Source: Terriglobia bacterium
Lineage (GTDB): Bacteria; Acidobacteriota; UBA6911
Direction of reading: 5' to 3'
Assembly: GCA_020072565.1 (NCBI GenBank)
Contig: JAIQGI010000010.1
Coordinates: 64,592 to 128,591 of the forward strand
DNA length: 64,000 nucleotides
The translations under genes and the position numbers were made by a program. Positions 1 to 64,000 of the stretch are shown here, piece by piece. The notes below the pieces were generated by a model, which saw only the letters and a list, made by a program, of their open reading frames with translations, had not been told where the DNA came from and did no database searches. Position 1 is the first letter of the stretch. The number at the start of each line of letters is the position of its first letter.

Positions 1-14
1 AGGGACCGCGCGTC

Positions 15-2768
15 ATGGCCCAGGCGCCCGATCTCATATCGACCCTCCTTACCGACTATAAGTGGCGGAGCATCGGGCCGGGCGCCGCCGGCGGCCGGAT
101 CACGGACGTGGAGGCACTCGATGCCGACTTCCGCTTTGCTATCGCGGCAGCCGCATCAGGGGGCGTCTGGAAAACAACCAACGCCGGCACAACCTGGACG
201 CCCATCTTCGATCATTACGGCGCCTCGTCGATCGGCGACATCGCGATCTTTCAGAAGGACCCGCGGATCTTGTGGGTCGGCACCGGCGAAGCCAACAATC
301 GCAATAGCGTCGCCTGGGGCGACGGCATCTACAAGTCGAGCGACGGCGGCCAGACCTTCCAAAACGCCGGACTCAAGGACACCTTCCAGATCGCACGCGT
401 CGTGACGCATCCGGCCGATCCCGACATCGTCTATGTTGCGGCCGTCGGCAATCTCTGGGGCTATACAGGCGATCGCGGGGTCTTCAAGACGGTCGACGGC
501 GGCAGAACGTGGCAGAAACTTACGAACGGTTTGCCCAACGACGGCAAGAGCGGCGCAACCGATCTCGCCATGGATCCCGGCAACCCGGAAGTGCTTTATG
601 CTGCGTTTTATCAGCGGCTGCGCACGCCGTGGCGCTTTGACAGCGGCGGCCCGAACGGCGGCATCTTCAAGACGACCGACGGCGGCAGGACATGGCAGAA
701 ACTGACGAAGGGGCTGCCGGCGGGCGACACGGGACGCATTGGCATTAATGTGTATCGTAAGAATCCAAAAATCATCATGGCGATCGTCGAGCATGGCTTC
801 CGGCCGCAGCGAGGATCCCCGGAATACGCCGATATGACCAAGCTCGGCTCGGGTATCTATCGATCCGAGGACGGCGGCGAGAGCTGGCAATACCTCAACC
901 GGTACAATAACCGCCCGTTCTACTACAGCCAGATTCGCATCAACCCCTCGGACGATCAGCTGGTGTACGTATTGACGACGAGCTTTCAGTGGTCGAAGGA
1001 CGGCGGCAAGACTTTCGCACAGGCGCCGGCCCCATTCGGGCCGAACTACGATCACCACGCAATGTGGATCGATCCGGCAATCAAGGATCGCTTCTACCTT
1101 GGCGACGACAAGGGGCTGGCGCTCACGCATGATCACGGTGCGACGTTCATCTTTTTTGACAACCTGCCGATTGCGCAGTTCTACAAGGTCAACGCCGACC
1201 TGCGCGAGCCGTATGCCGTCTATGGCGGGTTGCAGGACAACGGCTCGTGGGCGACCAGGAGCTTTACCCGCGATGCCCTCGGCATCCGCAACGATGCCGC
1301 ATGGAAGATGCACTGGGACGACGGCCAGTACGTGGCGATCGATCCCACCGACTGGCGCACGGTGTATTCGGAGGGGACTCAAGGCTCGTTCCGGGTCGTG
1401 GATCCTATCAGCCACACGGACACGGCACGCCGGGCGACGCCGCGCAACATCGTCAACTTCCAGGAGAGGACGGGCAAGGATCCATCCGCGCCAGACGCCT
1501 CTCAGGCGCTCCGATTCAATTGGACGACTCCTTTCATCATCTCGCCGCACGATCCCAAGGTCGTGTATTACGGCACCAACTATCTGCTGAAGACCACAGA
1601 CAAGGGCCTGACATGGCAGATCGTCAGCCCTGACCTGACGAAAAACGATCCTGCCAGGAATCAGCGGGGCTCGGGCGGGCTCACACCTGAAAATACGGGC
1701 GCAGAGGCCTACGCAACGATCTACTCGATTTCCGAGTCGCCGGTGGCCAGGGGGCTGATCTGGGCAGGCACCGACGACGGCAATGTCTGGGTGACGCGCG
1801 ATGGCGGCGCGAACTGGACCGAGGTCGACGCGGCTATTCCGGACGTGCCGAAGGGGTTGTGTGTGAGCCGCGTGGCGGCGTCGGCCGTCGATGCGAATAC
1901 AGCGTACGTCTCTTTCGACGGCCACAGAAGCGACAACCGCGCGGCGTGGTTATTCAGAACCACCGACGGAGGCAAGACGTGGGTGAGCCTGTCGGCCGGC
2001 CTCGCACCCGGTCAGCCGGTCTACGTTGTGGAAGAAGACGCAAGGAACCCGGACCTGCTGTTCGTAGGCACCGAGTTCGGATTGCAGGTGTCGTTGGACC
2101 GAGGGCACTCATGGCGCCCGATGATGAATGGCCTGCCGACCGTTGCAGTGTATGACATCGTCATTCATCCGCGCGACCGGGACGTCATCATCGGCACGCA
2201 CGGGCGCGGCATCTACATCCTCGACGACATCACCGCGCTCGAGGAGTGGCGCCCGGCGCTCGCGGCCAAGCCGGCGCATCTGTTCGTTCAACGTCCGGCG
2301 ACGATCTGGGAGGATCAAAGCCGCACCGGCCAAATGGGCGATAACACCTACGCGGGCCAGAATCCGCCGTATGTTCAACAGATCAACCTGGCTCAGCGCG
2401 ATCGCACGCATCTCGTGAACACGCCGCTCATCACCTTCTATCTGGGAGCCGGCGCGACCGGCACGGCCACGGTCGAGATCACGAGCCCCGATGGCCGGTC
2501 GCGCAAGCTCGCAGTCCCGGCCAGGCCGGGCATCATCCGGTACGCCTGGGACGGGCGCTTCGACGGAGCAGCGGGCGGCACGCCCCAAGGCCAGCGCGGC
2601 GGGCGCGGTGCCGGTGGTGCTGGTGCCACCGCGTCGGAGAGCGGGGGTCAAAGAGGCGCCGGTACCGCTCGTCCGGTGCCGGGCACCTACTCGCTGAGGC
2701 TCACACTCGGCAACAGCACGGCGACCGGAACGCTTGAGCTGAGGCCGGATCCTTTGCTGAAACAATGA
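15..2768 (+). CDS. BNR/Asp-box repeat beta-propeller protein (sortilin/Vps10- or GH74-like); possibly 5'-partial
   Basis: 917-aa ORF with at least 9 Asp-box motifs (WKTTNAGTTW, YKSSDGGQTF, FKTVDGGRTW, FKTTDGGRTW, YRSEDGGESW, WSKDGGKTF, LKTTDKGLTW, VTRDGGANW, RTTDGGKTW). Gly/Arg-rich low-complexity C-terminal tail. No signal peptide at Met15 and the frame is open to base 3, so the true start may lie upstream of the window. Confidence 0.8.
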   Translation: MAQAPDLISTLLTDYKWRSIGPGAAGGRITDVEALDADFRFAIAAAASGGVWKTTNAGTTWTPIFDHYGASSIGDIAIFQKDPRILWVGTGEANNRNSVAWGDGIYKSSDGGQTFQNAGLKDTFQIARVVTHPADPDIVYVAAVGNLWGYTGDRGVFKTVDGGRTWQKLTNGLPNDGKSGATDLAMDPGNPEVLYAAFYQRLRTPWRFDSGGPNGGIFKTTDGGRTWQKLTKGLPAGDTGRIGINVYRKNPKIIMAIVEHGFRPQRGSPEYADMTKLGSGIYRSEDGGESWQYLNRYNNRPFYYSQIRINPSDDQLVYVLTTSFQWSKDGGKTFAQAPAPFGPNYDHHAMWIDPAIKDRFYLGDDKGLALTHDHGATFIFFDNLPIAQFYKVNADLREPYAVYGGLQDNGSWATRSFTRDALGIRNDAAWKMHWDDGQYVAIDPTDWRTVYSEGTQGSFRVVDPISHTDTARRATPRNIVNFQERTGKDPSAPDASQALRFNWTTPFIISPHDPKVVYYGTNYLLKTTDKGLTWQIVSPDLTKNDPARNQRGSGGLTPENTGAEAYATIYSISESPVARGLIWAGTDDGNVWVTRDGGANWTEVDAAIPDVPKGLCVSRVAASAVDANTAYVSFDGHRSDNRAAWLFRTTDGGKTWVSLSAGLAPGQPVYVVEEDARNPDLLFVGTEFGLQVSLDRGHSWRPMMNGLPTVAVYDIVIHPRDRDVIIGTHGRGIYILDDITALEEWRPALAAKPAHLFVQRPATIWEDQSRTGQMGDNTYAGQNPPYVQQINLAQRDRTHLVNTPLITFYLGAGATGTATVEITSPDGRSRKLAVPARPGIIRYAWDGRFDGAAGGTPQGQRGGRGAGGAGATASESGGQRGAGTARPVPGTYSLRLTLGNSTATGTLELRPDPLLKQ

Positions 2769-2967
2769 CAGTTTCATGAAGATCACTCCCATCCGGGAAG
2801 ACATCGCAATTCCCTTGTACGGCAAGATAGGACGTCTTATAAGTCTCACAACTCGATACGCGGATCGCGTGTCGAGACTCAGGATCAGAGCGGGAAAAAC
2901 GTCGCTTCACCGCGGTCGTGGATCTAAGAACCCGGGCTCGGACGCAGGCGGCAGGGAGAACAATTCT

Positions 2968-4971
2968 ATGAAAACGGCGAGAATCGTCTTCATTCTAAGT
3001 GTCGAGCTGGTACTCACAGCTACCTTGGGCTTAAAGTCGGCAGGCGTCCAGGATGCCGCGGTTCTTCAGAAGGCGGACCCTCCGGCAAATGCGGTCTGGG
3101 TCGACAGTCTCGACCTTGCCAGAGCATCCATCCGCCGGCCTCGCGCAGCACGCGGCCAGGCAACACCGCCTCCGCCCCTGACCTTCTCGCTCGGCGGCGC
3201 CGTCTACCCGCACGCCGTCCCGCTTCAGGCCAACGCGGACCTGGCGATCGATCTCAAAGGACAGGCGATCCGGTTCATGGCCATGGTCGGCATCGACGAT
3301 GAGCGCAAGTCCGGCCAGGGCTCGGTGACCTTCGATGTGTGGATCGACGGCAAGAAGGCTGCCGATTCGGGGCTCATGAAGAGCGGTGATGCGCCCAAAC
3401 TGCTCTCCGTTGATCTGAGAGGCGCCAAGCGCCTGATACTTGCGGTGGGCGACGGCGGCGACGGCACGCGTGACGACTCCGCAGACTGGGGCGGCGCGTT
3501 GATCGTGCTCGCAGAAGGAACCCAAGGGCGGCCGGAGACGATTGTTTTGCCGATCGAGCCTCCGCCTGCCATCGCGCCAAGCCGAACCCCGCAGACCAGC
3601 ATAAATGAACCGCGCGTTACCGGTGCAACGCCGGGCCGGCCCTTCCTCTTCCTGATCCCCGCCTCGGGCGACGGGCCGCTGACTTTCGCGGCAAAGAATC
3701 TGCCCACCGGCCTCACTCTCGATCCGAAGACAGGCATCATTACGGGTACATTGAAGCAGGCGGGAAAAACCGTCGTCGAGCTGACTGTGAACGGTCCCAG
3801 GGGGAAGGCGACGAGTACGCTGACGATCGTCGGTGGTGACCGCACGCTGGCGCTGACACCGCCGCTGGGATGGAATTCGTGGAACGTCTGGGGTGGTGTC
3901 GTTGACGACGCGAAGGTGCGTGCGGCCGCTGACGGCATGGTGAGCAGCGGACTGGCGGCGCAGGGCTACACTTACATCAACATCGATGACGCGTGGGAGG
4001 GATCCCGCGACGCCAACGGCGAGATCACCACCAACGAGAAGTTTCCTGATATGAAGGCGCTCGCCGACTACGTTCACAGCAAGGGGCTGAAGATCGGCAT
4101 CTACTCATCTCCCGGGCCGCGCACCTGCCAGCAGAAGTACGCCGGCAGCTGGCAGCACGAGGAACAGGATGCGGCGACGTACGCGAAGTGGGGCTTCGAT
4201 TACCTGAAGTACGACTGGTGCTCCTACAGCGAGATCGCGCCGAATCCGACCCTCGAAGATCGCCAGAAGCCCTATCGGGTGATGCGCTCCGCGCTCGACA
4301 AACTCTCCCGTGATGTCGTCTACAGCCTTTGCCAGTATGGCGCGGGGAATGTGTGGGAATGGGGAGAGCAGGTGGGAGGCAACCTCTGGCGTATGACCGG
4401 CGACATCACCGACACGTGGTCCAGCATGGCGGGCATCGGTTTTGCCCAGACCGGGCGCGAGAAGTACGCAGGGCCGGGCCACTGGAACGACACGGATATG
4501 CTCGTGGTGGGAAAGGTCGGCTGGGGGCGCGACCTCCGCGACAGCAGGCTGACGCCGAACGAGCAGATCACGCATATCACGCTGTGGACTCTGCAGGCGG
4601 CCCCGATGCTGATAGGCGCGGACATGTCCCGGCTCGAGCGTTTCACCATCGATCTGCTGGGCAATCGCGAGGTGTTGGCCGTAAGCCAGGATGTGCTCGG
4701 CAGACCGGCCGGACGCATCGTCGGCGACGGCCGGACCGAAATCTGGGCGCGGCCGCTCTCGGACGGGACCATGGCTGTCGGCTTGTTCAACCGTGGTCCC
4801 GAGGCGACCCGAGTCACAGCCAGGTTCTCCGACCTGGGTCTGAAAGGCAGTCAGCCGGTGCGCGACCTGTGGCTGCAAAAGAATCTCGGCAGCGCGAGCA
4901 ATGAGTTCTCGGCAACCGTGCCCCGGCATGGCGCCGTGCTCGTCAAGATCGGACAGCCGTCGCGGAAATAA
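2968..4971 (+). CDS. secreted alpha-galactosidase (GH27) with N-terminal NPCBM-like carbohydrate-binding domain
   Basis: GH27 hallmarks (LGWNSWN..., YINIDDAWEG, KGLKIGIYSSPG, FDYLKYDWC). NPCBM-like segment (VWVDSLDL...DVWIDGK...DDSADWGGALIV). Start moved from track ATG 2776 to in-frame ATG 2968, which has a GGGAGAA SD and begins a signal peptide (MKTARIVFILSVELVLTATLG). Confidence 0.85.
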   Translation: MKTARIVFILSVELVLTATLGLKSAGVQDAAVLQKADPPANAVWVDSLDLARASIRRPRAARGQATPPPPLTFSLGGAVYPHAVPLQANADLAIDLKGQAIRFMAMVGIDDERKSGQGSVTFDVWIDGKKAADSGLMKSGDAPKLLSVDLRGAKRLILAVGDGGDGTRDDSADWGGALIVLAEGTQGRPETIVLPIEPPPAIAPSRTPQTSINEPRVTGATPGRPFLFLIPASGDGPLTFAAKNLPTGLTLDPKTGIITGTLKQAGKTVVELTVNGPRGKATSTLTIVGGDRTLALTPPLGWNSWNVWGGVVDDAKVRAAADGMVSSGLAAQGYTYINIDDAWEGSRDANGEITTNEKFPDMKALADYVHSKGLKIGIYSSPGPRTCQQKYAGSWQHEEQDAATYAKWGFDYLKYDWCSYSEIAPNPTLEDRQKPYRVMRSALDKLSRDVVYSLCQYGAGNVWEWGEQVGGNLWRMTGDITDTWSSMAGIGFAQTGREKYAGPGHWNDTDMLVVGKVGWGRDLRDSRLTPNEQITHITLWTLQAAPMLIGADMSRLERFTIDLLGNREVLAVSQDVLGRPAGRIVGDGRTEIWARPLSDGTMAVGLFNRGPEATRVTARFSDLGLKGSQPVRDLWLQKNLGSASNEFSATVPRHGAVLVKIGQPSRK

Positions 4972-4989
4972 TCCCCGGTAACTCAGAAG

Positions 4990-5026
4990 CCACGAAATAC
5001 ACGAAACGGAATTTGTGTATTTCGTG
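4990..5026. repeat. post-stop palindromic hairpin motif, copy A (CCACGAAATACAC-12 nt loop-GTGTATTTCGTG), candidate terminator/REP-like element
   Basis: Perfect 12-bp stem (4991-5002 / 5015-5026), 20-44 nt after the alpha-galactosidase stop. Shares the GTGT-N-TTTCGTG(GC) arm with copies at about 28646-28661 and 39842-39861. Confidence 0.5.
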
Positions 5027-5339
5027 ATTGCACAAGGGCATCCTGAGATCAGGACATTCGAACCCACCGGATGAGAGTGCCGGACGAGGGGGGCTTGCCG
5101 AACATCATCGAGTTCAAGCCCGCCCCGGGCATTGCGAAAGCTGCGCTTCCTCTCCCCGGCCGCCCGATCTGAGAAAGCATTGAATGGAGCGTTGAACATG
5201 TTCAAGGGGGGATTTGTTGCCATATGAAGCCGATCTCCTCGCAGCTTACTCCGCTGCAAGGCTCCGGGCGAAATCCTGATAAATAACGCAGAACGTCGAC
5301 CGATCCAATTGGATCACAATCCTTCAAGAAGGAGGAATC

Positions 5340-5741
5340 ATGCGAGCGCCGCTTCGGATTCGCAAGTTACAAACAGCTGGTGCCGATGTAACGGAAGGCA
5401 GACAAGCCCCAGGCGACATGTACATGGCGCGGCTTGTCAAATTGATTCCATCCGAAGTCATCGGCATCTTCGTCGCGGGCAAGGGCTACGCCGAAAAATG
5501 GCTCGGAATCTGGTCGCTCATTTGTCTGGCGCTTGTGTTTGTCAGTCGCATCTTGGGCACGAGCGAACCAGCCAAAAGGGTTCAGTGGTGGGGCGTGGGG
5601 GTCTCGGCGGTATCGTTCGTAATCTGGGTCTATGCGATTGGCGCAAACATTCTGGATTTTCAACTAAGTGACAAAGGTGTTGCCTATATCGCCGTCCTCC
5701 TCTGGACGTTCGCCGTCCCCTATCTCTATAAAGGCGATTGA
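5340..5741 (+). CDS. hypothetical small integral membrane protein (3 predicted TM helices)
   Basis: AAGGAGG SD 4-5 nt before ATG 5340. Three hydrophobic helices (IGIFVAGKG..WSLICLALVFV; VQWWGVGVSAVSFVIWVYAIG; VAYIAVLLWTFAVPYLY). No family recognised. Confidence 0.5.
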   Translation: MRAPLRIRKLQTAGADVTEGRQAPGDMYMARLVKLIPSEVIGIFVAGKGYAEKWLGIWSLICLALVFVSRILGTSEPAKRVQWWGVGVSAVSFVIWVYAIGANILDFQLSDKGVAYIAVLLWTFAVPYLYKGD

Positions 5742-5765
5742 GTCCTCTCTCAGTGGTAAGCATAA

Positions 5766-8288
5766 TTACGTAGAGGAACGTTCCATCAAGTCAACTTCAT
5801 GGAAGGTCCTGGCGGACCGATCAACGGCAAAAGATTTCAGCTCGAATGCGCGCAGTTCAATGGGATGTTCTATGGCCAGAGCCGGAATTGTGACGATCAC
5901 GGGCTGGGGGCGGCCGGTTGTTTCAAAGAGACGCAGAATGATGTGCTTTCCGTCTTCGGACAACTTCCACGCCCCGAGCTGTATTGCCGGATTTGACAAG
6001 CGAATTCCAGCGACGGGCATCTCCCCTCCTCCGGAAGGAAACACACAAAGTGCGAGACACGGCTCATTTTTAAAGCCGGCTTCCTTAGATATCCGCTCAA
6101 ATCGATCATGCGCCGGGCCACAATTCATCCAGAAGGTAAACTTGTGCTCTCCCTGATCCATGCGGGCTTCGAAACGATCCTGCCGCACAATCGGCGTGAG
6201 GTCATTTATCGGGTGTCCGGAATAGGCCGCAGATCGAAGCAGTGAGAGACGCAGTTCCCCATCTTTGAAATCAAAACCGTAGGTTCGATCATTGATCACT
6301 GTCAGGGCGTATTCCTGATTCGCGGATTGAATTGCCAGCCATTTTTGGGCAACCTGCTCATCTCCATCGGGTGCGAACTCCTCCACACCGTATGGCACCT
6401 GTCCAAAACACCGGCCGTCATGATAATGAGTCGGGATCGAAAGCTTGAGCATCCGGTCCTTCTCCTCCCAGAATACACGCACTTCCAGTTCAATCTCACT
6501 TCCTCTCGCAGGAATACGGTAGCGTAGCAGCATTCGGGAGAAATTGTATCGAAGCATAACTTCGACAACGCTTCGCACCGGCCCGCGTTCGATCACCCGA
6601 ACCGGAGGGAGAGTCTCTGAATCGACGCCGCTAAATTCCGCTGCTTCTTGACCGGTCATTAATCGAAAGATCCCAGTGCGATTACGGAACGAGCTTACGT
6701 TCATTCCCCAGGGATCGGCGTTGTCTCTCATGACCATGGGCAAAAATGCGCCGTGACGCAGCACCTCCTCACCCCGCACCCGATAACGGTCGATCAATCC
6801 GGTACTACCGTTGATTTCCACAAGGCAGTCCTCGTTTTGAAACACCAGATTGGCGACATCTGCCGGGACCCTCTCTGCCACAGGATTCAGAACAGGCACT
6901 TTGCGCAATCGGCAGGAAAATCGGTGCATCGCAGAGGCACGCAGCGGGCTTGTGAAAACGATCCGCTTCCGTTGGTCGATTGCGATATTACAGCTCTCTT
7001 TTTCAAGCTGAACAGGTATGGTGTTGCCATGCTCGTCAAATAGTTCGGGCCTCCAGAAAGTGGACTTATCGAAATTCGGTTCTGGAGGCTGAAACTCACA
7101 AATAACGGTATCCTCACCATCATGCGGGTGCGAATTATAGACAAAGATGGGAAATTCCCCATCGCCCGCTTCCGGTTGTCCGGACAGGAATTTGAAGAAT
7201 ACGTCTGCGCGGACTCGAGCAAGAATTTCCAGGCTATGGTGGAGTTTCTGCAGCACCGATTCTTCCACTTCGGCGACTGATGTGCCGGATAGTGAATCGT
7301 GAAATTCGCAGAATAGCAATTCCTCCAGGGCCCGGCGAAGCTCAGGTTGGGGGTAGTCGGCACCAATTTGCAGAAACGCATTCATCGCCATGCGCTCGGT
7401 CATGAAGAAAGCATTCTCGAGTTGGCGGTGCTTGCCTTTGACCCGCGCCATGGAGGTATAGCAACCTACTCCCCAGGGATTCAATCCTGTCCTGACACGA
7501 TTCAACGAATCCACACGGGATTGCAGCCAGTCAAAGTATTCTTCAGGGGTCCCGTGTTCGATGGTTCGCCGGGTTTCTTCCGATCGCAGACGAGCGATCT
7601 GCAGTAAATCCTCGCGCGACGGGCCGCCACCATGATTACCGATTCCCCACAGCAACAAGCCGACGCACCGATCGGAATTTGCATCGAGCCATTTTTGAAC
7701 CTTCGCACCGGCCTTGCCCGATTCAGAATTGTAATGGTCCGGCGGACGATGGCAGAGTATCTCCGATCTGTTATATCCCACCCAGACAAAGTCGGGATTA
7801 TCCAGCGCAAATGTGCTTTCTCCCGGCCGGCAAAACAGGTATCCCCGGTAACCGGATTTGACGAGAATCTGCACTAAGCCGCGTGAGTGCCCGAATGGAT
7901 CCAGGTTTACCCCGACCGTCGGTTCGACCCCGAACTTTTTCAGAAAGTATCGTTTGCCGGCCAAAATCTGGCGCACGAACGATTCGCCACACGGAAGATT
8001 GCAGTCTGGCTGCAGGTACCAGCCCCCCATGATGTGCCATTTCTTTGCGGCAACCAGTTGTTGGATCCTGCGAAACAGTTCCGGCTCGTGTTCCTCCACC
8101 CATAGATAGAGCAACGCCTCGTTGTGACAAAACACGAAGCTGTCGAACTCCTCGCAAAAACGCGCGGCCATCCGGAATGTCGACAGCGTCTCGGCCAGCC
8201 CTTCTTCCCAATTCCATAACCATACCGGGTCCAGGTGGGCGTTACAGACGAGGTAGAGTTTCTTTTCCGAGGTTTTATTCATATCCAT
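5766..8288 (-). CDS. alpha-mannosidase, glycoside hydrolase family 38
   Basis: GH38 N-terminal catalytic-domain signature (LYLVCNAHLDPVWLWNWEE..., HIMGGWYLQPDCNLPCGESFVRQ, NLDPFGHSRGLVQIL) and a long C-terminal beta-sandwich region. ATG at 8288 abuts the stop of the upstream gene (TGAATG). Confidence 0.85.
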   Translation of the reverse strand: MDMNKTSEKKLYLVCNAHLDPVWLWNWEEGLAETLSTFRMAARFCEEFDSFVFCHNEALLYLWVEEHEPELFRRIQQLVAAKKWHIMGGWYLQPDCNLPCGESFVRQILAGKRYFLKKFGVEPTVGVNLDPFGHSRGLVQILVKSGYRGYLFCRPGESTFALDNPDFVWVGYNRSEILCHRPPDHYNSESGKAGAKVQKWLDANSDRCVGLLLWGIGNHGGGPSREDLLQIARLRSEETRRTIEHGTPEEYFDWLQSRVDSLNRVRTGLNPWGVGCYTSMARVKGKHRQLENAFFMTERMAMNAFLQIGADYPQPELRRALEELLFCEFHDSLSGTSVAEVEESVLQKLHHSLEILARVRADVFFKFLSGQPEAGDGEFPIFVYNSHPHDGEDTVICEFQPPEPNFDKSTFWRPELFDEHGNTIPVQLEKESCNIAIDQRKRIVFTSPLRASAMHRFSCRLRKVPVLNPVAERVPADVANLVFQNEDCLVEINGSTGLIDRYRVRGEEVLRHGAFLPMVMRDNADPWGMNVSSFRNRTGIFRLMTGQEAAEFSGVDSETLPPVRVIERGPVRSVVEVMLRYNFSRMLLRYRIPARGSEIELEVRVFWEEKDRMLKLSIPTHYHDGRCFGQVPYGVEEFAPDGDEQVAQKWLAIQSANQEYALTVINDRTYGFDFKDGELRLSLLRSAAYSGHPINDLTPIVRQDRFEARMDQGEHKFTFWMNCGPAHDRFERISKEAGFKNEPCLALCVFPSGGGEMPVAGIRLSNPAIQLGAWKLSEDGKHIILRLFETTGRPQPVIVTIPALAIEHPIELRAFELKSFAVDRSARTFHEVDLMERSST

Positions 8289-10319
8289 TCATGCGCCTTG
8301 CGGGATCCTTCCCTCTATAAAGATGTCTTCACCTACAAAGGGAATCCTCACAGATTCGCCATCCGCCTTGACCGGACTCGAGTTGATATGAAATTGCGGT
8401 CTATCGATCAGGTCATCCTGGGAGAAGGTGAATCCTATGCGGCGCTCCCGGAATGGCATGCTTCCCTCGACATAGTTCAATCCCGGAAGCAAGCGCGGAC
8501 GAATTCGGATTGAGTTCTCCTCCGGCTGGAATCCCATTATGTTTTTGACGACCAGCATGACGACTTCAGCCCAATTCCAGGGCACGATCCCGTTTTGCGC
8601 GTAGGGTGGCGCAATTCGATTGCCATACATCTCGAAAAAGGCGCCCGCCGGATATTGAGGCAACGAAGCCAGCCAATCGATCACGCGCTGGACTTTCTCA
8701 TACTCACGCAGCTCCAGGTAGGCTCGGGCAATGTAGAGGGAGGCAAATGGCCACGGCCCGGCAGAATCGGGATCGGAATCCATGTGATAGCGGCCATACC
8801 CACCCATCTTCCAACCTTGATTCCATAAAGCTTCCAGTTGATCCATGGTTGTGCGGGCAATCTGAGATTCCGGAGAAACAAAACCGAGTACGATTGGCAG
8901 TGCCGACGCACTGTCAGGATCAAGCGGGTGTGGAATATCGCGAGCAAGTCCCACCTGCTCCGGCAGGCCGGCATTCGCCTTTGGAACGATGAACTCCTGG
9001 ATGGAACCATCGATTCCTCGGCGCTTGAAAAGTCCCCGTTCGCAGACCAGTGCATGAGTTGGATGGTGCAAAACCATGTCTTTCAATCGCTCCGCCTCCG
9101 ACTGCCAACGCTCCGCTTCCGGAAATTTCCCGATTTTCCGCGCCAGGTTGGCGGCGGCCGCCAACCCGATCGAAACGAATACCTGATACATCAACTCAAT
9201 ACCGGGCTCGATGCCGTAAATACTGTGCCGCTCCCAGTAATCCCGTTGATTGAACAGCAATCCCGAAACCGGCTCACGAAAAACCGGCCGTAAGGGAAAC
9301 TCGGCCGTGAGGAAAATCCGATTCCAGTTCGATTCCACAATGCTGAGATCTCCGGTCCAGAGCACATACTCAGAGAGTACGTGCAGCAGCGTTCCATTCT
9401 GGTCCAGTTCAGCGTCGGCAGGTTCGCGTATTTCACTGGAATCAACGGCGGATCCCTCGTCGGAAATGAACTCCCGCAGTAATCGCGTCAGCATTACTCT
9501 GGCAAGCCGAAAGTGACCGCACAGAATGATCGCGTGTATCATGAAGGACTGATCGCGAACCCATTCCCGGTTGTATTGCCAGATGCCGGCGTCGATCCTG
9601 CCGGTTCTGGAAATCACCGCCGGCAATTGCCGGGCGGCGGTTTGAAACAGGTGATCGATGGAAGCTGATGCCAACCGTATTTGCGCAGCCTCACTCCAAT
9701 ATAGAGCGCTCTCGCGATCCGAGGGTTTTGGATCCTTGAATTCCAATTCAATTCTCCGCCCGCTTTCGTCGATCGAATAGAGGATGAGTAGCTCCTTTTC
9801 ACATCTTGCATTCAGATGGACGCTTCGGAAGATCGATTGGGACCGGATTCCGGTTGCGATCGAGTAAAGCATTGGAACAGGCAGCGGATTCAGCAATCGG
9901 ATTTCACGGGCGATGCGCGGGGTGGAACGATCAGGACAATAAAACAGCTCGGATATCTCCAGCCCCTCTGTCCTCCAATCCACCCGAACGCGGGGCAATT
10001 CAAGGTCATTATCCCAGCTGACACTCAAATCCGTTCTCTCCAAAGGAAAATCGATCCCGCCCCGGCAGATGCACAGCATCGTTTTTTCAATACCCGTATC
10101 CGGATCGAAGGAGAGCGCTTCCCTCTTCATTCCGAGTTCCCGCGGGTTCATCACCAACAGACCGTAAGGAGAACCTTCGCCGGCCGGTGCATGCTGAACC
10201 GCACCTTGTATCAATCCGTTACCGATAAAAAAATAGCGGACATCACGCAACCGAGTCCTTACGTCAGGAGGACCCACGTTCGGATCATCGTGATAAACAT
10301 GCTCTTCGACATTGATCAT
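8289..10319 (-). CDS. six-hairpin (alpha/alpha)6-barrel glycosidase-like protein (GH15/GH63/debranching-enzyme-like), function unassigned
   Basis: 676-aa ORF; a central region resembles alpha/alpha-toroid glycosidases. Directly upstream of, and translationally coupled to, the GH38 gene. Family assignment by memory only. Confidence 0.4.
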   Translation of the reverse strand: MINVEEHVYHDDPNVGPPDVRTRLRDVRYFFIGNGLIQGAVQHAPAGEGSPYGLLVMNPRELGMKREALSFDPDTGIEKTMLCICRGGIDFPLERTDLSVSWDNDLELPRVRVDWRTEGLEISELFYCPDRSTPRIAREIRLLNPLPVPMLYSIATGIRSQSIFRSVHLNARCEKELLILYSIDESGRRIELEFKDPKPSDRESALYWSEAAQIRLASASIDHLFQTAARQLPAVISRTGRIDAGIWQYNREWVRDQSFMIHAIILCGHFRLARVMLTRLLREFISDEGSAVDSSEIREPADAELDQNGTLLHVLSEYVLWTGDLSIVESNWNRIFLTAEFPLRPVFREPVSGLLFNQRDYWERHSIYGIEPGIELMYQVFVSIGLAAAANLARKIGKFPEAERWQSEAERLKDMVLHHPTHALVCERGLFKRRGIDGSIQEFIVPKANAGLPEQVGLARDIPHPLDPDSASALPIVLGFVSPESQIARTTMDQLEALWNQGWKMGGYGRYHMDSDPDSAGPWPFASLYIARAYLELREYEKVQRVIDWLASLPQYPAGAFFEMYGNRIAPPYAQNGIVPWNWAEVVMLVVKNIMGFQPEENSIRIRPRLLPGLNYVEGSMPFRERRIGFTFSQDDLIDRPQFHINSSPVKADGESVRIPFVGEDIFIEGRIPQGA

Positions 10320-10438
10320 TCTGCCCGCCTGTTTTGCTGCTCTCCGGGAAAAAAGACGACCAGGCCTTGCTGGTACACATGGGTATCCGCGTTTTTTATT
10401 TGAGCCTTTGATGTGGAGCGCGTGAAAGCCGGCTCAAA

Positions 10439-10465
10439 GACTCAAAGACCCTGGGACTCTGAATC
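10439..10465. repeat. 27-nt intergenic motif copy 1 (GACTCAAAGACCCTGGGACTCTGAATC), preceded by tandem CTCAAAGA x2
   Basis: 22/27 identity, including a 20-mer with one mismatch, to 26245-26271. Lies between the SDR gene end and the start of the six-hairpin glycosidase gene. Confidence 0.5.
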
Positions 10466-10484
10466 CACACCGCCTCATGGGCAT

Positions 10485-11303
10485 CTACAGTCTTCGAATG
10501 TTCATGCCTCCGCTGACCTCGATCACGGCGCCGGTCGAAAAATCGAACGCGCCGCCGGCAAGTGCGGCAACTGCTTTCGCCACATCTTCCGGAGATCCCC
10601 AGCGCTTCTGGGGAATCAGCCCCTCACTGATCAGCCGGTCATATTTCTCTCTGACAGGTGCTGTCATTGCGGTCAAGATAATTCCGGGACGAATCTCAAA
10701 AACGAGGATGTCATGGGCCGAAAGCCGATCGGCAAAAAGCTGCGCCGACATGCTCAGGCCTGCCTTTGATATGCAGTATTCCGCCCGGCTGAGAGATGAA
10801 ACCGCAGCAGAAACCGACGTGATGAAAATGATGCATGGAGGCCGTCTTGCAGGTGCAGCACGCGCGCCGATCATCAATCTGGCGATCCGTTGAGTGAAAA
10901 AGAAAGTTCCTCGCAGATTGGTTGCGAGCACCCGGTCGAAACTCTCAGGGGTCAGATCAAGGATATCGCATCGTGTCAGAGGCGCTACGCCTGCATTGTT
11001 CACCAGCAGATCGATCCTGCCCGTATGGTCCACGAGGGAACCGACCAGTTCATCATGGGCACCCAGATCCGCAATATCACCATGCAGACGCAAAAACCCT
11101 GCGCCACTTCGCTCCAGTTCTGTTTCCAGGCTCCGCAGCGTATCCGCATCGTCTTGATCCTGCCAGGCGACGTCGATTGCAGCGATGTCATAACCACTCC
11201 GCGCCAACTCGATGCCGATCGCTCTTCCGATGCCCCGCGCGCCGCCGGTAACGACGGCTACCGCTCTTGCTGCAATGCCCTTATCATGATTGGTTTCAGT
11301 CAT
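10485..11303 (-). CDS. SDR-family short-chain dehydrogenase/reductase
   Basis: Classic VAVVTGGARGIGRAIG Rossmann motif, NNAG motif and Y-x3-K catalytic region (YCISK). 3-nt gap to the upstream gene. Confidence 0.9.
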   Translation of the reverse strand: MTETNHDKGIAARAVAVVTGGARGIGRAIGIELARSGYDIAAIDVAWQDQDDADTLRSLETELERSGAGFLRLHGDIADLGAHDELVGSLVDHTGRIDLLVNNAGVAPLTRCDILDLTPESFDRVLATNLRGTFFFTQRIARLMIGARAAPARRPPCIIFITSVSAAVSSLSRAEYCISKAGLSMSAQLFADRLSAHDILVFEIRPGIILTAMTAPVREKYDRLISEGLIPQKRWGSPEDVAKAVAALAGGAFDFSTGAVIEVSGGMNIRRL

Positions 11304-11306
11304 AGG

Positions 11307-13331
11307 CTACGACTCGGTTTCTTCAAATAGTTTTCCGTCCAGATAGTCCTTCCAGACATTTTCGAACCAATCGTTGACCTTCGGAATCGGCCGGACAGGA
11401 ACCCAACTTTTGTGAATCCGATAATCGGAATCGATCTCGAGTTCCAGGATGTGACGGCTCACGAACGCTTCGCTTTCGACCATTGAAAATCGCCAACTGT
11501 CGCCGATGTCCCCGCACGATAGCTCGCCGTCCCGGCCCAGTACCAGATACGAGCCGCGGCTCTTACCTCCCCGATCCAGATACTCGCCGATTGCTTCGAG
11601 ATACACAGCGTGCGTCAATGCGAGTTCAACCGTCCTGAATGCAAGCGGCACTTCCCTTCGATCATCAATTTGGGAGTTCGATTTGATTTCTTTAAAGGCA
11701 AGCCAGGCGTTCTCAATCGCACCTCGGATTTCATCGGGATTTCGCATCTGAGCGCCGTGTCGACTCATCCGCTGCCTGATCTCGTGGCCATATTCGGTGC
11801 ACGTGCGTTGACCCGCCTGCCTTGGAACGGACAACCATCGATTGATCCGCTCAAGCATGCCGGCAATCTGCGACTGTGCGTCCGAAACGAATTGCGGAAC
11901 ATCGGCCGGTGCAGATCGATATTTCCGCGCGATGTACATCGCTGCGCGCAGAGCACCGACCTGACCCGCATTCAACGCGGCGCCGCCGGGACGATAGACA
12001 CCGTGGGTACCATTGACTTCGCCGACGGGGAAAAGGTGGCTGATATTCGATTCCCACCAGTGATTGGCGCGCAGTCCTCCATTGTTGTGCTGAGCGCACA
12101 CGCCGATTTCCAGATACTCCCTGGCCAAATCGATGCCGTGGTCCCGATATAGATCTATTGCCCTCGGGTTCAAACGGGCAAGCCGTTCGATGGGTGTCGC
12201 TTGCAGGGCATGGGATCTTTTGAGATATTCCTTCGCCTCCGAAGAAACATCGGATAAGTCGAACTCGGCCAATGTTCCTCCGGGCGAGGGATTATGCCTG
12301 AAATCCAGGAAGGCCTTCCGCCCGCGCAGGATGGTTTCCTGATATACGGCAAGGTCGATGAGCGAGGAACCAAAGCCGGCGATCCTTCTCGGATCAAAGG
12401 GCCACTGATACCCTTTGCGGAATATCGCGCTCGCCATCGTTCCCATATCAGGGAAATGCTCAACCAGAAAATCGCATTCTCCTTTGCCGTCCATATCCGT
12501 GGACACATAGCGCGGTATCACCTGCTGGTATGAGCCGGACACATTCCATCGATGCTTGAGGGATGCCAAACCGAATTGAGACTCGGTAAGATTCTGGGCA
12601 ATCGCACCGATCTGGAGGGCAATCCCGATCGATCCGATCTGGTCCTCGGGGTATACCGACATTTCATACAGACCGCCGGGCCCTCCGGTGCCCAGAATGA
12701 CGTTCACCGCATTGAACAGGACCAGGCCGTAGCCGGGGCTCTCGAGTCCGTCGAGATCAAGAGCGACGGCCCCGATAACGCTCTTGCGCTTCTGGCCCTG
12801 TGCCACCAAAAGGGCGATTACCTGGTGCCGATCGAAAATCGGGATGCCATGATCCCTGACGCGCTTCGCCAACGCTTCGAACATATGACGGGAGGTGAGC
12901 GGACCGGCCGAGGTCGCACGTCCCCGGGGATCATGGTCGGTTCTGTATCCGGGATAGCCCCCGTAGCGGTCGTGAGGAAAAGGAACGCCTAACTGCACCA
13001 ATTCAAAGAACGCCTGAGCGGAATGTTGCGCTTCGCATAACGCGATATCGCCATGCATACAGCCGCCGGCGAAAAGGTCGCCGGCCATCTCCAGCGGAGA
13101 ATCCGGAGCTGAGCCAGACAGGGAGAGTTTGTAATAGGTCTGTTTGTCTGAACCCGAATTGTTTGATGTGCCGCCGCCCCATTTCTCCGTGACGATCGCC
13201 AGGGCATTCTGGCTCCGCTCCCACAGGCTGAGGGAAGCCTTGAGCGCGGCAGCACCGCTGCCGACCACCAGCGTGTTAACGGAAAATACCGGGAATTGAA
13301 TCCCTTGTATCAATACCGTACTCGCCCGCAT
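11307..13331 (-). CDS. FAD-dependent oxidoreductase, FAD_binding_2 (fumarate reductase/succinate dehydrogenase flavoprotein-like)
   Basis: N-terminal dinucleotide-binding motif VVGSGAAALKASL, downstream GGTS..SGS, and GVYRPGGAALNAGQVGALRAA typical of this flavoprotein superfamily. 674 aa. Confidence 0.65.
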   Translation of the reverse strand: MRASTVLIQGIQFPVFSVNTLVVGSGAAALKASLSLWERSQNALAIVTEKWGGGTSNNSGSDKQTYYKLSLSGSAPDSPLEMAGDLFAGGCMHGDIALCEAQHSAQAFFELVQLGVPFPHDRYGGYPGYRTDHDPRGRATSAGPLTSRHMFEALAKRVRDHGIPIFDRHQVIALLVAQGQKRKSVIGAVALDLDGLESPGYGLVLFNAVNVILGTGGPGGLYEMSVYPEDQIGSIGIALQIGAIAQNLTESQFGLASLKHRWNVSGSYQQVIPRYVSTDMDGKGECDFLVEHFPDMGTMASAIFRKGYQWPFDPRRIAGFGSSLIDLAVYQETILRGRKAFLDFRHNPSPGGTLAEFDLSDVSSEAKEYLKRSHALQATPIERLARLNPRAIDLYRDHGIDLAREYLEIGVCAQHNNGGLRANHWWESNISHLFPVGEVNGTHGVYRPGGAALNAGQVGALRAAMYIARKYRSAPADVPQFVSDAQSQIAGMLERINRWLSVPRQAGQRTCTEYGHEIRQRMSRHGAQMRNPDEIRGAIENAWLAFKEIKSNSQIDDRREVPLAFRTVELALTHAVYLEAIGEYLDRGGKSRGSYLVLGRDGELSCGDIGDSWRFSMVESEAFVSRHILELEIDSDYRIHKSWVPVRPIPKVNDWFENVWKDYLDGKLFEETES

Positions 13332-13341
13332 CTGCCATTCC

Positions 13342-14673
13342 CTATTTCTTGATGTTTGCGTACGCCCCTTTATAGATCGTTCGATCGCGAATCACGCATC
13401 CGGCAACCTGATTGTTCCTCATCAAGTCGGTGCAGCAGGAGCATGTAATACAGCATTTGGCAGGATCGAGTTTCCCCAGATTCATCAGGTCGACCGCAGC
13501 GTCGGGATATGCAAATGAACTTCTTCCGAGACCGATGAACGATGCACCCCCTTGGGCGATAACCGCCGCACCGACATTGGGCCAAAACCGGCGCAGCCAC
13601 GAGTATCCGGTGCCGACCACAGGCAATGAGGGGTGAGCATCCTGGAAGACCGCCGCCAATTGGATCAAGGAACAGACGCTGCTGAGCGGATGTATATCAG
13701 GACATTTCGCACCTCTGGCTGGGCGCTCAAAAGGCCTCCCGATATGTGGAGAGAGGGCAGGAACGGAAGCCGTGATATTGAACAGGACACAGCCGGCATC
13801 AATCAACAATTGCTGTAATCGCAAGGGCTCCGCCAAATCCGGTTTCGCTTCTGCGCCCTGGTCCACTCCGAACCCGTAAGGATAAGGGATCCCGTCCGTC
13901 GCATTTAAACGCACGGCAAGATCAAGCCGCGGAACCGCTTCACGAATTCGCCTCACGATGTCCAGCAGCAAGCGAGTCCGGCCTTCAAACCCGCCTCCAT
14001 ACAAACTGTCCGTCCGGGTGAATGCTGAAAGCAACTCGTGCAGCAGATAGCCGTGGCACGCCTTGATATCCACCGCATTGAAACCGGCCTGATGAGCAAG
14101 AATCGCCGCAGCGATGAATTGGTCTCCGATTTCGACCAGTTCTGCGTCGCGGAAGAGCTCAACCTCGCCCCGCGATTTGTCCAAAAAAGGATTGTAGCAA
14201 GTCACCTTGGGTTTCGATCTGTTTTCCCGCCTGCTGAAACGACCAGAATGGGTAAGCTGCAGGACTAGATATGGTTCGTGGGAAGCGCCGAAACGTTTGC
14301 GAGCGGTATTTCTGGCCATTTCCACAAGCCGCAGATACTCAGTGCGTGTTTTCCCGGTCAGTGTCAATTGCCTGGGATTGGATCGTCCAGGATCGGAAAC
14401 ACTGCACGCCTCAAACCATATTAGGCCGCTTCCTCCCTCAGAATATCTGCGGTACCGGCGCCATGTCAGCTCCCCTGGAGCTCCGGCCGGCGTGCCGTCG
14501 AATCCTTCCATCGGCTGGACAGCAATACGGTTGGCAACCTTTTGATCACCGATATGGAATGCCGCAAACAGGGGTGCAATCGATTCCTGAAACGGAAGGG
14601 ATACGCCCAATTCCTGCGCCTTTTTCAGCAGTTCGACAGAATTATGATAGCGGAACGGTTCGTGCCTGCGCAT
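13342..14673 (-). CDS. NADH:flavin oxidoreductase, Old Yellow Enzyme/2,4-dienoyl-CoA-reductase-like TIM barrel
   Basis: OYE-type motifs (IAVQPMEG, FNAVDIKACHGYLLHELLSAF), plus a Cys-rich C-terminal tail (CCITCSCC). Confidence 0.7.
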   Translation of the reverse strand: MRRHEPFRYHNSVELLKKAQELGVSLPFQESIAPLFAAFHIGDQKVANRIAVQPMEGFDGTPAGAPGELTWRRYRRYSEGGSGLIWFEACSVSDPGRSNPRQLTLTGKTRTEYLRLVEMARNTARKRFGASHEPYLVLQLTHSGRFSRRENRSKPKVTCYNPFLDKSRGEVELFRDAELVEIGDQFIAAAILAHQAGFNAVDIKACHGYLLHELLSAFTRTDSLYGGGFEGRTRLLLDIVRRIREAVPRLDLAVRLNATDGIPYPYGFGVDQGAEAKPDLAEPLRLQQLLIDAGCVLFNITASVPALSPHIGRPFERPARGAKCPDIHPLSSVCSLIQLAAVFQDAHPSLPVVGTGYSWLRRFWPNVGAAVIAQGGASFIGLGRSSFAYPDAAVDLMNLGKLDPAKCCITCSCCTDLMRNNQVAGCVIRDRTIYKGAYANIKK

Positions 14674-14691
14674 CGCTTCGCCTGGAATAAG

Positions 14692-15693
14692 TTATCCGAC
14701 TGAAGAAACAATCCTTCTCAAAGCTAGAATGTCACCTGCCATTCGCTGTTCGCACACATCAGGCCATCGGTCCCGCTCGACCATACAGCCTCCTGACATC
14801 GACTTCTCGGCGGTCAATTGCGACAATCTGATCAGCCGCGATAGTTCTGCGGCTGTCAAGTCAGGAAACTTGCTTAAGAAACTCGCATCAAAAATCGGCA
14901 ATAGAAAACTGCCGCCATGTCCTTCAACCGACAGATTCACGTCGGCTGACAGTGATCTCAGCAACTGCAGGATTGCCTGGAAATCAACTACGCCCAGGCC
15001 GGCCGGAACGGGAAATGAAAGCAGCCCTGCAGGGATCAACGAAATACCGCCATCCTTGATATGGGTGCAAACGACCCATGGAAGCAACCGGCGGGTCGCA
15101 CAAACAGGGTCTTCCAGCATGGTGAGGCAATTCATTGTATCCAGGCAGATACCCAACCACTCGCCCGGGAATGCCTCACACCTCTCAAACAATCGCACCA
15201 GCTCGAACGAGGTGAACTCGAAATGTGTTTCTATGGCGAGCACCACGTTATGATCAAGCAGCATCTGCTTCTGTGCGAGCAGCGCACCCGTCATCTCCTG
15301 CACCAGAGTTTCCGTCATCGGGCAATCGGGTTGCCACCTCATCAAGCCGCCGGAACAGGAGCGAATGACGCGGGTTCCCATCGTGGCCGCCTGTTCAGCA
15401 ATTTTGCGATTGGATTCGAGCAGCTCTTTCTTGTCCCAGTTGCTCATGTCCCGTGGGACATGTTGAGCGCCGCCCCATTCCAGGTACATGCCGTTCTCTC
15501 TGGCAAAGGAGGCGAGTTCCCGAAGATAAGTCCTGTCGGCCATTGCCTGAAAGCAGGGCTCCAAGCCGGAAAACTGTACACCCTCGGCTCCGTGGTCCAG
15601 TGCCCACTGCATTGTCTGCAGCGGATCCAGTCGCAGCGGATATAACCCGTAATTGTCAATGCCTATGCGGAACCGACTCACAATTCCTCTCAT
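14692..15693 (-). CDS. sugar phosphate isomerase/epimerase (xylose-isomerase-like TIM barrel)
   Basis: Xylose-isomerase-like TIM-barrel family resemblance over the full 333 aa; operon position between OYE-like reductase and symporter. Confidence 0.55.
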   Translation of the reverse strand: MRGIVSRFRIGIDNYGLYPLRLDPLQTMQWALDHGAEGVQFSGLEPCFQAMADRTYLRELASFARENGMYLEWGGAQHVPRDMSNWDKKELLESNRKIAEQAATMGTRVIRSCSGGLMRWQPDCPMTETLVQEMTGALLAQKQMLLDHNVVLAIETHFEFTSFELVRLFERCEAFPGEWLGICLDTMNCLTMLEDPVCATRRLLPWVVCTHIKDGGISLIPAGLLSFPVPAGLGVVDFQAILQLLRSLSADVNLSVEGHGGSFLLPIFDASFLSKFPDLTAAELSRLIRLSQLTAEKSMSGGCMVERDRWPDVCEQRMAGDILALRRIVSSVG

Positions 15694-15750
15694 CTTCCCT
15701 GCCGACCGGCAGTCGTTCGGGAACCGACTTCCCTTCCGCCATGGTACTCA

Positions 15751-17856
15751 TTATCTGATTGAAACCATTACCCACAACAAAACAATCACCAAGCCCACAA
15801 GCAGCCAGCACCCCCCGAATCCGACGTAATCGGACCACGCCGGTCTCAGAACCTCCCATTGTGACCCCGGGATCAGCTTTTCCTTTTCGAATCTAGCCGG
15901 ATGCGCATACGATTCCGCTACTACTTTCTCATCTTCCTCATGAGTCGGCTGTACCGGAGTGTGCAATCTGGCAAAGAACCGGTCGAGCACCACTCTTGGC
16001 GCAGGTCGGGTCAGGAATGAGATCAGGAACAGCAGCACAAAGGGGAAAAACGCATCAAAGAAAAATCGGACAGCCACCAGCTGTGATTTCCTGAAGCCCG
16101 AGAAATCGATGCCGAACCAGGAAAGAATCCAGATTTCCGCGTGAAAACGGCCCAACCCGACCTTAGCCGATTGCGGATTTTCCGGGTCTATCCTCGCCAC
16201 CCGCTCGAACAGGATACCCACGGGAGGAATCACATGATCTTTTTGTATTAATTGTCCTGTCGCCGCGGCGCGCCCTTCGCTCACATCCTGCGCCAGCGCC
16301 TGCACGGTTACCACCATCGATTGTTGTTTCGTTTCCTGCAGAAACGAACGGCTATATTTAATCGCGTCCACCTGCTGGAAGAGATTTGGTATGATCGCAT
16401 ATATCACGATACAGAGGGCCACTTGTATGATGACCGCCCACCTGGTCACGCGCCGCCAGAGAAATCCGAGCCAAATGGAAGCGCCGAAAATTGCCGGAAT
16501 TGAAATGATATATTGGAACAGCTCGAGCAGATTGTTCACGAGCAGCGCCACACCGATTCCACCCAGCAAGGAGGCGGCAATGACGATGCGGCCGACCCTC
16601 AGATAATGCCTGTCGGATTTGCCGGCATAGCGTGGTTTGTACAGGTTATTTGTGAAGAGCGCCGCGTATGAGACCGCGCCGGCGGCTAAGGCAGACATAT
16701 TGGCCGCAAGGACCCCCACCAGCATCAAGCCGATCGCCCCAGGTGCCAGCAGGTCTTTCGTCATATATCCCCAGATCATGTCCGGGTCATTCAGTTTCCC
16801 TGCGTACATCCCGACAGCCAGCAATCCGGCAAGTGCCCAGAACAGCATCAGGATGCGCTTGGCGAACATCCCGCCGATCATGCCGATGCGCGCAGTGTAC
16901 TCGTTCCTGGCCGATCCGGCGGTCTGCATCCCCGAAACCACGGCCACAATCGACACCAGGTTGGACAAAACCATCGCCAGCACGGTATACCAGGCATATT
17001 CGCTCAAGGTCGCCGAGCCGAACAGGTTGAACATGTAGTCTGGCACCTTCGCATGGAGCTGGGCGAAGCCGCCTATTCTTATTAATCCGACCGGGATCAA
17101 CATCACGGAGAATGTGATGATCAACATTCCCTGCACGGCATCAGTCAACGCAGCGGCACGGAAGCCTCCCAGCATGGTGTAGACGGCAACGACAATCGCA
17201 AACATGAAGTAGAAAAACACCGGACTGATATAGGATACGAACGATTTGAGTTCGCCTTTTTTGTTCTTCTCCCGCAATTCATTATATCGCGCTTGCCGCT
17301 CGTCGGATAATCCGTTCGCTTTCTGCGCTTCGAGCACCTGGAACTCTTCAAATTGTCGGATGCTGGCCTGCTCGGCCGGTGTGCATTCCTCGAACGGTTT
17401 CGGCGCCATCGCAACCATGGTCTTGCCCGCGACCATATAGCCGACACCGCTACCGACCAGCGAAAGCGCCAACATGAACACGGCATAACCTGCGCCGAGA
17501 AAACGACTGTTATAGCGTTCCGTGAAATAATCGCCAATCGTCGTCAACCGGACGCGACGGAAGAACAGCGTCGTGAACCAATAAAAGGGGGTGAGAAAGA
17601 GAACAAGAAACTGGATCCACATTCCGCCGATGCCCTGCCGGTAGATCTCGCGCGAGACCGCTACCGCCTGATCCGCATTGGTGGAGCATCCGAGATTGAG
17701 GAAAAACTGATAGAATTTGCCGAGATTGCGGCCGGCGAGATAAAATTCCCTTTCACTCCTGGTTTTTTTTGATACCCGCTTTCCCAGCCACACCATCACC
17801 ACGACGTATAGCGCGATGATGCTCAGATCGACGACATGAATGCCCCAAAGGTACAT
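15751..17856 (-). CDS. sodium:solute symporter family (SSS) transporter
   Basis: 701-aa polytopic membrane protein; N-terminal SSS signature (GKRVSKKTRSEREFYLAGRNLG...) and multiple hydrophobic helices throughout. Confidence 0.85.
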   Translation of the reverse strand: MYLWGIHVVDLSIIALYVVVMVWLGKRVSKKTRSEREFYLAGRNLGKFYQFFLNLGCSTNADQAVAVSREIYRQGIGGMWIQFLVLFLTPFYWFTTLFFRRVRLTTIGDYFTERYNSRFLGAGYAVFMLALSLVGSGVGYMVAGKTMVAMAPKPFEECTPAEQASIRQFEEFQVLEAQKANGLSDERQARYNELREKNKKGELKSFVSYISPVFFYFMFAIVVAVYTMLGGFRAAALTDAVQGMLIITFSVMLIPVGLIRIGGFAQLHAKVPDYMFNLFGSATLSEYAWYTVLAMVLSNLVSIVAVVSGMQTAGSARNEYTARIGMIGGMFAKRILMLFWALAGLLAVGMYAGKLNDPDMIWGYMTKDLLAPGAIGLMLVGVLAANMSALAAGAVSYAALFTNNLYKPRYAGKSDRHYLRVGRIVIAASLLGGIGVALLVNNLLELFQYIISIPAIFGASIWLGFLWRRVTRWAVIIQVALCIVIYAIIPNLFQQVDAIKYSRSFLQETKQQSMVVTVQALAQDVSEGRAAATGQLIQKDHVIPPVGILFERVARIDPENPQSAKVGLGRFHAEIWILSWFGIDFSGFRKSQLVAVRFFFDAFFPFVLLFLISFLTRPAPRVVLDRFFARLHTPVQPTHEEDEKVVAESYAHPARFEKEKLIPGSQWEVLRPAWSDYVGFGGCWLLVGLVIVLLWVMVSIR

Positions 17857-18049
17857 TTGCTGTGATCCTTATGCGTGCAGGCATTTCTATCTCGGGAGCG
17901 CTCGCGGCGCAAGGGAAATTCGGCCAGCGCTCGATTACGGGAAACTCATCCGGATCGATCAGGGAGTTGCCGGTGAGAGAAGAACATCGAACCAGCGTGC
18001 CCGCGCACCAGAATGCGCTATGCGAATCGTGGGTGACTCTGGACTCTCA

Positions 18050-19768
18050 TCACGCCAGAAACCAGAAATCCAGCGCGCCGCGATCGAGGTGGATGCGCGC
18101 CGGCTCAGGGCTGATGTCCTGGAGCATCTGGTCGCGGCGATATAACGGGCCCGGCCCTTCCGCGCCATAGTAGATCGGCACCTGGCATTGATCGGAGTCG
18201 GAGTAACCGGTCGCATCGCTATTTTCGAGCGGTTGCATCCTCACCACGGTGTCGCCCTTCCAGGTCACCCGATAGCGGTACTGCTTGAAACCGGGATTGC
18301 CGACAGTTGATTCCTCTTCGCGAATTTCCAGAGGGTAAGTGAGGGTGATCAGATCGGCAGCCGGCCGCCGGCCGAAATCGAGATAGTTGCCCCGAACATC
18401 GACCCCGAGACCTCCCCTGTCGGATTCAGCATGGATGTCGGCGGCGCCGGCAAAGTCGGGGACTCGGACGTGCACGCGGCAGTCTTGCTTGAGTCGGATG
18501 GTCAACTCGCCCCGGTAGGGCTGCAAACAGCGGATCTCGGCCTGGGGCAGCAGCTTGTCCAGGTGCATGTTCACGTAAAGGCAGTCGTCGAAGAAACGCG
18601 CCGCATTCTTCCAGACGATGAACAGGGCGTGGGTGCCCGAACCTCCGCAGCAGTTCTGGAAGGCCCGGACCTTATTCTTCAACTCGGGGCCGCCCCAATG
18701 GGCTTTGAGCGATTCCTGCGCAGCAAGGAAGTGGTTGGGTGAAGTCCAGCCCGCATAGCCGCCAAGCATGCGCCGGTCAATGTCGCGCCAGGTGAACTGA
18801 GCGGTATCGGGCTGCGACGGATCGGAGACCAGCCAGGAGCCATCGGCAAGCTGGCTCTCGATGAGATGGTTGCGGGCGGTGCGTTCGACGTCGCCCCAGT
18901 ACTCAGGATGGCCGTGGTTGGCAAGCGTGACGCCCAATCCGATGTAATCCATCAGGGCGCAGGTCTCGCAGGAGATCACGTCTCCGCGGCGTCCGACCAC
19001 CTCAGGCAGGAAACCAAACCGCGTCCCCAGGGACCGGACGTGGCGATACAGCTCATTGATACGATTCAGGAGCACCGCATCCCGCATGTAGATGGCGTAA
19101 TCAGCGGTGCCTAGCAGGGTGCGCAGGCTGCTGTGCATGTGTGCGCCCTGGCGGAGAGTGTTGCCAGGGAGGAACTCGGGTTTTTGAATGAATGTATCGC
19201 TCACGACCATGCCCGCCAGCTCCAGCGCTGCCGCCGGGGGGGCATACCGACCGGCGGCCATCAGACTCTTGAGGATGAAACCGTTGAGGTCGTCACGCTT
19301 GCCGGACCTTCTCTGCCCCAGCAGCGTCTCGACCATGGTGTGGATGCGTCGCTCCATCGCCGGCTCAGGCTGATCTGCGAATGCGGTCGCCAGGGCATAG
19401 AGCGTCAGCGCCTGGTCGCCGCTATCGGCCACGTGCTTCGAATAGTGGGTCTTGGGTCTGAAGAGCAGACCCGTGGCTGGATCGAGATAGGACTCCAGCT
19501 TCTCGCGCCACCTGGACTCGATACCCACCTGTTGTCCTGTCATACATCGGGCCATGATGGCGGCCTGGAATTGCCGGCTCATCACGTCGCCGAAGTCGGG
19601 CCAGTCGTGGGCGGCTTCGGCCGGTGTAGTCCAGAAGATGTTGAAATAAGGCTGCGCGTCTTTGTCAACCATCTCACAGAGATAGTTAAAACTGTGCCGA
19701 GCATACGTTTCCATTGCTACGGTTTGCGCAGCGGTGGCGGCTCTTCCTCCCTGGTTGCATCCTGCCAT
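18050..19768 (-). CDS. DUF1680/GH127-like glycoside hydrolase (putative beta-L-arabinofuranosidase family)
   Basis: 572 aa; contains an E-x-C (SCETCALM) and an adjacent CC pair (QNCCGGSG), reminiscent of the Glu/Cys/Cys-Cys zinc site of GH127 enzymes. AGGAGG SD 7 nt upstream of ATG. Family call is by memory and needs verification. Confidence 0.45.
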   Translation of the reverse strand: MAGCNQGGRAATAAQTVAMETYARHSFNYLCEMVDKDAQPYFNIFWTTPAEAAHDWPDFGDVMSRQFQAAIMARCMTGQQVGIESRWREKLESYLDPATGLLFRPKTHYSKHVADSGDQALTLYALATAFADQPEPAMERRIHTMVETLLGQRRSGKRDDLNGFILKSLMAAGRYAPPAAALELAGMVVSDTFIQKPEFLPGNTLRQGAHMHSSLRTLLGTADYAIYMRDAVLLNRINELYRHVRSLGTRFGFLPEVVGRRGDVISCETCALMDYIGLGVTLANHGHPEYWGDVERTARNHLIESQLADGSWLVSDPSQPDTAQFTWRDIDRRMLGGYAGWTSPNHFLAAQESLKAHWGGPELKNKVRAFQNCCGGSGTHALFIVWKNAARFFDDCLYVNMHLDKLLPQAEIRCLQPYRGELTIRLKQDCRVHVRVPDFAGAADIHAESDRGGLGVDVRGNYLDFGRRPAADLITLTYPLEIREEESTVGNPGFKQYRYRVTWKGDTVVRMQPLENSDATGYSDSDQCQVPIYYGAEGPGPLYRRDQMLQDISPEPARIHLDRGALDFWFLA

Positions 19769-19830
19769 TGGAAACCTCCTTCATCACACCCCCGGGCCGG
19801 GATGATTCCGGATGATTTCAGTCCCAACCG

Positions 19831-21102
19831 ATGATATTCTGCCCGCACCAAGGAAAGCAAACTGCTATCAATATGCCAGGAGAAGACGCTGAGCCCGTAA
19901 CCGTTCTGATGGTCGCCATTGGCGGCTACGGATTCCATTATCTGAAGACTCTGCTCGATGAGCTGCCGCCCTCGCGTTGCCGACTAGCGGGTGTTGTGGA
20001 CCCGATGGCAGAGCGCTCGCTGCTGTGGCCGGTTGTGAGCCACTTTGGCATTCCGGCCTGTTCGTCCATCGACGAGTTCTATGAGGAAGGCCACCACGCC
20101 GATCTGGCCGTGATCTCCTCGCCGATTCACTGGCATGTGCCGCAGAGCCTCGTTGCGCTGTCTCGCGGGTCTTCGGTCCTCTGCGACAAGCCGCTGGGAG
20201 CGACGATCCAGGAGGCCCGGGAACTCGTCGAGGGCAGGGACCACTCCGGCCGCTGGGTCATGATCGGCTACCAGTGGTCGTACTCCAGAGCGATACTCGC
20301 ACTCAAGCGCGACATCCTGGCCGGCCTCTTCGGGTGCCCCAGGCGGCTCTCGACGCTCTGTTGCTGGCCCCGGGACTCGGGTTACTACGGCCGCAACGAC
20401 TGGGCCGGCCGTCTCCTGGATCAGCCTACGGGACGCTGGGTGCTCGATAGCCCCGCGAACAACGCGATGGCGCATTTCCTTCACAATCTCCTCTTCGTCC
20501 TTGGGTCTGAAATGCACCTGAGCGCGCAGCCGCGATCGGTGCAGGCCGAGATGTACCGGGCCAATTCGATCGAGAGTGCCGACACGGCTGCGTGCCGGGT
20601 GCTGACCGAGAATGGCACCGAGCTGCTGTTTTACGCATCCCACGCGACTGAGCGGGCCATTGACCCGCGTTTCCACTTTGAGTTCGAGGAGGCGGTTATC
20701 ACCTGCGGCGAGGAGGGGGGTGAGATCGTGGCTCTGGACCGCAAGGGAAACCTCAAGTCCTACGGCGCGCCGGATGACACATCGCAGTTCCGGAAACTGG
20801 TCGCCGCCATTGACTACGTGAGGGGTGAGGGCACGATCGCCTGCGGCCCCGAGGCCGCCATGGCGCAGACGCTCTGCGTCAACGGCATGCATGACTCGGT
20901 GTTTGAAATTCCATCGTTCCCGGTTATGCAGGTGCGCCGGGAGGGGGCGCCCGGGCGCATGATCGTCGCCGGCCTCGACGACACCCTCCTGTGTTGCTAT
21001 CGCCAGGGGAAGCTTCCCCGCGAAACCGGTGTCGCGTGGGCGGTCGCAGGCCGGTCGGTCAGTCTCTCCGATTACCGCTGTTTCCCGGGTGGAGCATCAT
21101 GA
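19831..21102 (+). CDS. Gfo/Idh/MocA-like NAD(P)-dependent oxidoreductase
   Basis: N-terminal Rossmann-like segment (VTVLMVAIGGYGFHYLKTLLDEL...VVDP) and central/C-terminal alpha/beta domain typical of the family. Alternative start at in-frame ATG 19873. Stop overlaps the next gene start (ATGA). Confidence 0.5.
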   Translation: MIFCPHQGKQTAINMPGEDAEPVTVLMVAIGGYGFHYLKTLLDELPPSRCRLAGVVDPMAERSLLWPVVSHFGIPACSSIDEFYEEGHHADLAVISSPIHWHVPQSLVALSRGSSVLCDKPLGATIQEARELVEGRDHSGRWVMIGYQWSYSRAILALKRDILAGLFGCPRRLSTLCCWPRDSGYYGRNDWAGRLLDQPTGRWVLDSPANNAMAHFLHNLLFVLGSEMHLSAQPRSVQAEMYRANSIESADTAACRVLTENGTELLFYASHATERAIDPRFHFEFEEAVITCGEEGGEIVALDRKGNLKSYGAPDDTSQFRKLVAAIDYVRGEGTIACGPEAAMAQTLCVNGMHDSVFEIPSFPVMQVRREGAPGRMIVAGLDDTLLCCYRQGKLPRETGVAWAVAGRSVSLSDYRCFPGGAS

Positions 21103-22178
21103 CCTCGCGTGAGCTGGTGCGACGCACTCTCGAGTTCGCCTCGCCGCCGGCGGTGCCGCGGCAGATCTGGATTTTGCCGTGGGCGGAACAGCATTACCCC
21201 GCCGCGGTTGCGAAACTGCGTGCTGAGTTTCCGGATGACATCGTGACCGCGCCGGCGCTCTATCGCGCGCCGCTGCCGATCGTCGGCAATCGCTACGAGA
21301 GGGGCATTTATATCGATGAGTGGGGCTGCCGATTTACGAACATCCACGGGGGCGTCATCGGAATCGTCAAGGAGCCGGTTGTCCGCGGCTGGGATGATCT
21401 TGATCATTTCCGTACGCCGGACGCCACCTTGGCTGTCGACCGCGGGGGTGTCAACGGCTTCTGCCGGAACACCGACCGCTTCGTGCTCGCCGGCACCCTG
21501 GTGCGTCCGTTCGAACGCCTCACCTTCATCCGTACTATGGAGCAGGCTTTGATGGACCTGGCAGAGCAGCCGCCCGAGTTGTTCCACCTGTTGGGACGCA
21601 TCCACAACCACTATCTGAGAGAGGTCGAGGCGTGGGCTCGGACCGAAGTCGACGCCATCGTGTTGATGGACGACTGGGGCACACAGCAACGCATGATGAT
21701 CGCGCCGGACCTCTGGCGCCGGATTTTCAAGCCCTTTTACCGCGAATACAACGAGATCGCCCGCCGTCACGGCAAGTACGTGTTCATGCACTCGGACGGC
21801 TATATCACCGACATCATTCCCGACCTCATCGAGGTCGGTGTGAATGCGCTCAACAGCCAGATCAAGTGCATGGGGGCGGTGGACCTGGGTCGGCGATTCC
21901 GCGGCCGGATCACCTTCTGGGGGGAGATGGACCGTCAGGAACTGCTCGCCTTCGGATCGACGGACGAAGTGCGACGCGCCGTCAGTGAAGCGCGTGCGAA
22001 CTTGTATGCGAACGGAGGTGTGATCGCCCAGTGCGAGTTCGGCCCCGGGGCAAAGCCCGAGAATGTATTCGCGGTCTTCCGCGCCTGGAGAGACCAGGAC
22101 GAGGCTCAGAGAATATTGATCGCAGATAAAGGCCCATCGCGGCCCGGTCCTTGCCACGATCCGCGTTCATCTGCGTAA
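21099..22178 (+). CDS. uroporphyrinogen decarboxylase (URO-D)/MtaA-CmuA-like family protein
   Basis: URO-D-family TIM-barrel resemblance from the N-terminus (MTSRELVRRTLEF...P.QIWILPWA...). Start moved from 20991 to ATG 21099 (GGGTGGAG SD), giving the ATGA overlap with the upstream gene. Confidence 0.6.
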   Translation: MTSRELVRRTLEFASPPAVPRQIWILPWAEQHYPAAVAKLRAEFPDDIVTAPALYRAPLPIVGNRYERGIYIDEWGCRFTNIHGGVIGIVKEPVVRGWDDLDHFRTPDATLAVDRGGVNGFCRNTDRFVLAGTLVRPFERLTFIRTMEQALMDLAEQPPELFHLLGRIHNHYLREVEAWARTEVDAIVLMDDWGTQQRMMIAPDLWRRIFKPFYREYNEIARRHGKYVFMHSDGYITDIIPDLIEVGVNALNSQIKCMGAVDLGRRFRGRITFWGEMDRQELLAFGSTDEVRRAVSEARANLYANGGVIAQCEFGPGAKPENVFAVFRAWRDQDEAQRILIADKGPSRPGPCHDPRSSA

Positions 22179-22219
22179 GGCTGCGGTTCTTTTCGAGGAC
22201 AGGAAAGGAGGAGTAGGCG

Positions 22220-24592
22220 ATGATGCAGGCGCACAAGGGAACAGTCTTCGCTCTGGTCCTGTTATCGGCCTTGGCAGTGCCGCCGTTGCTGCTTCACCAC
22301 GCGTCATCCGCAGTTCCGCAGGGCACGACGGTTCGAGCCGCGCCGGTCATCCCTCGCGATCGCTACCTCCAATACGCCCGCGCGGCCGCCGATTGGACGT
22401 GGGATCACCAGGGCGAAATCCTCAAGCAGTGGCGCGCGACTTTTGATCCGGAAAGCCCCTTCGGCTATCGGGCCCCCGGCGGCCTGATCGATATGGCTCT
22501 CATCTACTCCTATCTCTTCGAGAAGGAGGGCAATGCTGTCTACGCCGAGCGCGCGAAAAACGTGCTGCTCACCTATGGCGACTACCGCTCACAGTTCCCG
22601 GAGTCGGCTGCCAGGAAGCGACCCGACTACTCGAACGGCGTGCCGGCGCTGCCTGACTTTTTTGTCGTGATGCGGTTCGTGCGGGCCTACGATACGCTTC
22701 ACCGCCTGGGAAAGCTCTCAACCGCCGAAGCGGTCGCGGTGGAATCGCTGGTCGCGCACAGCATGGACTATCTGCTGCAGACATCCGAGTGGGGCACGAT
22801 GAACCGGACGATGTTGCGCGCCGAATCGCTGGCGTGGGCCGTACGGGCCATGAAGAACCATCCGCGCGCGGCCGCCTATGAGACCCAGCGCCGGGCGCTC
22901 GGCGACGATAACTGGGGCAACTGGGAGATCGAAGACGCGACCATCTATCACGGCGTCTGGGTCTACGCGCTGCTCGGCTACTCCGACGCGCTCGGTCGCA
23001 TGGACGAGCTCTTCAAGACACCCGAGTTTTATTACTACACCCACTACTTCCTGAATCTGATGTCGCCGGCGGCTGTCGTGCCCGATTTCGGCGACGCCCA
23101 GTGGACGTCGAACTGGCAGCACTTCCTGGTCTTCTTCGAGGCCGCGGCTGCACGGCTGAACGAGCCGACGATGAAATGGGCCGCGCAAGCGATCGCGGCG
23201 AAGTTCGTCGATTTCAAAAATCCTACGAGCGCGGGCCTCGGCTGCTTCCTGCTCGACGCGTATCGCTGGGGCCGCGACGATGTGGCGGCCACCCCGCCGG
23301 CAACATTGAGTGGGGAGGTCATGGAGGACGTGCAGGGCAAGAAAGTTGTGTTCCGCAACGGCTGGAGGCCCGATGCGACCTACCTCCTCCTCAATTACCG
23401 TGACGAGGGGGACGGCGGCCTGAACTTCCGCGATTATCTGCGTGATTCGATCCCGGTCGAGGAAGAGAAGATGACCCACGGCCATGCCGATGAAAACAGC
23501 GTCGTCCTCCTCATGTCGGGCGGGTCGGTGCTGCTTCACGACGGCGGGTACCGCGACTACATGCCGAGCGGGCCATTCGGTGCCTATCGGCAGGACTACT
23601 TCCACAACCGGCTGATAGTGCGCCCGGAAAAGATCTTCATGGGTCAGAAGGAGGGCGAACAGCGTTACAGCACGAAGGAGCCGGTGCCGGCGCAACCGCT
23701 CTTCGAGTTCCTGCGTGACGCGGGCTCGTATCGTCCGATTCGGACCAGAAAGGTCGACTTCCTGGCATTGCCCGAGTTCGACTACAGCCGGACCCGGCTC
23801 ATCGACGATGGCTGGAAATATGATTCAGATCGGGTGGTAGTGTATGTGAAGGACCCGGAAATGTTCGTCGTCTTCGACATCTTCAAGTCAGCGACCGCGG
23901 AGTACTTCACGCTGGCAAACCTCTGGCACACGCGGCAGATCCTGGCACGCGGCGAGCACTGGTATGACACCGTGTACGACGTGATCGGCACCGAGAAGCT
24001 CCCGACCGATCGGCGGTTGCTCATCTGCTTCCCACAGACCCATTACCGGCTCGAAGGCATCGAACCGGTGAAGCGGCACTACCAGGATGAACAGACGATT
24101 TACCAGATGACCGCCAGTCATTTCGAGCCGACCCACACCGAGGGCTTCGTAACCGTCCTTGTCCCGCACGGGAAAGACCAATCGCCTTCGACCCTGGTGG
24201 ACCGCCTGCGCTTCATCGAGACCGTCCCCGCGCGCACGGGCATGGCTGTGAGGATCGAAGCCGGAGGCCGCGTGATCACCGTCGGCGTCAAGAACGACCT
24301 GCGCATGGACATCGCGCGGGACTGGCGCCGGCCGCGGTATGTCTATGAAAAAGGGAAGATCGCGTACGGATCGCTAGAAACGGACGGTGACCTGGTGTTC
24401 GCTTCGGAAAACAAGGGAGAACTCTCGTACACCATTGTCAATATGACGAGAGCGCAGCGCGGTGAGCAGGTGCTCTTTCAGAACGGCCAGTCGTTCCACG
24501 GCTTGCCTTTCGACGCGTCGACCGATACCGGCGGCGTCGACAAGGTGCGTTACTGGCGCGACACCGTGAGGATTGACACCCGTGGCAAGTGA
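22220..24592 (+). CDS. secreted heparinase II/III-like polysaccharide lyase family protein
   Basis: AAGGAGGAG SD 7 nt upstream. Signal peptide (MMQAHKGTVFALVLLSALAVPPLLL). C-terminal HGHADENSVVLLMSGGSVLLHDGGY matches the heparinase II/III-like domain signature; N-terminal alpha/alpha-toroid region. Confidence 0.55.
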   Translation: MMQAHKGTVFALVLLSALAVPPLLLHHASSAVPQGTTVRAAPVIPRDRYLQYARAAADWTWDHQGEILKQWRATFDPESPFGYRAPGGLIDMALIYSYLFEKEGNAVYAERAKNVLLTYGDYRSQFPESAARKRPDYSNGVPALPDFFVVMRFVRAYDTLHRLGKLSTAEAVAVESLVAHSMDYLLQTSEWGTMNRTMLRAESLAWAVRAMKNHPRAAAYETQRRALGDDNWGNWEIEDATIYHGVWVYALLGYSDALGRMDELFKTPEFYYYTHYFLNLMSPAAVVPDFGDAQWTSNWQHFLVFFEAAAARLNEPTMKWAAQAIAAKFVDFKNPTSAGLGCFLLDAYRWGRDDVAATPPATLSGEVMEDVQGKKVVFRNGWRPDATYLLLNYRDEGDGGLNFRDYLRDSIPVEEEKMTHGHADENSVVLLMSGGSVLLHDGGYRDYMPSGPFGAYRQDYFHNRLIVRPEKIFMGQKEGEQRYSTKEPVPAQPLFEFLRDAGSYRPIRTRKVDFLALPEFDYSRTRLIDDGWKYDSDRVVVYVKDPEMFVVFDIFKSATAEYFTLANLWHTRQILARGEHWYDTVYDVIGTEKLPTDRRLLICFPQTHYRLEGIEPVKRHYQDEQTIYQMTASHFEPTHTEGFVTVLVPHGKDQSPSTLVDRLRFIETVPARTGMAVRIEAGGRVITVGVKNDLRMDIARDWRRPRYVYEKGKIAYGSLETDGDLVFASENKGELSYTIVNMTRAQRGEQVLFQNGQSFHGLPFDASTDTGGVDKVRYWRDTVRIDTRGK

Positions 24593-26165
24593 GACCCGAA
24601 TCCGGACCGGCCGGCGCGAGTTCGACGAATTGTATCCGCTCGTGCGCTCGTTCCTCGAGCGCGACATCCTGGATCTGTCAATCGACGGGCAGCGCATCCG
24701 GGGGTACAGGTCGGCGGACACGCGCTCGATCTGGATCCGCGACCATGGCGACATGATGCGGACGTTCCGATACTTCGAGCGCGACGTGACCAGCGCCATC
24801 CGGCACTTCTCGGAGACCCAGGCGGAGAGCGGCCGCATCTTCGATTACTTCACTACCTTCCCGGAGAAGCTGCCGAGCGAACGGGAGAACTGGACCAAGT
24901 ACGTGCGCGTGCCGGTCGAAGCCGATGTCGAGTACCGCTTCGTCAAGGCCGCGTGGCTCGCGTGGCAGGCAACGGGCGACGATGCCTGGATTCGACAGCT
25001 GATGCCCCGGATGGAGAAGGCGCTGGCCTACATCACATCGCACCCGTGGTACTGGGACCGCATCCGCGGCCTGGTGAAGCGGGCCTACACGATCGACACC
25101 TGGGACTTCGCTTACACGGCAGGCCGACATGACTGGCTCCAGTTTCAGATCACCGACGACACGTTCTGGGGCATCCTGCACGGCGACAACAGCGGCTACT
25201 ATCAAGCGTTTCTCATCATGGCGGCGTTATGGCGGCGGTTCGGCGAGCAGGCGCGGGCTGGCGAGTGGGAGGCGCGCGCTGCAACCTTGCGCGACAATCT
25301 GAACCGGATTTGTTGGAACGGCCGTTTCTACACCCACTTCGTAAAGATTACTGACGCCGTGATCCCCGGCGTGGACGAAGCGGAGCAGCTCAGCCTGAGC
25401 AATCCGATGGATATCAATCGCGGGGCGGCAACCCACGAGCAAGCGGTCTCGATCCTGCGCGAGTATCAGCGCAGGCGGGATGAACGCCGGGCGTTCGCCG
25501 AGTGGTTCTCAATCGACCCGCCGTTTCCCGACGGAGTGTTCGGCGATGAGCGCCTCGTGCGTGGCGCGTACTGCAACGGCGGCATCATGCCGCTCGTCGG
25601 AGGAGAGCTGGCGCGGGCTGCGCTCGGGCACGGGTTCGAGGCATACGGCGTGGACATCCTGCGCCGGTATTTCGACCTGGTGTCGAAAACGGGCTCAACC
25701 TACCTCTGGTATTTTCCGGACGGCAGGCCGAGCAGCATAGAGACCAGCACGAGTCCGGAAGCGTCTCCGACAGACGGCTGGGGATCGAGTGCGATGTGCT
25801 GGGCACTGACAGAAGGCCTGGCAGGGGTCGTGGATCGAGGCCGGGGATTTGACTGTGTGGAAATCTCGCCGCGCTGGCCGGCGGCCGGCATCGAGGAGGC
25901 GGAAGTTTCAGTCGGCTACGAATGCTCGGAGCGCGGCATCGCCTACCAGGTGCGCGTGCTGCCGGACAAGATCGTGCTCACGGTCGATGCAGATGGATCG
26001 GAAGCCGGATTGCACGTGCTGTTGCCAGCCGGAGCGGAACCACGGGCAGTCCGATGCAACGGGCATGACGTGCCGTTCCACGCCGTGACGGTTGAGCAGA
26101 GCCGTTACGCGGATTTTGATGCCGCCGTCCGAGGAACTGCCCAATTTGAGATTCCGTTTCGTTGA
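24573..26165 (+). CDS. hypothetical protein, possible (alpha/alpha)6-type glycosidase-like
   Basis: 530-aa ORF beginning at TTG 24573 (or GTG 24582), overlapping the upstream stop by 20 or 11 nt. No confident family. Aromatic-rich segments (WYWD, WDFAYTAG, FWGILHGDNSGYY) suggest a carbohydrate-active fold. Confidence 0.35.
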   Translation: MTPVASETRIRTGRREFDELYPLVRSFLERDILDLSIDGQRIRGYRSADTRSIWIRDHGDMMRTFRYFERDVTSAIRHFSETQAESGRIFDYFTTFPEKLPSERENWTKYVRVPVEADVEYRFVKAAWLAWQATGDDAWIRQLMPRMEKALAYITSHPWYWDRIRGLVKRAYTIDTWDFAYTAGRHDWLQFQITDDTFWGILHGDNSGYYQAFLIMAALWRRFGEQARAGEWEARAATLRDNLNRICWNGRFYTHFVKITDAVIPGVDEAEQLSLSNPMDINRGAATHEQAVSILREYQRRRDERRAFAEWFSIDPPFPDGVFGDERLVRGAYCNGGIMPLVGGELARAALGHGFEAYGVDILRRYFDLVSKTGSTYLWYFPDGRPSSIETSTSPEASPTDGWGSSAMCWALTEGLAGVVDRGRGFDCVEISPRWPAAGIEEAEVSVGYECSERGIAYQVRVLPDKIVLTVDADGSEAGLHVLLPAGAEPRAVRCNGHDVPFHAVTVEQSRYADFDAAVRGTAQFEIPFR

Positions 26166-26244
26166 ATATTGCCCGCGAGTCGTGCGCTCCTTGGAGCCTG
26201 CGAGTCCTGGGGTCCTTGGGATGGCACCTAATCCTGGCCTCAAA

Positions 26245-26271
26245 AACTCAAAGACCCTGAGACTCCAAGTC
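26245..26271. repeat. 27-nt intergenic motif copy 2 (AACTCAAAGACCCTGAGACTCCAAGTC)
   Basis: Lies about 35 nt upstream of the 768-aa hypothetical gene start. Contains the internal 5-bp inverted repeat GAGAC-CCAA-GTCTC. Confidence 0.5.
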
Positions 26272-26306
26272 TCGGAGGCTCATGACAGAAAGCCCAGGGA
26301 TTGACT

Positions 26307-28613
26307 ATGACTGTTGCTGAAGCGTTGAAGATGATCCGCCAGGTCCTGATACAGGCTGATGCATCCGAGGTGTTTGAGACGGCCGCCCGAGCTATCGCAT
26401 GCCGCAGCGGCGCGACCGTAGTCAGGCGCGGGCGGATCACTGGGCGCCGGTCGGCCGGCCTTTTCCAACTCGTGGACGCACCGGAACGGTCCAGAGGCGC
26501 TGAGCACGAGCGGGTCGTGATCCGGCTGCGCCGGGATGGATCAGGCATGCTCTCCGCCACTCACAACCGCTTTCTCTTCGCCGCCGTTTCGTACATGCTT
26601 GACGTTCTTGCCGACCACGATTTGAAAGAACTCGAGGATGGCCTCACGCTCACACCGGCGTTTTCGTGGAACCGTCCCTGCTACGACCTCTTCCTCACAC
26701 AGGAAGGCCGCATTCAACACGGCCTGAGCCGCGAGACCTACGTGCGCCGCCTGGCTGAGTGCGGTTTCACCCACCTGGAAGTGAACGGCCTCGCCTTCCC
26801 CATGGGGTTTGAGAGGGGACCGAAGGGAGAGGTGTACCCGATGTTTTACACCTATTGTCCAGCGCTCGATCAGTTCGTCTACTCGAAGTTGAACAAGGGC
26901 CTCTATCCGTTCTACTACCTCTCGGCGAACCTCGCCTATCTGAAGGAGAACGCAGCCCTCGCGCGCAAATTCGGCCTCGTGCCGGGACTGCTGTGCTTCG
27001 AACCGCGGACCGTCCCCGAGGAGTTCTTCACGCGTTATCCCATGCTGCGTGGCGCCCGCGTGGATCACCCGTTCCGCTCCTTCAAGCCTCGCTTTACGCT
27101 GACCATCACCCACCCGCTCGTGCGGGAGCACTACGCCGAGATGATCACAAAGCTGCTCCGCGAGGTCCCTGAGCTGGGTTACCTCACAATCTGGACCAAT
27201 GACAGCGGCTCCGGCTTCGAACACACGAAGTCGCTCTATGTGGGACGCAACGGCGGCGCCTATATGATCCGCGAGTGGAAGGACGACGCGGAGATCGCGC
27301 GGGTTGCAGGAGAATGGGCGCTCACTTTTTTCCGCGGGCTGCGAGATGCCGCACGACGGGTCAACCCGGACTTCCGCGTCATCACCCGCCTCGAATCGTT
27401 CTATGGCGAGCACGACACTATCTGGCGCGGGCTCGAGACGGGCGTCGATGTCGAGACGGCTTCGCTCATAGCGCGCGGCTGGGATATGCCGTACACGCAC
27501 CCGCGCTATCCCGACTCCAAGCAGATCAACGGCGGATCCGTCTACCAACTCCGATTTGCCAGGCGCGAACGGATGCAGATGGCCGAACTCGAAGGCCGCT
27601 CCGCCGACGTCCATTTCTACTTTGCAGCCGGACCACACCAGATGTTCGCTCCGCTCATCGGGGTTCCGTATCCTCGGCTGACACACCGCCGCCTGAAGCT
27701 GCTCCGTAACAACGGCGTGCGTCACCTCGCCCAGATCGGCGGGACCTTTCCGCCCGAACTCGTACCCTGGAACATCAATCATGAAGTGCTCAGGCGGTTC
27801 CAGCTCGACCCGGCAACGAAGATGGACAAGGAGGTGGAAGGACTTGCGCGCCGCTGGGCCGGCAGAGAGCTGGCGCCGATGCTGCTGCGTGCCTGGAGTC
27901 TGGCAGAGGAAGCGATGCTCGCCTTTCCCAATATCTCCACGCTGTATTCGACGATCGGCTTTACGTGGTACCGCCTGTGGGTGCGGCCGTTGGTGCCGAA
28001 TATCGAGGCAATTCCGCGGAAGGATCGGGCGTACTATGAAGACTTCATGTGTACGACGCCGCACAACCCGAACAACGTCGACCTGAGCCGCGACGTCCTC
28101 TTTCGGCTGACCACCGCAGAGAAAAGCCGTCTCGACGTGGCGCGGATTGACGGGGGCGTCTGGCCTGCTCTGGACAAAGCGATCGGGCTGCTGGAATCCG
28201 CGGCGGGTAGGGCCGGTGCGATTCTGGGGAAGGCCAACGTGATCGAGGACCAGACCGTCCGGCTGAAGGCCCTCCGCTGCTGGATCATGACGCAGCGCAA
28301 CGTGGCGGCATGGATTGCGGGTGTTTACGGATGGATGGAGGCCAAGTCCGCGGCTGGAAAGCGCAGGCACCGGGTGCTGCTCGGCAATATGATGCGCATG
28401 GAGATAGCGAACAGCGAGGCGCTGCTGCGCCTGTTCGATTCGGGCGTCGAATTCATGACGACGACCGATTTTGGCGAGACGCCGCTCATGCACGGCCGCA
28501 ATCTCAAGGAGCTGCTGCGGAGGCGTATCGCGCTCATGGAGCGCCATATCGATGACGATCCGTTCATAGATCACGACTACATGATGCGCATGGCAGGCCG
28601 CATCATGCAGTGA
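26307..28613 (+). CDS. large hypothetical protein (768 aa) within the polysaccharide-utilisation cluster
   Basis: Track ORF starts at TTG 26301; ATG at 26307 follows an AGGGA SD. No recognisable family. The antisense 677-aa ORF 26541..28574 is regarded as a GC artefact. Confidence 0.5.
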   Translation: MTVAEALKMIRQVLIQADASEVFETAARAIACRSGATVVRRGRITGRRSAGLFQLVDAPERSRGAEHERVVIRLRRDGSGMLSATHNRFLFAAVSYMLDVLADHDLKELEDGLTLTPAFSWNRPCYDLFLTQEGRIQHGLSRETYVRRLAECGFTHLEVNGLAFPMGFERGPKGEVYPMFYTYCPALDQFVYSKLNKGLYPFYYLSANLAYLKENAALARKFGLVPGLLCFEPRTVPEEFFTRYPMLRGARVDHPFRSFKPRFTLTITHPLVREHYAEMITKLLREVPELGYLTIWTNDSGSGFEHTKSLYVGRNGGAYMIREWKDDAEIARVAGEWALTFFRGLRDAARRVNPDFRVITRLESFYGEHDTIWRGLETGVDVETASLIARGWDMPYTHPRYPDSKQINGGSVYQLRFARRERMQMAELEGRSADVHFYFAAGPHQMFAPLIGVPYPRLTHRRLKLLRNNGVRHLAQIGGTFPPELVPWNINHEVLRRFQLDPATKMDKEVEGLARRWAGRELAPMLLRAWSLAEEAMLAFPNISTLYSTIGFTWYRLWVRPLVPNIEAIPRKDRAYYEDFMCTTPHNPNNVDLSRDVLFRLTTAEKSRLDVARIDGGVWPALDKAIGLLESAAGRAGAILGKANVIEDQTVRLKALRCWIMTQRNVAAWIAGVYGWMEAKSAAGKRRHRVLLGNMMRMEIANSEALLRLFDSGVEFMTTTDFGETPLMHGRNLKELLRRRIALMERHIDDDPFIDHDYMMRMAGRIMQ

Positions 28614-28624
28614 CTGAACAGTAA

Positions 28625-28661
28625 CCGGAACACGACAACAATCTTCCGTGTGTTTCGTGGC
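28625..28661. repeat. post-stop motif copy B (CCGTGTGTTTCGTGGC with imperfect upstream complement)
   Basis: Located 12-48 nt after the stop of the 768-aa hypothetical gene. The right arm is nearly identical to the copy A and C arms; the left arm pairs imperfectly (CGGAA/TTCCG; ACACG/CGTGT). Confidence 0.4.
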
Positions 28662-28677
28662 TTCCAGCGGGAAATCG

Positions 28678-29775
28678 ATGAATTCTCGAGAGCGCCTTCT
28701 TGCGGCATTGGATCGGCAGGTGCCGGATCGCCTGCCGGCGACGACGCATCACCTGATGCCGTCGTTCCTGGCGGGTAGGGGCGGCATCAGTGAGCGAGAA
28801 TTCTTCGACCGCTTCGGCCTCGACGCGATCCGTTGGGTTACGGGCCTGCGCCGCGATGCGACGGGATCTGTCAGAGACTGGCGGGTCGAGCGCGAGGACC
28901 TCCCGGCTCCCCACTACCTCACAACGCGTTTCCACATTATCACCCCGCACGGCTCGCTTTCCATGGTGCTTCAGAACGATGGGCGGACAGATTGGGTGAG
29001 GGAGCGCCTGATCAAAAAGAAGAACGACATCGACCTGATCGCACGTTATGCACCCATCCCTCTCTGCGATACCGAGCAGGTGCAACGTGAGGCCGCCGCC
29101 TTCGGCGCGCGCGGCATCGTGCGCGGTGCCGTCCCCGGCTTCCCGATCTACGGCCAGCCGGGCTGCTGGCAGGACGCAGCCGTGCTCTTCGGCATCGAGG
29201 AGCTGATTGTGGAGACATTCGATGATCCCGCGTGGGTAACCGAGTTGCTGGCCATCCTTCAGCACCGCAAGCTCGTCTGGATCGAATCGGCGCTGGGTGC
29301 GCCCTTTGATCTTCTCGAACTCGGCGGCGGCGACGCCTCCTCTACGGTCATCTCCCCGGCGCTATTCGATCGCTTCGTCGCCCCGTTTGACATACCGCTC
29401 ATCGCCGCCGCGCACCAGGCCGGCCTGCGCATCGTGTATCACACATGTGGCGGGATGATGCCCATACTCGAGCGACTCGTCGAAATGGGACCCGACGCGA
29501 TGGAGACGTTCACACCGCGATCGATGGGCGGAGACGCCGATCTGCGCCAAGCGAAGCAGCGCATCGGCCGGCGCGTCTGCATGATCGGCGGCTTCGACCA
29601 GTTCCACCACTTCGTTGCCTGCACACCGGAAGAAACCCGCCGGGCAGTGCGCGCCTGCTTCGAAGAGGCCGGACAGGGCGGCGGTTACATCCTGGCGCCC
29701 TCCGACCACTTCTTCCAGGCCGATGAAGCGCTCCTGCGCGCATATGGCGATGAGGCTGGATCCTGCAGGTATTGA
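28678..29775 (+). CDS. uroporphyrinogen decarboxylase (URO-D)/MtaA-like family protein, second paralog
   Basis: URO-D-family resemblance (MNSRERLLAALDRQVPDRLP...HHLMPSF...). Start placed at ATG 28678 rather than GTG 28648, because 28646-28661 is occupied by the post-stop hairpin motif of the upstream gene. Confidence 0.6.
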   Translation: MNSRERLLAALDRQVPDRLPATTHHLMPSFLAGRGGISEREFFDRFGLDAIRWVTGLRRDATGSVRDWRVEREDLPAPHYLTTRFHIITPHGSLSMVLQNDGRTDWVRERLIKKKNDIDLIARYAPIPLCDTEQVQREAAAFGARGIVRGAVPGFPIYGQPGCWQDAAVLFGIEELIVETFDDPAWVTELLAILQHRKLVWIESALGAPFDLLELGGGDASSTVISPALFDRFVAPFDIPLIAAAHQAGLRIVYHTCGGMMPILERLVEMGPDAMETFTPRSMGGDADLRQAKQRIGRRVCMIGGFDQFHHFVACTPEETRRAVRACFEEAGQGGGYILAPSDHFFQADEALLRAYGDEAGSCRY

Positions 29776-30148
29776 CGGCCTCTACGGACGCGTCTCGCCG
29801 CGGAAAATCATGAGCGAAGTGATTCGCGAGCGACCTGGACCGGCCCGCCCCCGCCGTGCCGCGATGCCAAAGCGCTACTCGCACAGCCTCCTGTGCCCGC
29901 GCTCGGGGAATCCGTGAAATATTTTCACAAAGTCGGCACCCCGCGGCATTGTTTTTGTGTATCATCCCAAGGATGGCGGACACCGGAAGCGCCAGCAGAT
30001 TACGCCGGATCCCTACTTTTTCCGCGCCGCACGTTCGTCGTCAGCGGGATTCGATCCTCGAACGCACTCTAATTAGATTTTTTTAACTTTATGCATCACT
30101 GCACAGGATCCAGGGATTGATGCGGAGGGCGATCCTCAGGAAAACACC

Positions 30149-31264
30149 ATGCCCATAGAAGTAAAAAAAGTCGAAACCAAAAAGGAACTCGCAGAGTTTA
30201 TCGATTTGCCCTGGAAGATTTATAAACAGTATCCCCACTGGGTCCCGCCACTGAAGAATGAAGTTGAAAGATTGGTCACTCCCGGGAAAAACCCGTTCTG
30301 GAACCATGCGGAAAGAGAGCTCTATATCGCCATCAGCGACCGCAATGTCGCCGGAAGAATCGCTGCGATAAGAGATGACAACCACGATAGGGTTCACAAT
30401 GAGAAGGCGGGATTCTTCGGCTTTTTCGAAACTACAGAAAAGTACGATGTAGCCAGAGCTTTGTTTGACGCAGCGGCGGTCTGGTGCAGGGCCAGAGGGT
30501 GTGCCTTTATGCGAGGGCCCGCGAGTCCTAGTTCCAACGACGAATATGGCTTCCTGCTGGAAGGCTTTGACAAAGACCCCGCGCTCATGATGCCGTACAA
30601 TCCCGAATACTATCTTGAGTATTCAGAAAAGTACGGTTTTATAAAGGCAAAAGATCTATTTGCATTCCTGAAAGGGTCTGCGACCTCGATACCTGCGAGG
30701 ATCGAGAAGATCATGGAAAGGGCGAAAAAAAGCTCCCCATTTGTTCTCCGTTCCATTGATCCAAAGAACTTCAAGCGGGATGTAGAGATCATAAAAACAG
30801 TCTATAACCTCGCCTGGGAGAATAACTGGGGTTTTGTTCCCATGACAGACGAGGAGATGGATTTGTCCGCAGCAAGCCTGAGACCGTTTTATGATCCGGA
30901 TTTGATCATAATTGCCGAATTGGATGGCAAGCCTGCCGGAGTCGGGCTCACAGTCCCGAATGCCAACGAAGTCCTAAAAAAGCTTAACGGGAAAATGAAC
31001 CTCTGGGGAATGGTCAAGTTTTTATGGTACAAGCGGAATATCAGAGGCTGCAGAGCCCTTGTCGGCGGCTGTCTGCCCGAATACCGGAAGACGGGTCTCA
31101 TAGCGGAAATATTCCATGAGACAATGGTGAGAGCAAATGGCAGATACGCATGGTGCGAACTTGGCTGGAATCTCGAGGATAACGATCTGATTAATAAGTT
31201 CGACGCGGAAATTGGCGGCGTGCTATATAAGAAGTACAGGCTTTATCAAATGGCACTATCCTGA
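30149..31264 (+). CDS. GNAT-fold acyltransferase-like protein on a low-GC island
   Basis: 371-aa ORF, markedly AT-richer than its flanks (roughly 45% vs 65% GC by eye) with Lys/Glu/Tyr-rich composition. Resembles a family of about 370-aa GNAT-like proteins. Function unassigned. Confidence 0.45.
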   Translation: MPIEVKKVETKKELAEFIDLPWKIYKQYPHWVPPLKNEVERLVTPGKNPFWNHAERELYIAISDRNVAGRIAAIRDDNHDRVHNEKAGFFGFFETTEKYDVARALFDAAAVWCRARGCAFMRGPASPSSNDEYGFLLEGFDKDPALMMPYNPEYYLEYSEKYGFIKAKDLFAFLKGSATSIPARIEKIMERAKKSSPFVLRSIDPKNFKRDVEIIKTVYNLAWENNWGFVPMTDEEMDLSAASLRPFYDPDLIIIAELDGKPAGVGLTVPNANEVLKKLNGKMNLWGMVKFLWYKRNIRGCRALVGGCLPEYRKTGLIAEIFHETMVRANGRYAWCELGWNLEDNDLINKFDAEIGGVLYKKYRLYQMALS

Positions 31265-31299
31265 ATGATCAATGATGAGTAGTGCTACAATAGCCGCCC

Positions 31300-32511
31300 A
31301 TGACCCGATGCCCATCTTGTGCAGCCATCGTAGCGGTCGGCAGGCCAAGCTGCCCGTCGTGCGGGAAGGAGCTTGAGGCGGTCACTTCCGAAGATGCGCT
31401 GCTCGCGCAACTCGCCGAGGAATTTACCTGCGCTGCGCGGGAGGGGCGGAATCCGGGCATCGAGGAATACGCGCTCAGAATGATCGACGGGCGCGGCCGG
31501 GCGCGCATCACGGATTTCGGTCTGGCGGCTTTGGCCAGCCAGCGGCCCGGCGACGTCCTTCGTGCGGGCACTCCGGCCTACATGGCTCCTGAGCAACTTG
31601 CGGGCCAGGAGGCCTCGGTCAAGAGTGACGTCTATGCCCTTGGCCTGGTCCTGTATGAGATCTTTACCGGCCAGCGGGCATTCAAGGCCGACAGTTTCCC
31701 GGAACTTGACCGGCTCCGCGAGCGGAACGTCCTGGCTCGGCCATCAAGCCTGGCCAAGGGCATCCACTCCTCGGTCGAGAGCATCATTCTGCGCTGCCTG
31801 GACAAAGATCCCAATGCAAGGCCATCGGCATTCCAGATCGCCGCGGCGCTCCCAGGACGGGATCCGCTGGCGGAGGCACTGGCAGCCGGTGAAACCCCTT
31901 CCCCCGAGATGGTGGCGGCGTCACCGATGCAAGGAGCCCTGAGGCCGGCCGTGGCGGTGGCTTGCCTGGCGGCACTGGTTCTGTGCCTTCTGCTCATGAT
32001 TCCTTCGTCGCGGGGCATGCTGCACCGTCTCACGCCATTCGAGTTGTCTCCGCAGATCCTCGCCGATCGCGCCGCCACGATCGCGAAGAACCTGGGTTTC
32101 CTCAAACCACCGGCCGACAGCGCATTTGGATTTGGCCGCAATGACGAGTTCCTGGACTATGTCGCGAATCACGATTTCTCGCCCTCCCGGTGGGAGAAGT
32201 TGCGCGATGGCAGGCCGGCGGCGCTGTATTTCTGGTATCGCAAGAGCCCCAGCCCCCTGGTGGCATACAGCCTGGGCCGAATCTCGCCGACTGATCCGCC
32301 GCTCGAAATCCCCAACATGGTAACCATCTTGCTCGACACGCACGCACGCTCGATCGAGTACCAGGCCGTCCCGTCCGAAGTAGAGAATGTCCGCACGCCG
32401 CCGCCAGAGCCCAAGTGGGATGCCCTGTCTGACCGGCCTTCCTCTCTGATTCTGGATGTTCCGCAGACCAGGCTGCATTCAGCTGGCAGAGAGCGGACCG
32501 GCGCCCTATAA
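31300..32511 (+). CDS. degenerate Hanks-type kinase-like membrane protein (N-terminal zinc ribbon, C-lobe-only kinase remnant, TM helix)
   Basis: N-terminal CPSC-x13-CPSC zinc-ribbon. Retains DFG (ITDFGLA), APE-like (TPAYMAPEQ), DVYALGLVLYE and C-lobe motifs. Lacks the Gly-rich loop, VAIK lysine and HRD catalytic loop. One TM helix (VAVACLAALVLCLLLMI) and a roughly 160-aa C-terminal extracytoplasmic region. Confidence 0.6.
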   Translation: MTRCPSCAAIVAVGRPSCPSCGKELEAVTSEDALLAQLAEEFTCAAREGRNPGIEEYALRMIDGRGRARITDFGLAALASQRPGDVLRAGTPAYMAPEQLAGQEASVKSDVYALGLVLYEIFTGQRAFKADSFPELDRLRERNVLARPSSLAKGIHSSVESIILRCLDKDPNARPSAFQIAAALPGRDPLAEALAAGETPSPEMVAASPMQGALRPAVAVACLAALVLCLLLMIPSSRGMLHRLTPFELSPQILADRAATIAKNLGFLKPPADSAFGFGRNDEFLDYVANHDFSPSRWEKLRDGRPAALYFWYRKSPSPLVAYSLGRISPTDPPLEIPNMVTILLDTHARSIEYQAVPSEVENVRTPPPEPKWDALSDRPSSLILDVPQTRLHSAGRERTGAL

Positions 32512-32569
32512 TGGGCCCCGTCCGTATGGCCAACCTTAAACCGGGGACAACCAGTTGCTCCGAGATCGG

Positions 32570-33697
32570 ATGGAAATGATGACCGACGTTTACCAGAAGC
32601 TTGCCGGCCACCTGGACAACCTTCCCGGCGGATTTCCTCCAACGGAAAGCGGCGTGGAATTGCGCATACTGCGCAGACTGTTCACTCCGGAGGAAGCCGA
32701 GCTCGCCGTACATGTAAGCCTGATCCCTGAAGAAGCCGGCGTGATTTCGCGGCGCGCCAGAATCGGACGTGCCGAGGCGGAACAGCGCCTGGCCGGGATG
32801 GCCCGGAAGGGGCTGATCATCGGCCTTTGCCCCGAGGCGAAGCCGGCCCTATACATGGCCGCTCAATTTGTCATCGGCATCTGGGAATTCCACGTGAACA
32901 GCCTCGACCCGGAACTCGTCCGGGAATTCAATGAATACCTCCCGGTGTTGTTCCGTGAAGCCTGGAAGTTCCCGCAATTGCGCACGATCCCGGTAAACCG
33001 CAGCCTGGACCATCAGCTGACCATTCTCCCGTATGAAAGGGCGGAGGAGCTGGTGCGCAGGGCAAGCAAGATTGTGGTGGCTCCCTGCATCTGCAGGCGC
33101 GAGCGGGGCATGGCCGGCGAAGGCTGCAGTAAACTCGGGGAAGCCTGTCTGGTTTTCGGGTTGGGCGCCGACTTGTATCAGCGCAACGGATTGGGAAGGC
33201 CCATAGGACGGGAGGAGGCTCTCGACATCCTCGCCCGCGCGGATGAGGCCGGACTTGTGCTGCAGCCAGGCAATGCTCAGGAGCCTACGAACATCTGCTG
33301 CTGCTGTGGCTGTTGCTGCGGCGTGCTGGGGAGCCTCAAGACTTATCCCCGGCCCGCCGAACTGGTTTCCTCTCCCTTCAGGGCAGTGGCCAGATCCGAG
33401 TCCTGCATCGGTTGCGGCGCCTGCACGACCCGCTGCCAGATGGGCGCTCTGCAGCTGGAAAGCGAAAGGGTGGCGCTGAATTCCGATCGGTGCATCGGTT
33501 GCGGCCTCTGTGTCTCCACCTGTCCCACGGACTCCCTGACGCTGGCGCGGAAACCTGTGTCGGAGCAACCCCGAGTGCCCAAGGATGGAATCCGGTCCCT
33601 GATTCAACTCGGAAAGACGCGAGGCAAGCTCGGTGGTGCGGATCTTGCGTGGATGATGGTCAAGTCCAAAATGGAACGGCTGCTGGCTTCCCGCTAG
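32570..33697 (+). CDS. 4Fe-4S dicluster ferredoxin-domain protein with polycysteine insert
   Basis: Two CxxCxxCxxxCP motifs (CIGCGACTTRCQ; CIGCGLCVSTCP), an extra CICRRERGMAGEGC, and a CCCCGCCCG run. Track start TTG 32555; ATG 32570 chosen (alternatives 32576, 32579). Confidence 0.65.
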   Translation: MEMMTDVYQKLAGHLDNLPGGFPPTESGVELRILRRLFTPEEAELAVHVSLIPEEAGVISRRARIGRAEAEQRLAGMARKGLIIGLCPEAKPALYMAAQFVIGIWEFHVNSLDPELVREFNEYLPVLFREAWKFPQLRTIPVNRSLDHQLTILPYERAEELVRRASKIVVAPCICRRERGMAGEGCSKLGEACLVFGLGADLYQRNGLGRPIGREEALDILARADEAGLVLQPGNAQEPTNICCCCGCCCGVLGSLKTYPRPAELVSSPFRAVARSESCIGCGACTTRCQMGALQLESERVALNSDRCIGCGLCVSTCPTDSLTLARKPVSEQPRVPKDGIRSLIQLGKTRGKLGGADLAWMMVKSKMERLLASR

Positions 33698-34280
33698 GAG
33701 CCTTGATCAGGATATCCAGTAGCGCCACGGTCGAATCCTGTCTCAGATCAGGCATGGTAGACAAAATTGGGGGCGCAAGCTTTATCGTCTTTCCCGCAAT
33801 CAAATCCTTTAACACGGCTTCTGTCACCTGCTGTGGATGGGTGATGCCTGCGATCCTGCCATTCCGATCCACGAGAACCGTGTGCGGAATTCCTATTACA
33901 TCGTAGGCCTTGAACTGCGAGCGGCTCGGATTCAGCGCAACCCACCCTGAGATCGGGCGCGTCGCCAGGAATTTTGCTACCTTATCCCGGTCTTCATCAG
34001 TGATCGAGAGGAACTGGACCGGACGGCCGGCGAGCTTTGCGGCCAGTTCGTTCAGGTGAGGGATTTGCTCGATGCATGGTCCGCACCAGGTGGCCCAGAA
34101 CTCCAGGACAACAGCCTTCCCCCGGAGCGAATCCCAGGTAGGCGAGCCGGCCGGCTGCGACGACAGAATCGTCTCCAGCGCCAGCGGAGGCGCGTGCTCT
34201 CCTACTTTCGGGGCACTCGTTTGCGCATTGACAGCCACTGCCATACACACCAAAGCCAGGAGAATCCGATAGAGGATCAT
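33660..34280 (-). CDS. TlpA/ResA-like periplasmic thiol:disulfide oxidoreductase (thioredoxin fold)
   Basis: WCGPC active site (FWATWCGPCIEQIPHL). Start moved from 34436 to ATG 34280, which has an AGGAG SD 7 nt upstream and yields a signal peptide (MILYRILLALVCMAVAVNAQ). Converges on the Fe-S gene with a 38-nt overlap. Confidence 0.8.
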   Translation of the reverse strand: MILYRILLALVCMAVAVNAQTSAPKVGEHAPPLALETILSSQPAGSPTWDSLRGKAVVLEFWATWCGPCIEQIPHLNELAAKLAGRPVQFLSITDEDRDKVAKFLATRPISGWVALNPSRSQFKAYDVIGIPHTVLVDRNGRIAGITHPQQVTEAVLKDLIAGKTIKLAPPILSTMPDLRQDSTVALLDILIKAPSGKPAAVPFWT

Positions 34281-34375
34281 GAGCGGACTCCTATTTAATG
34301 CGGTCCGTCGCACCGACTGCGAACGCACTTCCCGTCCCCGCGCTCGCACTATAGGACGGTTGATGAGTAACGGGT

Positions 34376-35092
34376 CTAGGCGGATTTTCCCAGCTTTGAC
34401 CGGGCATTGGCGCTGGCCGCCAGGAGAGTGATCCAACTCCCTTTACGCCGGAGATATCCTTCGGCTTCGAGCTCGCCCAGCATTTTCCAGATCCATTGCC
34501 GCGAGCAGCCGACTTTGTCGGCCAGATCCTGCATCGACAAGGGGAGCCTGATCCTGACGCCTTGGGGCGTTAGGGCACCGCAATTCTCCGAGATTTCCCG
34601 AAGGGCGAGCAGCAGCCGTCGGCCGGACGGCAGCCCGCCGGCATGGTCATTGAGCCGGCTCGCCAACTTCAGGACCTGCTGACTGACCGTCTTCAGCAGT
34701 TCCAGGGAGAGCAGCGGACTCGTCGTGAGGAGTGAAAGAAATGCGTCGGCGTTCACCCACTCAAGATCGCATTCTTCGAGGGTTTCAACGCTGTTCTTGT
34801 GAGGAGTTCCGGTCACAACTTCCGGCACACCCAGCAGGGTTCCCGGACCGACCAGGTCCGCGACGGCCTTGCCGGACGCCGACACGTGCGACAAGCGGAG
34901 CCATCCTGCCCTCACCATGAAGACTTCGCGGGCGACCTCGCCTTGCTGGACGATCAGGTAACCCCGGCCGTAGAATCCCCTCTCGGTGACTGCCTGGACA
35001 ATGGGGGACGAGAAGAAGTTGCACTTCGCCTGCGCTGCGCAGTCAACGCAGCGAGCGGAACTGCCGCCATTTTCCGCGTCTCTCATAGGCAT
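34376..35092 (-). CDS. Crp/Fnr-family transcriptional regulator with FNR-type N-terminal Cys cluster
   Basis: cNMP-binding beta-roll plus C-terminal HTH (SMQDLADKVGCSRQWIWKMLGELEAEGYL). N-terminal C-x2-C-x5-C (CVDCAAQAKC) has the same spacing as the E. coli FNR [4Fe-4S] ligands; a further Cys lies mid-protein. Confidence 0.75.
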   Translation of the reverse strand: MPMRDAENGGSSARCVDCAAQAKCNFFSSPIVQAVTERGFYGRGYLIVQQGEVAREVFMVRAGWLRLSHVSASGKAVADLVGPGTLLGVPEVVTGTPHKNSVETLEECDLEWVNADAFLSLLTTSPLLSLELLKTVSQQVLKLASRLNDHAGGLPSGRRLLLALREISENCGALTPQGVRIRLPLSMQDLADKVGCSRQWIWKMLGELEAEGYLRRKGSWITLLAASANARSKLGKSA

Positions 35093-35951
35093 ATGCCTTC
35101 AAACTCAGTGCCAAGCGAGCGGACCCTGATCGGTTAGAGAATCCTAAGAAAGCTATCGATAACTCCCACCCGATGTCGCGCATCGGGTGACCGTCCTGCG
35201 CCTGGACTTCCGACCGAATCAGATCGTCGGGGACATCCGCCTTCTATCGCTTCCGATTCGAGAAATCCACCTGCCAGGTTACGATCGTTTCGCTTTCCAA
35301 GAACCGCCCGGCCTCAGCCGGTCAATGAAGGGACATCCTCATTTCAACATATGGCTTGCCCATTTGGAACTAGGATGATTCCTAGTCGACGGCGATTTCC
35401 TTCGAGGGTCAGCCAGGGCATTCACATAGACTGCCCGCTCGCTGCGTGCAGTTCTAAACGCCTTGCCTGGGGCCTTTGTTCTCGAACCAGCAGGATCAGA
35501 ACTCGAGTGGCAACCAGGCCGTTTGCCCGCACCTCTAAAAGCACCGGGAGTTCTTGTCCCGCAGCACAGTCTCCATGAAATTATCCGTGGCAGGCTTTTG
35601 TTTGTGCGAGGTCTCTTTCTTAACCGGCGCCTTAGGAATCAAATGTCAACCAGTTGACAGAGACTGTCAGCTACTTGCTACCTTTAGCGTTCTACCCATG
35701 TTACTCAGTCGTGATAATGAAGCTTGTCTTCATACGGGAGAACGGGTGCACAGGCCAGAATGCGGGGGTATCCTTCCTCCGCTTAGATTTTGGCACTGAG
35801 CACGGTTCTCATTGTATCGATTGTGAATCAAGACGTATGAACTGTCTTTCTTCGAATCGTCAACCAGCAGAAATGTTCTCCTCAAACCGCGAGTGCGGTG
35901 AACTGAGCAGGACTGACGGGAGGGGTGGCCGACATCCCGAGGAGAGAACCT

Positions 35952-38240
35952 ATGAGATTCATGAGAGGTTTGAAACTCACAAGACGTGAGTTTGTCAGGA
36001 CGACCGCAATTGGCGCGGCAGGGCTTCTTGCGTACAAAGCAAGCCTGCGCAATGCCTACGCGTTTTACCAGAGCCCGCGGATTCCGCTGTTCAAGACCAG
36101 GCTGCGCGGCGTGGGTCCCGGAGGCATTCCAGTGGCTCTGGCTGATCCTACACCGGCGCCGGTTACCGGCGTAACCCATTACACTATTGGCATCCAGCAG
36201 TTCCAGGACCAGATCACTCCGCCTGCGGCAAGGATGTTCCCGACAACCTTTTGGGGCTTTGTTCCGACGATCGGACTGGGGGGGAACGTCACTCCCACTC
36301 ACCTGGGCGGGATCATCGTGGCCCATAGAGAGGCGGGACCAATCCAGATCACGTTCCGGAACCAACTATTCAGCAACATCGTATACAGACACATCATACC
36401 TGTCGATACCACCATCCCGGGCGCGAACCAGGCGATCAATCGGACGGCCACCCACTTGCACGGCGGTCTGGTCCCTTGGATCAGCGACGGAGGGCCGTTT
36501 GACTGGTGGAATCCCGATGGGCTGCATGGCGCGAGTTTTCTCAACAACCAAACCTTGAATCCGGGAGCCGCGGATAACGAGGCCGAATATTACTACCCTC
36601 TGAACCAGAGCGCGCGGTTCATGTGGTATCACGACCATGCGGTCGGCATCACACGGCTGAACGCCTATGCCGGAATTGCTTCGGCAATGCTGATCCGGGA
36701 TTCATTTGAAGCGAGTCTCATTAACGCCGGTTTGCCGAACTACATCGAGGCCGGAGGCAATGAGATCCCGCTGGTTTTCCAGGACAAGATTTTCGTCGGC
36801 AACGATATCAACCAGAAAGACAAACTTTGGAACAACATAGTCGCGCACGTGGCCACGAGCCCGGGCAGTCTGTGGTATGCCCATACCTATGAGCCCAACC
36901 AGAACAGCGGCATTGGGCGCTGGGATTTGGGGGCAGGTGGTCTCACTCTTCCCGATCCATCATCAATTCCCGAGTTCTTCGGAGACACGATGCTAGTTAA
37001 TGGAACCGTTTTCCCCGAGGCTAGAGTCGAGGCGCGCCGCTATCGGCTGCGGCTTCTGAACGCCTGTAACGCCCGGTTCCTCAACCTGCAGCTTTACGTG
37101 GATGACGGCAGCCCCAACGGGATCACGTTGGACCGCAGCGGCATACCGACCAACATGCCATTCATCTGGAGGAACAGCAGCGACGCACAGCTATCTGGGA
37201 AGGCGGCATATCTGCAGATCGGGACTGAGGGGGGGTTCCTGGCGCGGCCGGCGCTGATACCAAGCAACATTCCGTTCCAACTTCCACCGGGACAGCCCGA
37301 TCCGGTGACCGGGTCCGTCGACCCGTCCAAAGTTCAAAAATCGTTGATCGTGGCTCCCGCGGAACGGCCCGACCTCCTGATCGATTTCTCAGGATACGCG
37401 GGGCAGAGCCTCATTCTCTACTCCGATGCACCCGCGCCGTTCCCGAGCGGGGATGATCGCAACGACTACTTCCCGGGCTGGAATGTCGGGAGCGGGTTGT
37501 TTGGAGTCGGCAATCCGGTCAACGGAACCACGCAAGCCGGGTATGGCCCCAACACACGGGTCCTCATGCGCTTCAAGGTTGTCGCTGCCACAGGCAGCGA
37601 TGCGCCTCTGAAGATCAACACCTCGACCGACTTGACCAAAGGAATCGACCCGCTCTTTGTACGGCCGGGCCGTGCCAATGTCCCGGGAAACATTCCACGC
37701 CGCTTTAAAAGCCTGAACGAGTATTTCGACGCCTATGGGCGGCTCGTCCAGATCCTCGGCAATGAGGCGGCACCCTTGGGCTCGCCCTATTTTGGGTACG
37801 CAGCCTATATTGATGGCCCTGGGAACGGGAAAAATGTGGGCGCCACCGCAGAGAATGTCAGTGCGGGCAGTACGGAAATCTGGGAGGTTTTTAACACCAC
37901 CGGCGATACGCACCCGATGCACTTCCACCTGGTGAACGTCCAGATTATCAACCGGCAGGTAGTGAATGTCACCAGTGGCCCGCCTTATCTGCCCACCGGC
38001 CCGGTAATCCCGCCTGAACCGAATGAGACGGGGTGGAAGGAGACGGTGCCGATGTATCCGGGAACAGTGACCCGGGTCATCATGAAGTTTGACCTGTCGC
38101 AGGCGCAGATCAAGACCGCGGCAGGCGTTGTCATTCCGACGCCTGCAAGCCCACGGACCGGCGGCGTCGAGTATGTGTGGCACTGCCATATCCTCGAGCA
38201 TGAAGAACATGACATGATGCACGCGCTGGTAGTGACCTAG
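35952..38240 (+). CDS. Tat-exported multicopper oxidase (large, about 760 aa)
   Basis: Twin-arginine signal (TRREFVRTTAIGAAGLLA). Copper-ligand motifs HLHGG, HDHAV, HPMHFHL and HCHILEHEEHDMM. Start moved to ATG 35952, preceded by a GAGGAG SD. Confidence 0.85.
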   Translation: MRFMRGLKLTRREFVRTTAIGAAGLLAYKASLRNAYAFYQSPRIPLFKTRLRGVGPGGIPVALADPTPAPVTGVTHYTIGIQQFQDQITPPAARMFPTTFWGFVPTIGLGGNVTPTHLGGIIVAHREAGPIQITFRNQLFSNIVYRHIIPVDTTIPGANQAINRTATHLHGGLVPWISDGGPFDWWNPDGLHGASFLNNQTLNPGAADNEAEYYYPLNQSARFMWYHDHAVGITRLNAYAGIASAMLIRDSFEASLINAGLPNYIEAGGNEIPLVFQDKIFVGNDINQKDKLWNNIVAHVATSPGSLWYAHTYEPNQNSGIGRWDLGAGGLTLPDPSSIPEFFGDTMLVNGTVFPEARVEARRYRLRLLNACNARFLNLQLYVDDGSPNGITLDRSGIPTNMPFIWRNSSDAQLSGKAAYLQIGTEGGFLARPALIPSNIPFQLPPGQPDPVTGSVDPSKVQKSLIVAPAERPDLLIDFSGYAGQSLILYSDAPAPFPSGDDRNDYFPGWNVGSGLFGVGNPVNGTTQAGYGPNTRVLMRFKVVAATGSDAPLKINTSTDLTKGIDPLFVRPGRANVPGNIPRRFKSLNEYFDAYGRLVQILGNEAAPLGSPYFGYAAYIDGPGNGKNVGATAENVSAGSTEIWEVFNTTGDTHPMHFHLVNVQIINRQVVNVTSGPPYLPTGPVIPPEPNETGWKETVPMYPGTVTRVIMKFDLSQAQIKTAAGVVIPTPASPRTGGVEYVWHCHILEHEEHDMMHALVVT

Positions 38241-38372
38241 TTGCGACAACGGTGCGGCCTTGGAGTGTGGCGGCGCAACGCCGCTTTCAGCTTTCGTAAT
38301 CTCCAAAGCGGCGGCATGCCGCCGCACTTCAAGGAGCCTGCGGCGCGGAGACAGGCGCGAGGGAAATCGGAT

Positions 38373-39797
38373 ATGTGGAAACCTCGATATGCAATTTTTT
38401 TATTCCTGGTAATAGCCGGCTCATTCCTTGCCGGTACATGGTATTCAAAGCACTCCGCCGGTGCCAATCCAGCAGCGGCCGGCCGCCGGATCCTGTACTA
38501 TCACGACCCCATGCATCCTGCATACAAGTCCGACAAACCGGGGATCGCTCCCGACTGCGGCATGCAGCTCGAGCCGGTCTATGCGGACGATGCCGGCTCG
38601 AGGGAGGGAACCGAGGAAAGCATCTCGCCGCCGGGGACCATCCAGGTTAGCCCGGAAAGGCAACAGCTGATCGGCGTAAAGCTGGCCACCGTCAAGATGG
38701 CAGCCGGGAGCCAAAGCATCAGAGTCCTGGGGCGGGTCGTACCCGACGAAACCCGCATCTACCGCATCAATGCGGCCGTGGACGGGTGGGTGCGGGAGAC
38801 CCTTCCCGTCACTACCGGCAGCCTGGTCAAGAAGGACCAGGTGCTGGCCAACATTTATGCGCCGGAGTCTTTCTCGGCGATGAAGGCCTATCTTTATGGT
38901 TTGAGCTCGCTCGACCGGTTTCAGGCCAGTGCCAAGGAGACCAAAGAGCAGCTCGATCTGACCGATGCTACTATCGAGGGGTACCGGAACGCCCTCCGTA
39001 ACCTGGGTATGAGCGACTGCCAGCTGGATGAGATCAGGCACACCAGGGAAGGCTCCAGCATCATCGAAATCAGGGCAACCGCGGCGGGCTTCATCATTGC
39101 CAGGAACATCACTCTCGGGCAGCGCTTCGAGAAGGGAACGGAGCTTTACAGGATCGCCGATCTGAGTCACGTATGGATCGTCGCGGACGTCTTCGGATGC
39201 GAGGCGCAATCTTTCAAGCACGGGTCGACCGTAAGAGTAAATCTTCCTGATCAGGGGCTGAGCTTCCGTGCCAGCGTCAGCGATGTCCTGCCGCAATTTG
39301 ATCCGGCTTCACGCACCAATAAGATTCGTCTCGAGACCGATAATCCAGGTTATGCGCTTCGGCCCGATATGTTCGTCGACATCGAGGTTCCAGTCCGCCT
39401 GCCCGAAGCGATTACCGTTCCGGGGGATGCGCTTCTCGATACCGGCCTTCATAAGACGGTGTTCGTGGCCCGCGGAAATGGCGTATTCGAACCACGTCGC
39501 GTCGAGACCGGTTGGCGCCTTGGCGACAATGTCGAAATTGTCAGCGGGCTCAAGCCGGGCGAGCGCGTCGCGGTCTCGGGAACCTTCCTGATCGACTCCG
39601 AAAGCCGCATGAAGGCTGCCGCGGCAGGCATCTACGGCGAACCGGCCACAGATCCGGTGTGCGGGATGAATGTCCGCGAGCACAAGGCGACGGCCGCCGG
39701 CAAAACCAGTGCCCATGGCGGCCGCACCTACTACTTCTGTTCCGACGACTGCAAACAGAAATTCGATAAGAATCCCGAGAAATACATCAGGAAATAA
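38373..39797 (+). CDS. CusB-like RND-efflux membrane fusion protein with N-terminal metal-binding motif and C-terminal YHS domain
   Basis: N-terminal TM anchor (MWKPRYAIFLFLVIAGSFLAG). YYHDPMHPAYKSDKPGIAPDCGMQL metal-binding segment typical of CusB/SilB. Barrel-sandwich/beta-barrel MFP core. C-terminal YHS/TRASH-like DPVCGMNV...YYFCSDDCKQKFDKNPEKY. No CusA/RND pump gene adjacent. Confidence 0.8.
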   Translation: MWKPRYAIFLFLVIAGSFLAGTWYSKHSAGANPAAAGRRILYYHDPMHPAYKSDKPGIAPDCGMQLEPVYADDAGSREGTEESISPPGTIQVSPERQQLIGVKLATVKMAAGSQSIRVLGRVVPDETRIYRINAAVDGWVRETLPVTTGSLVKKDQVLANIYAPESFSAMKAYLYGLSSLDRFQASAKETKEQLDLTDATIEGYRNALRNLGMSDCQLDEIRHTREGSSIIEIRATAAGFIIARNITLGQRFEKGTELYRIADLSHVWIVADVFGCEAQSFKHGSTVRVNLPDQGLSFRASVSDVLPQFDPASRTNKIRLETDNPGYALRPDMFVDIEVPVRLPEAITVPGDALLDTGLHKTVFVARGNGVFEPRRVETGWRLGDNVEIVSGLKPGERVAVSGTFLIDSESRMKAAAAGIYGEPATDPVCGMNVREHKATAAGKTSAHGGRTYYFCSDDCKQKFDKNPEKYIRK

Positions 39798-39803
39798 ATA
39801 GCA

Positions 39804-39861
39804 GCCACGAAAAGCACAAACGGCACGAATTCTTTGGATTTGAATCCGTGTCATTCGTGGC
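39804..39861. repeat. post-stop motif copy C (GCCACGAAAAGCAC...GTGTCATTCGTGGC), extended imperfect hairpin
   Basis: Outer arms GCCACGAA (39804-39811) / TTCGTGGC (39854-39861); inner arms CACGAATTC / GAATCCGTG. Begins 7 nt after the CusB-like stop. Confidence 0.45.
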
Positions 39862-40379
39862 GATGCTTCTTCACAGAGCTGGTAATGGGACGCCGTGGCA
39901 GCGAATCAGCGCCTATTTCACGCGCACCGAGACCGAGTTCGAGGGCGCAGACTCTCCTGTAACAGAGGCATGGATGCATAAAGCCTGGCGCCCCCTGCTC
40001 ATTCGTACTCCTCACTGATGTTATAGAATGGCTCCAAACAACTGGCGCGATAAATCAGTCTCACCGCACCGAAATGGCCTCGATCCAAGGAAGTAGTTGC
40101 CCGTAAAGGAGGAACCATGAGAGCATGTACCACACGAGCACTCGGGATTGTCGCGATCGCGGTCGGATTTCCGGCCGCCCGGATGTTGTCTATCCCCTGA
40201 ACGCCGTCGAAACGATAGTTTCGCTGGCGGCTTTCGAGCGGCTAGGATGCAGGAACACTCGAAATCCGTATCAATGGATCATTGGAGTCACTTGTTCGCT
40301 GGCCGCAAATCGCAGGCAGAATTGTGCGCTGATCACGTGGAGCGGGAGTTCGGGATTCGTCATTCGAGAGATTAAGGCA

Positions 40380-43019
40380 ATGATCGGCCAAACCATCGGA
40401 CATTACCTTGTCGTCGAGGAACTGGGTGCCGGCGGCATGGGTGCGGTCTACCTGGCGCGGGACACGCGCCTTGAACGCCCGGTGGCACTGAAGATCCTGT
40501 CCAAAGCGCTGCCCGCCAATGACGAAGTCCTTGGGCGATTCAAGCGCGAAGCGAAGGCGGCATCGGCCCTGAACCACCCGAATATCTGCACCGTCTACGA
40601 CATTGGCGAGCATGAAGGACGCCCGTTTATCGTTATGGAACTGCTCGAGGGCGGAACGCTGGCAGGTCCGGAGTTTGCCGGTCCTATGCCGCAAGAGCAG
40701 GTGATCAAGATCGGCATGCAGATTGCCGACGCGCTCGAAGCAGCCCACGCCAAGGGAATAATTCACCGTGACATCAAGCCCGCCAATATTTATGTAACGC
40801 GACGCGGTCAGATAAAACTGCTCGACTTCGGGCTGGTCAAGCTCGCCTCACCTTGCGATCCCGCTGCAGCTTTCGGATCGGCCACCCCCACGGCCGGAGC
40901 ACCGGAAGGAACGCTCACCAGTCCGGGGATGGCCGTCGGCACCGTCGCATACATGTCGCCCGAACAGGCTCGCGGGCTCAACGTGGATCAGCGTACCGAC
41001 CTGTTCTCCGCCGGCGCGGTGCTCTACCAGCTCGCTTCCGGCAAACATCCGTTTGCAGGAAACACTCCGGCAGTCACTTTCGATGCCATACTGAACTGGG
41101 ATCCGGCGGCATTAGAAACACTGAATCCTCAAATTCAGCCTGAGCTGGCGAAGGTTATTTACAAGGCCCTCGAGAAGGATCAGCGAAAGCGCTATCAGAG
41201 CGCTGCTGAGCTTTACCAGGACCTCTTAAGCATAGAGAGACGCTCGGGCGCAACCGCTGCCGGCGACATCTCTTTCCGCCGTACGCAGGTAAACCCGGTA
41301 AATAAGGTGCAGAAGAGACTGCGCTATTTTGCAGCAGGCACTGTCATCATTCTGGTTGCGGTGGTCATGATCTCATTTTTCACACGATGGCTGCCGGATC
41401 GTAGGACCACTGGGCGCGGGGGAAGACTTACGTTGTTCTATTCCTCCCTGGCTCCAACTCGTGACCCAGCAATTTCTCCTGACGGAAAGATGCTGGCTTT
41501 TGCCGCGGAAGAAAATGGCCGCGTGGATTTGTATGTAAGCAGGGTCGCGGGCGGGGCGCGAGTGCGTCTCACGGACGACGGCGCGCAGAAATCAGAACCG
41601 TCATTTTCCCCCGACGGAGAACTTGTCGCGTTCACTTGCCTGCCCAAGGGGAGCGAGGAATCCGAGATTTCCGTGATTCCCACTCTCGGGGGTGCACCGC
41701 GCGTCCTCATTCCCAATGCGAGGCAACCCGCATGGTCCCCAAGCGGCAAAAGGTTGGCTTTTATCCTGATGGCACCCGGCGAACCCACGGCCCTTGCCAC
41801 GGCGGCGCGCGATGGATCGGATATCCACATCATAATGCGAGGGGACGGAGACTACCCATTCCTGAAATCGCCTGCCTGGTCCCCCGACGAGACACAGCTG
41901 GCGGTAGTCCGCAGCCTCGGCGGAGTCTATGGAGAAATCTGGCTTGTGCCTGCCGGCGGCGGGCCCCCCCGACGAATATGCCAAGACCCCGCGGGAGTGA
42001 TCAGCGACGAACCGGTCTTTACATACGACGGTAAAGCCATAGTTCACGAATCCAATCGCGGCGGTGCGACGAATCTCTGGCAGGTGAATCTCGACGGGAG
42101 TTCGCCGGTTCAGCTCACGACGGGAGCGGGGCAGGACCGCTCTCCGACCCTGGCGCGCGATGGTACCATCGCGTTCCTCAATTCACGGACGCGCTCTGCC
42201 ATTTTAGTATGCGCATTGAAAGAGAACGAGCCCAGGGAGTTGTTGACATACTCGGAGATACTGTGGGCTCCTTCATTTTCCCCCGATGGCCTGGAAATCG
42301 CCTTCACTCGCTCCGAGTCGGACGGTTCGTGGCACATCTGGTCCATGCCTGTGTCAGGAGGCACGCCTCGCCAGATTACTTCAGGATCGCTGCCTGAAAT
42401 CTATCCCCGTTACACGGCCGATGGGAGCGCTCTGACCTACAACACCTGGAGTCCGGGACCCGATCGGATCTGGAAAGTCCCGCGCAACGGCGGCCCGTCC
42501 GTTGCCCTGACTCCGACACTGCAGGAAGACGATGCCTATGCGGACTTGTCGCCCGACGGGCAATGGATGGCATTCACCCGCACAGAGCAAAGAACTGCAC
42601 ACGTCTTTGTGACAGCGCTTTCCGGAGGCCCGGCGCGGCGCGTGACGAATTCGCCTTCAGCCGTGCCCCGATGGTCCCCTGACGGCCAACTGATCGCGTT
42701 CAGTCCAGACCGCGGGTATTCTGGTGGTATATTCGTAATTGCTCCGGACGGAACAGGCCAGCGCCGTGTCACCCGGAGCGGCGGCTGGCCGGTGTGGCTA
42801 CCCGACGGCAAATCGATCGGATTCGTGGCAGTGGGCCCTGATGGCAACCAACAGATCCGTTTTGTTCCGGCCGAGGGAGGCGACACGCGCGTCCTTGTTC
42901 CGCTGAAACTGATCGGGACCAATAAGCCATTCGATGTTTCTCGGGATGGGAAGTGGCTTGTGACCACCAACAGCATTGATGTTTCTTCGGAGATCTGGCT
43001 CCTGAGCCGCGAGCAGTGA
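40380..43019 (+). CDS. Ser/Thr protein kinase fused to C-terminal TolB/PD40 beta-propeller repeats
   Basis: All Hanks subdomains ([33 protein letters not shown]), a TM segment ([19 protein letters not shown]), then repeated PD40-like units (SPDG..., WSPDG...). Start moved to ATG 40380. Confidence 0.85.
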
Positions 43020-43129
43020 TGCCGGTGCCGCTCAAGGCCTGCAACGCCTGCATCACTCCTTGCATGCTGGTTGAGTCATGGGGAACCCACAAATCCGGAA
43101 CCGGGAGTACAGCCCGGGGCGCTTTGGGG

Positions 43130-43690
43130 CTACTGTGGCGCGCTGCCGAGTCGAAGGTTGAGCCCGAAAGAGAGGCGCAGGCCCTTCTCCCATAGAGCCG
43201 GCGCGAAAGTGCTTCCCGGCATGCGTAATCCCGTGTAGTCAGCCTGGATGGCGCGCACGGCCAGCGGGCCCTTCAGCCTGACATCGATCCCACCTCCAAA
43301 CATCATTGCAGACCGGGTATCCGTCATGGCGTCGGCGAATACCAGAGTACCCAGGGTCTCGCGGTAAGAGTAATGATTGCGCGCGACCCCCAGCATCAGG
43401 TGAAGGAAGGGCGCCAGTTTTCCCGCATCCCTGCTCGTCACGCGGGGACCAGCCCAAAAGGTATAGATGTGCCTCTTCTGATTCCAGGTTAACCCGCTTC
43501 CCTTTTGCGTATCCGACCAATCGAACCGGCCGACATCCACGGCGATGCCGAGGAAGCGATTCAGGTTTTTAGCGCCGGATATATCATAGCCAAACCAATT
43601 GGCCCCTCCCAGGCGGGCGAAAGTACCGCCGCCGAAGAACTCATACTTCGGGAATTCCTGCGCGTAAGCTGAAAAGGGATTTACCGGCAA
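43130..43690 (-). CDS. outer-membrane beta-barrel (OmpA-like/OmpW-like) protein, apparently lacking start codon and signal peptide
   Basis: Alternating amphipathic strands and a C-terminal aromatic residue pattern typical of small OM beta-barrels. ORF begins at TTG; upstream in-frame sequence to the stop (RQAAGIFGTGYSTPKFLLLPVNPFSAYAQEF) contains no ATG/GTG, so no complete signal peptide can be formed. Confidence 0.4.
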   Translation of the reverse strand: MPVNPFSAYAQEFPKYEFFGGGTFARLGGANWFGYDISGAKNLNRFLGIAVDVGRFDWSDTQKGSGLTWNQKRHIYTFWAGPRVTSRDAGKLAPFLHLMLGVARNHYSYRETLGTLVFADAMTDTRSAMMFGGGIDVRLKGPLAVRAIQADYTGLRMPGSTFAPALWEKGLRLSFGLNLRLGSAPQ

Positions 43691-43749
43691 CAGCAGGAAT
43701 TTGGGAGTCGAGTAGCCAGTCCCAAAAATTCCCGCAGCTTGTCTTTACA

Positions 43750-44529
43750 GTGCGCTGCGAACTGGTCTATAAGGTTGTAAACCATCGGCAATCGAAGGGA
43801 GAATGGCACGTGAATGCGAAAGCGAGCACAAGTCTTGCGTGGATTCTTGGGGTGGTTCTCTGCGTTTTGTCAGTTGGCGGGTGCGCAAGCAGGCAACAGC
43901 TGTCCGATGAGCTGACGCAGCTGGCAGACAAGTACAAGACGGACAAGGGATCTCTTTTGCATCATTACACCGAAACCTACGAGCGCTTTTTTCTCCCCAT
44001 GAAGCGGTCGGCCCGAAAGATTGCCGAGATCGGAATTGGGGAAGGCGCATCGTTGAAGATGTTCGCAGATTATTTCCCGCAGGCCGTCATTTATGGACTC
44101 GATATCCTTGATGCATCCCATCTCAATTCAGGCAGAATCAAGACCTTCATCGCCGATCAATCCGACAGGAAACAGCTGGCGGCATTCATACATGTGAACG
44201 GGTCGGACTTCGATCTCATCCTCGATGACGGCGGCCACGCGATGCAGCAGCAACAGGTTAGTTTTGCATTCCTGTTCCCATATGTCCGGCCGGGCGGATA
44301 CTACATCATCGAGGATGTGCATACCTCTCTTCTCGACGGCTACGGAGCAGAACCGGCCCAGGGAAATACGACATTGACGATGATTGACCATTTCAATCGC
44401 ACCGGAAGGATCGAAAGCAGGTATATGACCGATGGCGAAAAACAGTATTTGAACGATAGCCTCAGCTATTGCTGCCTGGTAAGTAGAGATCAGGGTAGTT
44501 CAATGACCTGCATCTTTAAAAAAAGGTAG
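43750..44529 (+). CDS. class I SAM-dependent methyltransferase (CmcI/TylF-like) with a possible N-terminal lipoprotein signal
   Basis: YKTDKGS..HHYTE.YE..F motif and Rossmann-like EIGIGEGASLKMF...IYGLDI, ILDDGGH. Alternative GTG start at 43811 after an AAGGGAG SD gives MNAKASTSLAWILGVVLCVLSVGGC, a lipobox-like V-G-G-C. Confidence 0.6.
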   Translation: MRCELVYKVVNHRQSKGEWHVNAKASTSLAWILGVVLCVLSVGGCASRQQLSDELTQLADKYKTDKGSLLHHYTETYERFFLPMKRSARKIAEIGIGEGASLKMFADYFPQAVIYGLDILDASHLNSGRIKTFIADQSDRKQLAAFIHVNGSDFDLILDDGGHAMQQQQVSFAFLFPYVRPGGYYIIEDVHTSLLDGYGAEPAQGNTTLTMIDHFNRTGRIESRYMTDGEKQYLNDSLSYCCLVSRDQGSSMTCIFKKR

Positions 44530-44997
44530 GAACCCGGGGACGCTTATCCATTCTGCGTTTACCCATCGACTCGGGTTGTGTGACTTAAGCGGTAAGACAT
44601 GGGAGCGTCGCCAGCTTGCCCTCGTCATCGAAAGAATCCTGCGCCACCTCAAGCTCTGGCATCCACCCGAGCGTCTGCCGCCGCCCCGGGTTTCCACAAC
44701 GCTGGGAACGGATGCCGATTTTCTTGCCTGGGAGGCCGCCGGCCGGCTCTTTGATGCCCTCGACTGAAGCGCGCCATTCAAATCAGTACGTGGCCAGTCG
44801 CCCTCCCCTGCCGGACCGCCTTCGCGTCTTTGACCGCATTTGCCAATCGGTCGCCTTCGCTCACCCGTAAGGGACCCTGCTGAGTTCAAATGAAGCAGAA
44901 CGGCGCGCCGACCGAAACCGAACGGGCGGCGCCGGTCAGCGTTTTTCCGCGTTTAAAACTGCATTTTGGTTGCACATTCATGAACAATCCGGGCTAG

Positions 44998-45151
44998 GGG
45001 ACAGCCGCCATAACCTCGAAATTGGGGCGCGGGAACTCATGACGGTACGGCCGACCGGAGATGATGGTTCGAGCAATTCGCTGCATCATTGAGAGTGCTT
45101 CGCCAAGCTGCCGCCTCGGTGATGGAATTTCGAGGTTTTGGCGGCTGTCCC
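44998..45151. repeat. 26-bp near-perfect inverted repeat pair (GGGACAGCCGCCATAACCTCGAAATT / AATTTCGAGGTTTTGGCGGCTGTCCC) flanking about 100 nt; MITE-like or structured-RNA candidate
   Basis: Arms at 44998-45023 and 45126-45151 match at 25/26 positions as reverse complements. The element sits inside a roughly 1.2-kb stretch (44530-45770) with no convincing ORF. Confidence 0.55.
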
Positions 45152-45770
45152 TGAATTCCCTGCTGACCTCATTGCCTGACTGTTGTCGGCCCGCTTGCGA
45201 AGTGAACCAGTTAATCGCTCTGCGGTTTTGATTTTTCATCATTATTCTGCGATGGAAATGTGACCCTCGGACGGCCTCCCGGCATCTAAAACCATTGACG
45301 TTAGAATTTCTGTCATTTTGGTCCGGCGGCTGATCATTCTTCGTCACGACCACAGCTTTTGTCTTTCCTGTCCGCCGATTCCTGGGCTGGAGGCGAATGT
45401 GGGGTGGCGATTCCTGATCCAGCAGCCGAGTGAGGGCAAGACCCCGGCCAAACGATTGAACCAGAATTCCCTTTCTGAGAAACAGATCAGGGACGCTGGT
45501 CGGAAGATCATACATGCCGTTGCCGAAACGTTCGCCAGCCGACCAGATCCGGGAGAATCATCACGACACTGGACTACATCGCCACCGGAACCAGGGCCGG
45601 GCAGATGGCGGCCGACCGGGCGCCCGACGGTCCACCATGCTCGGTGATGCCCGATGCCGCAGTCAATGACATGGTGGGAGCAAGACACGGCATGTTTGTG
45701 ACAAACGTAGCGGAAGCAGTGCGAACAGAGAACGCCACCCATTTCGGATAATGAATCGGAGGAATGTGAG

Positions 45771-48149
45771 ATGCCTGCCTTCAAGAGGATTGCATCCAAA
45801 CGCAGTAATGAATCTCCTGGCAGCAACAGCTCTTCTGACCAACGCGCACCGGCATCGGGCTGCCGCTGGGTGCTGTGGGCGCTGTTGCTGTGGATCTTCC
45901 TTCCCGCCGTCCCGGCTTTGGCCCAGAATCCAGCGGATCTCAATGATTTCGCCGCATGGCAATTCATCCCCCGGACCTATCGTCCGCCTCTGGCTCAGAC
46001 GGGCATTGGTTTCTATTTCAGAACCAGCGCCTTGCGAGCGATTGGCGATCAGGCAAGGAGTCGCAGCCTGGACGTGGATCAGAAGCTTCAGTTAATGAAC
46101 GCCATCAGGTTTTCCTCAAGCAACGAATGGAGTACCCTTATTGACCAGACATGGGGTCCGGGTCTGCCCACGGATCAAAAACTCCAGATTTTTGATCAGT
46201 TCTGGCAGACCATCGATGAAAAGTTTGCCTGCTTTCACCATCTCTCAGTGGATTGGCATGCTCTGCGAGACAGATACCGCCCGGAGATCGCTGCCGGAGT
46301 CAGCCGAGGCCGTTTCGCTGCCATCATGAATCAGCTCTCTATCAGCCTTCAGGAATCCCATACCAGGGTCTCCGATCTGCTGGTAAATTATCAGACACAG
46401 CTGCCTCCCGGCACGCCCCTATTCTACATTGGCGGCTGGGGAAGTGACTCACACTTCGGCGCCGGGCTGACTCCTCTCAGTGACAAATCATTGCTGGTCT
46501 ATAACACGGCCAGTAACCAATCGTTGGGGCTGAAACCTGGAGACATCGTTCTTGGCTATGACGGCATCCGCTGGGGTGATCTCTATCCAGCGTTGCTGGC
46601 AGCGGAGTTGCCGGTGACCGGGTCCTGGTGGGGGAGCAGCCCTTCCGCCTTTGAACATTCATTGCTGATGAGTGCCGGAGATAACTGGCACCTGTTCGAT
46701 ACCATCGATATCCGGAAAAAGGATACCGGTGAAATCGTGCATCTGCCGACCAGTATGCTGGCAGGCCAAACCATGAACGTCTTTGCCACGGAGCAGCTGC
46801 CCGTCCCGGGAGTTCCCATGCTGACGGCAAACGATGTCAGCATTGGAAAATATGTGAGCTGGGGATACATCCAAAATACTAATGTCGGCTATATCTATGT
46901 CATGGGTTGGTCCGGAAATACCGTTGCCAATGATTTATACGCGGCAGTGCAGACGATTGTTAACAATCCCGGGACTGAAGGTTTGATCATTGATTTTCGG
47001 ACGAATTACGGGGGGAACATGTTCCTGATCGATCCAACGCTGCCGCTTTTGTTTAAGGATCGCATCAGCACCATTGGTTGGGCGCAGCGGGCCAACAGCA
47101 CTGATCATTATGCCATGGCCGAAAATTGGGCTACCGAACCTAGATACGACATTATCGGAAATCCGGACAACACATTTGACAAGCCAATCGCCGTGCTCGT
47201 GGGGCCTGGCGCCGTCAGCTCCGGAGACCAGAATGCGCTGCGGATGGCATTCCATCCGAGAGCCAAGTTATTTGGTCGCTCCACTGCTGCCGCCTTTAAT
47301 TCTCCAGTCACAGTATCGACTCTCGCGGGCTGGTACATGCGCAATGCCCCGAGCGATGCTTATCTGGTCTCTCGTAAAGGGCAGTATCTGACCCATGAAG
47401 AGTTAAAGGTGGACTTTCCGGTCTGGCTGGCACCCCACGACGTTGCTGAAGGGCGGGATACAGTGGCGTCCGCGGCATTGTCATGGATCAACTACCAGAA
47501 CACCGGATACGGCAATTGCGACCAGACCCGCTGGATCACGCATGTCACTCCCGTGGGCTCCGGGTTCACTACCCGATTCCTGATTAATAATCTAGCCGCT
47601 GATCCTGCAGTCGTGGAGATCCGACCGTATGACGAGAACGGCAATGCGCTCCTCAATCAGACGGTAGTGGTCCAGGGGAAGGGCTTGCAGGAGTTCTCAG
47701 CGGCTGAATTGTTTCCCGACCTGGCTGTCAGCCATTTCAGTATCTGCGGGCCGGACAGTAGTAGAGTGACCGCGACCTACAAGGTGGAAACCGGTGAAGG
47801 CCCCTCCGCACAGGTAAATGAAAACAGGGAATCGGGAACTGAGTACCTTGTTTATCCTGAAGAATGGAGCAAGATCGTGGACGGCGTTGCGATCATCAAT
47901 CCAAATTCAGAATCCGTAAAGATCACGGCCTCGCTTCTGACTCCGGAAGGAGTGGAAACACAGACAGTCACTCTTGCAGAGGATCTGAACCCTTACGCCA
48001 AGTATATCTCTCTGGTGGAAAATTTTTATCCGGAATACGGTGGTCGCATGCTTAAATTCACGGCTTCCCGCGCGGTCAATCTGCTCATGCTGCGCCTGAA
48101 CCAGGATGCCACCATCCTCTACCCGGTGAATGTGTTGAAGGAAAAATGA
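45771..48149 (+). CDS. S41-family (C-terminal processing/tail-specific-like) peptidase, secreted
   Basis: Signal peptide (WVLWALLLWIFLPAVPALAQNP). S41 core motif KPIAVLVGPGAVSSGDQNA. About 790 aa with extra beta-rich C-terminal domains. Confidence 0.6.
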   Translation: MPAFKRIASKRSNESPGSNSSSDQRAPASGCRWVLWALLLWIFLPAVPALAQNPADLNDFAAWQFIPRTYRPPLAQTGIGFYFRTSALRAIGDQARSRSLDVDQKLQLMNAIRFSSSNEWSTLIDQTWGPGLPTDQKLQIFDQFWQTIDEKFACFHHLSVDWHALRDRYRPEIAAGVSRGRFAAIMNQLSISLQESHTRVSDLLVNYQTQLPPGTPLFYIGGWGSDSHFGAGLTPLSDKSLLVYNTASNQSLGLKPGDIVLGYDGIRWGDLYPALLAAELPVTGSWWGSSPSAFEHSLLMSAGDNWHLFDTIDIRKKDTGEIVHLPTSMLAGQTMNVFATEQLPVPGVPMLTANDVSIGKYVSWGYIQNTNVGYIYVMGWSGNTVANDLYAAVQTIVNNPGTEGLIIDFRTNYGGNMFLIDPTLPLLFKDRISTIGWAQRANSTDHYAMAENWATEPRYDIIGNPDNTFDKPIAVLVGPGAVSSGDQNALRMAFHPRAKLFGRSTAAAFNSPVTVSTLAGWYMRNAPSDAYLVSRKGQYLTHEELKVDFPVWLAPHDVAEGRDTVASAALSWINYQNTGYGNCDQTRWITHVTPVGSGFTTRFLINNLAADPAVVEIRPYDENGNALLNQTVVVQGKGLQEFSAAELFPDLAVSHFSICGPDSSRVTATYKVETGEGPSAQVNENRESGTEYLVYPEEWSKIVDGVAIINPNSESVKITASLLTPEGVETQTVTLAEDLNPYAKYISLVENFYPEYGGRMLKFTASRAVNLLMLRLNQDATILYPVNVLKEK

Positions 48150-48413
48150 GACACGGGTAGTAGCAGGAACTCTCTTTCGGCCGAGAACACGCGCCCATCT
48201 CTTTGACGATAGCCGCCCAGTGGGCTGGAGCTTGCTTCAAGGGATTGAATCGAGTTGACATCTTGTCGTATCCGGCATCAAGCACACCATGATGCCTGAC
48301 TGCGGATCACCCCTTGGGTAAACGAATGTCACAATGGCGCTTCAGAAGCTCCAGATAGCGCGCGCCAAGAATCGCAGGGTAGTGGTCAAAAAGAAGAAAC
48401 AGCCAGGAAGCCG

Positions 48414-49163
48414 TCACAGTTTCGGCGGGGGCGGAGCCGTGAACTGTGAGAGATCGGACAGACCAAGGCTGCCTTCGATATCACTGATCTGCCTGACAGC
48501 ATCCTCAAAGCCGTCCGCGCCGAACTGCCGATGCTCGATCTCTTCGAATTTGTCGCCGAATTCATCCAACTGCTGCGCCGTGAGCGTCTGCTTCCATGCC
48601 GGAAAGACAATCGTGTCCTCGCGCGCTGCGTGATTGCGGTACATCAGCACGAAGGAATCGAGTGCCTGCGCGCACACGTCCGCCTTGCCCTTGTCCAGTT
48701 TCGCTCCCTGGGTGACCGCAATGATGTAATCCGTGATCTCGCGCCCGCGCTGATGTTGAGCAATCAAAATGTCGGTGTACGCCGCCGCCGGTCCGCCCGC
48801 TTTTTTTACCGCGGGAAAAATGTAAGCCTCTTCGAGCATCCTCTCGTGGTATTCCTCGCCAAAGGCGCGAAACAGCCTGGCCGTCTTTTGAAGAGCTTCC
48901 GGCGGGACTCCGGAGAGATTCCTTCGTAATCTCGGCGCCACGGCCGTATACACGAGCAGCGCCCGGCGCAACACGCCGTGTTCCCGCATTAAATCTTCGG
49001 TGGCAGTAACCTCGCCACCTTTTTCTGCCCCAGCCGCCTTGGGCGGATTCGTCTCACCACCGGATTCCGTTCTGGTGCCGCTTCCACAACCAATCAGGAT
49101 CAGACCGGCTCCGATCCCGGTTGACACTCTGAGGAACTCCCGACGGCTATCGTTTGTCCACAT
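48414..49163 (-). CDS. Tat-exported lipoprotein with hemerythrin-like (HHE cation-binding) domain
   Basis: Start moved from 49178 to the ATG 15 nt downstream, which has a GGAGGTG SD. Tat motif SRREFLRVSTGIGAG followed by lipobox LIGC. Hemerythrin-like helices (LMREHGVLRRAL; EEYHERMLEEAYIFP; LIAQHQRGREI; RNHAAREDTIVFP). Confidence 0.55.
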   Translation of the reverse strand: MWTNDSRREFLRVSTGIGAGLILIGCGSGTRTESGGETNPPKAAGAEKGGEVTATEDLMREHGVLRRALLVYTAVAPRLRRNLSGVPPEALQKTARLFRAFGEEYHERMLEEAYIFPAVKKAGGPAAAYTDILIAQHQRGREITDYIIAVTQGAKLDKGKADVCAQALDSFVLMYRNHAAREDTIVFPAWKQTLTAQQLDEFGDKFEEIEHRQFGADGFEDAVRQISDIEGSLGLSDLSQFTAPPPPKL

Positions 49164-49236
49164 CACGCCACCTCCCATTTCATGTGGTGACAGGCATCGA
49201 AACGCAACTGCAAATTTACCGCTGTTCCCAATAAGA

Positions 49237-50181
49237 TCAATCGACCCCTGCGGGGCCGCCGCTGCGCGCGATGTCTTCTTCCCTGACCTTGTCGATGTTC
49301 AAGCGTCCGGCGGCAGCCTCCATTTTCGACAGCACTTCATCGAAATCGAACGACTGGGCCTTGGAGAAGCGGATCGGGTTAATTCGTGCGATTACAAACA
49401 CCTTCAGGTAAGGGCTCGTGAAGCCCCGGGCCTGCAGTTTTTTCACAATTGCCGTAACCTGATCGTCGAGAGCCAGGAGCGCAGCCGCCCTCTCCTCCCG
49501 CTTTCGGATCGCATGCCCGAGTGGCTTGTCGGAAAACTCCTCGATGCGTTTCAGAACCGGCAGGTATGCGCTGCCGCTGAATCGCGGGCGTTTCTCGTAA
49601 CAAGGCCCGAGCGTCAGGAAAGCGGGTTCCTCGAACTCGAACGCGTAATCGGATTCTCTAACCGACTTGCCGGCAAGAGCCCGGGCCATTCGAATCGTCT
49701 CAAGTGACTTCTCCTTCAGGTTGTGCGCCTTCTCCGTGTTGAGGGCGAGGATCTTGAATGCCACCTCCATTTCAGGAACCAGGAGCGCAGTGATGGAGCG
49801 CGCACCAAGCTTGCGGAGGGCTTGAAGCCGATGATTCCCGTTGGGTGTCCAGTAACCGCCGCCACGCTGCGGGATCGCAATGACCGGATCGAGGAATCGC
49901 CCGATCTTTTCGATGACGTCCATCAATCGCTTGATGTGTGTCTCCGACGCGTCGCGCTGATAGGGCGTCGGTTCAATCTTGTTGATGGGGAGGGCAGCCA
50001 GGAGCACGGGCTTCCCCCCGAATGGTTCCGAGTATGCTCCCAGAACTGCACCTCCGTCGGCTTCGACGGTGTGCCGGATTTCTTCCAGTCCGGCGTCGGA
50101 TACCGTCCGGGTTTGAGGTGCGGTCAAGCCAATGCTCAGAGGAGCGGTTTTTTTTCTTCGTGTTTTCTTGGTTGCGGCCAT
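49237..50181 (-). CDS. ParB/Sulfiredoxin-fold (ParB N-terminal domain) protein, orphan
   Basis: ParB-N core (LLAALPINKIEPTPYQRD...HIKRLMDVIEK...GGGYWTPNGNHRLQALRKLGARSITALLV). Lys/Arg-rich N-terminal tail. No parA or partition-partner gene nearby. Confidence 0.55.
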   Translation of the reverse strand: MAATKKTRRKKTAPLSIGLTAPQTRTVSDAGLEEIRHTVEADGGAVLGAYSEPFGGKPVLLAALPINKIEPTPYQRDASETHIKRLMDVIEKIGRFLDPVIAIPQRGGGYWTPNGNHRLQALRKLGARSITALLVPEMEVAFKILALNTEKAHNLKEKSLETIRMARALAGKSVRESDYAFEFEEPAFLTLGPCYEKRPRFSGSAYLPVLKRIEEFSDKPLGHAIRKREERAAALLALDDQVTAIVKKLQARGFTSPYLKVFVIARINPIRFSKAQSFDFDEVLSKMEAAAGRLNIDKVREEDIARSGGPAGVD

Positions 50182-50850
50182 CTCAATCCGGTAATTTGGT
50201 TAATTCGATGACATGTCGTCACCGGCCATTTTGGGTTCATGGGGATTGATCGGTCGATACCGATGTTCCCCGCGCCGCCGTTCAATTCAATTATTACATG
50301 ATACTCCCTAACGGAAGATCCGGCGCAAGCGCTGAAGCAGAGATCGCGGGAGAGCTCGGCCAGGGCCCTTGCCGACGTCGCAGCCTTGATTTCCCCGGCG
50401 ATCGTGCGGGCCATACGGGATCGAAGCTGAAGGACATCCGCAGATCACACGAAAGTATCCGCGTCCAATTTTGTTGCTTTTCACGAGCGTGCGGTTCTGC
50501 TTCATGAATAATTCAGGTCAGGGCTGAGCTTTTCATAAGGCAGTAAAAGAGCAACACAACAGGGACCACGTTCGCGTACATATTAGAAGGGCTCAGTGGG
50601 AGAACGGAGCCGATGCAACAGACTCCTGCTGAACACCGTTTGCGACATTTTGTCCGCTCTCGTGCCGGTTGGTCTGGCAGGGCGGTGCGGGCAAAGTGGC
50701 TCCCGCCCCTGCAAAGAAGGGGGAGGACGGCGGTGCTGCGCTGGTGACGGCGACGGAAGTCGTCCAGAAGGATGTCTTTGTCGGCATCCAACTTGTGGGT
50801 AAGGCGGTGGCCACACGCCTCGGAGGTCGAAGCTTACGCAAGGAGCATTT

Positions 50851-52548
50851 ATGAAGATCTTTCACACCCCTCTCCGGTGGGGCAGGTTTCTAAAGTGGAT
50901 TGGTGTTTTGCTGACCCTTTCTTTCTCGACGATGCTTTCATGGGGACCGTCATGGGGAGCATTTGCGCAGGATCAGAAGCAAGTCGAGCCAACCCAGGTT
51001 CCAGCCTCGCTGATGAGCCCCATCGAGCGTGCGGAAAAGGACGGGACCGCGCTGCACATCTCGCTGAAGGAACTGACAAAGCTGGCACTTCAAAACAATC
51101 TGGATATCGCGATTTCAGACACCAACGAGGCCATGTACCAGCAGAAGGTGATCCAAAACTACGGGTTTTACGATCCCACCATTACCCTGACTCTCCAGGA
51201 TGGAAGGAGTAAGTCGGCAAACACGAACATTACCAACCGATCGGCAACTGGCTTCAATCAGAGAGATAATGCCCTCTGGAATTTCTCGATGGTAAAGAAT
51301 CTCCCGACCGGGGGCGGCATAACAGCAACTTTCAATTCCAGCCGGAGCGACACCAACCAGCTGGCGACGCTGTTCACCCCCCAATTCCAATCGAGTGCCT
51401 CGGTGCAATTCACGCAGCCGCTGCGGCGAAATTTCCGCACCGACCAGACGCGGGGCACCATCAAGCTCGCCAATCTTGACCTGAAGACCAACGACAGCAA
51501 ATTCAAGCAGAGTGTCACAACCACGATCGCATCGATTCAAAACCTTTACTGGGACCTGGTTTATGCGATCCGTAATTACAACATCCTGCGCGAGTCGATG
51601 GAGTTAGCTAAAATTACCGTGGCACAAAACAAGGCGAAAGTCGAGATTGGCACCCTGGCATCCATCACGGTCACCGAAGCGCTGGCGACTCAGGCCACGC
51701 GGGAAATCAACCTGATCCAGGCCAAGGCGACCATTCAAAGCACTGAAAACTCCTTGAGAAACATGATCTCCAATGACCGCAATGCCGACATCTGGCACCA
51801 GACCATCGTCCCCGCCGATTCACCGGATTTCAACGCGTATACTGTTGAACTCGATGAGGCCATCGAGACAGCCCTGAAAAATCGGCCTGAACTGGAGCAA
51901 TACGATCTTCAGTTGCAGCAGAACGACATCACGTATCAGATCCAAAAGAACATGAAGAAATGGCAGTTTGACTTAGTTGGCAGTTTCGGGGCCAACGGCA
52001 CGGCGGGACCTCAGTCCTATTCCTCATCAGGTGTGCCGACGATCCCGGTGCAGTTCGTTGGTGGCCTTCCCACCGCGTACCAGACGATCTTCACGGAAGG
52101 CCTCACTACTTGGACCGTGGGCTTCAACATCCAGATACCGATCAAAAACAGGTCCGTTGATGCGCAGTTGGCGCAAACCCAAATCTCGAAGCAGCAATTG
52201 CTCATGAATCGGACCAAGACCGAGCAAAACGTCATCGTGCAGGTCCGCAACGCGGTCGAGGACCTTGAAACCTGCCGACAGCGCGTGGAAACCGCCCAGG
52301 TTTCGCGCAAGCTTGCCGAGGAAGAGCTCAAGGGCGAAACCCAGCGCTTCGAGGCCGGCATGAGCCAGAACTTCCTGCTCCTCCAGCGCCAGGCAGATCT
52401 CTCAGCAGCGCAAGGCGAGGAAGTGCAAGCTCTGATTACCTACAAGAAAGCCGTTATCACCTTGCAGCAGAACATGTATAACCTGCTCGAGGCCAACGAC
52501 TTCGAGATTGCCAAGAGTCCAGGCAAGGGCGTGGCTGCCTTTGAGTGA
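50851..52548 (+). CDS. TolC-family outer membrane efflux protein
   Basis: AAGGAG SD 6 nt upstream; signal peptide; TolC/OEP repeats (LSLKELTKLALQNNLDIAISD..., second repeat LDEAIETALKNRPELEQYDLQ). 565 aa. Confidence 0.85.
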   Translation: MKIFHTPLRWGRFLKWIGVLLTLSFSTMLSWGPSWGAFAQDQKQVEPTQVPASLMSPIERAEKDGTALHISLKELTKLALQNNLDIAISDTNEAMYQQKVIQNYGFYDPTITLTLQDGRSKSANTNITNRSATGFNQRDNALWNFSMVKNLPTGGGITATFNSSRSDTNQLATLFTPQFQSSASVQFTQPLRRNFRTDQTRGTIKLANLDLKTNDSKFKQSVTTTIASIQNLYWDLVYAIRNYNILRESMELAKITVAQNKAKVEIGTLASITVTEALATQATREINLIQAKATIQSTENSLRNMISNDRNADIWHQTIVPADSPDFNAYTVELDEAIETALKNRPELEQYDLQLQQNDITYQIQKNMKKWQFDLVGSFGANGTAGPQSYSSSGVPTIPVQFVGGLPTAYQTIFTEGLTTWTVGFNIQIPIKNRSVDAQLAQTQISKQQLLMNRTKTEQNVIVQVRNAVEDLETCRQRVETAQVSRKLAEEELKGETQRFEAGMSQNFLLLQRQADLSAAQGEEVQALITYKKAVITLQQNMYNLLEANDFEIAKSPGKGVAAFE

Positions 52549-52684
52549 GCAACAGCGCCTGAGGGCCCTGAGGAGGCCGGAGATCTCTAAAACTGCTCCC
52601 GACACAGGCGCACGCCGGCAACAGTGCTCCGGGTATCCGGCGAAAACAAGTAATGGTTGATACGCTGGTTAGCCTGCCTACAAG

Positions 52685-53296
52685 TTGGGCAAAGATACGG
52701 AAGCCGTGAAGCAGATGCAGCTCTTGAGACCGCCGCCCCTATGTCCTGGTGACACGATTGGCATTTTCACGCCTTCGACGCCGGCGAACGTCATCTTTCG
52801 CGAGAAGTACCTTTACGGTCTGGAGGTGCTCCGGCGACTCGGGTTCCGTGTCGTCGAGGGGGAGGTCACGAGCTGGCGCAGCAGCGAAGGCTATCGTTCA
52901 GGCTCGCCGCAACAGCGGGCTCGGGAGTTCATTCTGTACTTCCCTGCCCTCGAAGGCAACATCCTCCTCATCGAAGAGCTGAGGTGGTGTCACTCCCTGG
53001 AAGAGCGAGCACTACGGCAACTCGAACGCATCGGAGTGTTCGACGTAATCACGGGACTGATCGTGGGCAAGCCGGAATTCCTGGATCCGGAGGGCGCTCC
53101 GTTCAGCTACGAGGATCTCATCTTGGAGATCGTCGGAGCCGGACGGCCCTATCCGATCGTCACGAACTTCGACTGTGGGCACACCCATCCAATGCTGACG
53201 ATCGCCGAGATGGCAGAGGTCACCCTCAGGGTGGGGGAAGGCTTCGACGCGTGCGTCATCGTCGAGGAGCCGATGGTAGCGGTGGCTCAAGACTGA
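52685..53296 (+). CDS. S66 LD-carboxypeptidase-like protein with internal deletion (probable pseudo-enzyme/pseudogene)
   Basis: Aligns to LdcA/MccF N-terminus (PGDTIGIFTPSTP; YGLEVLRRLGFRVVEGEV) and C-terminus (GNILLIEEL....; FDCGHTHP). About 100 residues containing the Ser-nucleophile segment appear absent (203 aa versus about 300 typical). Starts at TTG. Confidence 0.45.
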   Translation: MGKDTEAVKQMQLLRPPPLCPGDTIGIFTPSTPANVIFREKYLYGLEVLRRLGFRVVEGEVTSWRSSEGYRSGSPQQRAREFILYFPALEGNILLIEELRWCHSLEERALRQLERIGVFDVITGLIVGKPEFLDPEGAPFSYEDLILEIVGAGRPYPIVTNFDCGHTHPMLTIAEMAEVTLRVGEGFDACVIVEEPMVAVAQD

Positions 53297-53314
53297 GTGC
53301 ATGGAGGAGGACCG

Positions 53315-54166
53315 ATGTTTCCTGCCGGAACGCGCTTGGACGAGACCGCACGAATACCCGTGCTGGAAGCGTTGCGGACAGTGAACGCAGCCCTGCTGGA
53401 TCTTCTGCGCGGATTCACGGCTGAGGACTGGAGCAAACCGACAGTTCATCGGGACCGCAACGTCAAGGATCTTACCGCCCACCTGCTGCACGGCAGCCTC
53501 CGCAGCGTCACTAACGGCCGCGATGGCTACAGGACCACGACGCCGCTGATCCGTGGCACGGAAGATCTCATCGCATTCATCCAGCAGGAAAATCGCGAGT
53601 TCATGACTGGGATGCGGCGTATCAGCCCGCAGATTTTGGTTGAGCTGATCGCGATGTATGATCCTCAAATGCTGGCACTCTTCGAGAACGCGGTTCCAGA
53701 CGATCTCGGAACCGGCGTTGTCTGGGCCGGCGAGAGCCTCTCGCGCAGATGGTTCCACATTGCACGCGAATACACTGAAAAGTGGCACCATCAGCAGCAG
53801 CTCCGAGATGCCACCGTCCGGCCACCGCTCTACGAGCCGGCCCTCATGGTTCCCGTGCTCGAGACGTTCGCGCGTGGCCTGCCCTTCGCGTACCGTACGT
53901 ACGACCGGCCCGAGGGAACAGCCCTGGCCATCGCCACAACTGGTCCGGTCAGCTTGGGCTGGACGCTGCACCGCACTGGCGGGGCTTGGCTGCTCTGGAG
54001 CGGCACCGATTCGGCTGCTGAAACCTCCATCTCGATTCCTTCCGAGATCGCGTGGCGCGTGTGGACCAAGAGCATGGGGAGTAACGAAGCCCGTGCCCAC
54101 ACGGAGTTCGTTGGCGATCGAGACGCGGTAAACCCACTCGTCACGTTTGTTGCCATTATGGCTTGA
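53315..54166 (+). CDS. DinB_2/MDMPI-N-terminal-domain (mycothiol maleylpyruvate isomerase-like) family protein
   Basis: GGAGGAGGA SD immediately upstream of ATG 53315 (the track starts at GTG 53297). Family motifs: WSKPTVHRDRNVKDLTAHLLHG...W.HQQQLRDA. Confidence 0.5.
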   Translation: MFPAGTRLDETARIPVLEALRTVNAALLDLLRGFTAEDWSKPTVHRDRNVKDLTAHLLHGSLRSVTNGRDGYRTTTPLIRGTEDLIAFIQQENREFMTGMRRISPQILVELIAMYDPQMLALFENAVPDDLGTGVVWAGESLSRRWFHIAREYTEKWHHQQQLRDATVRPPLYEPALMVPVLETFARGLPFAYRTYDRPEGTALAIATTGPVSLGWTLHRTGGAWLLWSGTDSAAETSISIPSEIAWRVWTKSMGSNEARAHTEFVGDRDAVNPLVTFVAIMA

Positions 54167-54834
54167 ATCACGCTGCGGCCCAGGCGTGGACCTCGATCGG
54201 AAACGCGGCTTGTCCGTCCTTCCGCGGCTGCGGTAGGCAGAGCTGAGGGCAATCGCAATCCTGCCGTGCTCTTACTGCACCGTTATCACCAGGGCGATAG
54301 CAAGGCTGACGGGATAGCGCAAAGGCGCTTCTTGAATGTCAGCGAATTATCGGCGGGCCTTTTTTGCAGGCAGTTGCCGCCTTGAAAAGGTCCACTGTAG
54401 AAACTGGAATAGGACTTCGGCGACAACTTCTGCGGGGCGGATCTTATCATGATGTCACCTTGTCGAATCAGACTCGTCAATAATACGAAAGTTCCATGAG
54501 CTTGCCGGACAATCGACTTTTTTTTCCAGCACCAGCGGTCGATAAGTGGCGTTCACGTACCAGTGGATTTTCGATCCTTGCCGACGTCCTGATCCGACGT
54601 TCGCCTAAGTTTTACCTTCCTTGCCAATGTACGAGTACGCCGTCCGCGTGACTGGTTTTTTGTCAACTTCCCAGATTGCCGTTTGATTATGGTTCGCGTG
54701 CAAAGACGTGAGAGCCCGATAACGCCGCAAGTACTCCGGATTCAGCTTCCTTAAACCACAACGCCCGTTTATAATGGCGGCATCTTCAGGTACCTCAGAT
54801 TGCAGCGCACGAAGGGCCGGTGGAGGAATTCTCC

Positions 54835-57198
54835 ATGATCGGCAAGACCCTCGGTCACTATAAGGTTGTTGAGAAGATCGGCCAGGGAGGTATGGGAGAA
54901 GTATTCCTAGCGGAGGACACATCTCTGCACCGGAAGGTTGCCCTGAAGTTCCTTCCCCCAGCGATGCAGCAAGACCCCGCGGCCCACAAGCGGTTCATTC
55001 GTGAAGCCCGTTCGGCGGCGGCGCTCGACCATCCCTACATTTGCCACATCAACGAAGTCGGCGAATCTGACGGCCAGTACTTCATCGCCATGGAGTACGT
55101 CGACGGCCGGTCGCTCAAAGACAGGCTGGACCAAGCCCCACTGCCGCTCGGGGAGGCGCTGCCAATAGCCATCGAGGTGGCCGAGGCGCTCGAGGCGGCG
55201 CACACGAAAGGGATCATCCACCGGGACATCAAGCCCGCCAACATCATGCTGACGCAGACAGGCCATGCTAAGGTGATGGACTTCGGCCTGGCGAAGCAAA
55301 TGATTCCGGCCGATGGGATCGCCAGCCAGGAAGAGACGGCCACCGCTCTCACCTCGGAAGGAAGCACCGTCGGAACGCTGGCTTACATGTCGCCGGAGCA
55401 GTTGCGCAGCCAGGCCGCCGACGCCCGCAGCGACATATGGGCGTTGGGCGTAACGTTATATGAGCTAGTGGCGGGTGAGCGGCCATTCCAGGGCCAGAGC
55501 GGGTTCGAGCTGCCATCGGCGATCTTAAACCAGGCGCCGCGGCCGCTCCCCTCCCACGTGCCAGCGGCATTGGCGGCGGTGATCGAGCGCTGCCTCGAGA
55601 AGGAACCAGGAAAGCGCTATCAGCAGGCGGGCGAACTGCGGGCTGCCCTCGAAGCGGTCCGTGCGGGGACGGTGGCCCCCTGGGAGGCGTGGCGCTACCG
55701 GTTGGGACGTCATCCCTGGACGGTGCTGGCGGCGGCACTGGTGGCCATCATGGCTGTCCTGGTGGGTTTGGACGTGGGCGGCCTGCGCGCGCGGTTGACC
55801 ACCGGAGGCCAGGCGCGCGCGGTCAAGCTGGCCGTGCTGCCGTTCGTGAACCAGTCCGGCGATCCGGAGCAGGAGTCCTTCTCCGATGGCTTCACCCAGG
55901 AGTTGATCACCCAGCTCGGAGGCCTCCATCCGGCAGGCCTGAGCGTCATCGCCCAGTACTCGGTGATGCTCTACAAGAAGACCGAAACGCGCATCGACCA
56001 GATCGGCCGCGAGCTGGGGGTGGACTTCGTCTTGCAGGGAAGCACCCGGCGCGAGGCGAACCGCGTCCGCATCAGCGCCGAGCTGATCCATGTGGGCGAC
56101 CAGACACAGATCTGGGCCCACACATACGAGCACGAGGTCCCGGGCATCCAGATGGTCCAGAACGAATTGGCGCGGAGCGTGGCCGAGGCGCTGTCGCTTA
56201 GGCTGCTGACCGCGGAGAAAGACCGCCTGGCCTCCACCCGGACAGTCAGTCCCGAGGCCTACGATGCCTATCTCAAGGGCACCTCCCTCTTGAAGACAAT
56301 GAAGTCGGCGGACATAGAGGCGGCCCAGCGCAACTTCGAGCTGGCTCTGATCAAAGACCCCACCTATGCTCCAGCCCACCAGGGGTTGGCGGCGGTCTGG
56401 ATGGTCCGCCAGCAGACGGATTTGACACCGCCGGGTGAAGCTGGGCCCAAGGCCAAAGAGGAAGCCCTGAAGGCCCTTGCTCTGGATGGCAATTCCGCGG
56501 TGGCGCACAGGGCGCTGGCTTCGGTCAGGTCGTGGTCAGACTGGGACTGGGCCGGCGCCGAGCCGGAGTGGAAGCGCGCCCTGGAGCTCAACCCCAGCGA
56601 TGCGAACGCGCACGCGTTCTATGCCCACTTCCTGGCGGTACGAGGGCGCGCGGACGAGGCTCTCCCGCACAGCCAGCTGGCGCTCAAGCTGGACCCGTCC
56701 AATGCGCTGTACCATGGCATGTACGCGATAGTCCTGGATTACCTTCGGCGCTACGACGATGCACTCGCCGCGGCCCGCAAGGCGCTCTCCCTTCAGCCTG
56801 ATTTGGGGATCGCCATCGATATGTTTCAGCGTTACTACCTCAACAAGGGGATGCGCAAAGAGCAACTGGCCGAGCAGAGACTGAGGGTCGCCCGCGACCC
56901 CGAACGACGCGCGGCTTTCGAACGGGGCCTCGGCGAAGGCGGGTACGAAGGCGCGCAGCGGGCCATCGCCGACGTTTATGCGGCACGGTATGAAAAGGGC
57001 CAATATAAAGATCCTATGGGCGTCGCCTTCCGGTATCTCGACGGCGGTGATAAGGACCGTGCGATGGAGTTTCTCAACAAAGCCTACGCAGCTCACGATC
57101 CCTCGTTGGCTTACGTCGGCAGACCTCACTGGGACCGCCTGCGCGGCGACCCGCGCTTTGAGGCCTTGCTTCGCCGCATTGGCCTCCCGTCAAAGTAA
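54835..57198 (+). CDS. Ser/Thr protein kinase with TM segment, TolB-like N-terminal-domain module and C-terminal TPR repeats
   Basis: GGAGG SD 9 nt upstream of ATG 54835. Full kinase motifs ([36 protein letters not shown]). TM (VLAAALVAIMAVLVGL). VKLAVLPFVNQSGDPEQESFSDGFTQELITQL module. TPR-like helical repeats to the C-terminus. Confidence 0.85.
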   Translation: MIGKTLGHYKVVEKIGQGGMGEVFLAEDTSLHRKVALKFLPPAMQQDPAAHKRFIREARSAAALDHPYICHINEVGESDGQYFIAMEYVDGRSLKDRLDQAPLPLGEALPIAIEVAEALEAAHTKGIIHRDIKPANIMLTQTGHAKVMDFGLAKQMIPADGIASQEETATALTSEGSTVGTLAYMSPEQLRSQAADARSDIWALGVTLYELVAGERPFQGQSGFELPSAILNQAPRPLPSHVPAALAAVIERCLEKEPGKRYQQAGELRAALEAVRAGTVAPWEAWRYRLGRHPWTVLAAALVAIMAVLVGLDVGGLRARLTTGGQARAVKLAVLPFVNQSGDPEQESFSDGFTQELITQLGGLHPAGLSVIAQYSVMLYKKTETRIDQIGRELGVDFVLQGSTRREANRVRISAELIHVGDQTQIWAHTYEHEVPGIQMVQNELARSVAEALSLRLLTAEKDRLASTRTVSPEAYDAYLKGTSLLKTMKSADIEAAQRNFELALIKDPTYAPAHQGLAAVWMVRQQTDLTPPGEAGPKAKEEALKALALDGNSAVAHRALASVRSWSDWDWAGAEPEWKRALELNPSDANAHAFYAHFLAVRGRADEALPHSQLALKLDPSNALYHGMYAIVLDYLRRYDDALAAARKALSLQPDLGIAIDMFQRYYLNKGMRKEQLAEQRLRVARDPERRAAFERGLGEGGYEGAQRAIADVYAARYEKGQYKDPMGVAFRYLDGGDKDRAMEFLNKAYAAHDPSLAYVGRPHWDRLRGDPRFEALLRRIGLPSK

Positions 57199-57552
57199 CA
57201 TGATCCCGAGACAGCAGCCGGGGATCTGAAGCACTGGTCACATGACAGGCAAGCCGGAAACCGAGAGCCTCACTCGCGCAAGTTCCATTCAAATCGGTTT
57301 CAGTTTACCACATTGTCACGAAGTCCCGTTGAACGAAGCCGCAGATTCATCCTTTTAGGCCACGGGGGCGTATAGGCGGCCACACGGAAACTATGATTTT
57401 CGCGGTTCTCGGCCCCGACTTGTCTCCGATCTGTTTAGTAATAATGTCGTCCGGTCAATGTACGCGCTGCCGGGTTCGTCCGTGAGGCAAAAGTTGCTGA
57501 CAAATAGGCAATCCCCACTTCTGGGCAGCGGTATCACAATCGCGGAACATTC

Positions 57553-57984
57553 TCATTTCTTTTTTGAGGGTATGTAGTCTCCATCCAAAGTAAACGCTTG
57601 AACCATATCTTCCTGAGAAAATACGGCGGCAGTTTTCGCCTCAAGCTCTTTTGCCCGCTTCATAACTTCATTGCTTCTGGGAAGACGATATGAATCTGCA
57701 GTAATAGATTTGATGCTCTCTTCAAGAACCGATATCTGCTCTGAAGAAAGGCGATTCCGATTTGTTTCAAGCCATCGTCTCACGTGCGTTCTCATTATTT
57801 CAGCCTTGTTTTCAGGGGAGATTTCGTTGAACACTTTACGCCTTTCCTGAATATCCAATTTGCCAAAAGTGTCGTAATCAACCATCTGAGCCTGTTCAGG
57901 TGGAATAATATATGCCGCACATTTGGGAATCGGATTTCCTGCTACCAAAATGAAAAGAAAAAACAAATTTGCACCATGACGCAT
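57553..57984 (-). CDS. hypothetical secreted protein on AT-rich patch
   Basis: AGGAGG SD 5 nt upstream. N-terminal signal peptide (MRHGANLFFLFILVAGNPIP). Low GC (roughly 40-45% by eye), Lys/Glu-rich. No family recognised. Confidence 0.55.
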   Translation of the reverse strand: MRHGANLFFLFILVAGNPIPKCAAYIIPPEQAQMVDYDTFGKLDIQERRKVFNEISPENKAEIMRTHVRRWLETNRNRLSSEQISVLEESIKSITADSYRLPRSNEVMKRAKELEAKTAAVFSQEDMVQAFTLDGDYIPSKKK

Positions 57985-58899
57985 ACTTGCCTCCTAAAAG
58001 ATCAGCGCAACGCTGACTGCCTGAAGATACAATTGGACCGATATCAAATGCGTATCTTGGCCGCTTGGGATCATAATTTCCCTCGTGATCCAGCATTCCA
58101 TGATACCGCTGCTTGTCCTTGATCTCACTCATATTTGCGCGAGCGATCGGCATTCAGTTGTCGTTTAGTGGGGTATACGGAAACCACTATGCGCTCCAGA
58201 AAAGGTGTTCGAGGAGATCAGGAAGGCAGCGAGGCGTCGCTGGGGCGAGATCTCCTATAACGGGACCACACGCCTGTGTCTGCGAATGCGCTGGATATCG
58301 AAGCTTCCCCGTACGGGACTTCGCGGGAGTGAGGGCCGTAGTTTCCAGTTACTTGGCCAAGTGAACGCCGACTGTTCGATCCCTCCGTCACGACAGCGCC
58401 GAATTTTCGGCTTTATCAATGCCATCGCTTCAGGCCGCTTCTTATCATGCTGTCGAAGCCAGACATTTATTCCTGGGGCTGTTTCCGAGCGCTGATGGCA
58501 GCGGCGCAATTTGATCAAATGCCTGGAGGTGCTGAGGTAATTCTTTTGTTTAATGGAGCCATTTAGGTGTAAGGTCGGAGAAGGCGATTGCTTAAACTAT
58601 GGTGCCTGCCGATGCAGGGATGGCAGGTGTGATTACCGGTCTCAAGATGGGGGGCGGCGGGAGGACTCACCCGGCACTTACTATCCAGTCAAGTGGGCGA
58701 GGCTCGCTTTGTATCTGGCTAAGCCGCGAATTGGATTACGCATAACCAGGGGATTATTAACGAAATTGCCGTCTTGATGATCCAATCTCGATGAGATATG
58801 CAGACGCCAACTGGCGACATATCCAGTTATCGAGACCCGCATGATCTAAGTTCGGCAGCTGATGCGCCGCCGTTGGGCGTGTCAAAGGAGGACGCTGGA

Positions 58900-59286
58900 A
58901 TGGCCATCCGTATCGTGAGGCTGGGAAGCGCCCGAAGCCAGGGCGAAGGGCTGCGCATCGGAACAGTCCGCCGCCCGCCACGCGGCGTACCCAAGTCTGA
59001 GTTCGCCTCGCAGAACTGGTATGACGTTTGGTTTCCAATCTTGGCGCCAAGCGTCGAAACACTAAAGTTGGGGCAGACGGCCACCACCCCCGCACACTGG
59101 GCCGCCTTCGCCAAGAAATACCGGGCCGAAATGTCGGCCCCGGAAGCCCGCCACACCCTCGCGCTCCTCGCCGCGCTGTCCCATCACAGCAGTTTCTCAG
59201 TCGGATGCTACTGCGAGAACGAATCGCACTGCCATCGCTCGGTGCTGCGGATGCTCCTGGCCGAGCATGGAGCCAAGCTTGAGTAA
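58900..59286 (+). CDS. DUF488 (YeaO-like) family protein
   Basis: AAGGAGG SD 8 nt upstream of ATG 58900 (the track ORF begins at 58798). DUF488 hallmarks: IRIVRLGS...RPPRGVPK...WYDVWFPILAPS...WAAFAKKYRAEM...HCHRSVLRMLL. Confidence 0.65.
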   Translation: MAIRIVRLGSARSQGEGLRIGTVRRPPRGVPKSEFASQNWYDVWFPILAPSVETLKLGQTATTPAHWAAFAKKYRAEMSAPEARHTLALLAALSHHSSFSVGCYCENESHCHRSVLRMLLAEHGAKLE

Positions 59287-59313
59287 GCAATGTGTGTTCA
59301 TCCCGGGCTACAA

Positions 59314-61992
59314 TCATCTGCCCGGCGGTTGGATAATGCCCGCTGCCCAGATGTCGCCGCGCGATTCCTCCCAGGTAAAGTAGATGTACCGCCCATCCGT
59401 CGCCAGGCCGAGGGCTCCAAGCACGCCACGCCTGCCGGCCAACGCCGTGACTGGCCGCTCCTGCCGGTTGCCCATGGACAGGGTCCAGACATTGTTTGCT
59501 CGATCTCCAACCCCAATGAAGTAGATCTGCTTCCCATCGAGTGACCATCGGGGCAGAGATCCCACTCCTTTCGTCAACCGCTCCGCTTGCCCACCGGAAG
59601 CAGAGACACGCCACAGCCCACGGGTGCCATCGCGAATCGAATCAAACACCACCCATTTGCCATCGGGCGACCAGTCGGCATGGAGGTCCCCGGCGTTGCT
59701 CGTCAGGCGCCGCTCCTTGCCCCCTTGGGCCGGCACAACAGAGAGACCATTCCCCTCCTTGACAATCTCCAGCCCATTGGGTGACCAGGCCGGGTAAAGG
59801 CTCTCCGATTCGCCGTGGGTCACTTGCCGCGCTGGCCCGCCCCCGATTGGCATGATCCAGACCTCTCGATGCCCTGTCCGGGAGGAGTAGAACACCACTT
59901 CGCTGCCGTCGGGCTTCCACCGCGGACCTGCGTCTACCGCCCGATCCGTGGTGAGCTGTTGCAGATCTCCTCCACTTGCGGACAATGTCCACAGATCCCA
60001 GTTCCCCGCCCGGTCTGAGCTGACGATGAGCCGCCCATCGCGTGCTACATCGATGGACTCGAACTCTGACTCGTCAAAAGTAAGTTGGGCGGTGTCCGTC
60101 CAAGTTGCTGGACGGTCAGTCAGGATGGGAGCGCGAAAGACGTTGCGGGCGGTACGTCCCTTTGTGTATGCCAGCCTCTTCCCATCCGCGCAAAACACGG
60201 CATGGATCATCTCGATTCCGGCGGTAACTCGCTGTGGTTCACCTTCAGGCAGGCCGGCGCGACCCAGCGTATATCTCCACAGGTCGGGTGTACCGCCGCG
60301 ATCCGCGACGAAATACAGCGTGCGAGAGTCCGGCGACCAGGTCGGGTTCCAATCCTTCTTTGTGCCGTCGGTCAGTTGGAAGCTCTCCCCGTCAGAGGTG
60401 CGCGTCAACCAGAGTTCCCGCGTTGCAGCAATGGGGCTTATCCCCCGCCCATATGCGAGCCAGCGGCCATCCGGCGACCAACTAATGTCCACAATCGCAT
60501 TACTGCGGGGCCTCCCTGGGAGCGGCAACTTTCTCGAGGCACCACTGGCCAGCGTCAGGATCTCAAGCCACGGCCCGACACGCTGGCCCAGCGCGTACGC
60601 CAGCTGTGTACTGTCGGGGGACCACTGTGCCGGAGTTGGATACGGATCGCCCGGCGACCAGGAGGCGACCTTGCGCGCTCTCCCTCCAACCCCCGGCATG
60701 ACAAAATAACCCCCTCCCTCCCTGAATGAAAAGAACGCGATCCATTGGCCATCCGGCGACCAAGTCGGAAACATATCATCGGCGGTGCTGTCGGCGGTCC
60801 GGTTGACCGCCTGGCTGCTTCCCACCTGGGTTACCCAGATGTCCCAGTTGCCGGTCTGATCCGATTGATACGCGAGAGTGCGGCCGTCCGGGGACCAGCT
60901 CGGGTAATCCTCGACTCCCATTGCGGCAGTCACTTTGACGGGGTTGGCCAGGCGAGGAACATCGGCCGCTGGCTGCCGTGTCCGGCCGGAAAACAAGATG
61001 GCCATAACCGCTGTGAGCGCGATAACCGCCGCAACCCCAACAGCCCACCAGGCCCACCTGCGTCCTCCTGGCTTGGCCGGCATCCTGGCGCGTGTTGACG
61101 ATATCTGTTCGGCGCTTGCTGCCGCGCGACCGGAATCAGAATCGCGTTTGAGCCGCTCGAGATCGACGCGCATGTCGCCAGCACTCTGGTAGCGCAACTT
61201 GCGCTCCTTCTCCATGGCCTTGTTGATGATTCGTTCCAGATCATCCGGCAAGCCGGGATTGATCCTGACCGGAGCGGTCGGCGCCTTGGTGAGGATCTCC
61301 GTGAAGATGATTCCAGAAGTGGTGCCGTCGAAGGGGCGTCTCCCTGTGGCCATTTCATACAGAACAACACCCAGCGAGAACAGGTCCGTCCGCATATCTA
61401 GTTCTTCGCCGCGAACCTGTTCCGGCGACATGTACGCCACGGTCCCGACGGCGGTGCCGGGACTGGTCAGCATCTCCTCAGTGGCCGCCGTGGGGGCTGC
61501 CGATCCCTTGTGCCTTGGCTCGGCGGAGACCTTTGCCAGTCCGAAATCGAGAATCTTGGCGGTCCCACGTTCGGTTACGAAAACATTGGCAGGCTTGATG
61601 TCTCGATGAATGATGCCCTTGGCGTGCGCCGCATCGAGTCCGTCGCTGATCTGGATCGCCAGATCGAGAATGCGCTCCACATCGAACGGTTTCGCTTCGA
61701 TCCGCTGCTTGAGCGTTTTGCCTTCCAGCAGCTCCATGGCAATGAAGTGCTGGCCCTCGTGCTGGTTGATTTCGTAGATCGTGCAGATGTTCGGATGATT
61801 CAGCGCTGAAGCAGCCTTGGCTTCCCGCTGAAATCGCTCCAGGGCATGCCGGTCTTCGGATACCACTTCGGGGAGAAACTTCAAGGCAACAAAGCGGCCC
61901 AAGGAGGTGTCCTCGGCCCTGTAGACGACACCCATCCCTCCGCCGCCCAGTTTCTCAATGATCCTGTAGTGCGATACGATCTTGCCGACCAT
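59314..61992 (-). CDS. Ser/Thr protein kinase fused to C-terminal TolB/PD40 beta-propeller repeats (second paralog)
   Basis: GGAGG SD 8 nt upstream of ATG 61992. Kinase motifs ([36 protein letters not shown]). TM ([20 protein letters not shown]). Repeated WSPDG-type PD40 units. Confidence 0.85.
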
Positions 61993-62728
61993 GGAGAATC
62001 CCTCCACTGGCAATTCCCGCACTGCAATCAGAACGACCTGAATTTGCAGCGATTATAGTCGACTCGGGTCAGCCCTGGTTAGCCGAATCCGCAGCACTTG
62101 CGCGAATGCGTCGGCCACCGGAAACTGGCAAGCTCCCAAGATGTGGCGTTCGCGTCAATAAGGAGCCAAAACCTCCGCGACGCGGTAAACGGCCTACTCG
62201 GGCTGGGATGACACCTGAGGGGATATTGACACGAACAGGACTTTCAGCACTAAAACGTTGGCACGATCTAGTGTTGCAATGGGAGTCGGGCAGCTTCGCC
62301 ATTTCGAGAAACATTCACAATCTTTGAATTTTTAAAAATAGAGACATAAAGATTCACTGCCTCCTCGGCCTGGGCGTCGAACCACAGGAATGGGGTGATT
62401 TTTTGCATAAAGTCCCTTAACGGAGCGAATCGTGGCATCCACGTTCTCGACCTGAATGGTGTTGACCATTGGTTGACGTGGAACCAGAGATTCCTACCGC
62501 TCAGCAAGTGGAAATCCTGCAGTCGTGGGATTGGCAGAGATCCGGTGCGCGGCAATGGTGATTGCCGCCAGCCCCGCAAGTGCCCAGGCCAACCTCGACG
62601 CGCCCCTGCCCACGGCTGCCCTCCATGGAACATTCCAGGCCGAGTATTCCCGCCATCAGCACAGGATTCAATCTCGCCAAACGCCGACCGCAGACTTCCG
62701 GCCAACGGCTGCCGGATTCCTATCGGCT

Positions 62729-63997
62729 TTACTCCTGCCGAAGTGCCTCAACGGGCTCAATATGCGTCGCACGCCTGGCGGGCAAGTACCCGGCGATCAG
62801 CCCGACGCATGCCAAAATGAGCGCGACTGCCGCAAATGTCAACGGGTCCGTCGCGCTGACATTGAACAACATCCCGGACATTAGCCTCGTCAGGAAGAGA
62901 CTGCCGGCAAGGCCGATCGCCACGCCGATGATGACCAGTCCAAGGCTGTGCTGGATCACCATGCGCAGTATCCGCCCGCGGCTTGCGCCGAGCGCCATGC
63001 GAATGCCCAGCTCTCGAGTCCTCCGTACGACCGAGTATGAAATCACTCCATAAACCCCGGCCGCCGCGAGCAACATGGCTATACCCGCAAACGCAGCCAG
63101 AAGCCACGTCGACAATCGCCGCCGCGCCATAGAGTTCGACATCAGATCATCCATCGTACGGATCATGTACACCGGCTGGTCGGGATCGATAGCCAGAATC
63201 TGACGCTCCACCGCGCTCACCAGGGCATGCGGCTCGGTTGCGGTACGAATCACGATGCTCATGCTGGGCGACGGATTCTGCATCTCGGGCCAATAGAGCT
63301 GCACCCGGGACGGTGACTCGAGCGTGCGATAGCGAACGTGGCGCACAACCCCCACTACGGTCATCCAGCGTGCCGTCGATTGCGCGCCGCCCCGTTTGAT
63401 CCGTTTCCCGATCGGATCCTCATTCGGCCAGAAAGTCCGTGCCATCGTCTCGTCTACTATGGCCACTGGAGCAGCATTTTCGGAATCCTGCTCATCAAAA
63501 TAACGACCGCGCAGCAGTTCGATTCCCAGGGCCTGAAACAGCCCAGCCGTCACAGGCCTTCGGTCCGCTTCCGGCGTCCGGTTTTCCGCAGGGACGGTTT
63601 GTGTGTCGACCGTAACCGTTCCCGAGCTGTTCTGGCCGCTCAGCGGAAGCAATCCGATTGCACCTGCCGCTTCCACGCCCGGCAGCGCTGCAAGCCGACG
63701 GTTCAGCTCGCGATAAAACACGCGAACCTTGCCGGGGTCGCCGTACCTCGAATCGGGAAGCGCAATCCGCATGGTCAGCACATTGTGCGGCCGAAATCCC
63801 GGATCGACTGCCTGCAATCGCAGGAAACTGCGGATCAGAAGGCCGGCGCCCGCGAGCAGCGCAAGCGACATGGCCACCTCGGCCACGACAAGGGCGTCGC
63901 GCAACCGCCGCCGAGCCGTCCCCGACGTCACCGGACGCCCCGCTTCCTTAAGTGATTCGGGATTGAATTCTGCAGAGGAGCGGAGCGCCGGCCACAA
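62729..63997 (-). CDS. ABC-transporter permease, FtsX/MacB-like (ADOP-type), C-terminal portion; gene continues beyond window end
   Basis: C-terminal FtsX-like 4-TM module (VVAEVAMSLALLAGAGLLIRSF...; final three helices) preceded by a MacB-like periplasmic domain. Reading frame open to the window edge. Confidence 0.6.
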   Translation of the reverse strand: MWPALRSSAEFNPESLKEAGRPVTSGTARRRLRDALVVAEVAMSLALLAGAGLLIRSFLRLQAVDPGFRPHNVLTMRIALPDSRYGDPGKVRVFYRELNRRLAALPGVEAAGAIGLLPLSGQNSSGTVTVDTQTVPAENRTPEADRRPVTAGLFQALGIELLRGRYFDEQDSENAAPVAIVDETMARTFWPNEDPIGKRIKRGGAQSTARWMTVVGVVRHVRYRTLESPSRVQLYWPEMQNPSPSMSIVIRTATEPHALVSAVERQILAIDPDQPVYMIRTMDDLMSNSMARRRLSTWLLAAFAGIAMLLAAAGVYGVISYSVVRRTRELGIRMALGASRGRILRMVIQHSLGLVIIGVAIGLAGSLFLTRLMSGMLFNVSATDPLTFAAVALILACVGLIAGYLPARRATHIEPVEALRQE

Positions 63998-64000
63998 ACC

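Follow-up and report, generated by a model that had tools for sequence, protein, structure and literature searches.

A flavoprotein-rich operon of a Terriglobia bacterium belongs to a widespread, uncharacterised TIM/OYE/FAD/SDR enzyme set with a possible role in sugar-acid catabolism

The window, the whole 64,000-nt stretch of Terriglobia DNA that we analysed, carries on its minus strand a compact run of five genes in the order SSF–TIM–OYE–FAD–SDR (17856 down to 10485), with spacers of 57, 18, 10 and 3 nt (Table 1). The initial annotation had proposed that these genes form an operon whose substrate is supplied by the GH127-like gene upstream, and all six ORFs are present on the minus strand at the coordinates tabulated. 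The operon is borne out in its ORFs, strand, spacing and Pfam families, and the five genes are a conserved unit, but the unit is bigger than proposed: the co-directional run continues past SDR, across a 165-nt spacer, into a six-hairpin glycosidase-like gene and then a GH38 gene whose start abuts the stop of its predecessor (junction TGAATG). Co-transcription of the five-gene run, part of the same proposal, is probable from its tight spacing and conserved gene order, although promoter and terminator consensus scans of the locus gave counts at background. The seven genes (5766-17856) have a low GC3 of 0.58-0.68, each of the flanking genes has a GC3 of 0.75-0.81, and the seven-gene island is patchy among relatives. 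All seven may make up a catabolic island that was gained horizontally and has the five genes as its core, a proposal that forms part of the overall explanation weighed below.

Table 1. Genes of the seven-gene island and of its upstream flank
Feature	Coordinates	Strand	Basis
SSF Na+/solute symporter family transporter, 701 aa, island's first gene	15751..17856	-	PF00474 8e-15; TIGR00813 1e-29
Xylose-isomerase-like TIM-barrel metalloenzyme (TIM), 333 aa	14692..15693	-	AP_endonuc_2 PF01261 9e-17
OYE-family FMN protein with C-terminal 4Fe-4S motif (OYE), 443 aa	13342..14673	-	Oxidored_FMN PF00724 2.4e-22
FrdA/SdhA/NadB-like FAD flavoprotein (FAD), 674 aa, soluble	11307..13331	-	FAD_binding_2 PF00890 6e-19
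Classical SDR (SDR), 272 aa	10485..11303	-	adh_short_C2 1.6e-41
Six-hairpin (GH15/trehalase-like) glycosidase candidate, 676 aa, cytoplasmic	8289..10319	-	Weak NCBIfam matches
GH38 alpha-mannosidase, 840 aa, cytoplasmic	5766..8288	-	Glyco_hydro_38N 1.8e-54, plus middle and C-terminal domains
Distant GH127-fold protein, 572 aa, outside conserved module and island	18050..19768	-	Fold and language-model features
GFO/IDH/MocA dehydrogenase, divergent partner operon (19831..28613)	19831-21102	+	Pfam
URO-D/MtaA-like, divergent operon	about 21099-22178	+	Pfam
Secreted heparinase-II/III-like protein, 790 aa, divergent operon	22220-24592	+	Hepar_II_III_N match for family
MGH1/GH63-like, 530 aa, divergent operon	24573-26165	+	Pfam
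Unknown, 770 aa, divergent operon	26301-28613	+	Family recurs beside module

The operon is part of a widespread enzyme set, TIM/OYE/FAD/SDR, no member of whose four families has been characterised; our literature search likewise found no characterised homologue or pathway for this module. At least 590 species genomes from many phyla encode the OYE-FAD-SDR triad, with a full-length FAD orthologue of 46-75% identity, and hundreds of the host species are uncultured bacteria of sediment, peat and digesters. Gene order within the module was conserved in our synteny sample of 82 module loci, 46 of them with full flanks, and OYE was present in about 40 of those 46. The FAD gene stood without OYE in six full loci, and in one Bacillus locus it lay with genes for a CoA-transferase, an enoyl-CoA hydratase and an acyl-CoA dehydrogenase; the FAD family is thus not bound to one context. 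Very long “FAD” and “SDR” ORF calls at related loci were set aside as upstream-extension artefacts. In some Aminicenantes, OYE and FAD are separated by an additional SRPBCC-like gene.

The other island genes also travel with the module. SSF orthologues (56-67% identity) adjoin it in 9 loci of other phyla and in locus L093, GH38 orthologues adjoin it in 10 loci, and orthologues of the six-hairpin gene lie downstream of it in 6. The six-hairpin protein had no Pfam match and no detectable signal peptide, and its NCBIfam matches were to TreH1 (2.6e-12) and oligosaccharide amylase. The gene that the initial annotation had cast as substrate supplier is not supported in that role: no orthologue was found in the 82 module loci, it is absent from the closest syntenic Acidobacteriota loci (L005 and L006), and its GC3 (0.75) is host-like rather than island-like. 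Its product had no significant Pfam match (GH127 PF07944, E=0.15, 11.5 bits against a cut-off of 24.9) and no PDB sequence match, and its likeness to GH127 proteins lies at the level of fold and features, with a language-model feature similarity of 0.96 and a predicted structure matching GH127 clusters at TM 0.67-0.70. The divergent operon is functionally linked to the module, and its families recur beside it elsewhere: by blastp, orthologues of its GFO and URO-D genes were found in 13 module loci each, of the 790-aa family in 6, of the 770-aa protein in 5 and of the 530-aa protein in 3. The N-terminus of the 790-aa heparinase-like protein resembles a signal peptide.

The initial annotation had held that assigning the flavoproteins to a respiratory complex would count against a catabolic reading, and the flavoproteins are not those of respiratory complex II. 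The model of the FAD protein (pLDDT 91) has the four-domain fold common to FrdA/SdhA and NadB; the top 25 Foldseek matches were all FrdA/SdhA (TMq 0.66-0.69, ~17% identity), placing it closest to the Fe-S-partnered FrdA/SdhA/AprA class and not to soluble Fcc3/KstD. It also shares with these proteins the His/Arg carboxylate-binding pair of the FAD domain, H415 and R447 being invariant and aligning with NadB H351 and R386. In contrast, the position of NadB H244 and SdhA H242 is an invariant Gly (G254), the covalent-FAD His of Mycobacterium smegmatis Sdh1 aligns with a nearly invariant Ser (S56), and the capping-domain residues differ, with many invariant polar and Trp residues of the kind that would be expected for a sugar ligand. 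Scores against FrdA/SdhA/NadB models of NCBIfam were 53-89 bits, with cut-offs of 450-930 (TIGR01812, 53 against 567; L-aspartate oxidase TIGR00551, 83 against 453), and NF006686 gave 35 bits against 854. Furthermore, unlike complex II flavoproteins, the protein is not accompanied by SdhB/FrdB-type Fe-S subunit or membrane-anchor genes, none of which were found in the island, its flanks or the operons of the 82 related loci.

The OYE-like protein (PF00724, 80 bits against a cut-off of 27; model pLDDT 95) ends at residue 443, just past a CxxCxxCx11C motif (C408-x2-C411-x2-C414-x11-C426) with at least 90% conservation across 44 orthologues. Its longest structural alignments, of 416-429 columns, were with 2-naphthoyl-CoA reductase (TMq 0.72) and FadH (TMq 0.69), and the NCBIfam bilirubin-reductase N-domain model aligns to residues 36-428. 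With its barrel and four-Cys motif it belongs by sequence to the Fe-S OYE subclass (FadH/2-ER/TMADH type), and a 4Fe-4S cluster is predicted. It resembles FadH, 2-naphthoyl-CoA reductase (NCR), clostridial 2-enoate reductases (2-ER), BaiCD/BaiH and the short form of BilR in placing a CX2CX2-3CX11-12C 4Fe-4S site after a TIM-barrel FMN domain, but all equivalog scores in NCBIfam are far under cut-off. Unlike FadH, NCR and 2-ER it lacks C-terminal FAD and NAD(P)H domains, and its partner is FrdA-like rather than flavodoxin-like. On two contigs OYE and FAD are naturally joined in one 1084-aa protein (51% and 55% identity to the window's OYE and FAD proteins), in the context SSF-...-TIM-fusion-SDR. 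Only in two lineages, at loci L002 and L060, does OYE carry a fused NAD(P)H module, which is GltD-like and consists of Fer4_20 plus Pyr_redox_2. An apparent TIM::OYE fusion at locus L017 was rejected, since its Arg/Pro/Ala-rich junction looks like those that frameshifts or missing stop codons commonly produce in a metagenome-assembled genome (MAG). No FAD::SDR fusion turned up in the 82 loci or in the 150 best representatives.

TIM (PF01261, 62 bits against a cut-off of 31) has no close solved structure in the PDB, the best profile match being Art22, which is not a close one. All 23 orthologues compared keep residues E155, D185, H211 and E257, a Glu-Asp-His-Glu set that, from its spacing, probably corresponds to the metal-binding and catalytic tetrad of ketose-3-epimerases. 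TIM is found in 26 of the 82 loci, mostly directly upstream of OYE, whereas the loci of Bacillota and most of those of Bacteroidales lack it; it is probably an isomerase, epimerase or beta-eliminase acting on a keto-sugar acid. SDR, which lies beside the FAD gene in 62 of the 82 loci, scored above cut-off with NF009386 (330 bits against 250) and below it with the kduD models TIGR01832 (134 against 339) and NF005390 (126 against 369). The solved structures nearest to it come from structural genomics and are of SDRs that have not been characterised (4da9, 4e-69), and it is probably a keto-sugar-acid reductase.

What the module might produce is suggested by the genes that follow it. The catabolism of uronates, pectin, alginate and glycosaminoglycans converges on KDG (2-keto-3-deoxy-gluconate), and across many phyla a KDG-kinase/KDPG-aldolase gene comes directly after SDR. 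In 12 loci this is an aldolase-kinase fusion (NF041633, 947 bits against a cut-off of 700), and in Bacillota unfused Eda and PfkB genes occupy the same place. In Halanaerobium congolense the triad lies with genes for a LacI regulator, a TctCBA carboxylate transporter, and UxuB/UxaB-like, UxaE, UxaC and UxaA-like proteins, and in H. kushneri a GH28 gene adjoins the FAD gene. In two complete Aminicenantes chromosomes the only full-length aldolase-kinase fusion is the one in the module locus, and we found no KduI, UxaC, UxuA or UxaA-type (GD_AH_C) gene in either. UxaC was missing from 8 of 9 other module genomes tested, and KduI from 4 of the 5 module genomes in which it was sought, absence calls in MAGs being weak evidence. 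In some bacteria, then, the module seems to replace the textbook uronate pathway. The window's own genome encodes UxaC, UxuA, KduI (on contig C124) and Eda elsewhere, and its island has neither a cupin KduI (PF04962) nor a KDG kinase or aldolase; as a consequence, the KDG link at this locus is by homology to other loci only. The sugar-catabolic route of the initial annotation thus survives as a sugar-acid (uronate/KDG) connection supported by synteny in many phyla, but not in its GH127 supply.

Our preferred explanation is a route from a sugar acid to KDG, or a close analogue, through an Fe-S-wired flavoprotein pair encoded in a glycan-catabolic island. An acidic glycan or glycoside that contains mannose would be cleaved by the secreted lyase-like enzyme together with the other glycosidases of the divergent operon, SSF would import the fragment, the cytoplasmic GH38 and six-hairpin enzymes would trim it, and the module would turn the released carboxylated sugar into the KDG-type product, to be consumed by KDG kinase and KDPG aldolase. 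Within the module, the metal-dependent TIM may enolise a keto-sugar acid, isomerising it or eliminating a beta-substituent to give an enone; the FMN/4Fe-4S OYE protein would reduce its C=C bond, and SDR a keto group. The FAD protein would grip the carboxylate by its His/Arg pair and act on the alpha and beta carbons, trading electrons with the OYE flavin via the 4Fe-4S cluster, presumably within a physical complex. If the two flavoproteins form one Fe-S-wired redox unit, neither FrdB nor a separate nicotinamide domain is needed. Such wiring is suggested by the conserved Cys motif, the lack of an NAD(P)H domain, the Fe-S OYE and FrdA-class folds and the OYE::FAD fusion, and a carboxylate substrate by the invariant H415/R447 and the TctABC transporters that accompany the triad in Halanaerobium. 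With no characterised member in the four families, the substrate and reaction order are argued solely from chemical plausibility. Furthermore, a simple dehydratase suffices to convert an aldonate to KDG, which counts against our explanation in that the two flavoproteins are left unexplained unless the substrate is modified. Further points against it are the loci of Bacillota and most Bacteroidales that lack TIM, the six full loci where FAD stands without OYE, the absence of a KDG kinase or aldolase from the window's island, and the GltD-like fusions at L002 and L060, through which NAD(P)H, as well as the FAD protein, can supply electrons. We put the probability of the explanation as a whole, horizontal acquisition of the island included, at roughly 0.5.

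A more far-reaching and distinctly more tentative version holds that TIM, OYE (4Fe-4S), the FrdA-like protein and SDR make up an undescribed, self-contained pathway to KDG, an internally redox-balanced, flavin-based deoxygenation that replaces UxaC/UxuA/KduI in anaerobic glycan degraders, Aminicenantes and Phycisphaerae among them. Its substrates would be hexuronates, or O-substituted or keto sugar acids; the FrdA/NadB-like flavoprotein would oxidise the 2-hydroxy-acid end, and electrons would pass via the 4Fe-4S cluster to the OYE ene-reductase acting on the same carbon skeleton.

The GltD-like fusions at L002 and L060 also bear on an unlikely alternative, modelled by analogy on the cytoplasmic NADH:fumarate, acrylate and cinnamate reductases, in which OYE/Fe-S and the FrdA-like protein constitute a soluble NAD(P)H:enoate reductase using a sugar-derived unsaturated carboxylate as a fermentative electron sink. 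The substrate would be alpha,beta-unsaturated, e.g., a 4,5-unsaturated uronate, the 4Fe-4S cluster would replace the FMN_bind relay, and SDR and TIM would process the reduced product. Most module hosts are anaerobes, the His/Arg carboxylate pair is conserved and lyase-like genes lie close by, all of which suits such a reductase. However, no module protein matches FMN_bind (PF04205) even at E up to 10, an OYE site that oxidises NADH would be superfluous beside the GltD-like NAD(P)H module of L002 and L060, and reduction of a 4,5-unsaturated uronate would yield a 4-deoxyuronate without a known onward route. The tight KDG kinase/aldolase link, with no other KDG feeders in Aminicenantes, also argues for a main carbon route rather than a side sink.

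The same linkage can be turned to a somewhat less likely proposal, that TIM and SDR are analogues of KduI and KduD (or DEH reductase) converting lyase-derived 5-keto-4-deoxyuronate to KDG, while the flavoproteins have an accessory role, acting on a modified uronate (e.g., one with a 4-O-methyl or other substituent) before it enters the route. A KDG kinase/aldolase gene directly after SDR is the arrangement of alginate and pectin loci, heparinase-II/III-like and URO-D/corrinoid genes recur beside the module, aldose-ketose isomerisation would suit a xylose-isomerase-like TIM with an intact metal tetrad, and KduI is missing from most of the genomes tested, as noted above. Against this, SDR scores far under the kduD cut-off, TIM is missing from Bacillota loci that also lack KduI, such as that of H. 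congolense, both the window's own genome and one Bacteroidales genome have KduI as well as the module, and the universally conserved partners of SDR are OYE and FAD, not TIM.

It is improbable that the triad acts on a non-carbohydrate carboxylate or enone aglycone (a quinate/shikimate-type hydroaromatic acid or plant phenolic), with the sugar genes merely releasing or co-metabolising the glycone. This would follow, by analogy, the logic of ene-reduction, keto-reduction and dehydroxylation in equol and bile-acid pathways; the equol cluster has the same three superfamilies acting on one enone, the TIM profile marginally matches an AsbF-type dehydroshikimate dehydratase in the PDB (E 0.08), the Bacillus locus has a CoA-ester context, and IclR regulators occur in 3 module operons. 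The neighbours, however, are mainly KDG kinase/aldolase, GFO-family sugar dehydrogenase, uronate and glycosidase genes, aromatic-ring or CoA-ligase genes do not recur, and the FAD capping domain has residues of the kind that would be expected for a sugar ligand. We rejected a scheme of oxidative mannose or semi-phosphorylative Entner-Doudoroff type, with SDR as an aldohexose 1-dehydrogenase, as it leaves the two flavoproteins without a role.

If the module does lead to KDG, the way in which Aminicenantes, Phycisphaerae, Acidobacteriota and many anaerobic Bacillota and Bacteroidota use acidic sugars is absent from current metabolic reconstructions. An Fe-S OYE paired with a FrdA-like protein, with neither FrdB nor a nicotinamide domain, would also be a new flavoenzyme wiring. 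Cultured carriers such as H. congolense make the question directly testable.

The end of the proposed pathway appears identical to that of the canonical uronate-to-KDG routes (UxaC/UxuB/UxuA, UxaB/UxaA, KduI/KduD and DEH reductase, leading to KdgK and Eda), but the module contains none of their feeder enzymes, and none was found in the two complete Aminicenantes genomes. To our knowledge, no flavoprotein is involved in the known routes. A parallel for the flavoprotein pair is found in the NADH:fumarate, acrylate and cinnamate reductases (Klebsiella FRD, Vibrio harveyi ARD and Vibrio ruber Crd), in which OYE-like and FAD_binding_2 modules deliver electrons to an enoate site (10.1101/2022.01.20.477176). 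These enzymes and the module share the coupling, proposed for the latter, of an OYE-type FMN module to a FAD_binding_2 module, His/Arg carboxylate binding, solubility and the lack of a membrane anchor. They differ in that the relay is a covalently flavinylated FMN_bind domain in the reductases and would be a 4Fe-4S cluster on the OYE protein in the module, where OYE and FAD are separate proteins, rarely fused; the module's FAD protein has the long FrdA/SdhA architecture rather than a Fcc3-like one, and its context is sugar-acid/KDG catabolism. In the equol cluster, a daidzein reductase (OYE/Fe-S), a dihydrodaidzein reductase (SDR) and a tetrahydrodaidzein reductase (fumarate-reductase-like) act on one substrate (PMC4965515). 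The module likewise encodes these three superfamilies together in anaerobes and would, like the equol enzymes, use them one after another on an enone-type substrate, a likeness at the level of superfamily. The subfamilies are different, the daidzein reductase (DZNR) has its own NAD(P)H and FAD domains, and the equol substrate is an isoflavone, whereas the neighbours of the module are KDG, uronate and glycosidase genes.

The six open reading frames recognized in the initial annotation, five of them closely packed, were present as described and all lay on the minus strand. Spacers of 57, 18, 10, and 3 nt separate, in turn, the genes for an SSF symporter, a xylose-isomerase-like protein (TIM), an Oxidored_FMN protein (OYE), an FrdA-like flavoprotein (FAD), and an SDR. 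We found that the co-directional cluster extends past the SDR gene, where a 165-nt spacer is followed by two further genes, one encoding a 676-aa six-hairpin glycosidase-like protein with weak GH15/trehalase-like matches and the other a GH38 alpha-mannosidase, the ATG of which abuts the stop codon of the preceding gene. The SDR-glycosidase spacer contains a weak terminator-like hairpin (10359-10374, minus strand; 5-bp stem, then CGTCTTTTTT), which might partly terminate or attenuate transcription between the redox genes and the two glycosidase genes. Counts of terminator-like sites in the region were at chance level, and consensus promoter and terminator scans of it were uninformative.

Coordinates and Pfam assignments of the five closely packed genes
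Feature	Position	Strand	Source
SDR	10485-11303	-	Pfam
FAD_binding_2	11307-13331	-	Pfam
Oxidored_FMN	13342-14673	-	Pfam
AP_endonuc_2 (xylose-isomerase-like TIM)	14692-15693	-	Pfam
SSF	15751-17856	-	Pfam

GC3 was 0.58 to 0.68 across all seven genes (5766-17856) and 0.75 to 0.81 in every flanking gene, among them the GH127-like gene and those of the divergent GFO/URO-D operon. Every one of the seven genes is single copy in the 7.46-Mb genome, and a FAD orthologue was found in four of eight other genomes of the same genus, in none of 28 genomes of other genera in the family, and in 1 of 24 genomes from the remainder of the class. Low GC3, single copy number, and this patchy distribution therefore indicate that the seven-gene island was horizontally acquired. 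Its compositional edges are sharp and coincide with the start of SSF and the stop of GH38. The gene upstream of the symporter (18050-19768), set apart from it by 193 nt, had been called GH127-like; its 572-aa product has no significant family match (best GH127 E = 0.15) and falls among GH127-like clusters in the ESM Atlas (feature score, 0.96; TM, 0.67 to 0.70), so that the name is valid at the fold level only. Across 82 compared loci, the GH127-like gene and the module (TIM, OYE, FAD, and SDR) showed no co-occurrence.

The FAD family is tight and discrete. It has thousands of metagenomic homologues at 57 to 75% identity, and a set of 1.84 billion representatives yielded 513 clusters (50% identity) at E ≤ 1e-30. 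An orthologue occurs in at least 590 species genomes, and carriers include Acidobacteriota, Aminicenantes, Zhuqueibacterota, KSB1, Phycisphaerae, Bacteroidota, Bacillota (including cultured Halanaerobium), Fibrobacterota, Thermotogota, and Lentisphaerota. We compared the 82 loci by tblastn of the window proteins against DNA and by clustering of all ORFs, and found the OYE-FAD-SDR triad to be near-universal, in that order or, in Bacillota, as OYE-SDR-FAD. OYE was present in about 40 of the 46 loci with complete flanks and a TIM orthologue in 26 of the 82. Recurrent neighbors were URO-D-like and 408-aa GFO family genes (13 loci each), a KHG/KDPG-aldolase-sugar-kinase fusion (12), GH38 (10), SSF (9), and the six-hairpin protein (6); additional GFO-family genes, LacI/IclR regulators, and transporters (MFS or TctABC) recurred as well. 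Orthologues of five plus-strand window genes, encoding the GFO, URO-D-like, 790-aa heparinase-II/III-like, 530-aa MGH1-like, and 770-aa (type unknown) proteins, also adjoin the module in other phyla, and the two divergent operons thus constitute one functional neighborhood. The URO-D-like ORF as listed (20991-22178, plus strand) overlaps the GFO gene by 112 nt. An internal ATG at ~21099 would share an ATGA overlap with the GFO stop codon, so that this ATG is probably the true start, with the two genes translationally coupled.

Several loci depart from the common layout. A class-V aminotransferase gene lies between SSF and TIM/OYE in at least three loci of different lineages (L093, 3386-4666; L030; and L056), and L002 has a class-III aminotransferase, a hint that some variants may involve an amino or keto-amino sugar acid. 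Between OYE and FAD, some Aminicenantes have an additional gene (~250 to 340 aa) with a weak SRPBCC/Polyketide_cyc2 match (L042, 4893-5918; L027; L035; L037; and L057), in some cases apparently in frame with the FAD ORF. On a complete Aminicenantes chromosome (L001, 6214-9666, minus strand), OYE and FAD are split by an opposite-strand ORF of 1150 aa with 31% identity to the BNR/sortilin-like 917-aa protein of the window (15-2768). In Bacillus sp. V3-13 (L031, 2460-12022), a 52%-identical FAD orthologue without OYE shares an operon with an ABC transporter, CoA-transferase, SDR, enoyl-CoA hydratase, and acyl-CoA dehydrogenase, a CoA-ester setting very unlike the sugar-acid loci.

The OYE protein ends after a C-terminal motif, C408-x2-C411-x2-C414-x11-C426, a pattern known from the 4Fe-4S sites of FadH and trimethylamine dehydrogenase and kept by at least 90% of the 44 orthologues compared; a FAD/NAD(P)H domain is lacking. 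The OYE model (pLDDT 95) gave its longest alignments with 2-naphthoyl-CoA reductase and FadH, both Fe-S OYEs. The FAD model (pLDDT 91) was closest to complex II flavoproteins, followed by APS/PAPS reductase and NadB, superfamily members that either dock with an Fe-S partner or have the architecture of those that do; none of its top structural matches was of the soluble Fcc3/KstD type. H415 and R447 are invariant and, by profile alignment, equivalent to NadB H351 and R386. The family differs from NadB in having an invariant Gly at the position of H244, and the protein differs from SdhA in having Ser in place of the covalent-FAD His. NCBIfam sdhA, frdA, and nadB models all scored far below cutoff. 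The Glu-Asp-His-Glu tetrad of the TIM protein is invariant, and no close relative was found among solved structures.

The two flavoproteins also occur as a natural 1084-aa fusion of an OYE (51% identical to that of the window, Cys motif intact) to a FAD protein (55% identical), present on two contigs in the order SSF-527 aa-aminotransferase-770 aa-TIM-fusion-SDR. FAD occurs without FrdB, and the OYE and FAD genes are nearly always adjacent. Given the fusion, this adjacency, and the lack of both FrdB and a nicotinamide domain, the most economical reading is that electrons pass between the OYE and FAD flavins by way of a 4Fe-4S cluster. There is precedent in characterized cytoplasmic NADH:fumarate and acrylate reductases, in which electrons pass from an OYE-like domain through an FMN_bind relay to a FAD_binding_2 domain; unlike these enzymes, the module proteins have no FMN_bind domain. 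A rival reading makes the module an NAD(P)H-dependent enoate-reducing electron sink. In L002 (7069-9714) and L060 (6582-9227), in Zhuqueibacterota and Fibrobacterota, a single 881-aa protein joins OYE/4Fe-4S to a GltD-like Fer4_20 plus Pyr_redox_2 module, a three-flavin, multicluster layout that recalls dihydropyrimidine dehydrogenase or NfnB. As a caveat to the OYE-FAD link, NAD(P)H can therefore also enter the chain; the fusion further suggests a substrate site, rather than the NADH site, at the OYE flavin.

Gene context connects the module to 2-keto-3-deoxy-gluconate (KDG). SDR is followed directly by a gene for the NF041633 aldolase-kinase fusion (947 bits) in Acidobacteriota-like, Aminicenantes, Phycisphaerae, and Gemmatimonadota loci, a position that in Bacillota is held by individual Eda and PfkB genes from those families. 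The Halanaerobium congolense triad is flanked by a LacI regulator and TctC-Usp-TctB-TctA, with a mannitol-dehydrogenase-family enzyme, UxaE, UxaC, and an altronate/galactarate-dehydratase-family enzyme further on; in H. kushneri, GH28 polygalacturonase and esterase genes precede the FAD gene. Two complete Aminicenantes chromosomes each have one full-length aldolase-kinase fusion, within the module locus, and neither yielded KduI, UxaC, UxuA, or GD_AH_C. UxaC was likewise not found in eight of nine other module genomes tested, most of them metagenome assembled. The genome that contains the window encodes UxaC, UxuA, KduI, and Eda at other sites; here the island is an additional putative route to KDG. 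A second rival is a KduI/KduD-analogous pair with accessory flavoproteins; the SDR failed the KduD models and passed NF009386 (nominally “3-ketoacyl-ACP reductase”), its nearest structures being structural-genomics entries without annotation. The third is a non-sugar substrate processed by equol-like logic.

The His/Arg pair, the TctABC transporters, and the KDG endpoint all imply a carboxylated sugar. For the route to KDG, we infer one chemically coherent scheme. TIM isomerase activity or a GFO dehydrogenase would supply a keto-sugar acid, which TIM-catalyzed enolization and beta-elimination would convert to an enone. OYE would then reduce the C=C bond and SDR the ketone, and the FrdA/NadB-like enzyme would form the 2-keto acid (KDG) by oxidizing the 2-hydroxy-acid end, with the electrons passing back to OYE through the cluster. 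Our literature searches found no characterized member of the TIM, OYE, FAD, or SDR families. The enzymes belong to known superfamilies; what appears undescribed is their combination, their Fe-S wiring in the absence of FrdB, and the way they apparently replace canonical KDG feeders. The net reaction would equal the UxuB plus UxuA steps but would accept a 4-oxygen that carries a methyl or glycosyl substituent, which would fit the recurrent URO-D/corrinoid, lyase-like, and GH38 genes.

Follow-up and report, generated by a model that had tools for sequence, protein, structure and literature searches.

Two URO-D superfamily proteins in a conserved Acidobacteriota glycan-catabolism locus: putative methyltransferase components of a corrinoid-dependent demethylase

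The gene cluster and its conserved surroundings

Six closely packed genes on the forward strand, G1 to G6, lie at positions 19831–29775 of the window, by which we mean the whole 64-kb stretch of DNA analyzed here. Their layout is as given in a preliminary description of this DNA: the TGA of G1 shares bases with the ATG of G2 in an ATGA overlap (21099–21102), which couples the two genes translationally, and G3 and G4 overlap by 20 nt, as G4 starts with a TTG at 24573 and the stop codon of G3 is at 24590–24592. The limits drawn around these six genes did not hold, however, as synteny shows a conserved unit that reaches far upstream, to about 5766–29775, roughly twice the size.

G1 (19831–21102, + strand) is an NAD(P)-dependent sugar oxidoreductase of the Gfo/Idh/MocA family, as previously assigned (Pfam GFO_IDH_MocA, E 3.7e-13), with distant NCBIfam matches to IolG, UDP-GlcNAc 3-dehydrogenase and levoglucosan dehydrogenase; of 95 loci with a G2 orthologue, 41 have a G1-type gene upstream of it. 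G2 (21099–22178, +) and G6 (28678–29775, +, starting with the ATG at 28678) both belong to the URO-D family PF01208, with 54 and 62 bits against a gathering score of 23.9. They had been called paralogs, but at 24% identity over 168 aa they are distant subfamily members and not close paralogs.

G3 (22220–24592, +; 790 aa) carries a hydrophobic leader at its N-terminus, judged by eye, and had been described as a secreted heparinase II/III-like lyase. This likeness exists at the level of fold but not of sequence, where searches against Pfam, NCBIfam and PDB returned no match. Its AlphaFold model (AF2, pLDDT 76) combines an α/α toroid with a β-sandwich and matches lyases of families PL39, PL17, PL12 (heparinase III), PL15, PL40 and PL8 (Foldseek, E 1e-14 to 1e-6); an orthologue (L087) has a faint Hepar_II_III_N match. 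G3 thus shares secretion and architecture with heparinase II/III-type and oligo-alginate lyases (PL12, PL15, PL17, PL39), and its relatives neighbor GH88 genes, found within about 3–7 kb in 14 Aminicenantes-type loci. It differs from them in having only about 12% identity, in lacking a significant Pfam or PDB sequence match, and in its extreme conservation (at least 60% identity across acidobacterial classes); the lyase role is read from the fold. G3 occurs alone in L038-like loci of Aminicenantes; in L038 itself, its neighbors are housekeeping and cell-envelope genes.

The two large proteins that follow are both real and strongly conserved. G4 (24573–26165, +; 530 aa) is cytoplasmic and weakly glycoside-hydrolase-like, with a Pfam MGH1-like match (E 0.0018) and, for its family profile, a PDB match to the exo-β-D-arabinanase 8ic6 (E 1.6e-5); similarity to GH88 was absent, and the presumed fold is an (α/α)6-barrel. 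G5 (26301–28613, +; 770 aa, or 768 aa if started at the ATG at 26307), also cytoplasmic, received no family assignment in sequence searches (Pfam, NCBIfam, family profile). Its model (AF2, pLDDT 81, pTM 0.88) shows an N-terminal α/β domain, a TIM barrel and a helical C-terminal domain, a glycosidase-like fold whose best Foldseek match was GH138 (6hze, E 1.4e-13), followed by GH20C, GH89 and GH84.

The upstream part of the conserved unit is encoded on the reverse strand. It begins with a GH38 α-mannosidase-family protein (5766–8288, 840 aa; Pfam Glyco_hydro_38N/C), whose gene immediately precedes G1 in most relatives and is fused to it in L003 and L006. Next to it, in a conserved position, is a GH15-like (α/α)6 protein (8289–10319, 676 aa), matched by NCBIfam trehalase/oligosaccharide-amylase models with E 2.6e-12, well under the model cut-offs. 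Four further enzymes are retained in synteny: a short-chain dehydrogenase/reductase, SDR (10485–11303; Pfam adh_short, NCBIfam PRK12745 above cut-off); an FAD-dependent oxidoreductase of the fumarate-reductase/aspartate-oxidase type (11307–13331, 674 aa; Pfam FAD_binding_2, NCBIfam); an old-yellow-enzyme-type FMN oxidoreductase, OYE (13342–14673, 443 aa; Pfam Oxidored_FMN); and a xylose-isomerase-like TIM barrel of the sugar isomerase/epimerase/lyase type (14692–15693; Pfam AP_endonuc_2). A sodium:solute symporter, SSF (15751–17856, 701 aa; Pfam SSF, NCBIfam sss), probably imports the substrate of the cluster; its gene directly follows G2 in L066, L087, L098, L121, L123 and L172, and in further loci lies 1–5 kb downstream of G2. 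The last gene before G1, divergently oriented to it (18050–19768, −), encodes a 572-aa protein with no match in Pfam or NCBIfam. No homologue was found in the loci L001–L083 and, as it was seen among the sampled loci in the window only, its membership of the unit is uncertain.

Corrinoid partners of G2 and the MtaA likeness of G6

Relatives of G3 occur in 261 species-level genomes and relatives of G2 in more than 555 metagenome stretches, and the same neighbor genes recur around both, a recurrence that is not due to chance. Among 1.84 billion representatives, the top match of G2 was P0361 (E 4e-112, 50% identity), in which B12-binding_2 and B12-binding domains with the cobalamin-binding motif GDLHDIG are fused to the G2 domain. 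Its contig has the order PfkB, fusion protein, SSF, class-V aminotransferase, G3 orthologue, and represents the same locus type as the window. A stand-alone corrinoid protein gene (205–228 aa) lies directly upstream of G2 in 16 of 95 orthologues, and in two more the corrinoid protein is fused to G2 (L087, L156). The corrinoid-linked loci have the same flanking set of xylose-isomerase-type barrel, OYE, FAD enzyme, SDR, SSF, Gfo and GH38.

The NCBIfam matches of G6 are to MtaA/CmuA models, and the scores of both G6 and G2 are far under the cut-offs of these families. The family profile of G6 matches MtaA (4ay7), aligning YHTCGG to LHICGN, the zinc His-x-Cys motif. Its invariant residues are H255, C257, E276, D343 and H344; the last two, an Asp-His pair in a segment read by eye rather than aligned by a tool, presumably occupy the site of the third cysteine ligand of MtaA. 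G2 carries His-Ser-Asp in place of His-x-Cys. In minimal operons, the companions of G2 and G6 are LacI regulators, ABC transporters of the monosaccharide type and sugar kinases of the PfkB family. Corrinoid-bearing loci are mostly without G6 and G6-bearing loci mostly without the corrinoid protein; all three were seen united in L140 only, with the order LacI, G2, URO-D, corrinoid protein, sugar ABC transporter, URO-D, G6 orthologue (51% identity to G6), PfkB.

The preliminary description had remarked on two URO-D-like proteins embedded in a glycan locus of the lyase/hydrolase type. Neither is a tetrapyrrole enzyme, and the pairing recurs elsewhere. In Aminicenantes, a gene of a third URO-D subfamily adjoins GH88; in Subdoligranulum, four URO-D-like genes lie among GH88, GH2 and GH78; and in Chloroflexota, one adjoins Gfo and a xylose-isomerase-type barrel, with ROK nearby and no corrinoid protein. 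Synteny with CAZymes and synteny with cobalamin genes had been set against each other as alternatives; for the URO-D-like genes, both are true together. Vescimonas has a distant relative that carries a fused B12 domain; its gene is located beside a homocysteine S-methyltransferase-family gene and glycine-cleavage genes rather than CAZymes.

Possible reactions of G2 and G6

On balance, we favor the view that these six genes form the right-hand operon of a glycan-catabolism locus conserved in Acidobacteriota and that G2 and G6 are methyltransferase components of a corrinoid-dependent demethylase. Enzymes of this kind, corrinoid O-, S- and halogen-demethylases, are already known from the UroD superfamily (PMC10418091). 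The glycan is probably acidic, containing uronate and mannose. The secreted G3 would cut the polymer outside the cell, SSF would import the fragments, and GH38, the GH15-like protein, G4 and G5 would trim them in the cytoplasm; Gfo, the xylose-isomerase-type barrel, SDR, OYE and the FAD enzyme may then process the released sugars. We infer that G2 would take methyl groups off sugars as a substrate:corrinoid methyltransferase (MT I type), and that the MtaA-like G6, as MT II type, would hand them to an acceptor, probably a thiol, although G6 could also be a second MT I.

Several points count against this reading. Sugar methyl ethers are alkyl ethers, which are chemically harder to cleave with Co(I) than the aryl methyl ethers on which known O-demethylases act, and the literature searched contained no description of a corrinoid-type sugar demethylation system. 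Many such Acidobacteriota are thought to be aerobic, whereas Co(I) chemistry is oxygen-sensitive. Neither a reductive activase nor a cobalamin riboswitch was identified. To these are added the sub-cut-off MtaA/CmuA scores, the His-Ser-Asp of G2 and Asp-His of G6, the union of the three components in L140 only, and the lack of a corrinoid gene in the window and its closest loci.

It is unlikely, in our estimate, that G2 and G6 are corrinoid-dependent but act on a non-carbohydrate substrate, be it a methyl-sulfur compound or one of the methoxylated aromatics found alongside plant glycans (ferulate, other lignin-derived phenyl methyl ethers), and that they and the glycan genes merely occupy one locus. 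All characterized non-HemE members of the UroD superfamily use aryl methyl ethers, methylthiols, halomethanes or methyl-corrinoid:CoM (PMC10418091); the gene neighborhood of the B12-fused Vescimonas relative points the same way. Yet G2 is coupled to a Gfo/Idh/MocA gene that in some genomes is fused to GH38, which together with the folds of G3 and G5 ties it to sugars and glycans; its minimal operons with G6 carry regulators, transporters and kinases of sugar type, and aromatic-catabolism genes were seen in none of the loci.

Slightly less probable still is that in Gfo-linked clusters, including the window, both proteins are corrinoid-free, metal-dependent TIM barrels that isomerize, hydrate or eliminate from a keto-sugar made by Gfo. 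Searches with tblastn and a custom HMM found no corrinoid-binding protein in the 64-kb window and its 83 closest loci, the Chloroflexota homologue likewise lacks one, and the conserved Asp, Asp, His, Asp, Glu and Cys of G2 would fit a divalent-metal site. However, ten candidate catalytic residues, invariant among the orthologues (D73, R145, D185, D191, D192, H231, D233, Q254, C312, E313), are identical in the corrinoid-linked and Gfo-linked groups, between which identity reaches 60% (L123 and the G2 of the window), and this argues for one chemistry. Further, the L127 operon is near-identical in type to that of L140 but lacks the corrinoid gene, so that it seems usual for the corrinoid protein to be encoded elsewhere; that of the window's genome would have to lie beyond the 64 kb.

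The preliminary description had offered decarboxylation and demethylation side by side. We consider it very unlikely that G2 or G6 is a cofactor-independent, UroD-like decarboxylase of lyase-released unsaturated uronates or keto-uronates, even though both belong to PF01208 and a lyase-fold protein, with GH88 in relatives, leads one to expect carboxylated sugar intermediates. No HemE model in NCBIfam matched either protein, only MtaA-type models did, and G6 keeps the MtaA zinc motif. UroD decarboxylation moreover uses a pyrrole electron sink, which uronate-derived α-keto acids lack. Since a B12 carrier would have no role in such a reaction, its adjacency or fusion to G2 orthologues favors demethylation, for which comparative support is strong, and disfavors decarboxylation; G2 and G6 are most likely vitamin-B12-dependent methyltransferases. 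Least probable of all is a biosynthetic direction, in which a methyl-corrinoid donor would serve to methylate a sugar in the envelope or exopolysaccharide that the cell itself makes: corrinoid methyltransferases are in principle reversible, and G3 is extremely conserved and solitary in L038-like loci, but the locus has an importer, exo-glycosidase-like proteins, sugar kinases and LacI regulators and is devoid of glycosyltransferases and polymer export genes.

Comparison with known systems

The closest parallels to the proposed demethylase are the three- or four-component corrinoid O-demethylases of anaerobes (OdmA-D of Acetobacterium dehalogenans, VdmB, those of Desulfitobacterium, and MtoABC of Methermicoccus). 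Common to both are a UroD-superfamily methyltransferase, a small corrinoid protein with B12-binding_2 and B12-binding domains, a second methyltransferase and, here by inference, methyl ether cleavage by Co(I). The known enzymes act on phenyl methyl ethers and are encoded beside C1 or aromatic metabolism genes, whereas the setting here is glycan and sugar catabolism (lyase fold, GH38, Gfo, sugar transporters, PfkB), without an activase found and with the corrinoid protein outside the cluster in many genomes. Their second methyltransferase is of the pterin-binding MeTr type, while the one here is MtaA-like. G6 shares fold and aligned zinc motif with the methylcobamide:coenzyme M methyltransferases MtaA, MtbA and MtsA, but these use coenzyme M, which is not expected in Acidobacteriota. 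Bacterial clusters with MtaA-like 'Mlp' proteins have been described with no mention of a carbohydrate context (Kountz & Balskus, PMC10418091).

Uroporphyrinogen decarboxylase, HemE, shares PF01208 and the TIM-barrel superfamily with G2 and G6, but heme genes are absent nearby and the partner in orthologous loci is a corrinoid protein. In function, the nearest counterpart is the cytochrome P450 6-O-methyl-D-galactose demethylase of marine Bacteroidetes, which removes a sugar methyl ether within a polysaccharide-utilization locus so that catabolism can go on (PMC6292453). That enzyme, of unrelated fold, oxidizes its substrate with O2 and releases formaldehyde, whereas the comparisons made here point to an oxygen-independent removal by methyl transfer to cobalamin, which, if the demethylation reading is true, would be a new, B12-type way to strip methyl groups from sugars in glycan breakdown.

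Organization and variants of the conserved unit

The six plus-strand ORFs at 19831-29775 (G1 to G6) are all present as given in the preliminary description, and so are the ATGA at 21099-21102, in which the stop codon of G1 and the start codon of G2 overlap, and the 20-nt overlap that places the TTG start of G4 (24573) inside the 3' end of G3; G6 starts with an ATG at 28678. By Pfam profile, G1 is a member of the Gfo/Idh/MocA oxidoreductases (PF01408, the N-terminal NAD(P)-binding Rossmann domain, 50.7 bits vs a cut-off of 24). G2 and G6 were rightly called URO-D-like (PF01208, 54.0 and 62.2 bits, gathering cut-off 23.9), but they are paralogs at the level of the superfamily and not recent ones, since they are just 24% identical over 168 residues and therefore belong to two different subfamilies. 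A sequence identical to G6 is already in the database, from a MAG named Acidobacteriia bacterium. Pfam and NCBIfam gave no significant family for G3, G4 or G5. Scans for promoters and terminators returned site numbers not above those of shuffled sequence, and an Rfam scan yielded zero matches, cobalamin riboswitches included, in the window and in four loci of the corrinoid type.

The extent of the unit was derived from a comparison with 83 related loci. In Terriglobia and Vicinamibacterales, the recurring order begins with a sodium:solute symporter (SSF), a xylose-isomerase-type TIM barrel, in brackets an old-yellow-enzyme-type reductase (OYE), an FAD enzyme and a short-chain dehydrogenase (SDR), a GH15-like protein and GH38, and continues with G1, G2, G3, G4, in many loci a class-V aminotransferase, G5 and G6. 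In the window, this unit is divided into two divergent operons, at 5766-17856 (minus strand) and 19831-29775 (plus strand). A marked step in G+C content separates these two halves of one conserved unit (53-57% for the minus-strand operon from GH38 to SSF, 6001-18000, vs 62-64% for the G1-G6 operon, 19831-30000). Divergent from G1, a minus-strand gene at 18050-19768 encodes a 572-aa protein with the motifs SCETCA and NCCGGSG, which we take to resemble the Cys/Glu zinc site of GH127/GH146 beta-L-arabinofuranosidases; it had no match in Pfam or NCBIfam and no homologue among the 83 related loci. Outside the conserved cluster, the region 31300-33697 encodes a 403-aa protein with a zinc ribbon and a Ser/Thr kinase domain of which just the C-terminal half is present and, next after it, a protein of 380 aa that carries a 4Fe-4S dicluster domain at its C terminus.

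The class-V aminotransferase (Aminotran_5, weak DegT) lies between G4 and G5 or beside the SSF gene in many relatives (L004:13991-15310, L002, L003/L006, L010, L012, L087, L123); at the G4-G5 junction of the window there is a mere 135-nt gap (26166-26300) and no aminotransferase. The enzyme could catalyze an amino-sugar or inosamine step, or provide a link to thiol/methionine metabolism.

A reduced variant of the unit (L016, L019, L021, L023) keeps the barrel, Gfo, SSF, G3, G4 and G5 and is without both URO-D genes, GH38 and the GH15-like gene. In these loci a DUF993 protein is encoded upstream of the barrel (L019:3431-4783), in L019 with a second Gfo/Idh/MocA gene before it. Also in L019, the ORF that follows G5, considered as a divergent URO-D gene, showed no similarity and is probably a spurious high-GC ORF.

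Corrinoid linkage and nature of the URO-D proteins

In an exhaustive search, the best match of G2 was P0361, a database protein of 592 residues. It is 50% identical over the entire length of G2, and a module of B12-binding_2 and B12-binding domains, with the motif GDLHDIG, makes up its N-terminal half. Its contig has the order PfkB, the B12-G2 fusion, SSF, class-V aminotransferase and a G3 orthologue; the SSF is 58% identical to that of the window and the G3 orthologue 41%, and this is the same type of locus as in the window.

A metagenome scan with a closer G2 alignment yielded 80 further G2 loci, and we typed the gene directly upstream of G2 in 95 orthologues. This gene was Gfo, as in the window, in 41 loci, and a stand-alone corrinoid protein (B12 carrier) of 205-228 aa in 16, Pfam-confirmed on three; in two (L087, L156) a corrinoid domain was fused to G2. 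Another gene was found in 24 loci, and in the remaining 12 the contig end was too close. The flanks of the corrinoid-linked loci match those of other loci (barrel, OYE, FAD, SDR, SSF, Gfo, GH38), and one corrinoid-linked orthologue shares 60% identity with G2 of the window. Ten residues of G2 are invariant in both the corrinoid-linked and the Gfo-linked group (D73, R145, D185, D191, D192, H231, D233, Q254, C312, E313) and form a candidate active site. The simplest reading of these sequences is that a single chemistry applies across the whole G2 orthologue group. A demethylating role, one of the two suggested for the URO-D proteins in the preliminary description, is thus backed by comparative evidence, namely a corrinoid protein adjacent or fused to G2 orthologues. 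We tentatively propose a widespread, O2-independent and cobalamin-dependent sugar O-demethylase, composed of a G2-type methyltransferase, a corrinoid protein and a G6-type methyltransferase, in glycan loci of Acidobacteriota and, in variant forms, of other phyla.

P0443, a candidate Gfo-G2 fusion, was rejected, being a chimera with frameshifts that takes in G1, G2 and G3 in wrong frames. Directly after G2, corrinoid-carrying loci encode a conserved protein of about 290 aa (L160:11059-11928, L139:11066-11962 and 11 others), which has a signal peptide, belongs to no Pfam family and is missing from the window; with its signal peptide and no Pfam match, the 289-aa ORF is a poor candidate for the methyl-corrinoid:acceptor methyltransferase (MT II).

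To our knowledge, the cleavage of alkyl methyl ethers by Co(I) has no precedent. In a rival reading, the methyl donors would be aromatic or sulfur compounds. Against this stands the gene context. In one lineage GH38 and Gfo/Idh/MocA are fused into a protein of 1193 aa (L003:1-1093 / L006:4997-8578), which ties a mannosidase-like step to the oxidoreductase and hence to G2; this fusion and the translational coupling of Gfo and G2 are further links to sugar metabolism. Locus L140 has the order LacI regulator, G2 orthologue, URO-D, corrinoid protein, monosaccharide-type ABC transporter, URO-D, G6 orthologue (51% identity, every motif kept) and PfkB kinase. A homologue on a Chloroflexota plasmid adjoins Gfo, a xylose-isomerase-type barrel and ROK. 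In the gut Firmicute Subdoligranulum variabile (L086; OY725838.1, 84037-103047), a glycan locus contains four URO-D-like genes, one of them below the Pfam cut-off, in the order PLP enzyme (Cys_Met_Meta_PP), GH88, unknown, AraC regulator, GH2, URO-D, URO-D, ROK, URO-D, GH78, weak URO-D and M20 peptidase; no corrinoid protein was found in the 19 kb examined. We consider non-carbohydrate donors unlikely. A short contig (L091:58-3296) carries a distant G2-like protein (33% identity) after a PfkB kinase and an Ldh_2-family dehydrogenase, a gene context of the sugar-acid type.

The corrinoid protein itself was absent, by tblastn and a custom HMM, from the 64-kb window and from the closest loci L001-L083, and no RamA/RACE-type activase occurred among the Pfam-annotated neighbours of the loci examined. 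The Gfo-linked clusters may accordingly have lost corrinoid dependence, while retaining the invariant residues they share with the corrinoid-linked group. L127 is an operon of the L140 type without the corrinoid gene, so that a corrinoid protein encoded elsewhere appears common; corrinoid protein and G6 were seen together in one locus only, L140. On balance, a loss of corrinoid dependence seems quite improbable to us.

That G2 and/or G6 are decarboxylases, the other suggestion made for them, found no support: in an NCBIfam scan at E<=1 neither matched a HemE model, and the models that both did match were of the MtaA/CmuA type only. No tetrapyrrole genes were found within the window or the related loci. 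The MtaA/CmuA scores (TIGR01463, NF040654, NF004889) were 23-29 bits for G2 and 39-50 bits for G6, far below the cut-offs of 235-400 of these curated families. Of the rival readings we regard a decarboxylase as the least likely, and methylation in the biosynthetic direction as very unlikely too.

PDB searches with single sequences of G2, G6 and G3 gave nothing useful, whereas the family profile of G6 matches MtaA (4ay7), with its invariant YHTCGG aligned to the LHICGN zinc motif and the invariant H255-T-C257 at that position. The distal position of G6 is an invariant D343-H344, placed by eye and outside the MtaA alignment. The counterpart in G2 is H231-S-D233, with a distal invariant C312-E313. 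Presuming the zinc ligands of MtaA to be His-x-Cys plus a distal Cys, one ligand position would be altered in each protein, in G2 at His-x-Cys and in G6 at the distal site (by-eye placement). A more distant relative in Vescimonas is fused to a B12 domain and adjoins a gene of the homocysteine S-methyltransferase family, which shows the usual chemistry of this superfamily branch.

The glycan-enzyme-like proteins G3, G4 and G5

Structure models of G3 and G5 were built from alignments of database homologues. The AF2 model of G3 (pLDDT 76) begins with a leader, followed by an alpha/alpha toroid over residues ~45-350 and, at the C terminus, a beta-sandwich. Its top Foldseek match was the PL39 alginate lyase Dp0100 (E 1e-14), besides PL17 Alg17c, PL12 heparinase III, PL15 exo-heparinase, PL40 and PL8; the comparisons with 6jp4, 4nei, 5jmf, 4mmh and 6lja all had a probability of 1.0 (E 1e-14 to 1e-9). 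As modeled, G3 has the heparinase II/III-type lyase fold, an (alpha/alpha)n toroid plus antiparallel beta-sandwich. The label 'heparinase II/III-like lyase' is therefore correct at the level of the fold, because of these PL39, PL17, PL12, PL15, PL40 and PL8 matches, but does not extend to membership by sequence, as identity is only ~12% and G3 is in no Pfam family. No Pfam match at E<=0.01 and no PDB sequence match were obtained, and the sole trace of Hepar_II_III_N is a 'faint' record on the L087 orthologue.

Between acidobacterial classes, G3 keeps an identity of at least 60%, and G3, G4 and G5 are all unusually conserved. In most Aminicenantes-type loci (L038 and others within L015-L083), where the G3 orthologue is likewise >=60% identical, G1, G2 and G4-G6 are absent within 10 kb of G3; three have a G5-like gene near it. 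In L038, G3 lies beside genes of housekeeping and cell-envelope type (Der GTPase, an N-acetylmuramoyl-L-alanine amidase and an AMIN-domain outer-membrane protein). Its level of conservation is unusual for a catabolic lyase. In fourteen Aminicenantes-type loci, the stretch ~3-7 kb downstream of G3 contains an OYE-like gene and/or GH88, and three have a URO-D-like gene of a third subfamily nearby, in two of the three directly beside GH88. GH88 enzymes act on the unsaturated uronates made by lyases, and their proximity supports G3 as a putative uronate-polymer lyase.

In the model of G5 (pLDDT 81, pTM 0.88), an alpha/beta domain at the N terminus is followed by a TIM barrel and a C-terminal helical domain, and Foldseek matched this model to GH138 (6hze, E 1.4e-13, TM 0.54), then to GH20C, GH89 and GH84. 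At the level of sequence G5 had no family match in Pfam, NCBIfam or a family-profile search against PDB, and is therefore not assignable to a CAZy family. The database entry for G5 (26301-28613), P0241, has 711 aa at 100% identity and 92% coverage; its called start is probably too far downstream, since G5 homologues align across all 770 residues. G4 gave weak glycosidase-type signals (MGH1-like in Pfam, E 0.0018; family profile against PDB, 8ic6, E 1.6e-5). A GH88-type unsaturated uronyl hydrolase was ruled out for G4, as profile-profile comparison with the GH88 of Aminicenantes found no similarity. The locus defines three uncharacterised, highly conserved CAZyme-like families (G3, G4, G5).

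Proposed pathway and known systems

The mechanism we propose builds on what was observed, namely the folds and family matches, the synteny, and the corrinoid proteins adjacent or fused to G2 orthologues. G3 would cut an acidic glycan extracellularly, SSF would import the fragments, and GH38, the GH15-like protein, G4 and G5 would trim them. G2 would then move the O-methyl group from the released sugar to Co(I) of the corrinoid protein; the co-encoded pairs MtaB/MtaC and OdmB/OdmA provide the analogy for G2 as substrate:corrinoid methyltransferase (MT I). G6, as MT II by analogy with MtaA, would hand it to an acceptor, probably a thiol because of its His-x-Cys site, and the demethylated sugar would be processed by Gfo, barrel, SDR, OYE and FAD enzyme.

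Methylated sugars are common: 4-O-methyl-glucuronic acid occurs in xylans and arabinogalactan proteins, 2-O-methyl sugars in rhamnogalacturonan II, and methyl-mannose and methyl-galactose in microbial and algal glycans, besides methyl-inositols; the methyl ether blocks ordinary catabolism. Candidate substrates are 4-O-methyl-glucuronate, O-methyl-mannose and methyl sugars of plant or microbial glycans, and O-methyl-inositols are also possible, since Gfo/IolG-like proteins, the IolE-like barrel, PfkB and SSF are equally typical of inositol catabolism.

If true, the proposal would explain an oxygenase-free removal of methyl ethers from 4-O-methyl-glucuronate, O-methyl-mannose, -fucose or -xylose and O-methyl-inositols, and would add alkyl (carbohydrate) methyl ethers to the aryl ones as targets of Co(I) cleavage. 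The locus is a testable candidate, in which genes for a putative B12-dependent methyltransferase pair stand together with those for a lyase, glycosidases, a sugar oxidoreductase and transporters of sugars. It has been conserved across hundreds of uncultured Acidobacteriota and connects cobamide availability with polysaccharide turnover in soils and sediments. Should the demethylase reading be wrong, it remains a well-delimited unknown glycan pathway of a dominant soil phylum.

In the full-text literature searched, neither glycan loci nor methylated sugars were linked to URO-D-like or corrinoid methyltransferases, and the sole carbohydrate demethylase found in it is an O2-dependent P450 that acts on 6-O-methyl-galactose (PMC6292453). 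Two kinds of described system come nearest, corrinoid-dependent O-demethylases from anaerobes and methyltransferases of the MtaA type; both have an established place in the UroD superfamily (PMC10418091). The locus described here differs from them in its glycan and sugar catabolic context, in its presumed substrates, which would be carbohydrate methyl ethers, and in its lineage, the Acidobacteriota.

Follow-up and report, generated by a model that had tools for sequence, protein, structure and literature searches.

An open reading frame (ORF) that carries the DFG and APE motifs of a Hanks-type Ser/Thr kinase without the elements that bind ATP raises the question of whether it encodes a new kind of pseudokinase or is what is left of a gene for a working kinase. 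The ORF lies in a 64,000-nucleotide stretch of DNA from a Terriglobia bacterium, here called the window, and its product is identical to NCBI entry MBZ5496384.1, "MAG: protein kinase [Acidobacteriia/Terriglobia bacterium]." A first-pass annotation of the DNA had described a zinc-ribbon N terminus, DFG and APE motifs, no Gly-rich loop, VAIK, or HRD motif, a transmembrane (TM) helix, and a segment outside the membrane, and all of this was confirmed by Pfam, pattern, and hydropathy scans. Our results point to a gene for a Hanks Ser/Thr kinase of the receptor type, reduced to a remnant by an internal and a 3' deletion and most likely in ordinary decay, a reading to which we give a probability of about 0.75. 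The parts of the ORF are listed below, with P numbers denoting relatives that are described further on.

31300..32511, plus strand: the whole remnant ORF, with an ATG start and 403 codons plus stop (403 aa)
31300..31374, plus strand: zinc ribbon MTRCPSC...SCPSCG, aa 1 to 25, from Pfam Zn_ribbon_3, the family HMM, and the P0129 alignment
31381..31479, plus strand: shortened N-terminal helical preamble, ALLAQLAEEFTCAAREGRNPGIEEYALR, aa 28 to 60, from homology to P0129, P0133, P0134, and P0140
31479..31480, plus strand: putative internal deletion junction between codon 60 (AGA) and codon 61 (ATG), from the HMM and P0129 alignments
31480..31842, plus strand: partial kinase domain, subdomains VII to XI, from MIDGRGRARITDFG through APE to alpha-F to alpha-I
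31513-31521, plus strand: DFG, aa 72 to 74
31585-31593, plus strand: APE, aa 96 to 98
31840..31920, plus strand: juxtamembrane motif AAALPGRDPLAEALAAGETPSPEMVAA, conserved in the family, with G187R and A192E at near-invariant columns
31945..32001, plus strand: TM helix, aa 216 to 234, Kyte-Doolittle score of 2.85, aligning with the family TM helix
32002..32433, plus strand: N-terminal ~60% of the periplasmic domain, aa 235 to 378, with family homology up to about aa 376 to 378 (...PEPKWDAL)
32434..32508, plus strand: 25-residue nonhomologous tail, RPSSLILDVPQTRLHSAGRERTGAL, running into the DNA upstream of the next gene

The zinc ribbon (aa 1 to 25) reaches 27.3 bits against the Pfam cutoff of 27. 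The Pfam Pkinase profile matches aa 61 to 181 with profile positions 130 to 258 of 263 only (E value of 2.4e-20), and the PK_Tyr_Ser-Thr profile gives the same partial coverage. Regular-expression scans for G.G..G, [VAI]A[IVL]K, and HRD returned zero matches across the ORF, and the region of the alpha-C glutamate and the N-lobe (nodes 35 to 205 of the family HMM) is unmatched. The ORF shares with the Hanks-type Ser/Thr kinases (PF00069; PknB) the homology from DFG to the end of the domain and the common receptor-kinase topology of a cytoplasmic kinase, one TM helix (aa 216 to 234 being the sole candidate in the hydropathy scan), and an outside domain, but it differs from them in missing profile positions 1 to 129, which hold the Gly-rich loop, the VAIK lysine, alpha-C, the hinge, alpha-D, alpha-E, and HRD...N. 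With the motifs missing and the profile match starting at position 130, canonical ATP binding and phosphotransfer would be ruled out, as had been proposed from the first look at the DNA, and judging from its sequence the ORF cannot encode an active kinase. The earlier description of the kinase part as "C-lobe only" was correct in that subdomains VII to XI are kept, but less than a C-lobe survives since alpha-D, alpha-E, and the catalytic loop, all of which belong to the C-lobe, are missing too. The "extracytoplasmic tail" was likewise partly right: there is a segment outside the membrane, but it consists of the first ~60% of a periplasmic domain plus 25 unrelated residues.

The 120 best database matches are 43 to 56% identical to the remnant ORF. 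In relatives with a complete N terminus, a variable linker connects a CxxC...CxxC zinc ribbon to a full kinase domain in which RYRIV.LLG.GGMGEVY, VALKFL, and HRDLKPANVM are all present; the chain then passes through the near-invariant motif AAALPGGDPLAAALAAGETPSPEMVAA and a TM helix into an outside domain that is conserved. When the ORF was aligned to an HMM of the family, for which 45 members with complete N termini served as input, aa 1 to 34 fell on nodes 1 to 34 and aa 61 to 378 on nodes 206 to 528 (410 bits), with 26 ORF residues between the two blocks against 171 nodes without a counterpart. Since nodes 1 to 34 align to aa 1 to 34, the zinc ribbon is the family's own N terminus and not a substitute for the N-lobe. 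This contradicts the initial view that a zinc-ribbon segment had replaced everything N-terminal of DFG; the ribbon and the helix are native to the family, and the N-lobe appears to have been lost through an in-frame deletion of 194 codons.

The closest full-length relative that we found is P0129, a protein of 961 aa (ENA ERZ27247591; Logan SRR9651086). In pairwise BLASTP, aa 1 to 60 of the ORF correspond to aa 1 to 60 of P0129 (32/60 identical, 53%), and aa 61 to 376 correspond to P0129 aa 255 to 569 with 60% identity and 3 gaps. An exhaustive HMMER search with aa 1 to 62 against 1.84 billion representative proteins returned only four proteins that match the whole 60-residue N terminus, namely P0129 and the contig-truncated fragments P0133, P0134, and P0140, all other matches being to the zinc ribbon only. 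Right after the ribbon, these four proteins carry LL.QLAEEFT.A.REG..P.I(E/Q)EY..(R/K)YPE(L/I)...(R/K).LFPT..ALE, a preamble that, presumably, resembles the helical N-terminal preamble of some planctomycete and acidobacterial kinases, which we take as a lead only. In the relatives, this preamble runs on as ...RYPE(L/I)...RELFP, and P0133 (IEEYAQRYPE), P0134 (IEEYALKYPE), and P0140 (VEDYATRFPD) all extend past the point where the ORF jumps to MIDG. The parent subfamily can be read from these alignments as a zinc ribbon, an EEF..G..P.IEEY..RYPE helical preamble, a linker, a kinase domain, the LPGGDPLAAALAAGETPSPEMVAA motif, a TM helix, a periplasmic domain of ~230 aa, and a polytopic membrane domain with a predicted ~6 to 7 TM helices. 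The remnant ORF keeps the ribbon, the preamble cut after ALR, the GETPSPEMVAA juxtamembrane motif, the TM helix, and an incomplete, FWYR-containing periplasmic domain with homology to aa 378. Compared with P0129, the ribbon, preamble, DFG-to-alpha-I part, LPG.DPLA.ALAAGETPSPEMVAA motif, TM helix, and first periplasmic part are collinear at 53 to 60% identity, but P0129 residues 61 to 254 and ~570 to 961 are missing, and the ORF has a 25-aa unrelated tail and other genomic neighbors.

This collinearity of aa 1 to 60 and aa 61 to 376 makes the ORF a P0129-type gene minus two pieces. The first of these, P0129 aa 61 to 254 (194 codons), is absent with the frame kept; the ORF reads ...GIEEYALR and then goes straight into MIDGRGRARITDFG, with the junction AGA|ATG at 31479|31480, and what is lost internally is the rest of the preamble, a low-complexity linker, the N-lobe, the hinge, alpha-D, alpha-E, and the HRD loop. 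In the first step of the origin that we propose, an in-frame loss of ~194 codons would have placed beta-strand 8 (MIDGRGRARITDFG) directly after the first half of the preamble (…IEEYALR), taking out the Gly-rich loop, the VAIK lysine, alpha-C, the hinge, alpha-D, alpha-E, and the HRD catalytic loop. At the present divergence, the comparison with the P0129 gene does not permit microhomology at the junction to be inferred, and searches for repeats flanking the junction or the neighboring low-GC island gave short chance-level matches only. The missing N-lobe was not found in another frame or nearby: tblastn over every frame of the window, including the region at 29776-30148 upstream of this island, matched only three unrelated kinases.

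The position of the junction depends on aa 37 to 60 being preamble. If they were instead a highly diverged and remodeled alpha-E helix and catalytic loop, the deletion would have to be placed farther toward the 5' end, and BLAST does extend ~17/120 alignments ungapped back to aa 31 to 37. We find this scarcely credible, as the extension holds only ~6/32 identities by hand count, the family HMM leaves the segment unaligned, and P0129, P0133, and P0134 share 53% identity with it in the N-terminal preamble, ahead of their kinase domains.

A second loss, at the 3' end, had been overlooked in the first-pass annotation. Homology to all relatives ends at aa 376 to 378 (PEPKWDAL), while family members extend ~380 to 390 residues further. 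The lost part (P0129 ~570 to 961, ~390 codons) is the rest of the periplasmic domain and the polytopic membrane domain, with ~6 to 7 extra hydrophobic segments at P0129 aa 659 to 948 that are absent from the remnant ORF. The last 25 ORF residues before the stop have no match in the family, and a targeted tblastn with P0129 aa 541 to 961 gave nothing past aa 376 in any frame and no relic downstream. Because the homology stops at aa 376 to 378 and no relics of either missing part are present in the window, we consider that the gene suffered two separate losses, and on these alignments an origin by two deletions is very probable. In the second step, a 3' deletion or rearrangement would have dropped ~390 codons, after which the frame continues for 25 codons in unrelated DNA to a stop. 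A frameshift was also considered as the origin of the tail, since FLSDSGCSADQAAF in frame 3 is vaguely like LFSEAGLDPANF of the family, and was rejected because the P0129 tblastn was empty beyond aa 376. The tail overlaps a promoter-like site at 32483-32512 before the next gene; promoter and terminator scans gave counts not above those in shuffled sequence.

A junction at such a place could also stem from a misjoin during assembly at the conserved catalytic-loop region of kinases. The MIDG point is indeed fragile in assemblies: the contigs of many relatives end in the HRDLKPxN codons, and many database relatives start at MIDG, VMIDG, or NVMIDG. These entries are contig-edge partial genes and not natural short forms, the conserved HRDLKPxN codons being the place at which assemblies break. 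The ORF protein is indexed in 28 blocks, and we examined 23 contigs of 5 to 157 kb from different runs in NCBI, ENA, and Logan. Among the places shown, the identical ORF with the same neighbors is present on at least 23 independently assembled contigs of separate samples, which are near-clonal, one of them having 2 differences from the window in 6,896 nt. This recurrence indicates that the junction truly exists in the genomes of a near-clonal population and did not arise from a single misassembly; left of the junction, there is moreover no kinase repeat able to seed a misjoin, and we regard an artifact as extremely unlikely.

The junction was found in a single lineage. The same-strain cluster consists of a 186-aa fragment and three full-length proteins that carry single substitutions (L225P or D188G), all four at least 99.7% identical, and outside this cluster the junction did not occur among the 120 best protein matches or in the exhaustive N-terminal search. 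Out of 80 related JGI metagenome loci, 79 have upstream sequence, and in 79/79 of these, catalytic-loop residues stand directly before the MIDG equivalent. The HRD tripeptide is present in 78/79 (with two variant loops, HRDFKPGN and HRDLKTAN), the remaining contig-edge locus showing LKPANI only. The deletion is absent from all 79, and a Gly-rich loop is present in every related metagenome locus with a long enough ORF. The metagenome scan gave no relative above ~66% identity and none of the same species, and querying only the TM helix and periplasmic part (aa 185 to 378) gave nothing but short fragments. A conserved nonkinase family with the same architecture was thus not seen in the 120 proteins or the 80 metagenome loci, and from these searches the deletion architecture appears to be limited to one near-clonal Terriglobia population.

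The gene immediately upstream had been suspected of causing the truncation when it arrived.

30149..31264, plus strand: low-GC gene, 371 aa, GC 0.48, GC3 0.57

With a GC content of 0.64 and a GC3 of 0.74 in the remnant ORF against 0.48 and 0.57 in this gene, the latter is compositionally foreign. It has no sequence match in Pfam, NCBIfam, PADLOC, or the PDB, and its full-length homologs (33 to 40% identity), annotated as hypothetical or as GNAT-type acetyltransferases, are on plasmids of Actinomycetota, Pseudomonadota, and Bacteroidota. Its low GC content, its position 35 nt upstream of the ORF, and its plasmid-borne homologs in many phyla would suit an insertion that removed the 5' half of the kinase gene. 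However, the start codon, the zinc ribbon, and the preamble (aa 1 to 60) are collinear with the N termini of full-length relatives, the missing segment is internal, starting 180 nt inside the gene, and there is neither an N-lobe relic at 29776-30148 nor a flanking repeat. The first-pass suggestion of a kinase gene remnant holds, but not the island as its cause, the start codon and first 60 codons being intact; truncation by the insertion is very unlikely, and its contribution to the loss of the N-lobe is contradicted, although it could at most have displaced a promoter. The ORF follows the low-GC gene by 35 nt and precedes the next gene by 43 nt, all on the same strand, and from this spacing it is probably transcribed by read-through.

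Three intact kinases in the window had been proposed as relatives of the ORF. Each has a Pkinase profile match at ~1 to 256 and a C terminus with a PD40 propeller or TPRs, different from that of the remnant ORF, and the identity in the region shared with the stump is 25 to 36%. At this identity, they are neither the source nor close paralogs of the stump. An intact syntenic ortholog was not found, whether 80 GTDB genomes were searched through the Fe-S gene that lies downstream or the kinase itself was the starting point. The closest Fe-S loci, in Terriglobia MAGs (L002, L003, and L040; 74 to 77% identity), have no kinase and no other common neighbor, and DNA homology to them begins only at the Fe-S start codon. 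As no close sister with an intact syntenic copy was found, the deletions are inferred from a 60%-identical relative, P0129, whose gene has a genomic neighborhood different from that of the remnant ORF.

The pattern of substitutions in the retained part bears on whether the stump is still maintained by selection. At columns that are at least 95% conserved in 119 relatives, the ORF mismatches 10%, compared to a family mean of 1.3% (SD, 2.3%), and only 2/119 other family members are equally deviant. Family-invariant residues have been substituted at ~5 to 10 times the rate of typical members, with ~90% still intact. The substitutions include D156H and P157S in the "DP" motif of alpha-H, G187R and A192E in the juxtamembrane motif, and G339N, G349A, and L351S at conserved columns of the periplasmic domain, and P0129 retains the family residue at every one of these positions. 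Furthermore, 1 of the 2 nucleotide differences in the population alters the near-invariant D188. The Tajima relative-rate test against P0129 was mild and inconsistent, with 38 versus 21 unique changes (P = 0.03) and P values up to 1.0 depending on the outgroup, so decay, if neutral, must have been brief, and the stump may still be under selection. These data fit a brief period of relaxed selection following a long history as a working kinase.

The frame is open over 403 codons, and the first deletion is in frame, which has a one-in-three probability if random; both observations speak against a remnant. As a rough estimate, the excess substitutions would imply a few percent of neutral divergence, at which the chance of escaping a nonsense mutation over 1.2 kb would be on the order of 0.1 to 0.3. 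With such a chance of escape, the open frame is no strong evidence for function.

An AlphaFold2 (AF2) model from a 74-sequence family alignment had a mean pLDDT of 76.9 and a pTM of 0.49. The helices alpha-F to alpha-I and a periplasmic alpha/beta unit were confident (pLDDT of ~87 to 97 across most of the periplasmic domain), and helices were predicted at aa 31 to 47 (preamble) and aa 216 to 233 (TM). The DFG and activation segment (aa 66 to 83) and the junction region (aa 49 to 56) were poorly modeled, and the pLDDT was ~65 to 68 at aa 361 to 378 and 33 to 37 in the disordered tail (aa 380 to 403). The confidence of the AF2 model comes from the family alignment and is no guide to whether the stump would be stable once alpha-E and the catalytic loop are missing. 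The top Foldseek match in the PDB was Mycobacterium tuberculosis PknB (E value of 6e-9), with ~156 of ~266 residues aligned, that is, roughly half a kinase.

A functional role would require that the membrane-anchored stump is under selection as a new pseudokinase, for instance, as a decoy substrate, a docking partner, or a dominant-negative partner of family kinases. The ORF is intact and its internal deletion in frame, most of the conserved C-lobe and periplasmic residues are kept, with an AF2 pLDDT of ~88 to 97 there, and the allele appears to be fixed in the sampled population. Against these points, the 120 best protein matches, the 80 metagenome loci, and the exhaustive N-terminal search did not show the architecture in any further lineage, there is an excess of substitutions at invariant positions, the 25-residue tail is unnatural, and alpha-E and the catalytic loop, both part of the C-lobe core, are gone. 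Known bacterial pseudokinase families, in addition, retain the whole bilobal fold (bioRxiv 10.1101/2025.01.12.632604; PMC12599244). We therefore consider this possibility unlikely, and the scaffold or decoy role suggested in the first-pass annotation is disfavored by the confinement of the architecture to one near-clonal population. Decidedly improbable is the specific case of a selected decoy or dominant-negative stump that titrates either the intact receptor kinases of its own family or the phosphatases of these kinases. If true, the stump would be a bitopic membrane protein whose cytoplasmic side presents the alpha-G docking face together with an activation segment that is unphosphorylatable by itself, half a sensor domain being exposed on the periplasmic side, and it would be a bacterial case of signaling regulation by a truncated paralog.

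The pseudokinase families CP1, DYD, ActPs1-3, DLHK, and GLW have substitutions in VAIK, HRD, or DFG within an otherwise complete domain, with local indels at most, and are conserved across many strains and taxa (bioRxiv 10.1101/2025.01.12.632604; PMC12599244). The remnant ORF is kinase derived and noncatalytic like CP1, DYD, ActPs1-3 (including those linked to MviN/MurJ), DLHK, GLW, and T7SSb YukC/EssB, some of which are membrane anchored. In contrast to them, it holds about half of the fold in one population and has neither the bilobal fold nor the distribution across taxa. It resembles ordinary bacterial pseudogenes formed by deletion in its domain loss, lineage restriction, read-through tail, and invariant-site substitutions, but unlike these it has no frameshift or premature stop in the retained homologous part. 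A deletion-derived kinase gene remnant, and not a new kind of pseudokinase, is the most likely identity of the ORF. Any product would be without kinase activity and probably without a selected function, which suggests a young, lineage-specific pseudogene with a still unbroken reading frame. We think it probable that the stump itself is nonfunctional.

In conclusion, the locus calls for caution in annotation. Because the retained part is still free of frameshifts and premature stops, annotation pipelines name the ORF a protein kinase; MBZ5496384.1 bears this name without any ATP-binding or catalytic element, and kinome counts based on Pfam would include it. The biological weight of the remnant is small, being one more case of birth and death among the kinases that Acidobacteriota possess in very large numbers. 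Its analysis did, however, delineate a widespread uncharacterized receptor-kinase architecture of a zinc ribbon, an optional preamble, a kinase domain, the GETPSPEMVAA motif, a TM helix, and periplasmic and polytopic domains, and this zinc-ribbon architecture may merit study by itself.

The closest full-length relative found for the truncated kinase ORF (31300-32511) is the 961-aa protein P0129, which belongs to a large, apparently uncharacterised family of Acidobacteriota receptor kinases:

L082:3354-6239, P0129, representative of the receptor-kinase family (L082 being a locus fetched from another assembly)

Members of this family begin with a zinc ribbon and an optional helical preamble (EEF..G..P.IEEY..RYPE), followed by the kinase domain. 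The near-invariant motif 'LPGGDPLAAALAAGETPSPEMVAA' follows the kinase domain and leads to a TM helix; beyond this are a ~230-aa periplasmic domain that includes 'FWYRQSP' and, at the C-terminus, a membrane domain with ~6-7 TM helices. The non-kinase parts are not covered by any Pfam model.

The remnant lies between two genes, and a promoter-like site falls within its end:

30149-31264, + strand, low-GC islet of one gene, product 371 aa
32483-32512, + strand, sigma-70-like promoter match, CTGGCA-18-TATAAT, 10/12
32555-33697, + strand, 4Fe-4S protein, 380 aa

The GC content of the upstream gene is 0.48, that of neighbouring genes being about 0.63, and it was probably acquired horizontally. Its product had no sequence match in Pfam, NCBIfam, PADLOC or PDB, while full-length homologs with 33-40% identity are carried by plasmids of Rubrobacter, Nonomuraea, Streptomyces, Diaphorobacter, Aureispira, Sphingomonas and Roseomonas, under labels as varied as 'hypothetical', 'GNAT family N-acetyltransferase' and 'dATP pyrophosphohydrolase'. 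A search for repeats flanking the islet found none.

The downstream 4Fe-4S protein, compared across loci L002-L081 from 80 GTDB genomes, has a patchy distribution. Its closest relatives, at 74-77% identity, are in three other Terriglobia/Acidobacteriota MAGs and have no neighbours in common, and more distant ones (48-64% identity) are mostly from Desulfobacterales, Syntrophobacterales and Aminicenantes. The region around this gene may be prone to rearrangement. The promoter-like site is the sole match within 29700-32700, and the number of such matches does not exceed that in shuffled sequence. It sits in the remnant's non-homologous tail, ~40 nt ahead of the 4Fe-4S gene, a position that fits the tail being read-through into the 5' flank of that gene.

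One of the in-window kinases has a probable overextended start:

40125-43019, + strand, kinase ORF, mechanical call

Here the kinase domain starts at aa 95 and a Met is found at aa 86 (nt 40380); codons 1-85 are probably a spurious upstream extension.

Several family entries in public assemblies are short ORFs that lie within long contigs and span nothing beyond the C-lobe, the TM helix and the periplasmic portion (P0247, P0194, P0199, P0217 and P0244). P0247 is 274 aa long and comes from a contig of 790 kb; its N-terminus looks like the catalytic-loop region translated out of frame. Such split or frameshifted copies seem to be common, and they appear to be either genuine pseudogenes or the result of indel errors in long-read assemblies. 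Dozens of other entries, of ~700 aa, begin with 'MIDG', 'VMIDG' or 'NVMIDG' (P0003, P0008, P0012, P0021, P0040 and others). These are assembly-break artefacts, since the metagenome contigs stop within the conserved HRDLKPxN codons, and they could wrongly pass for natural forms of the family without an N-lobe.
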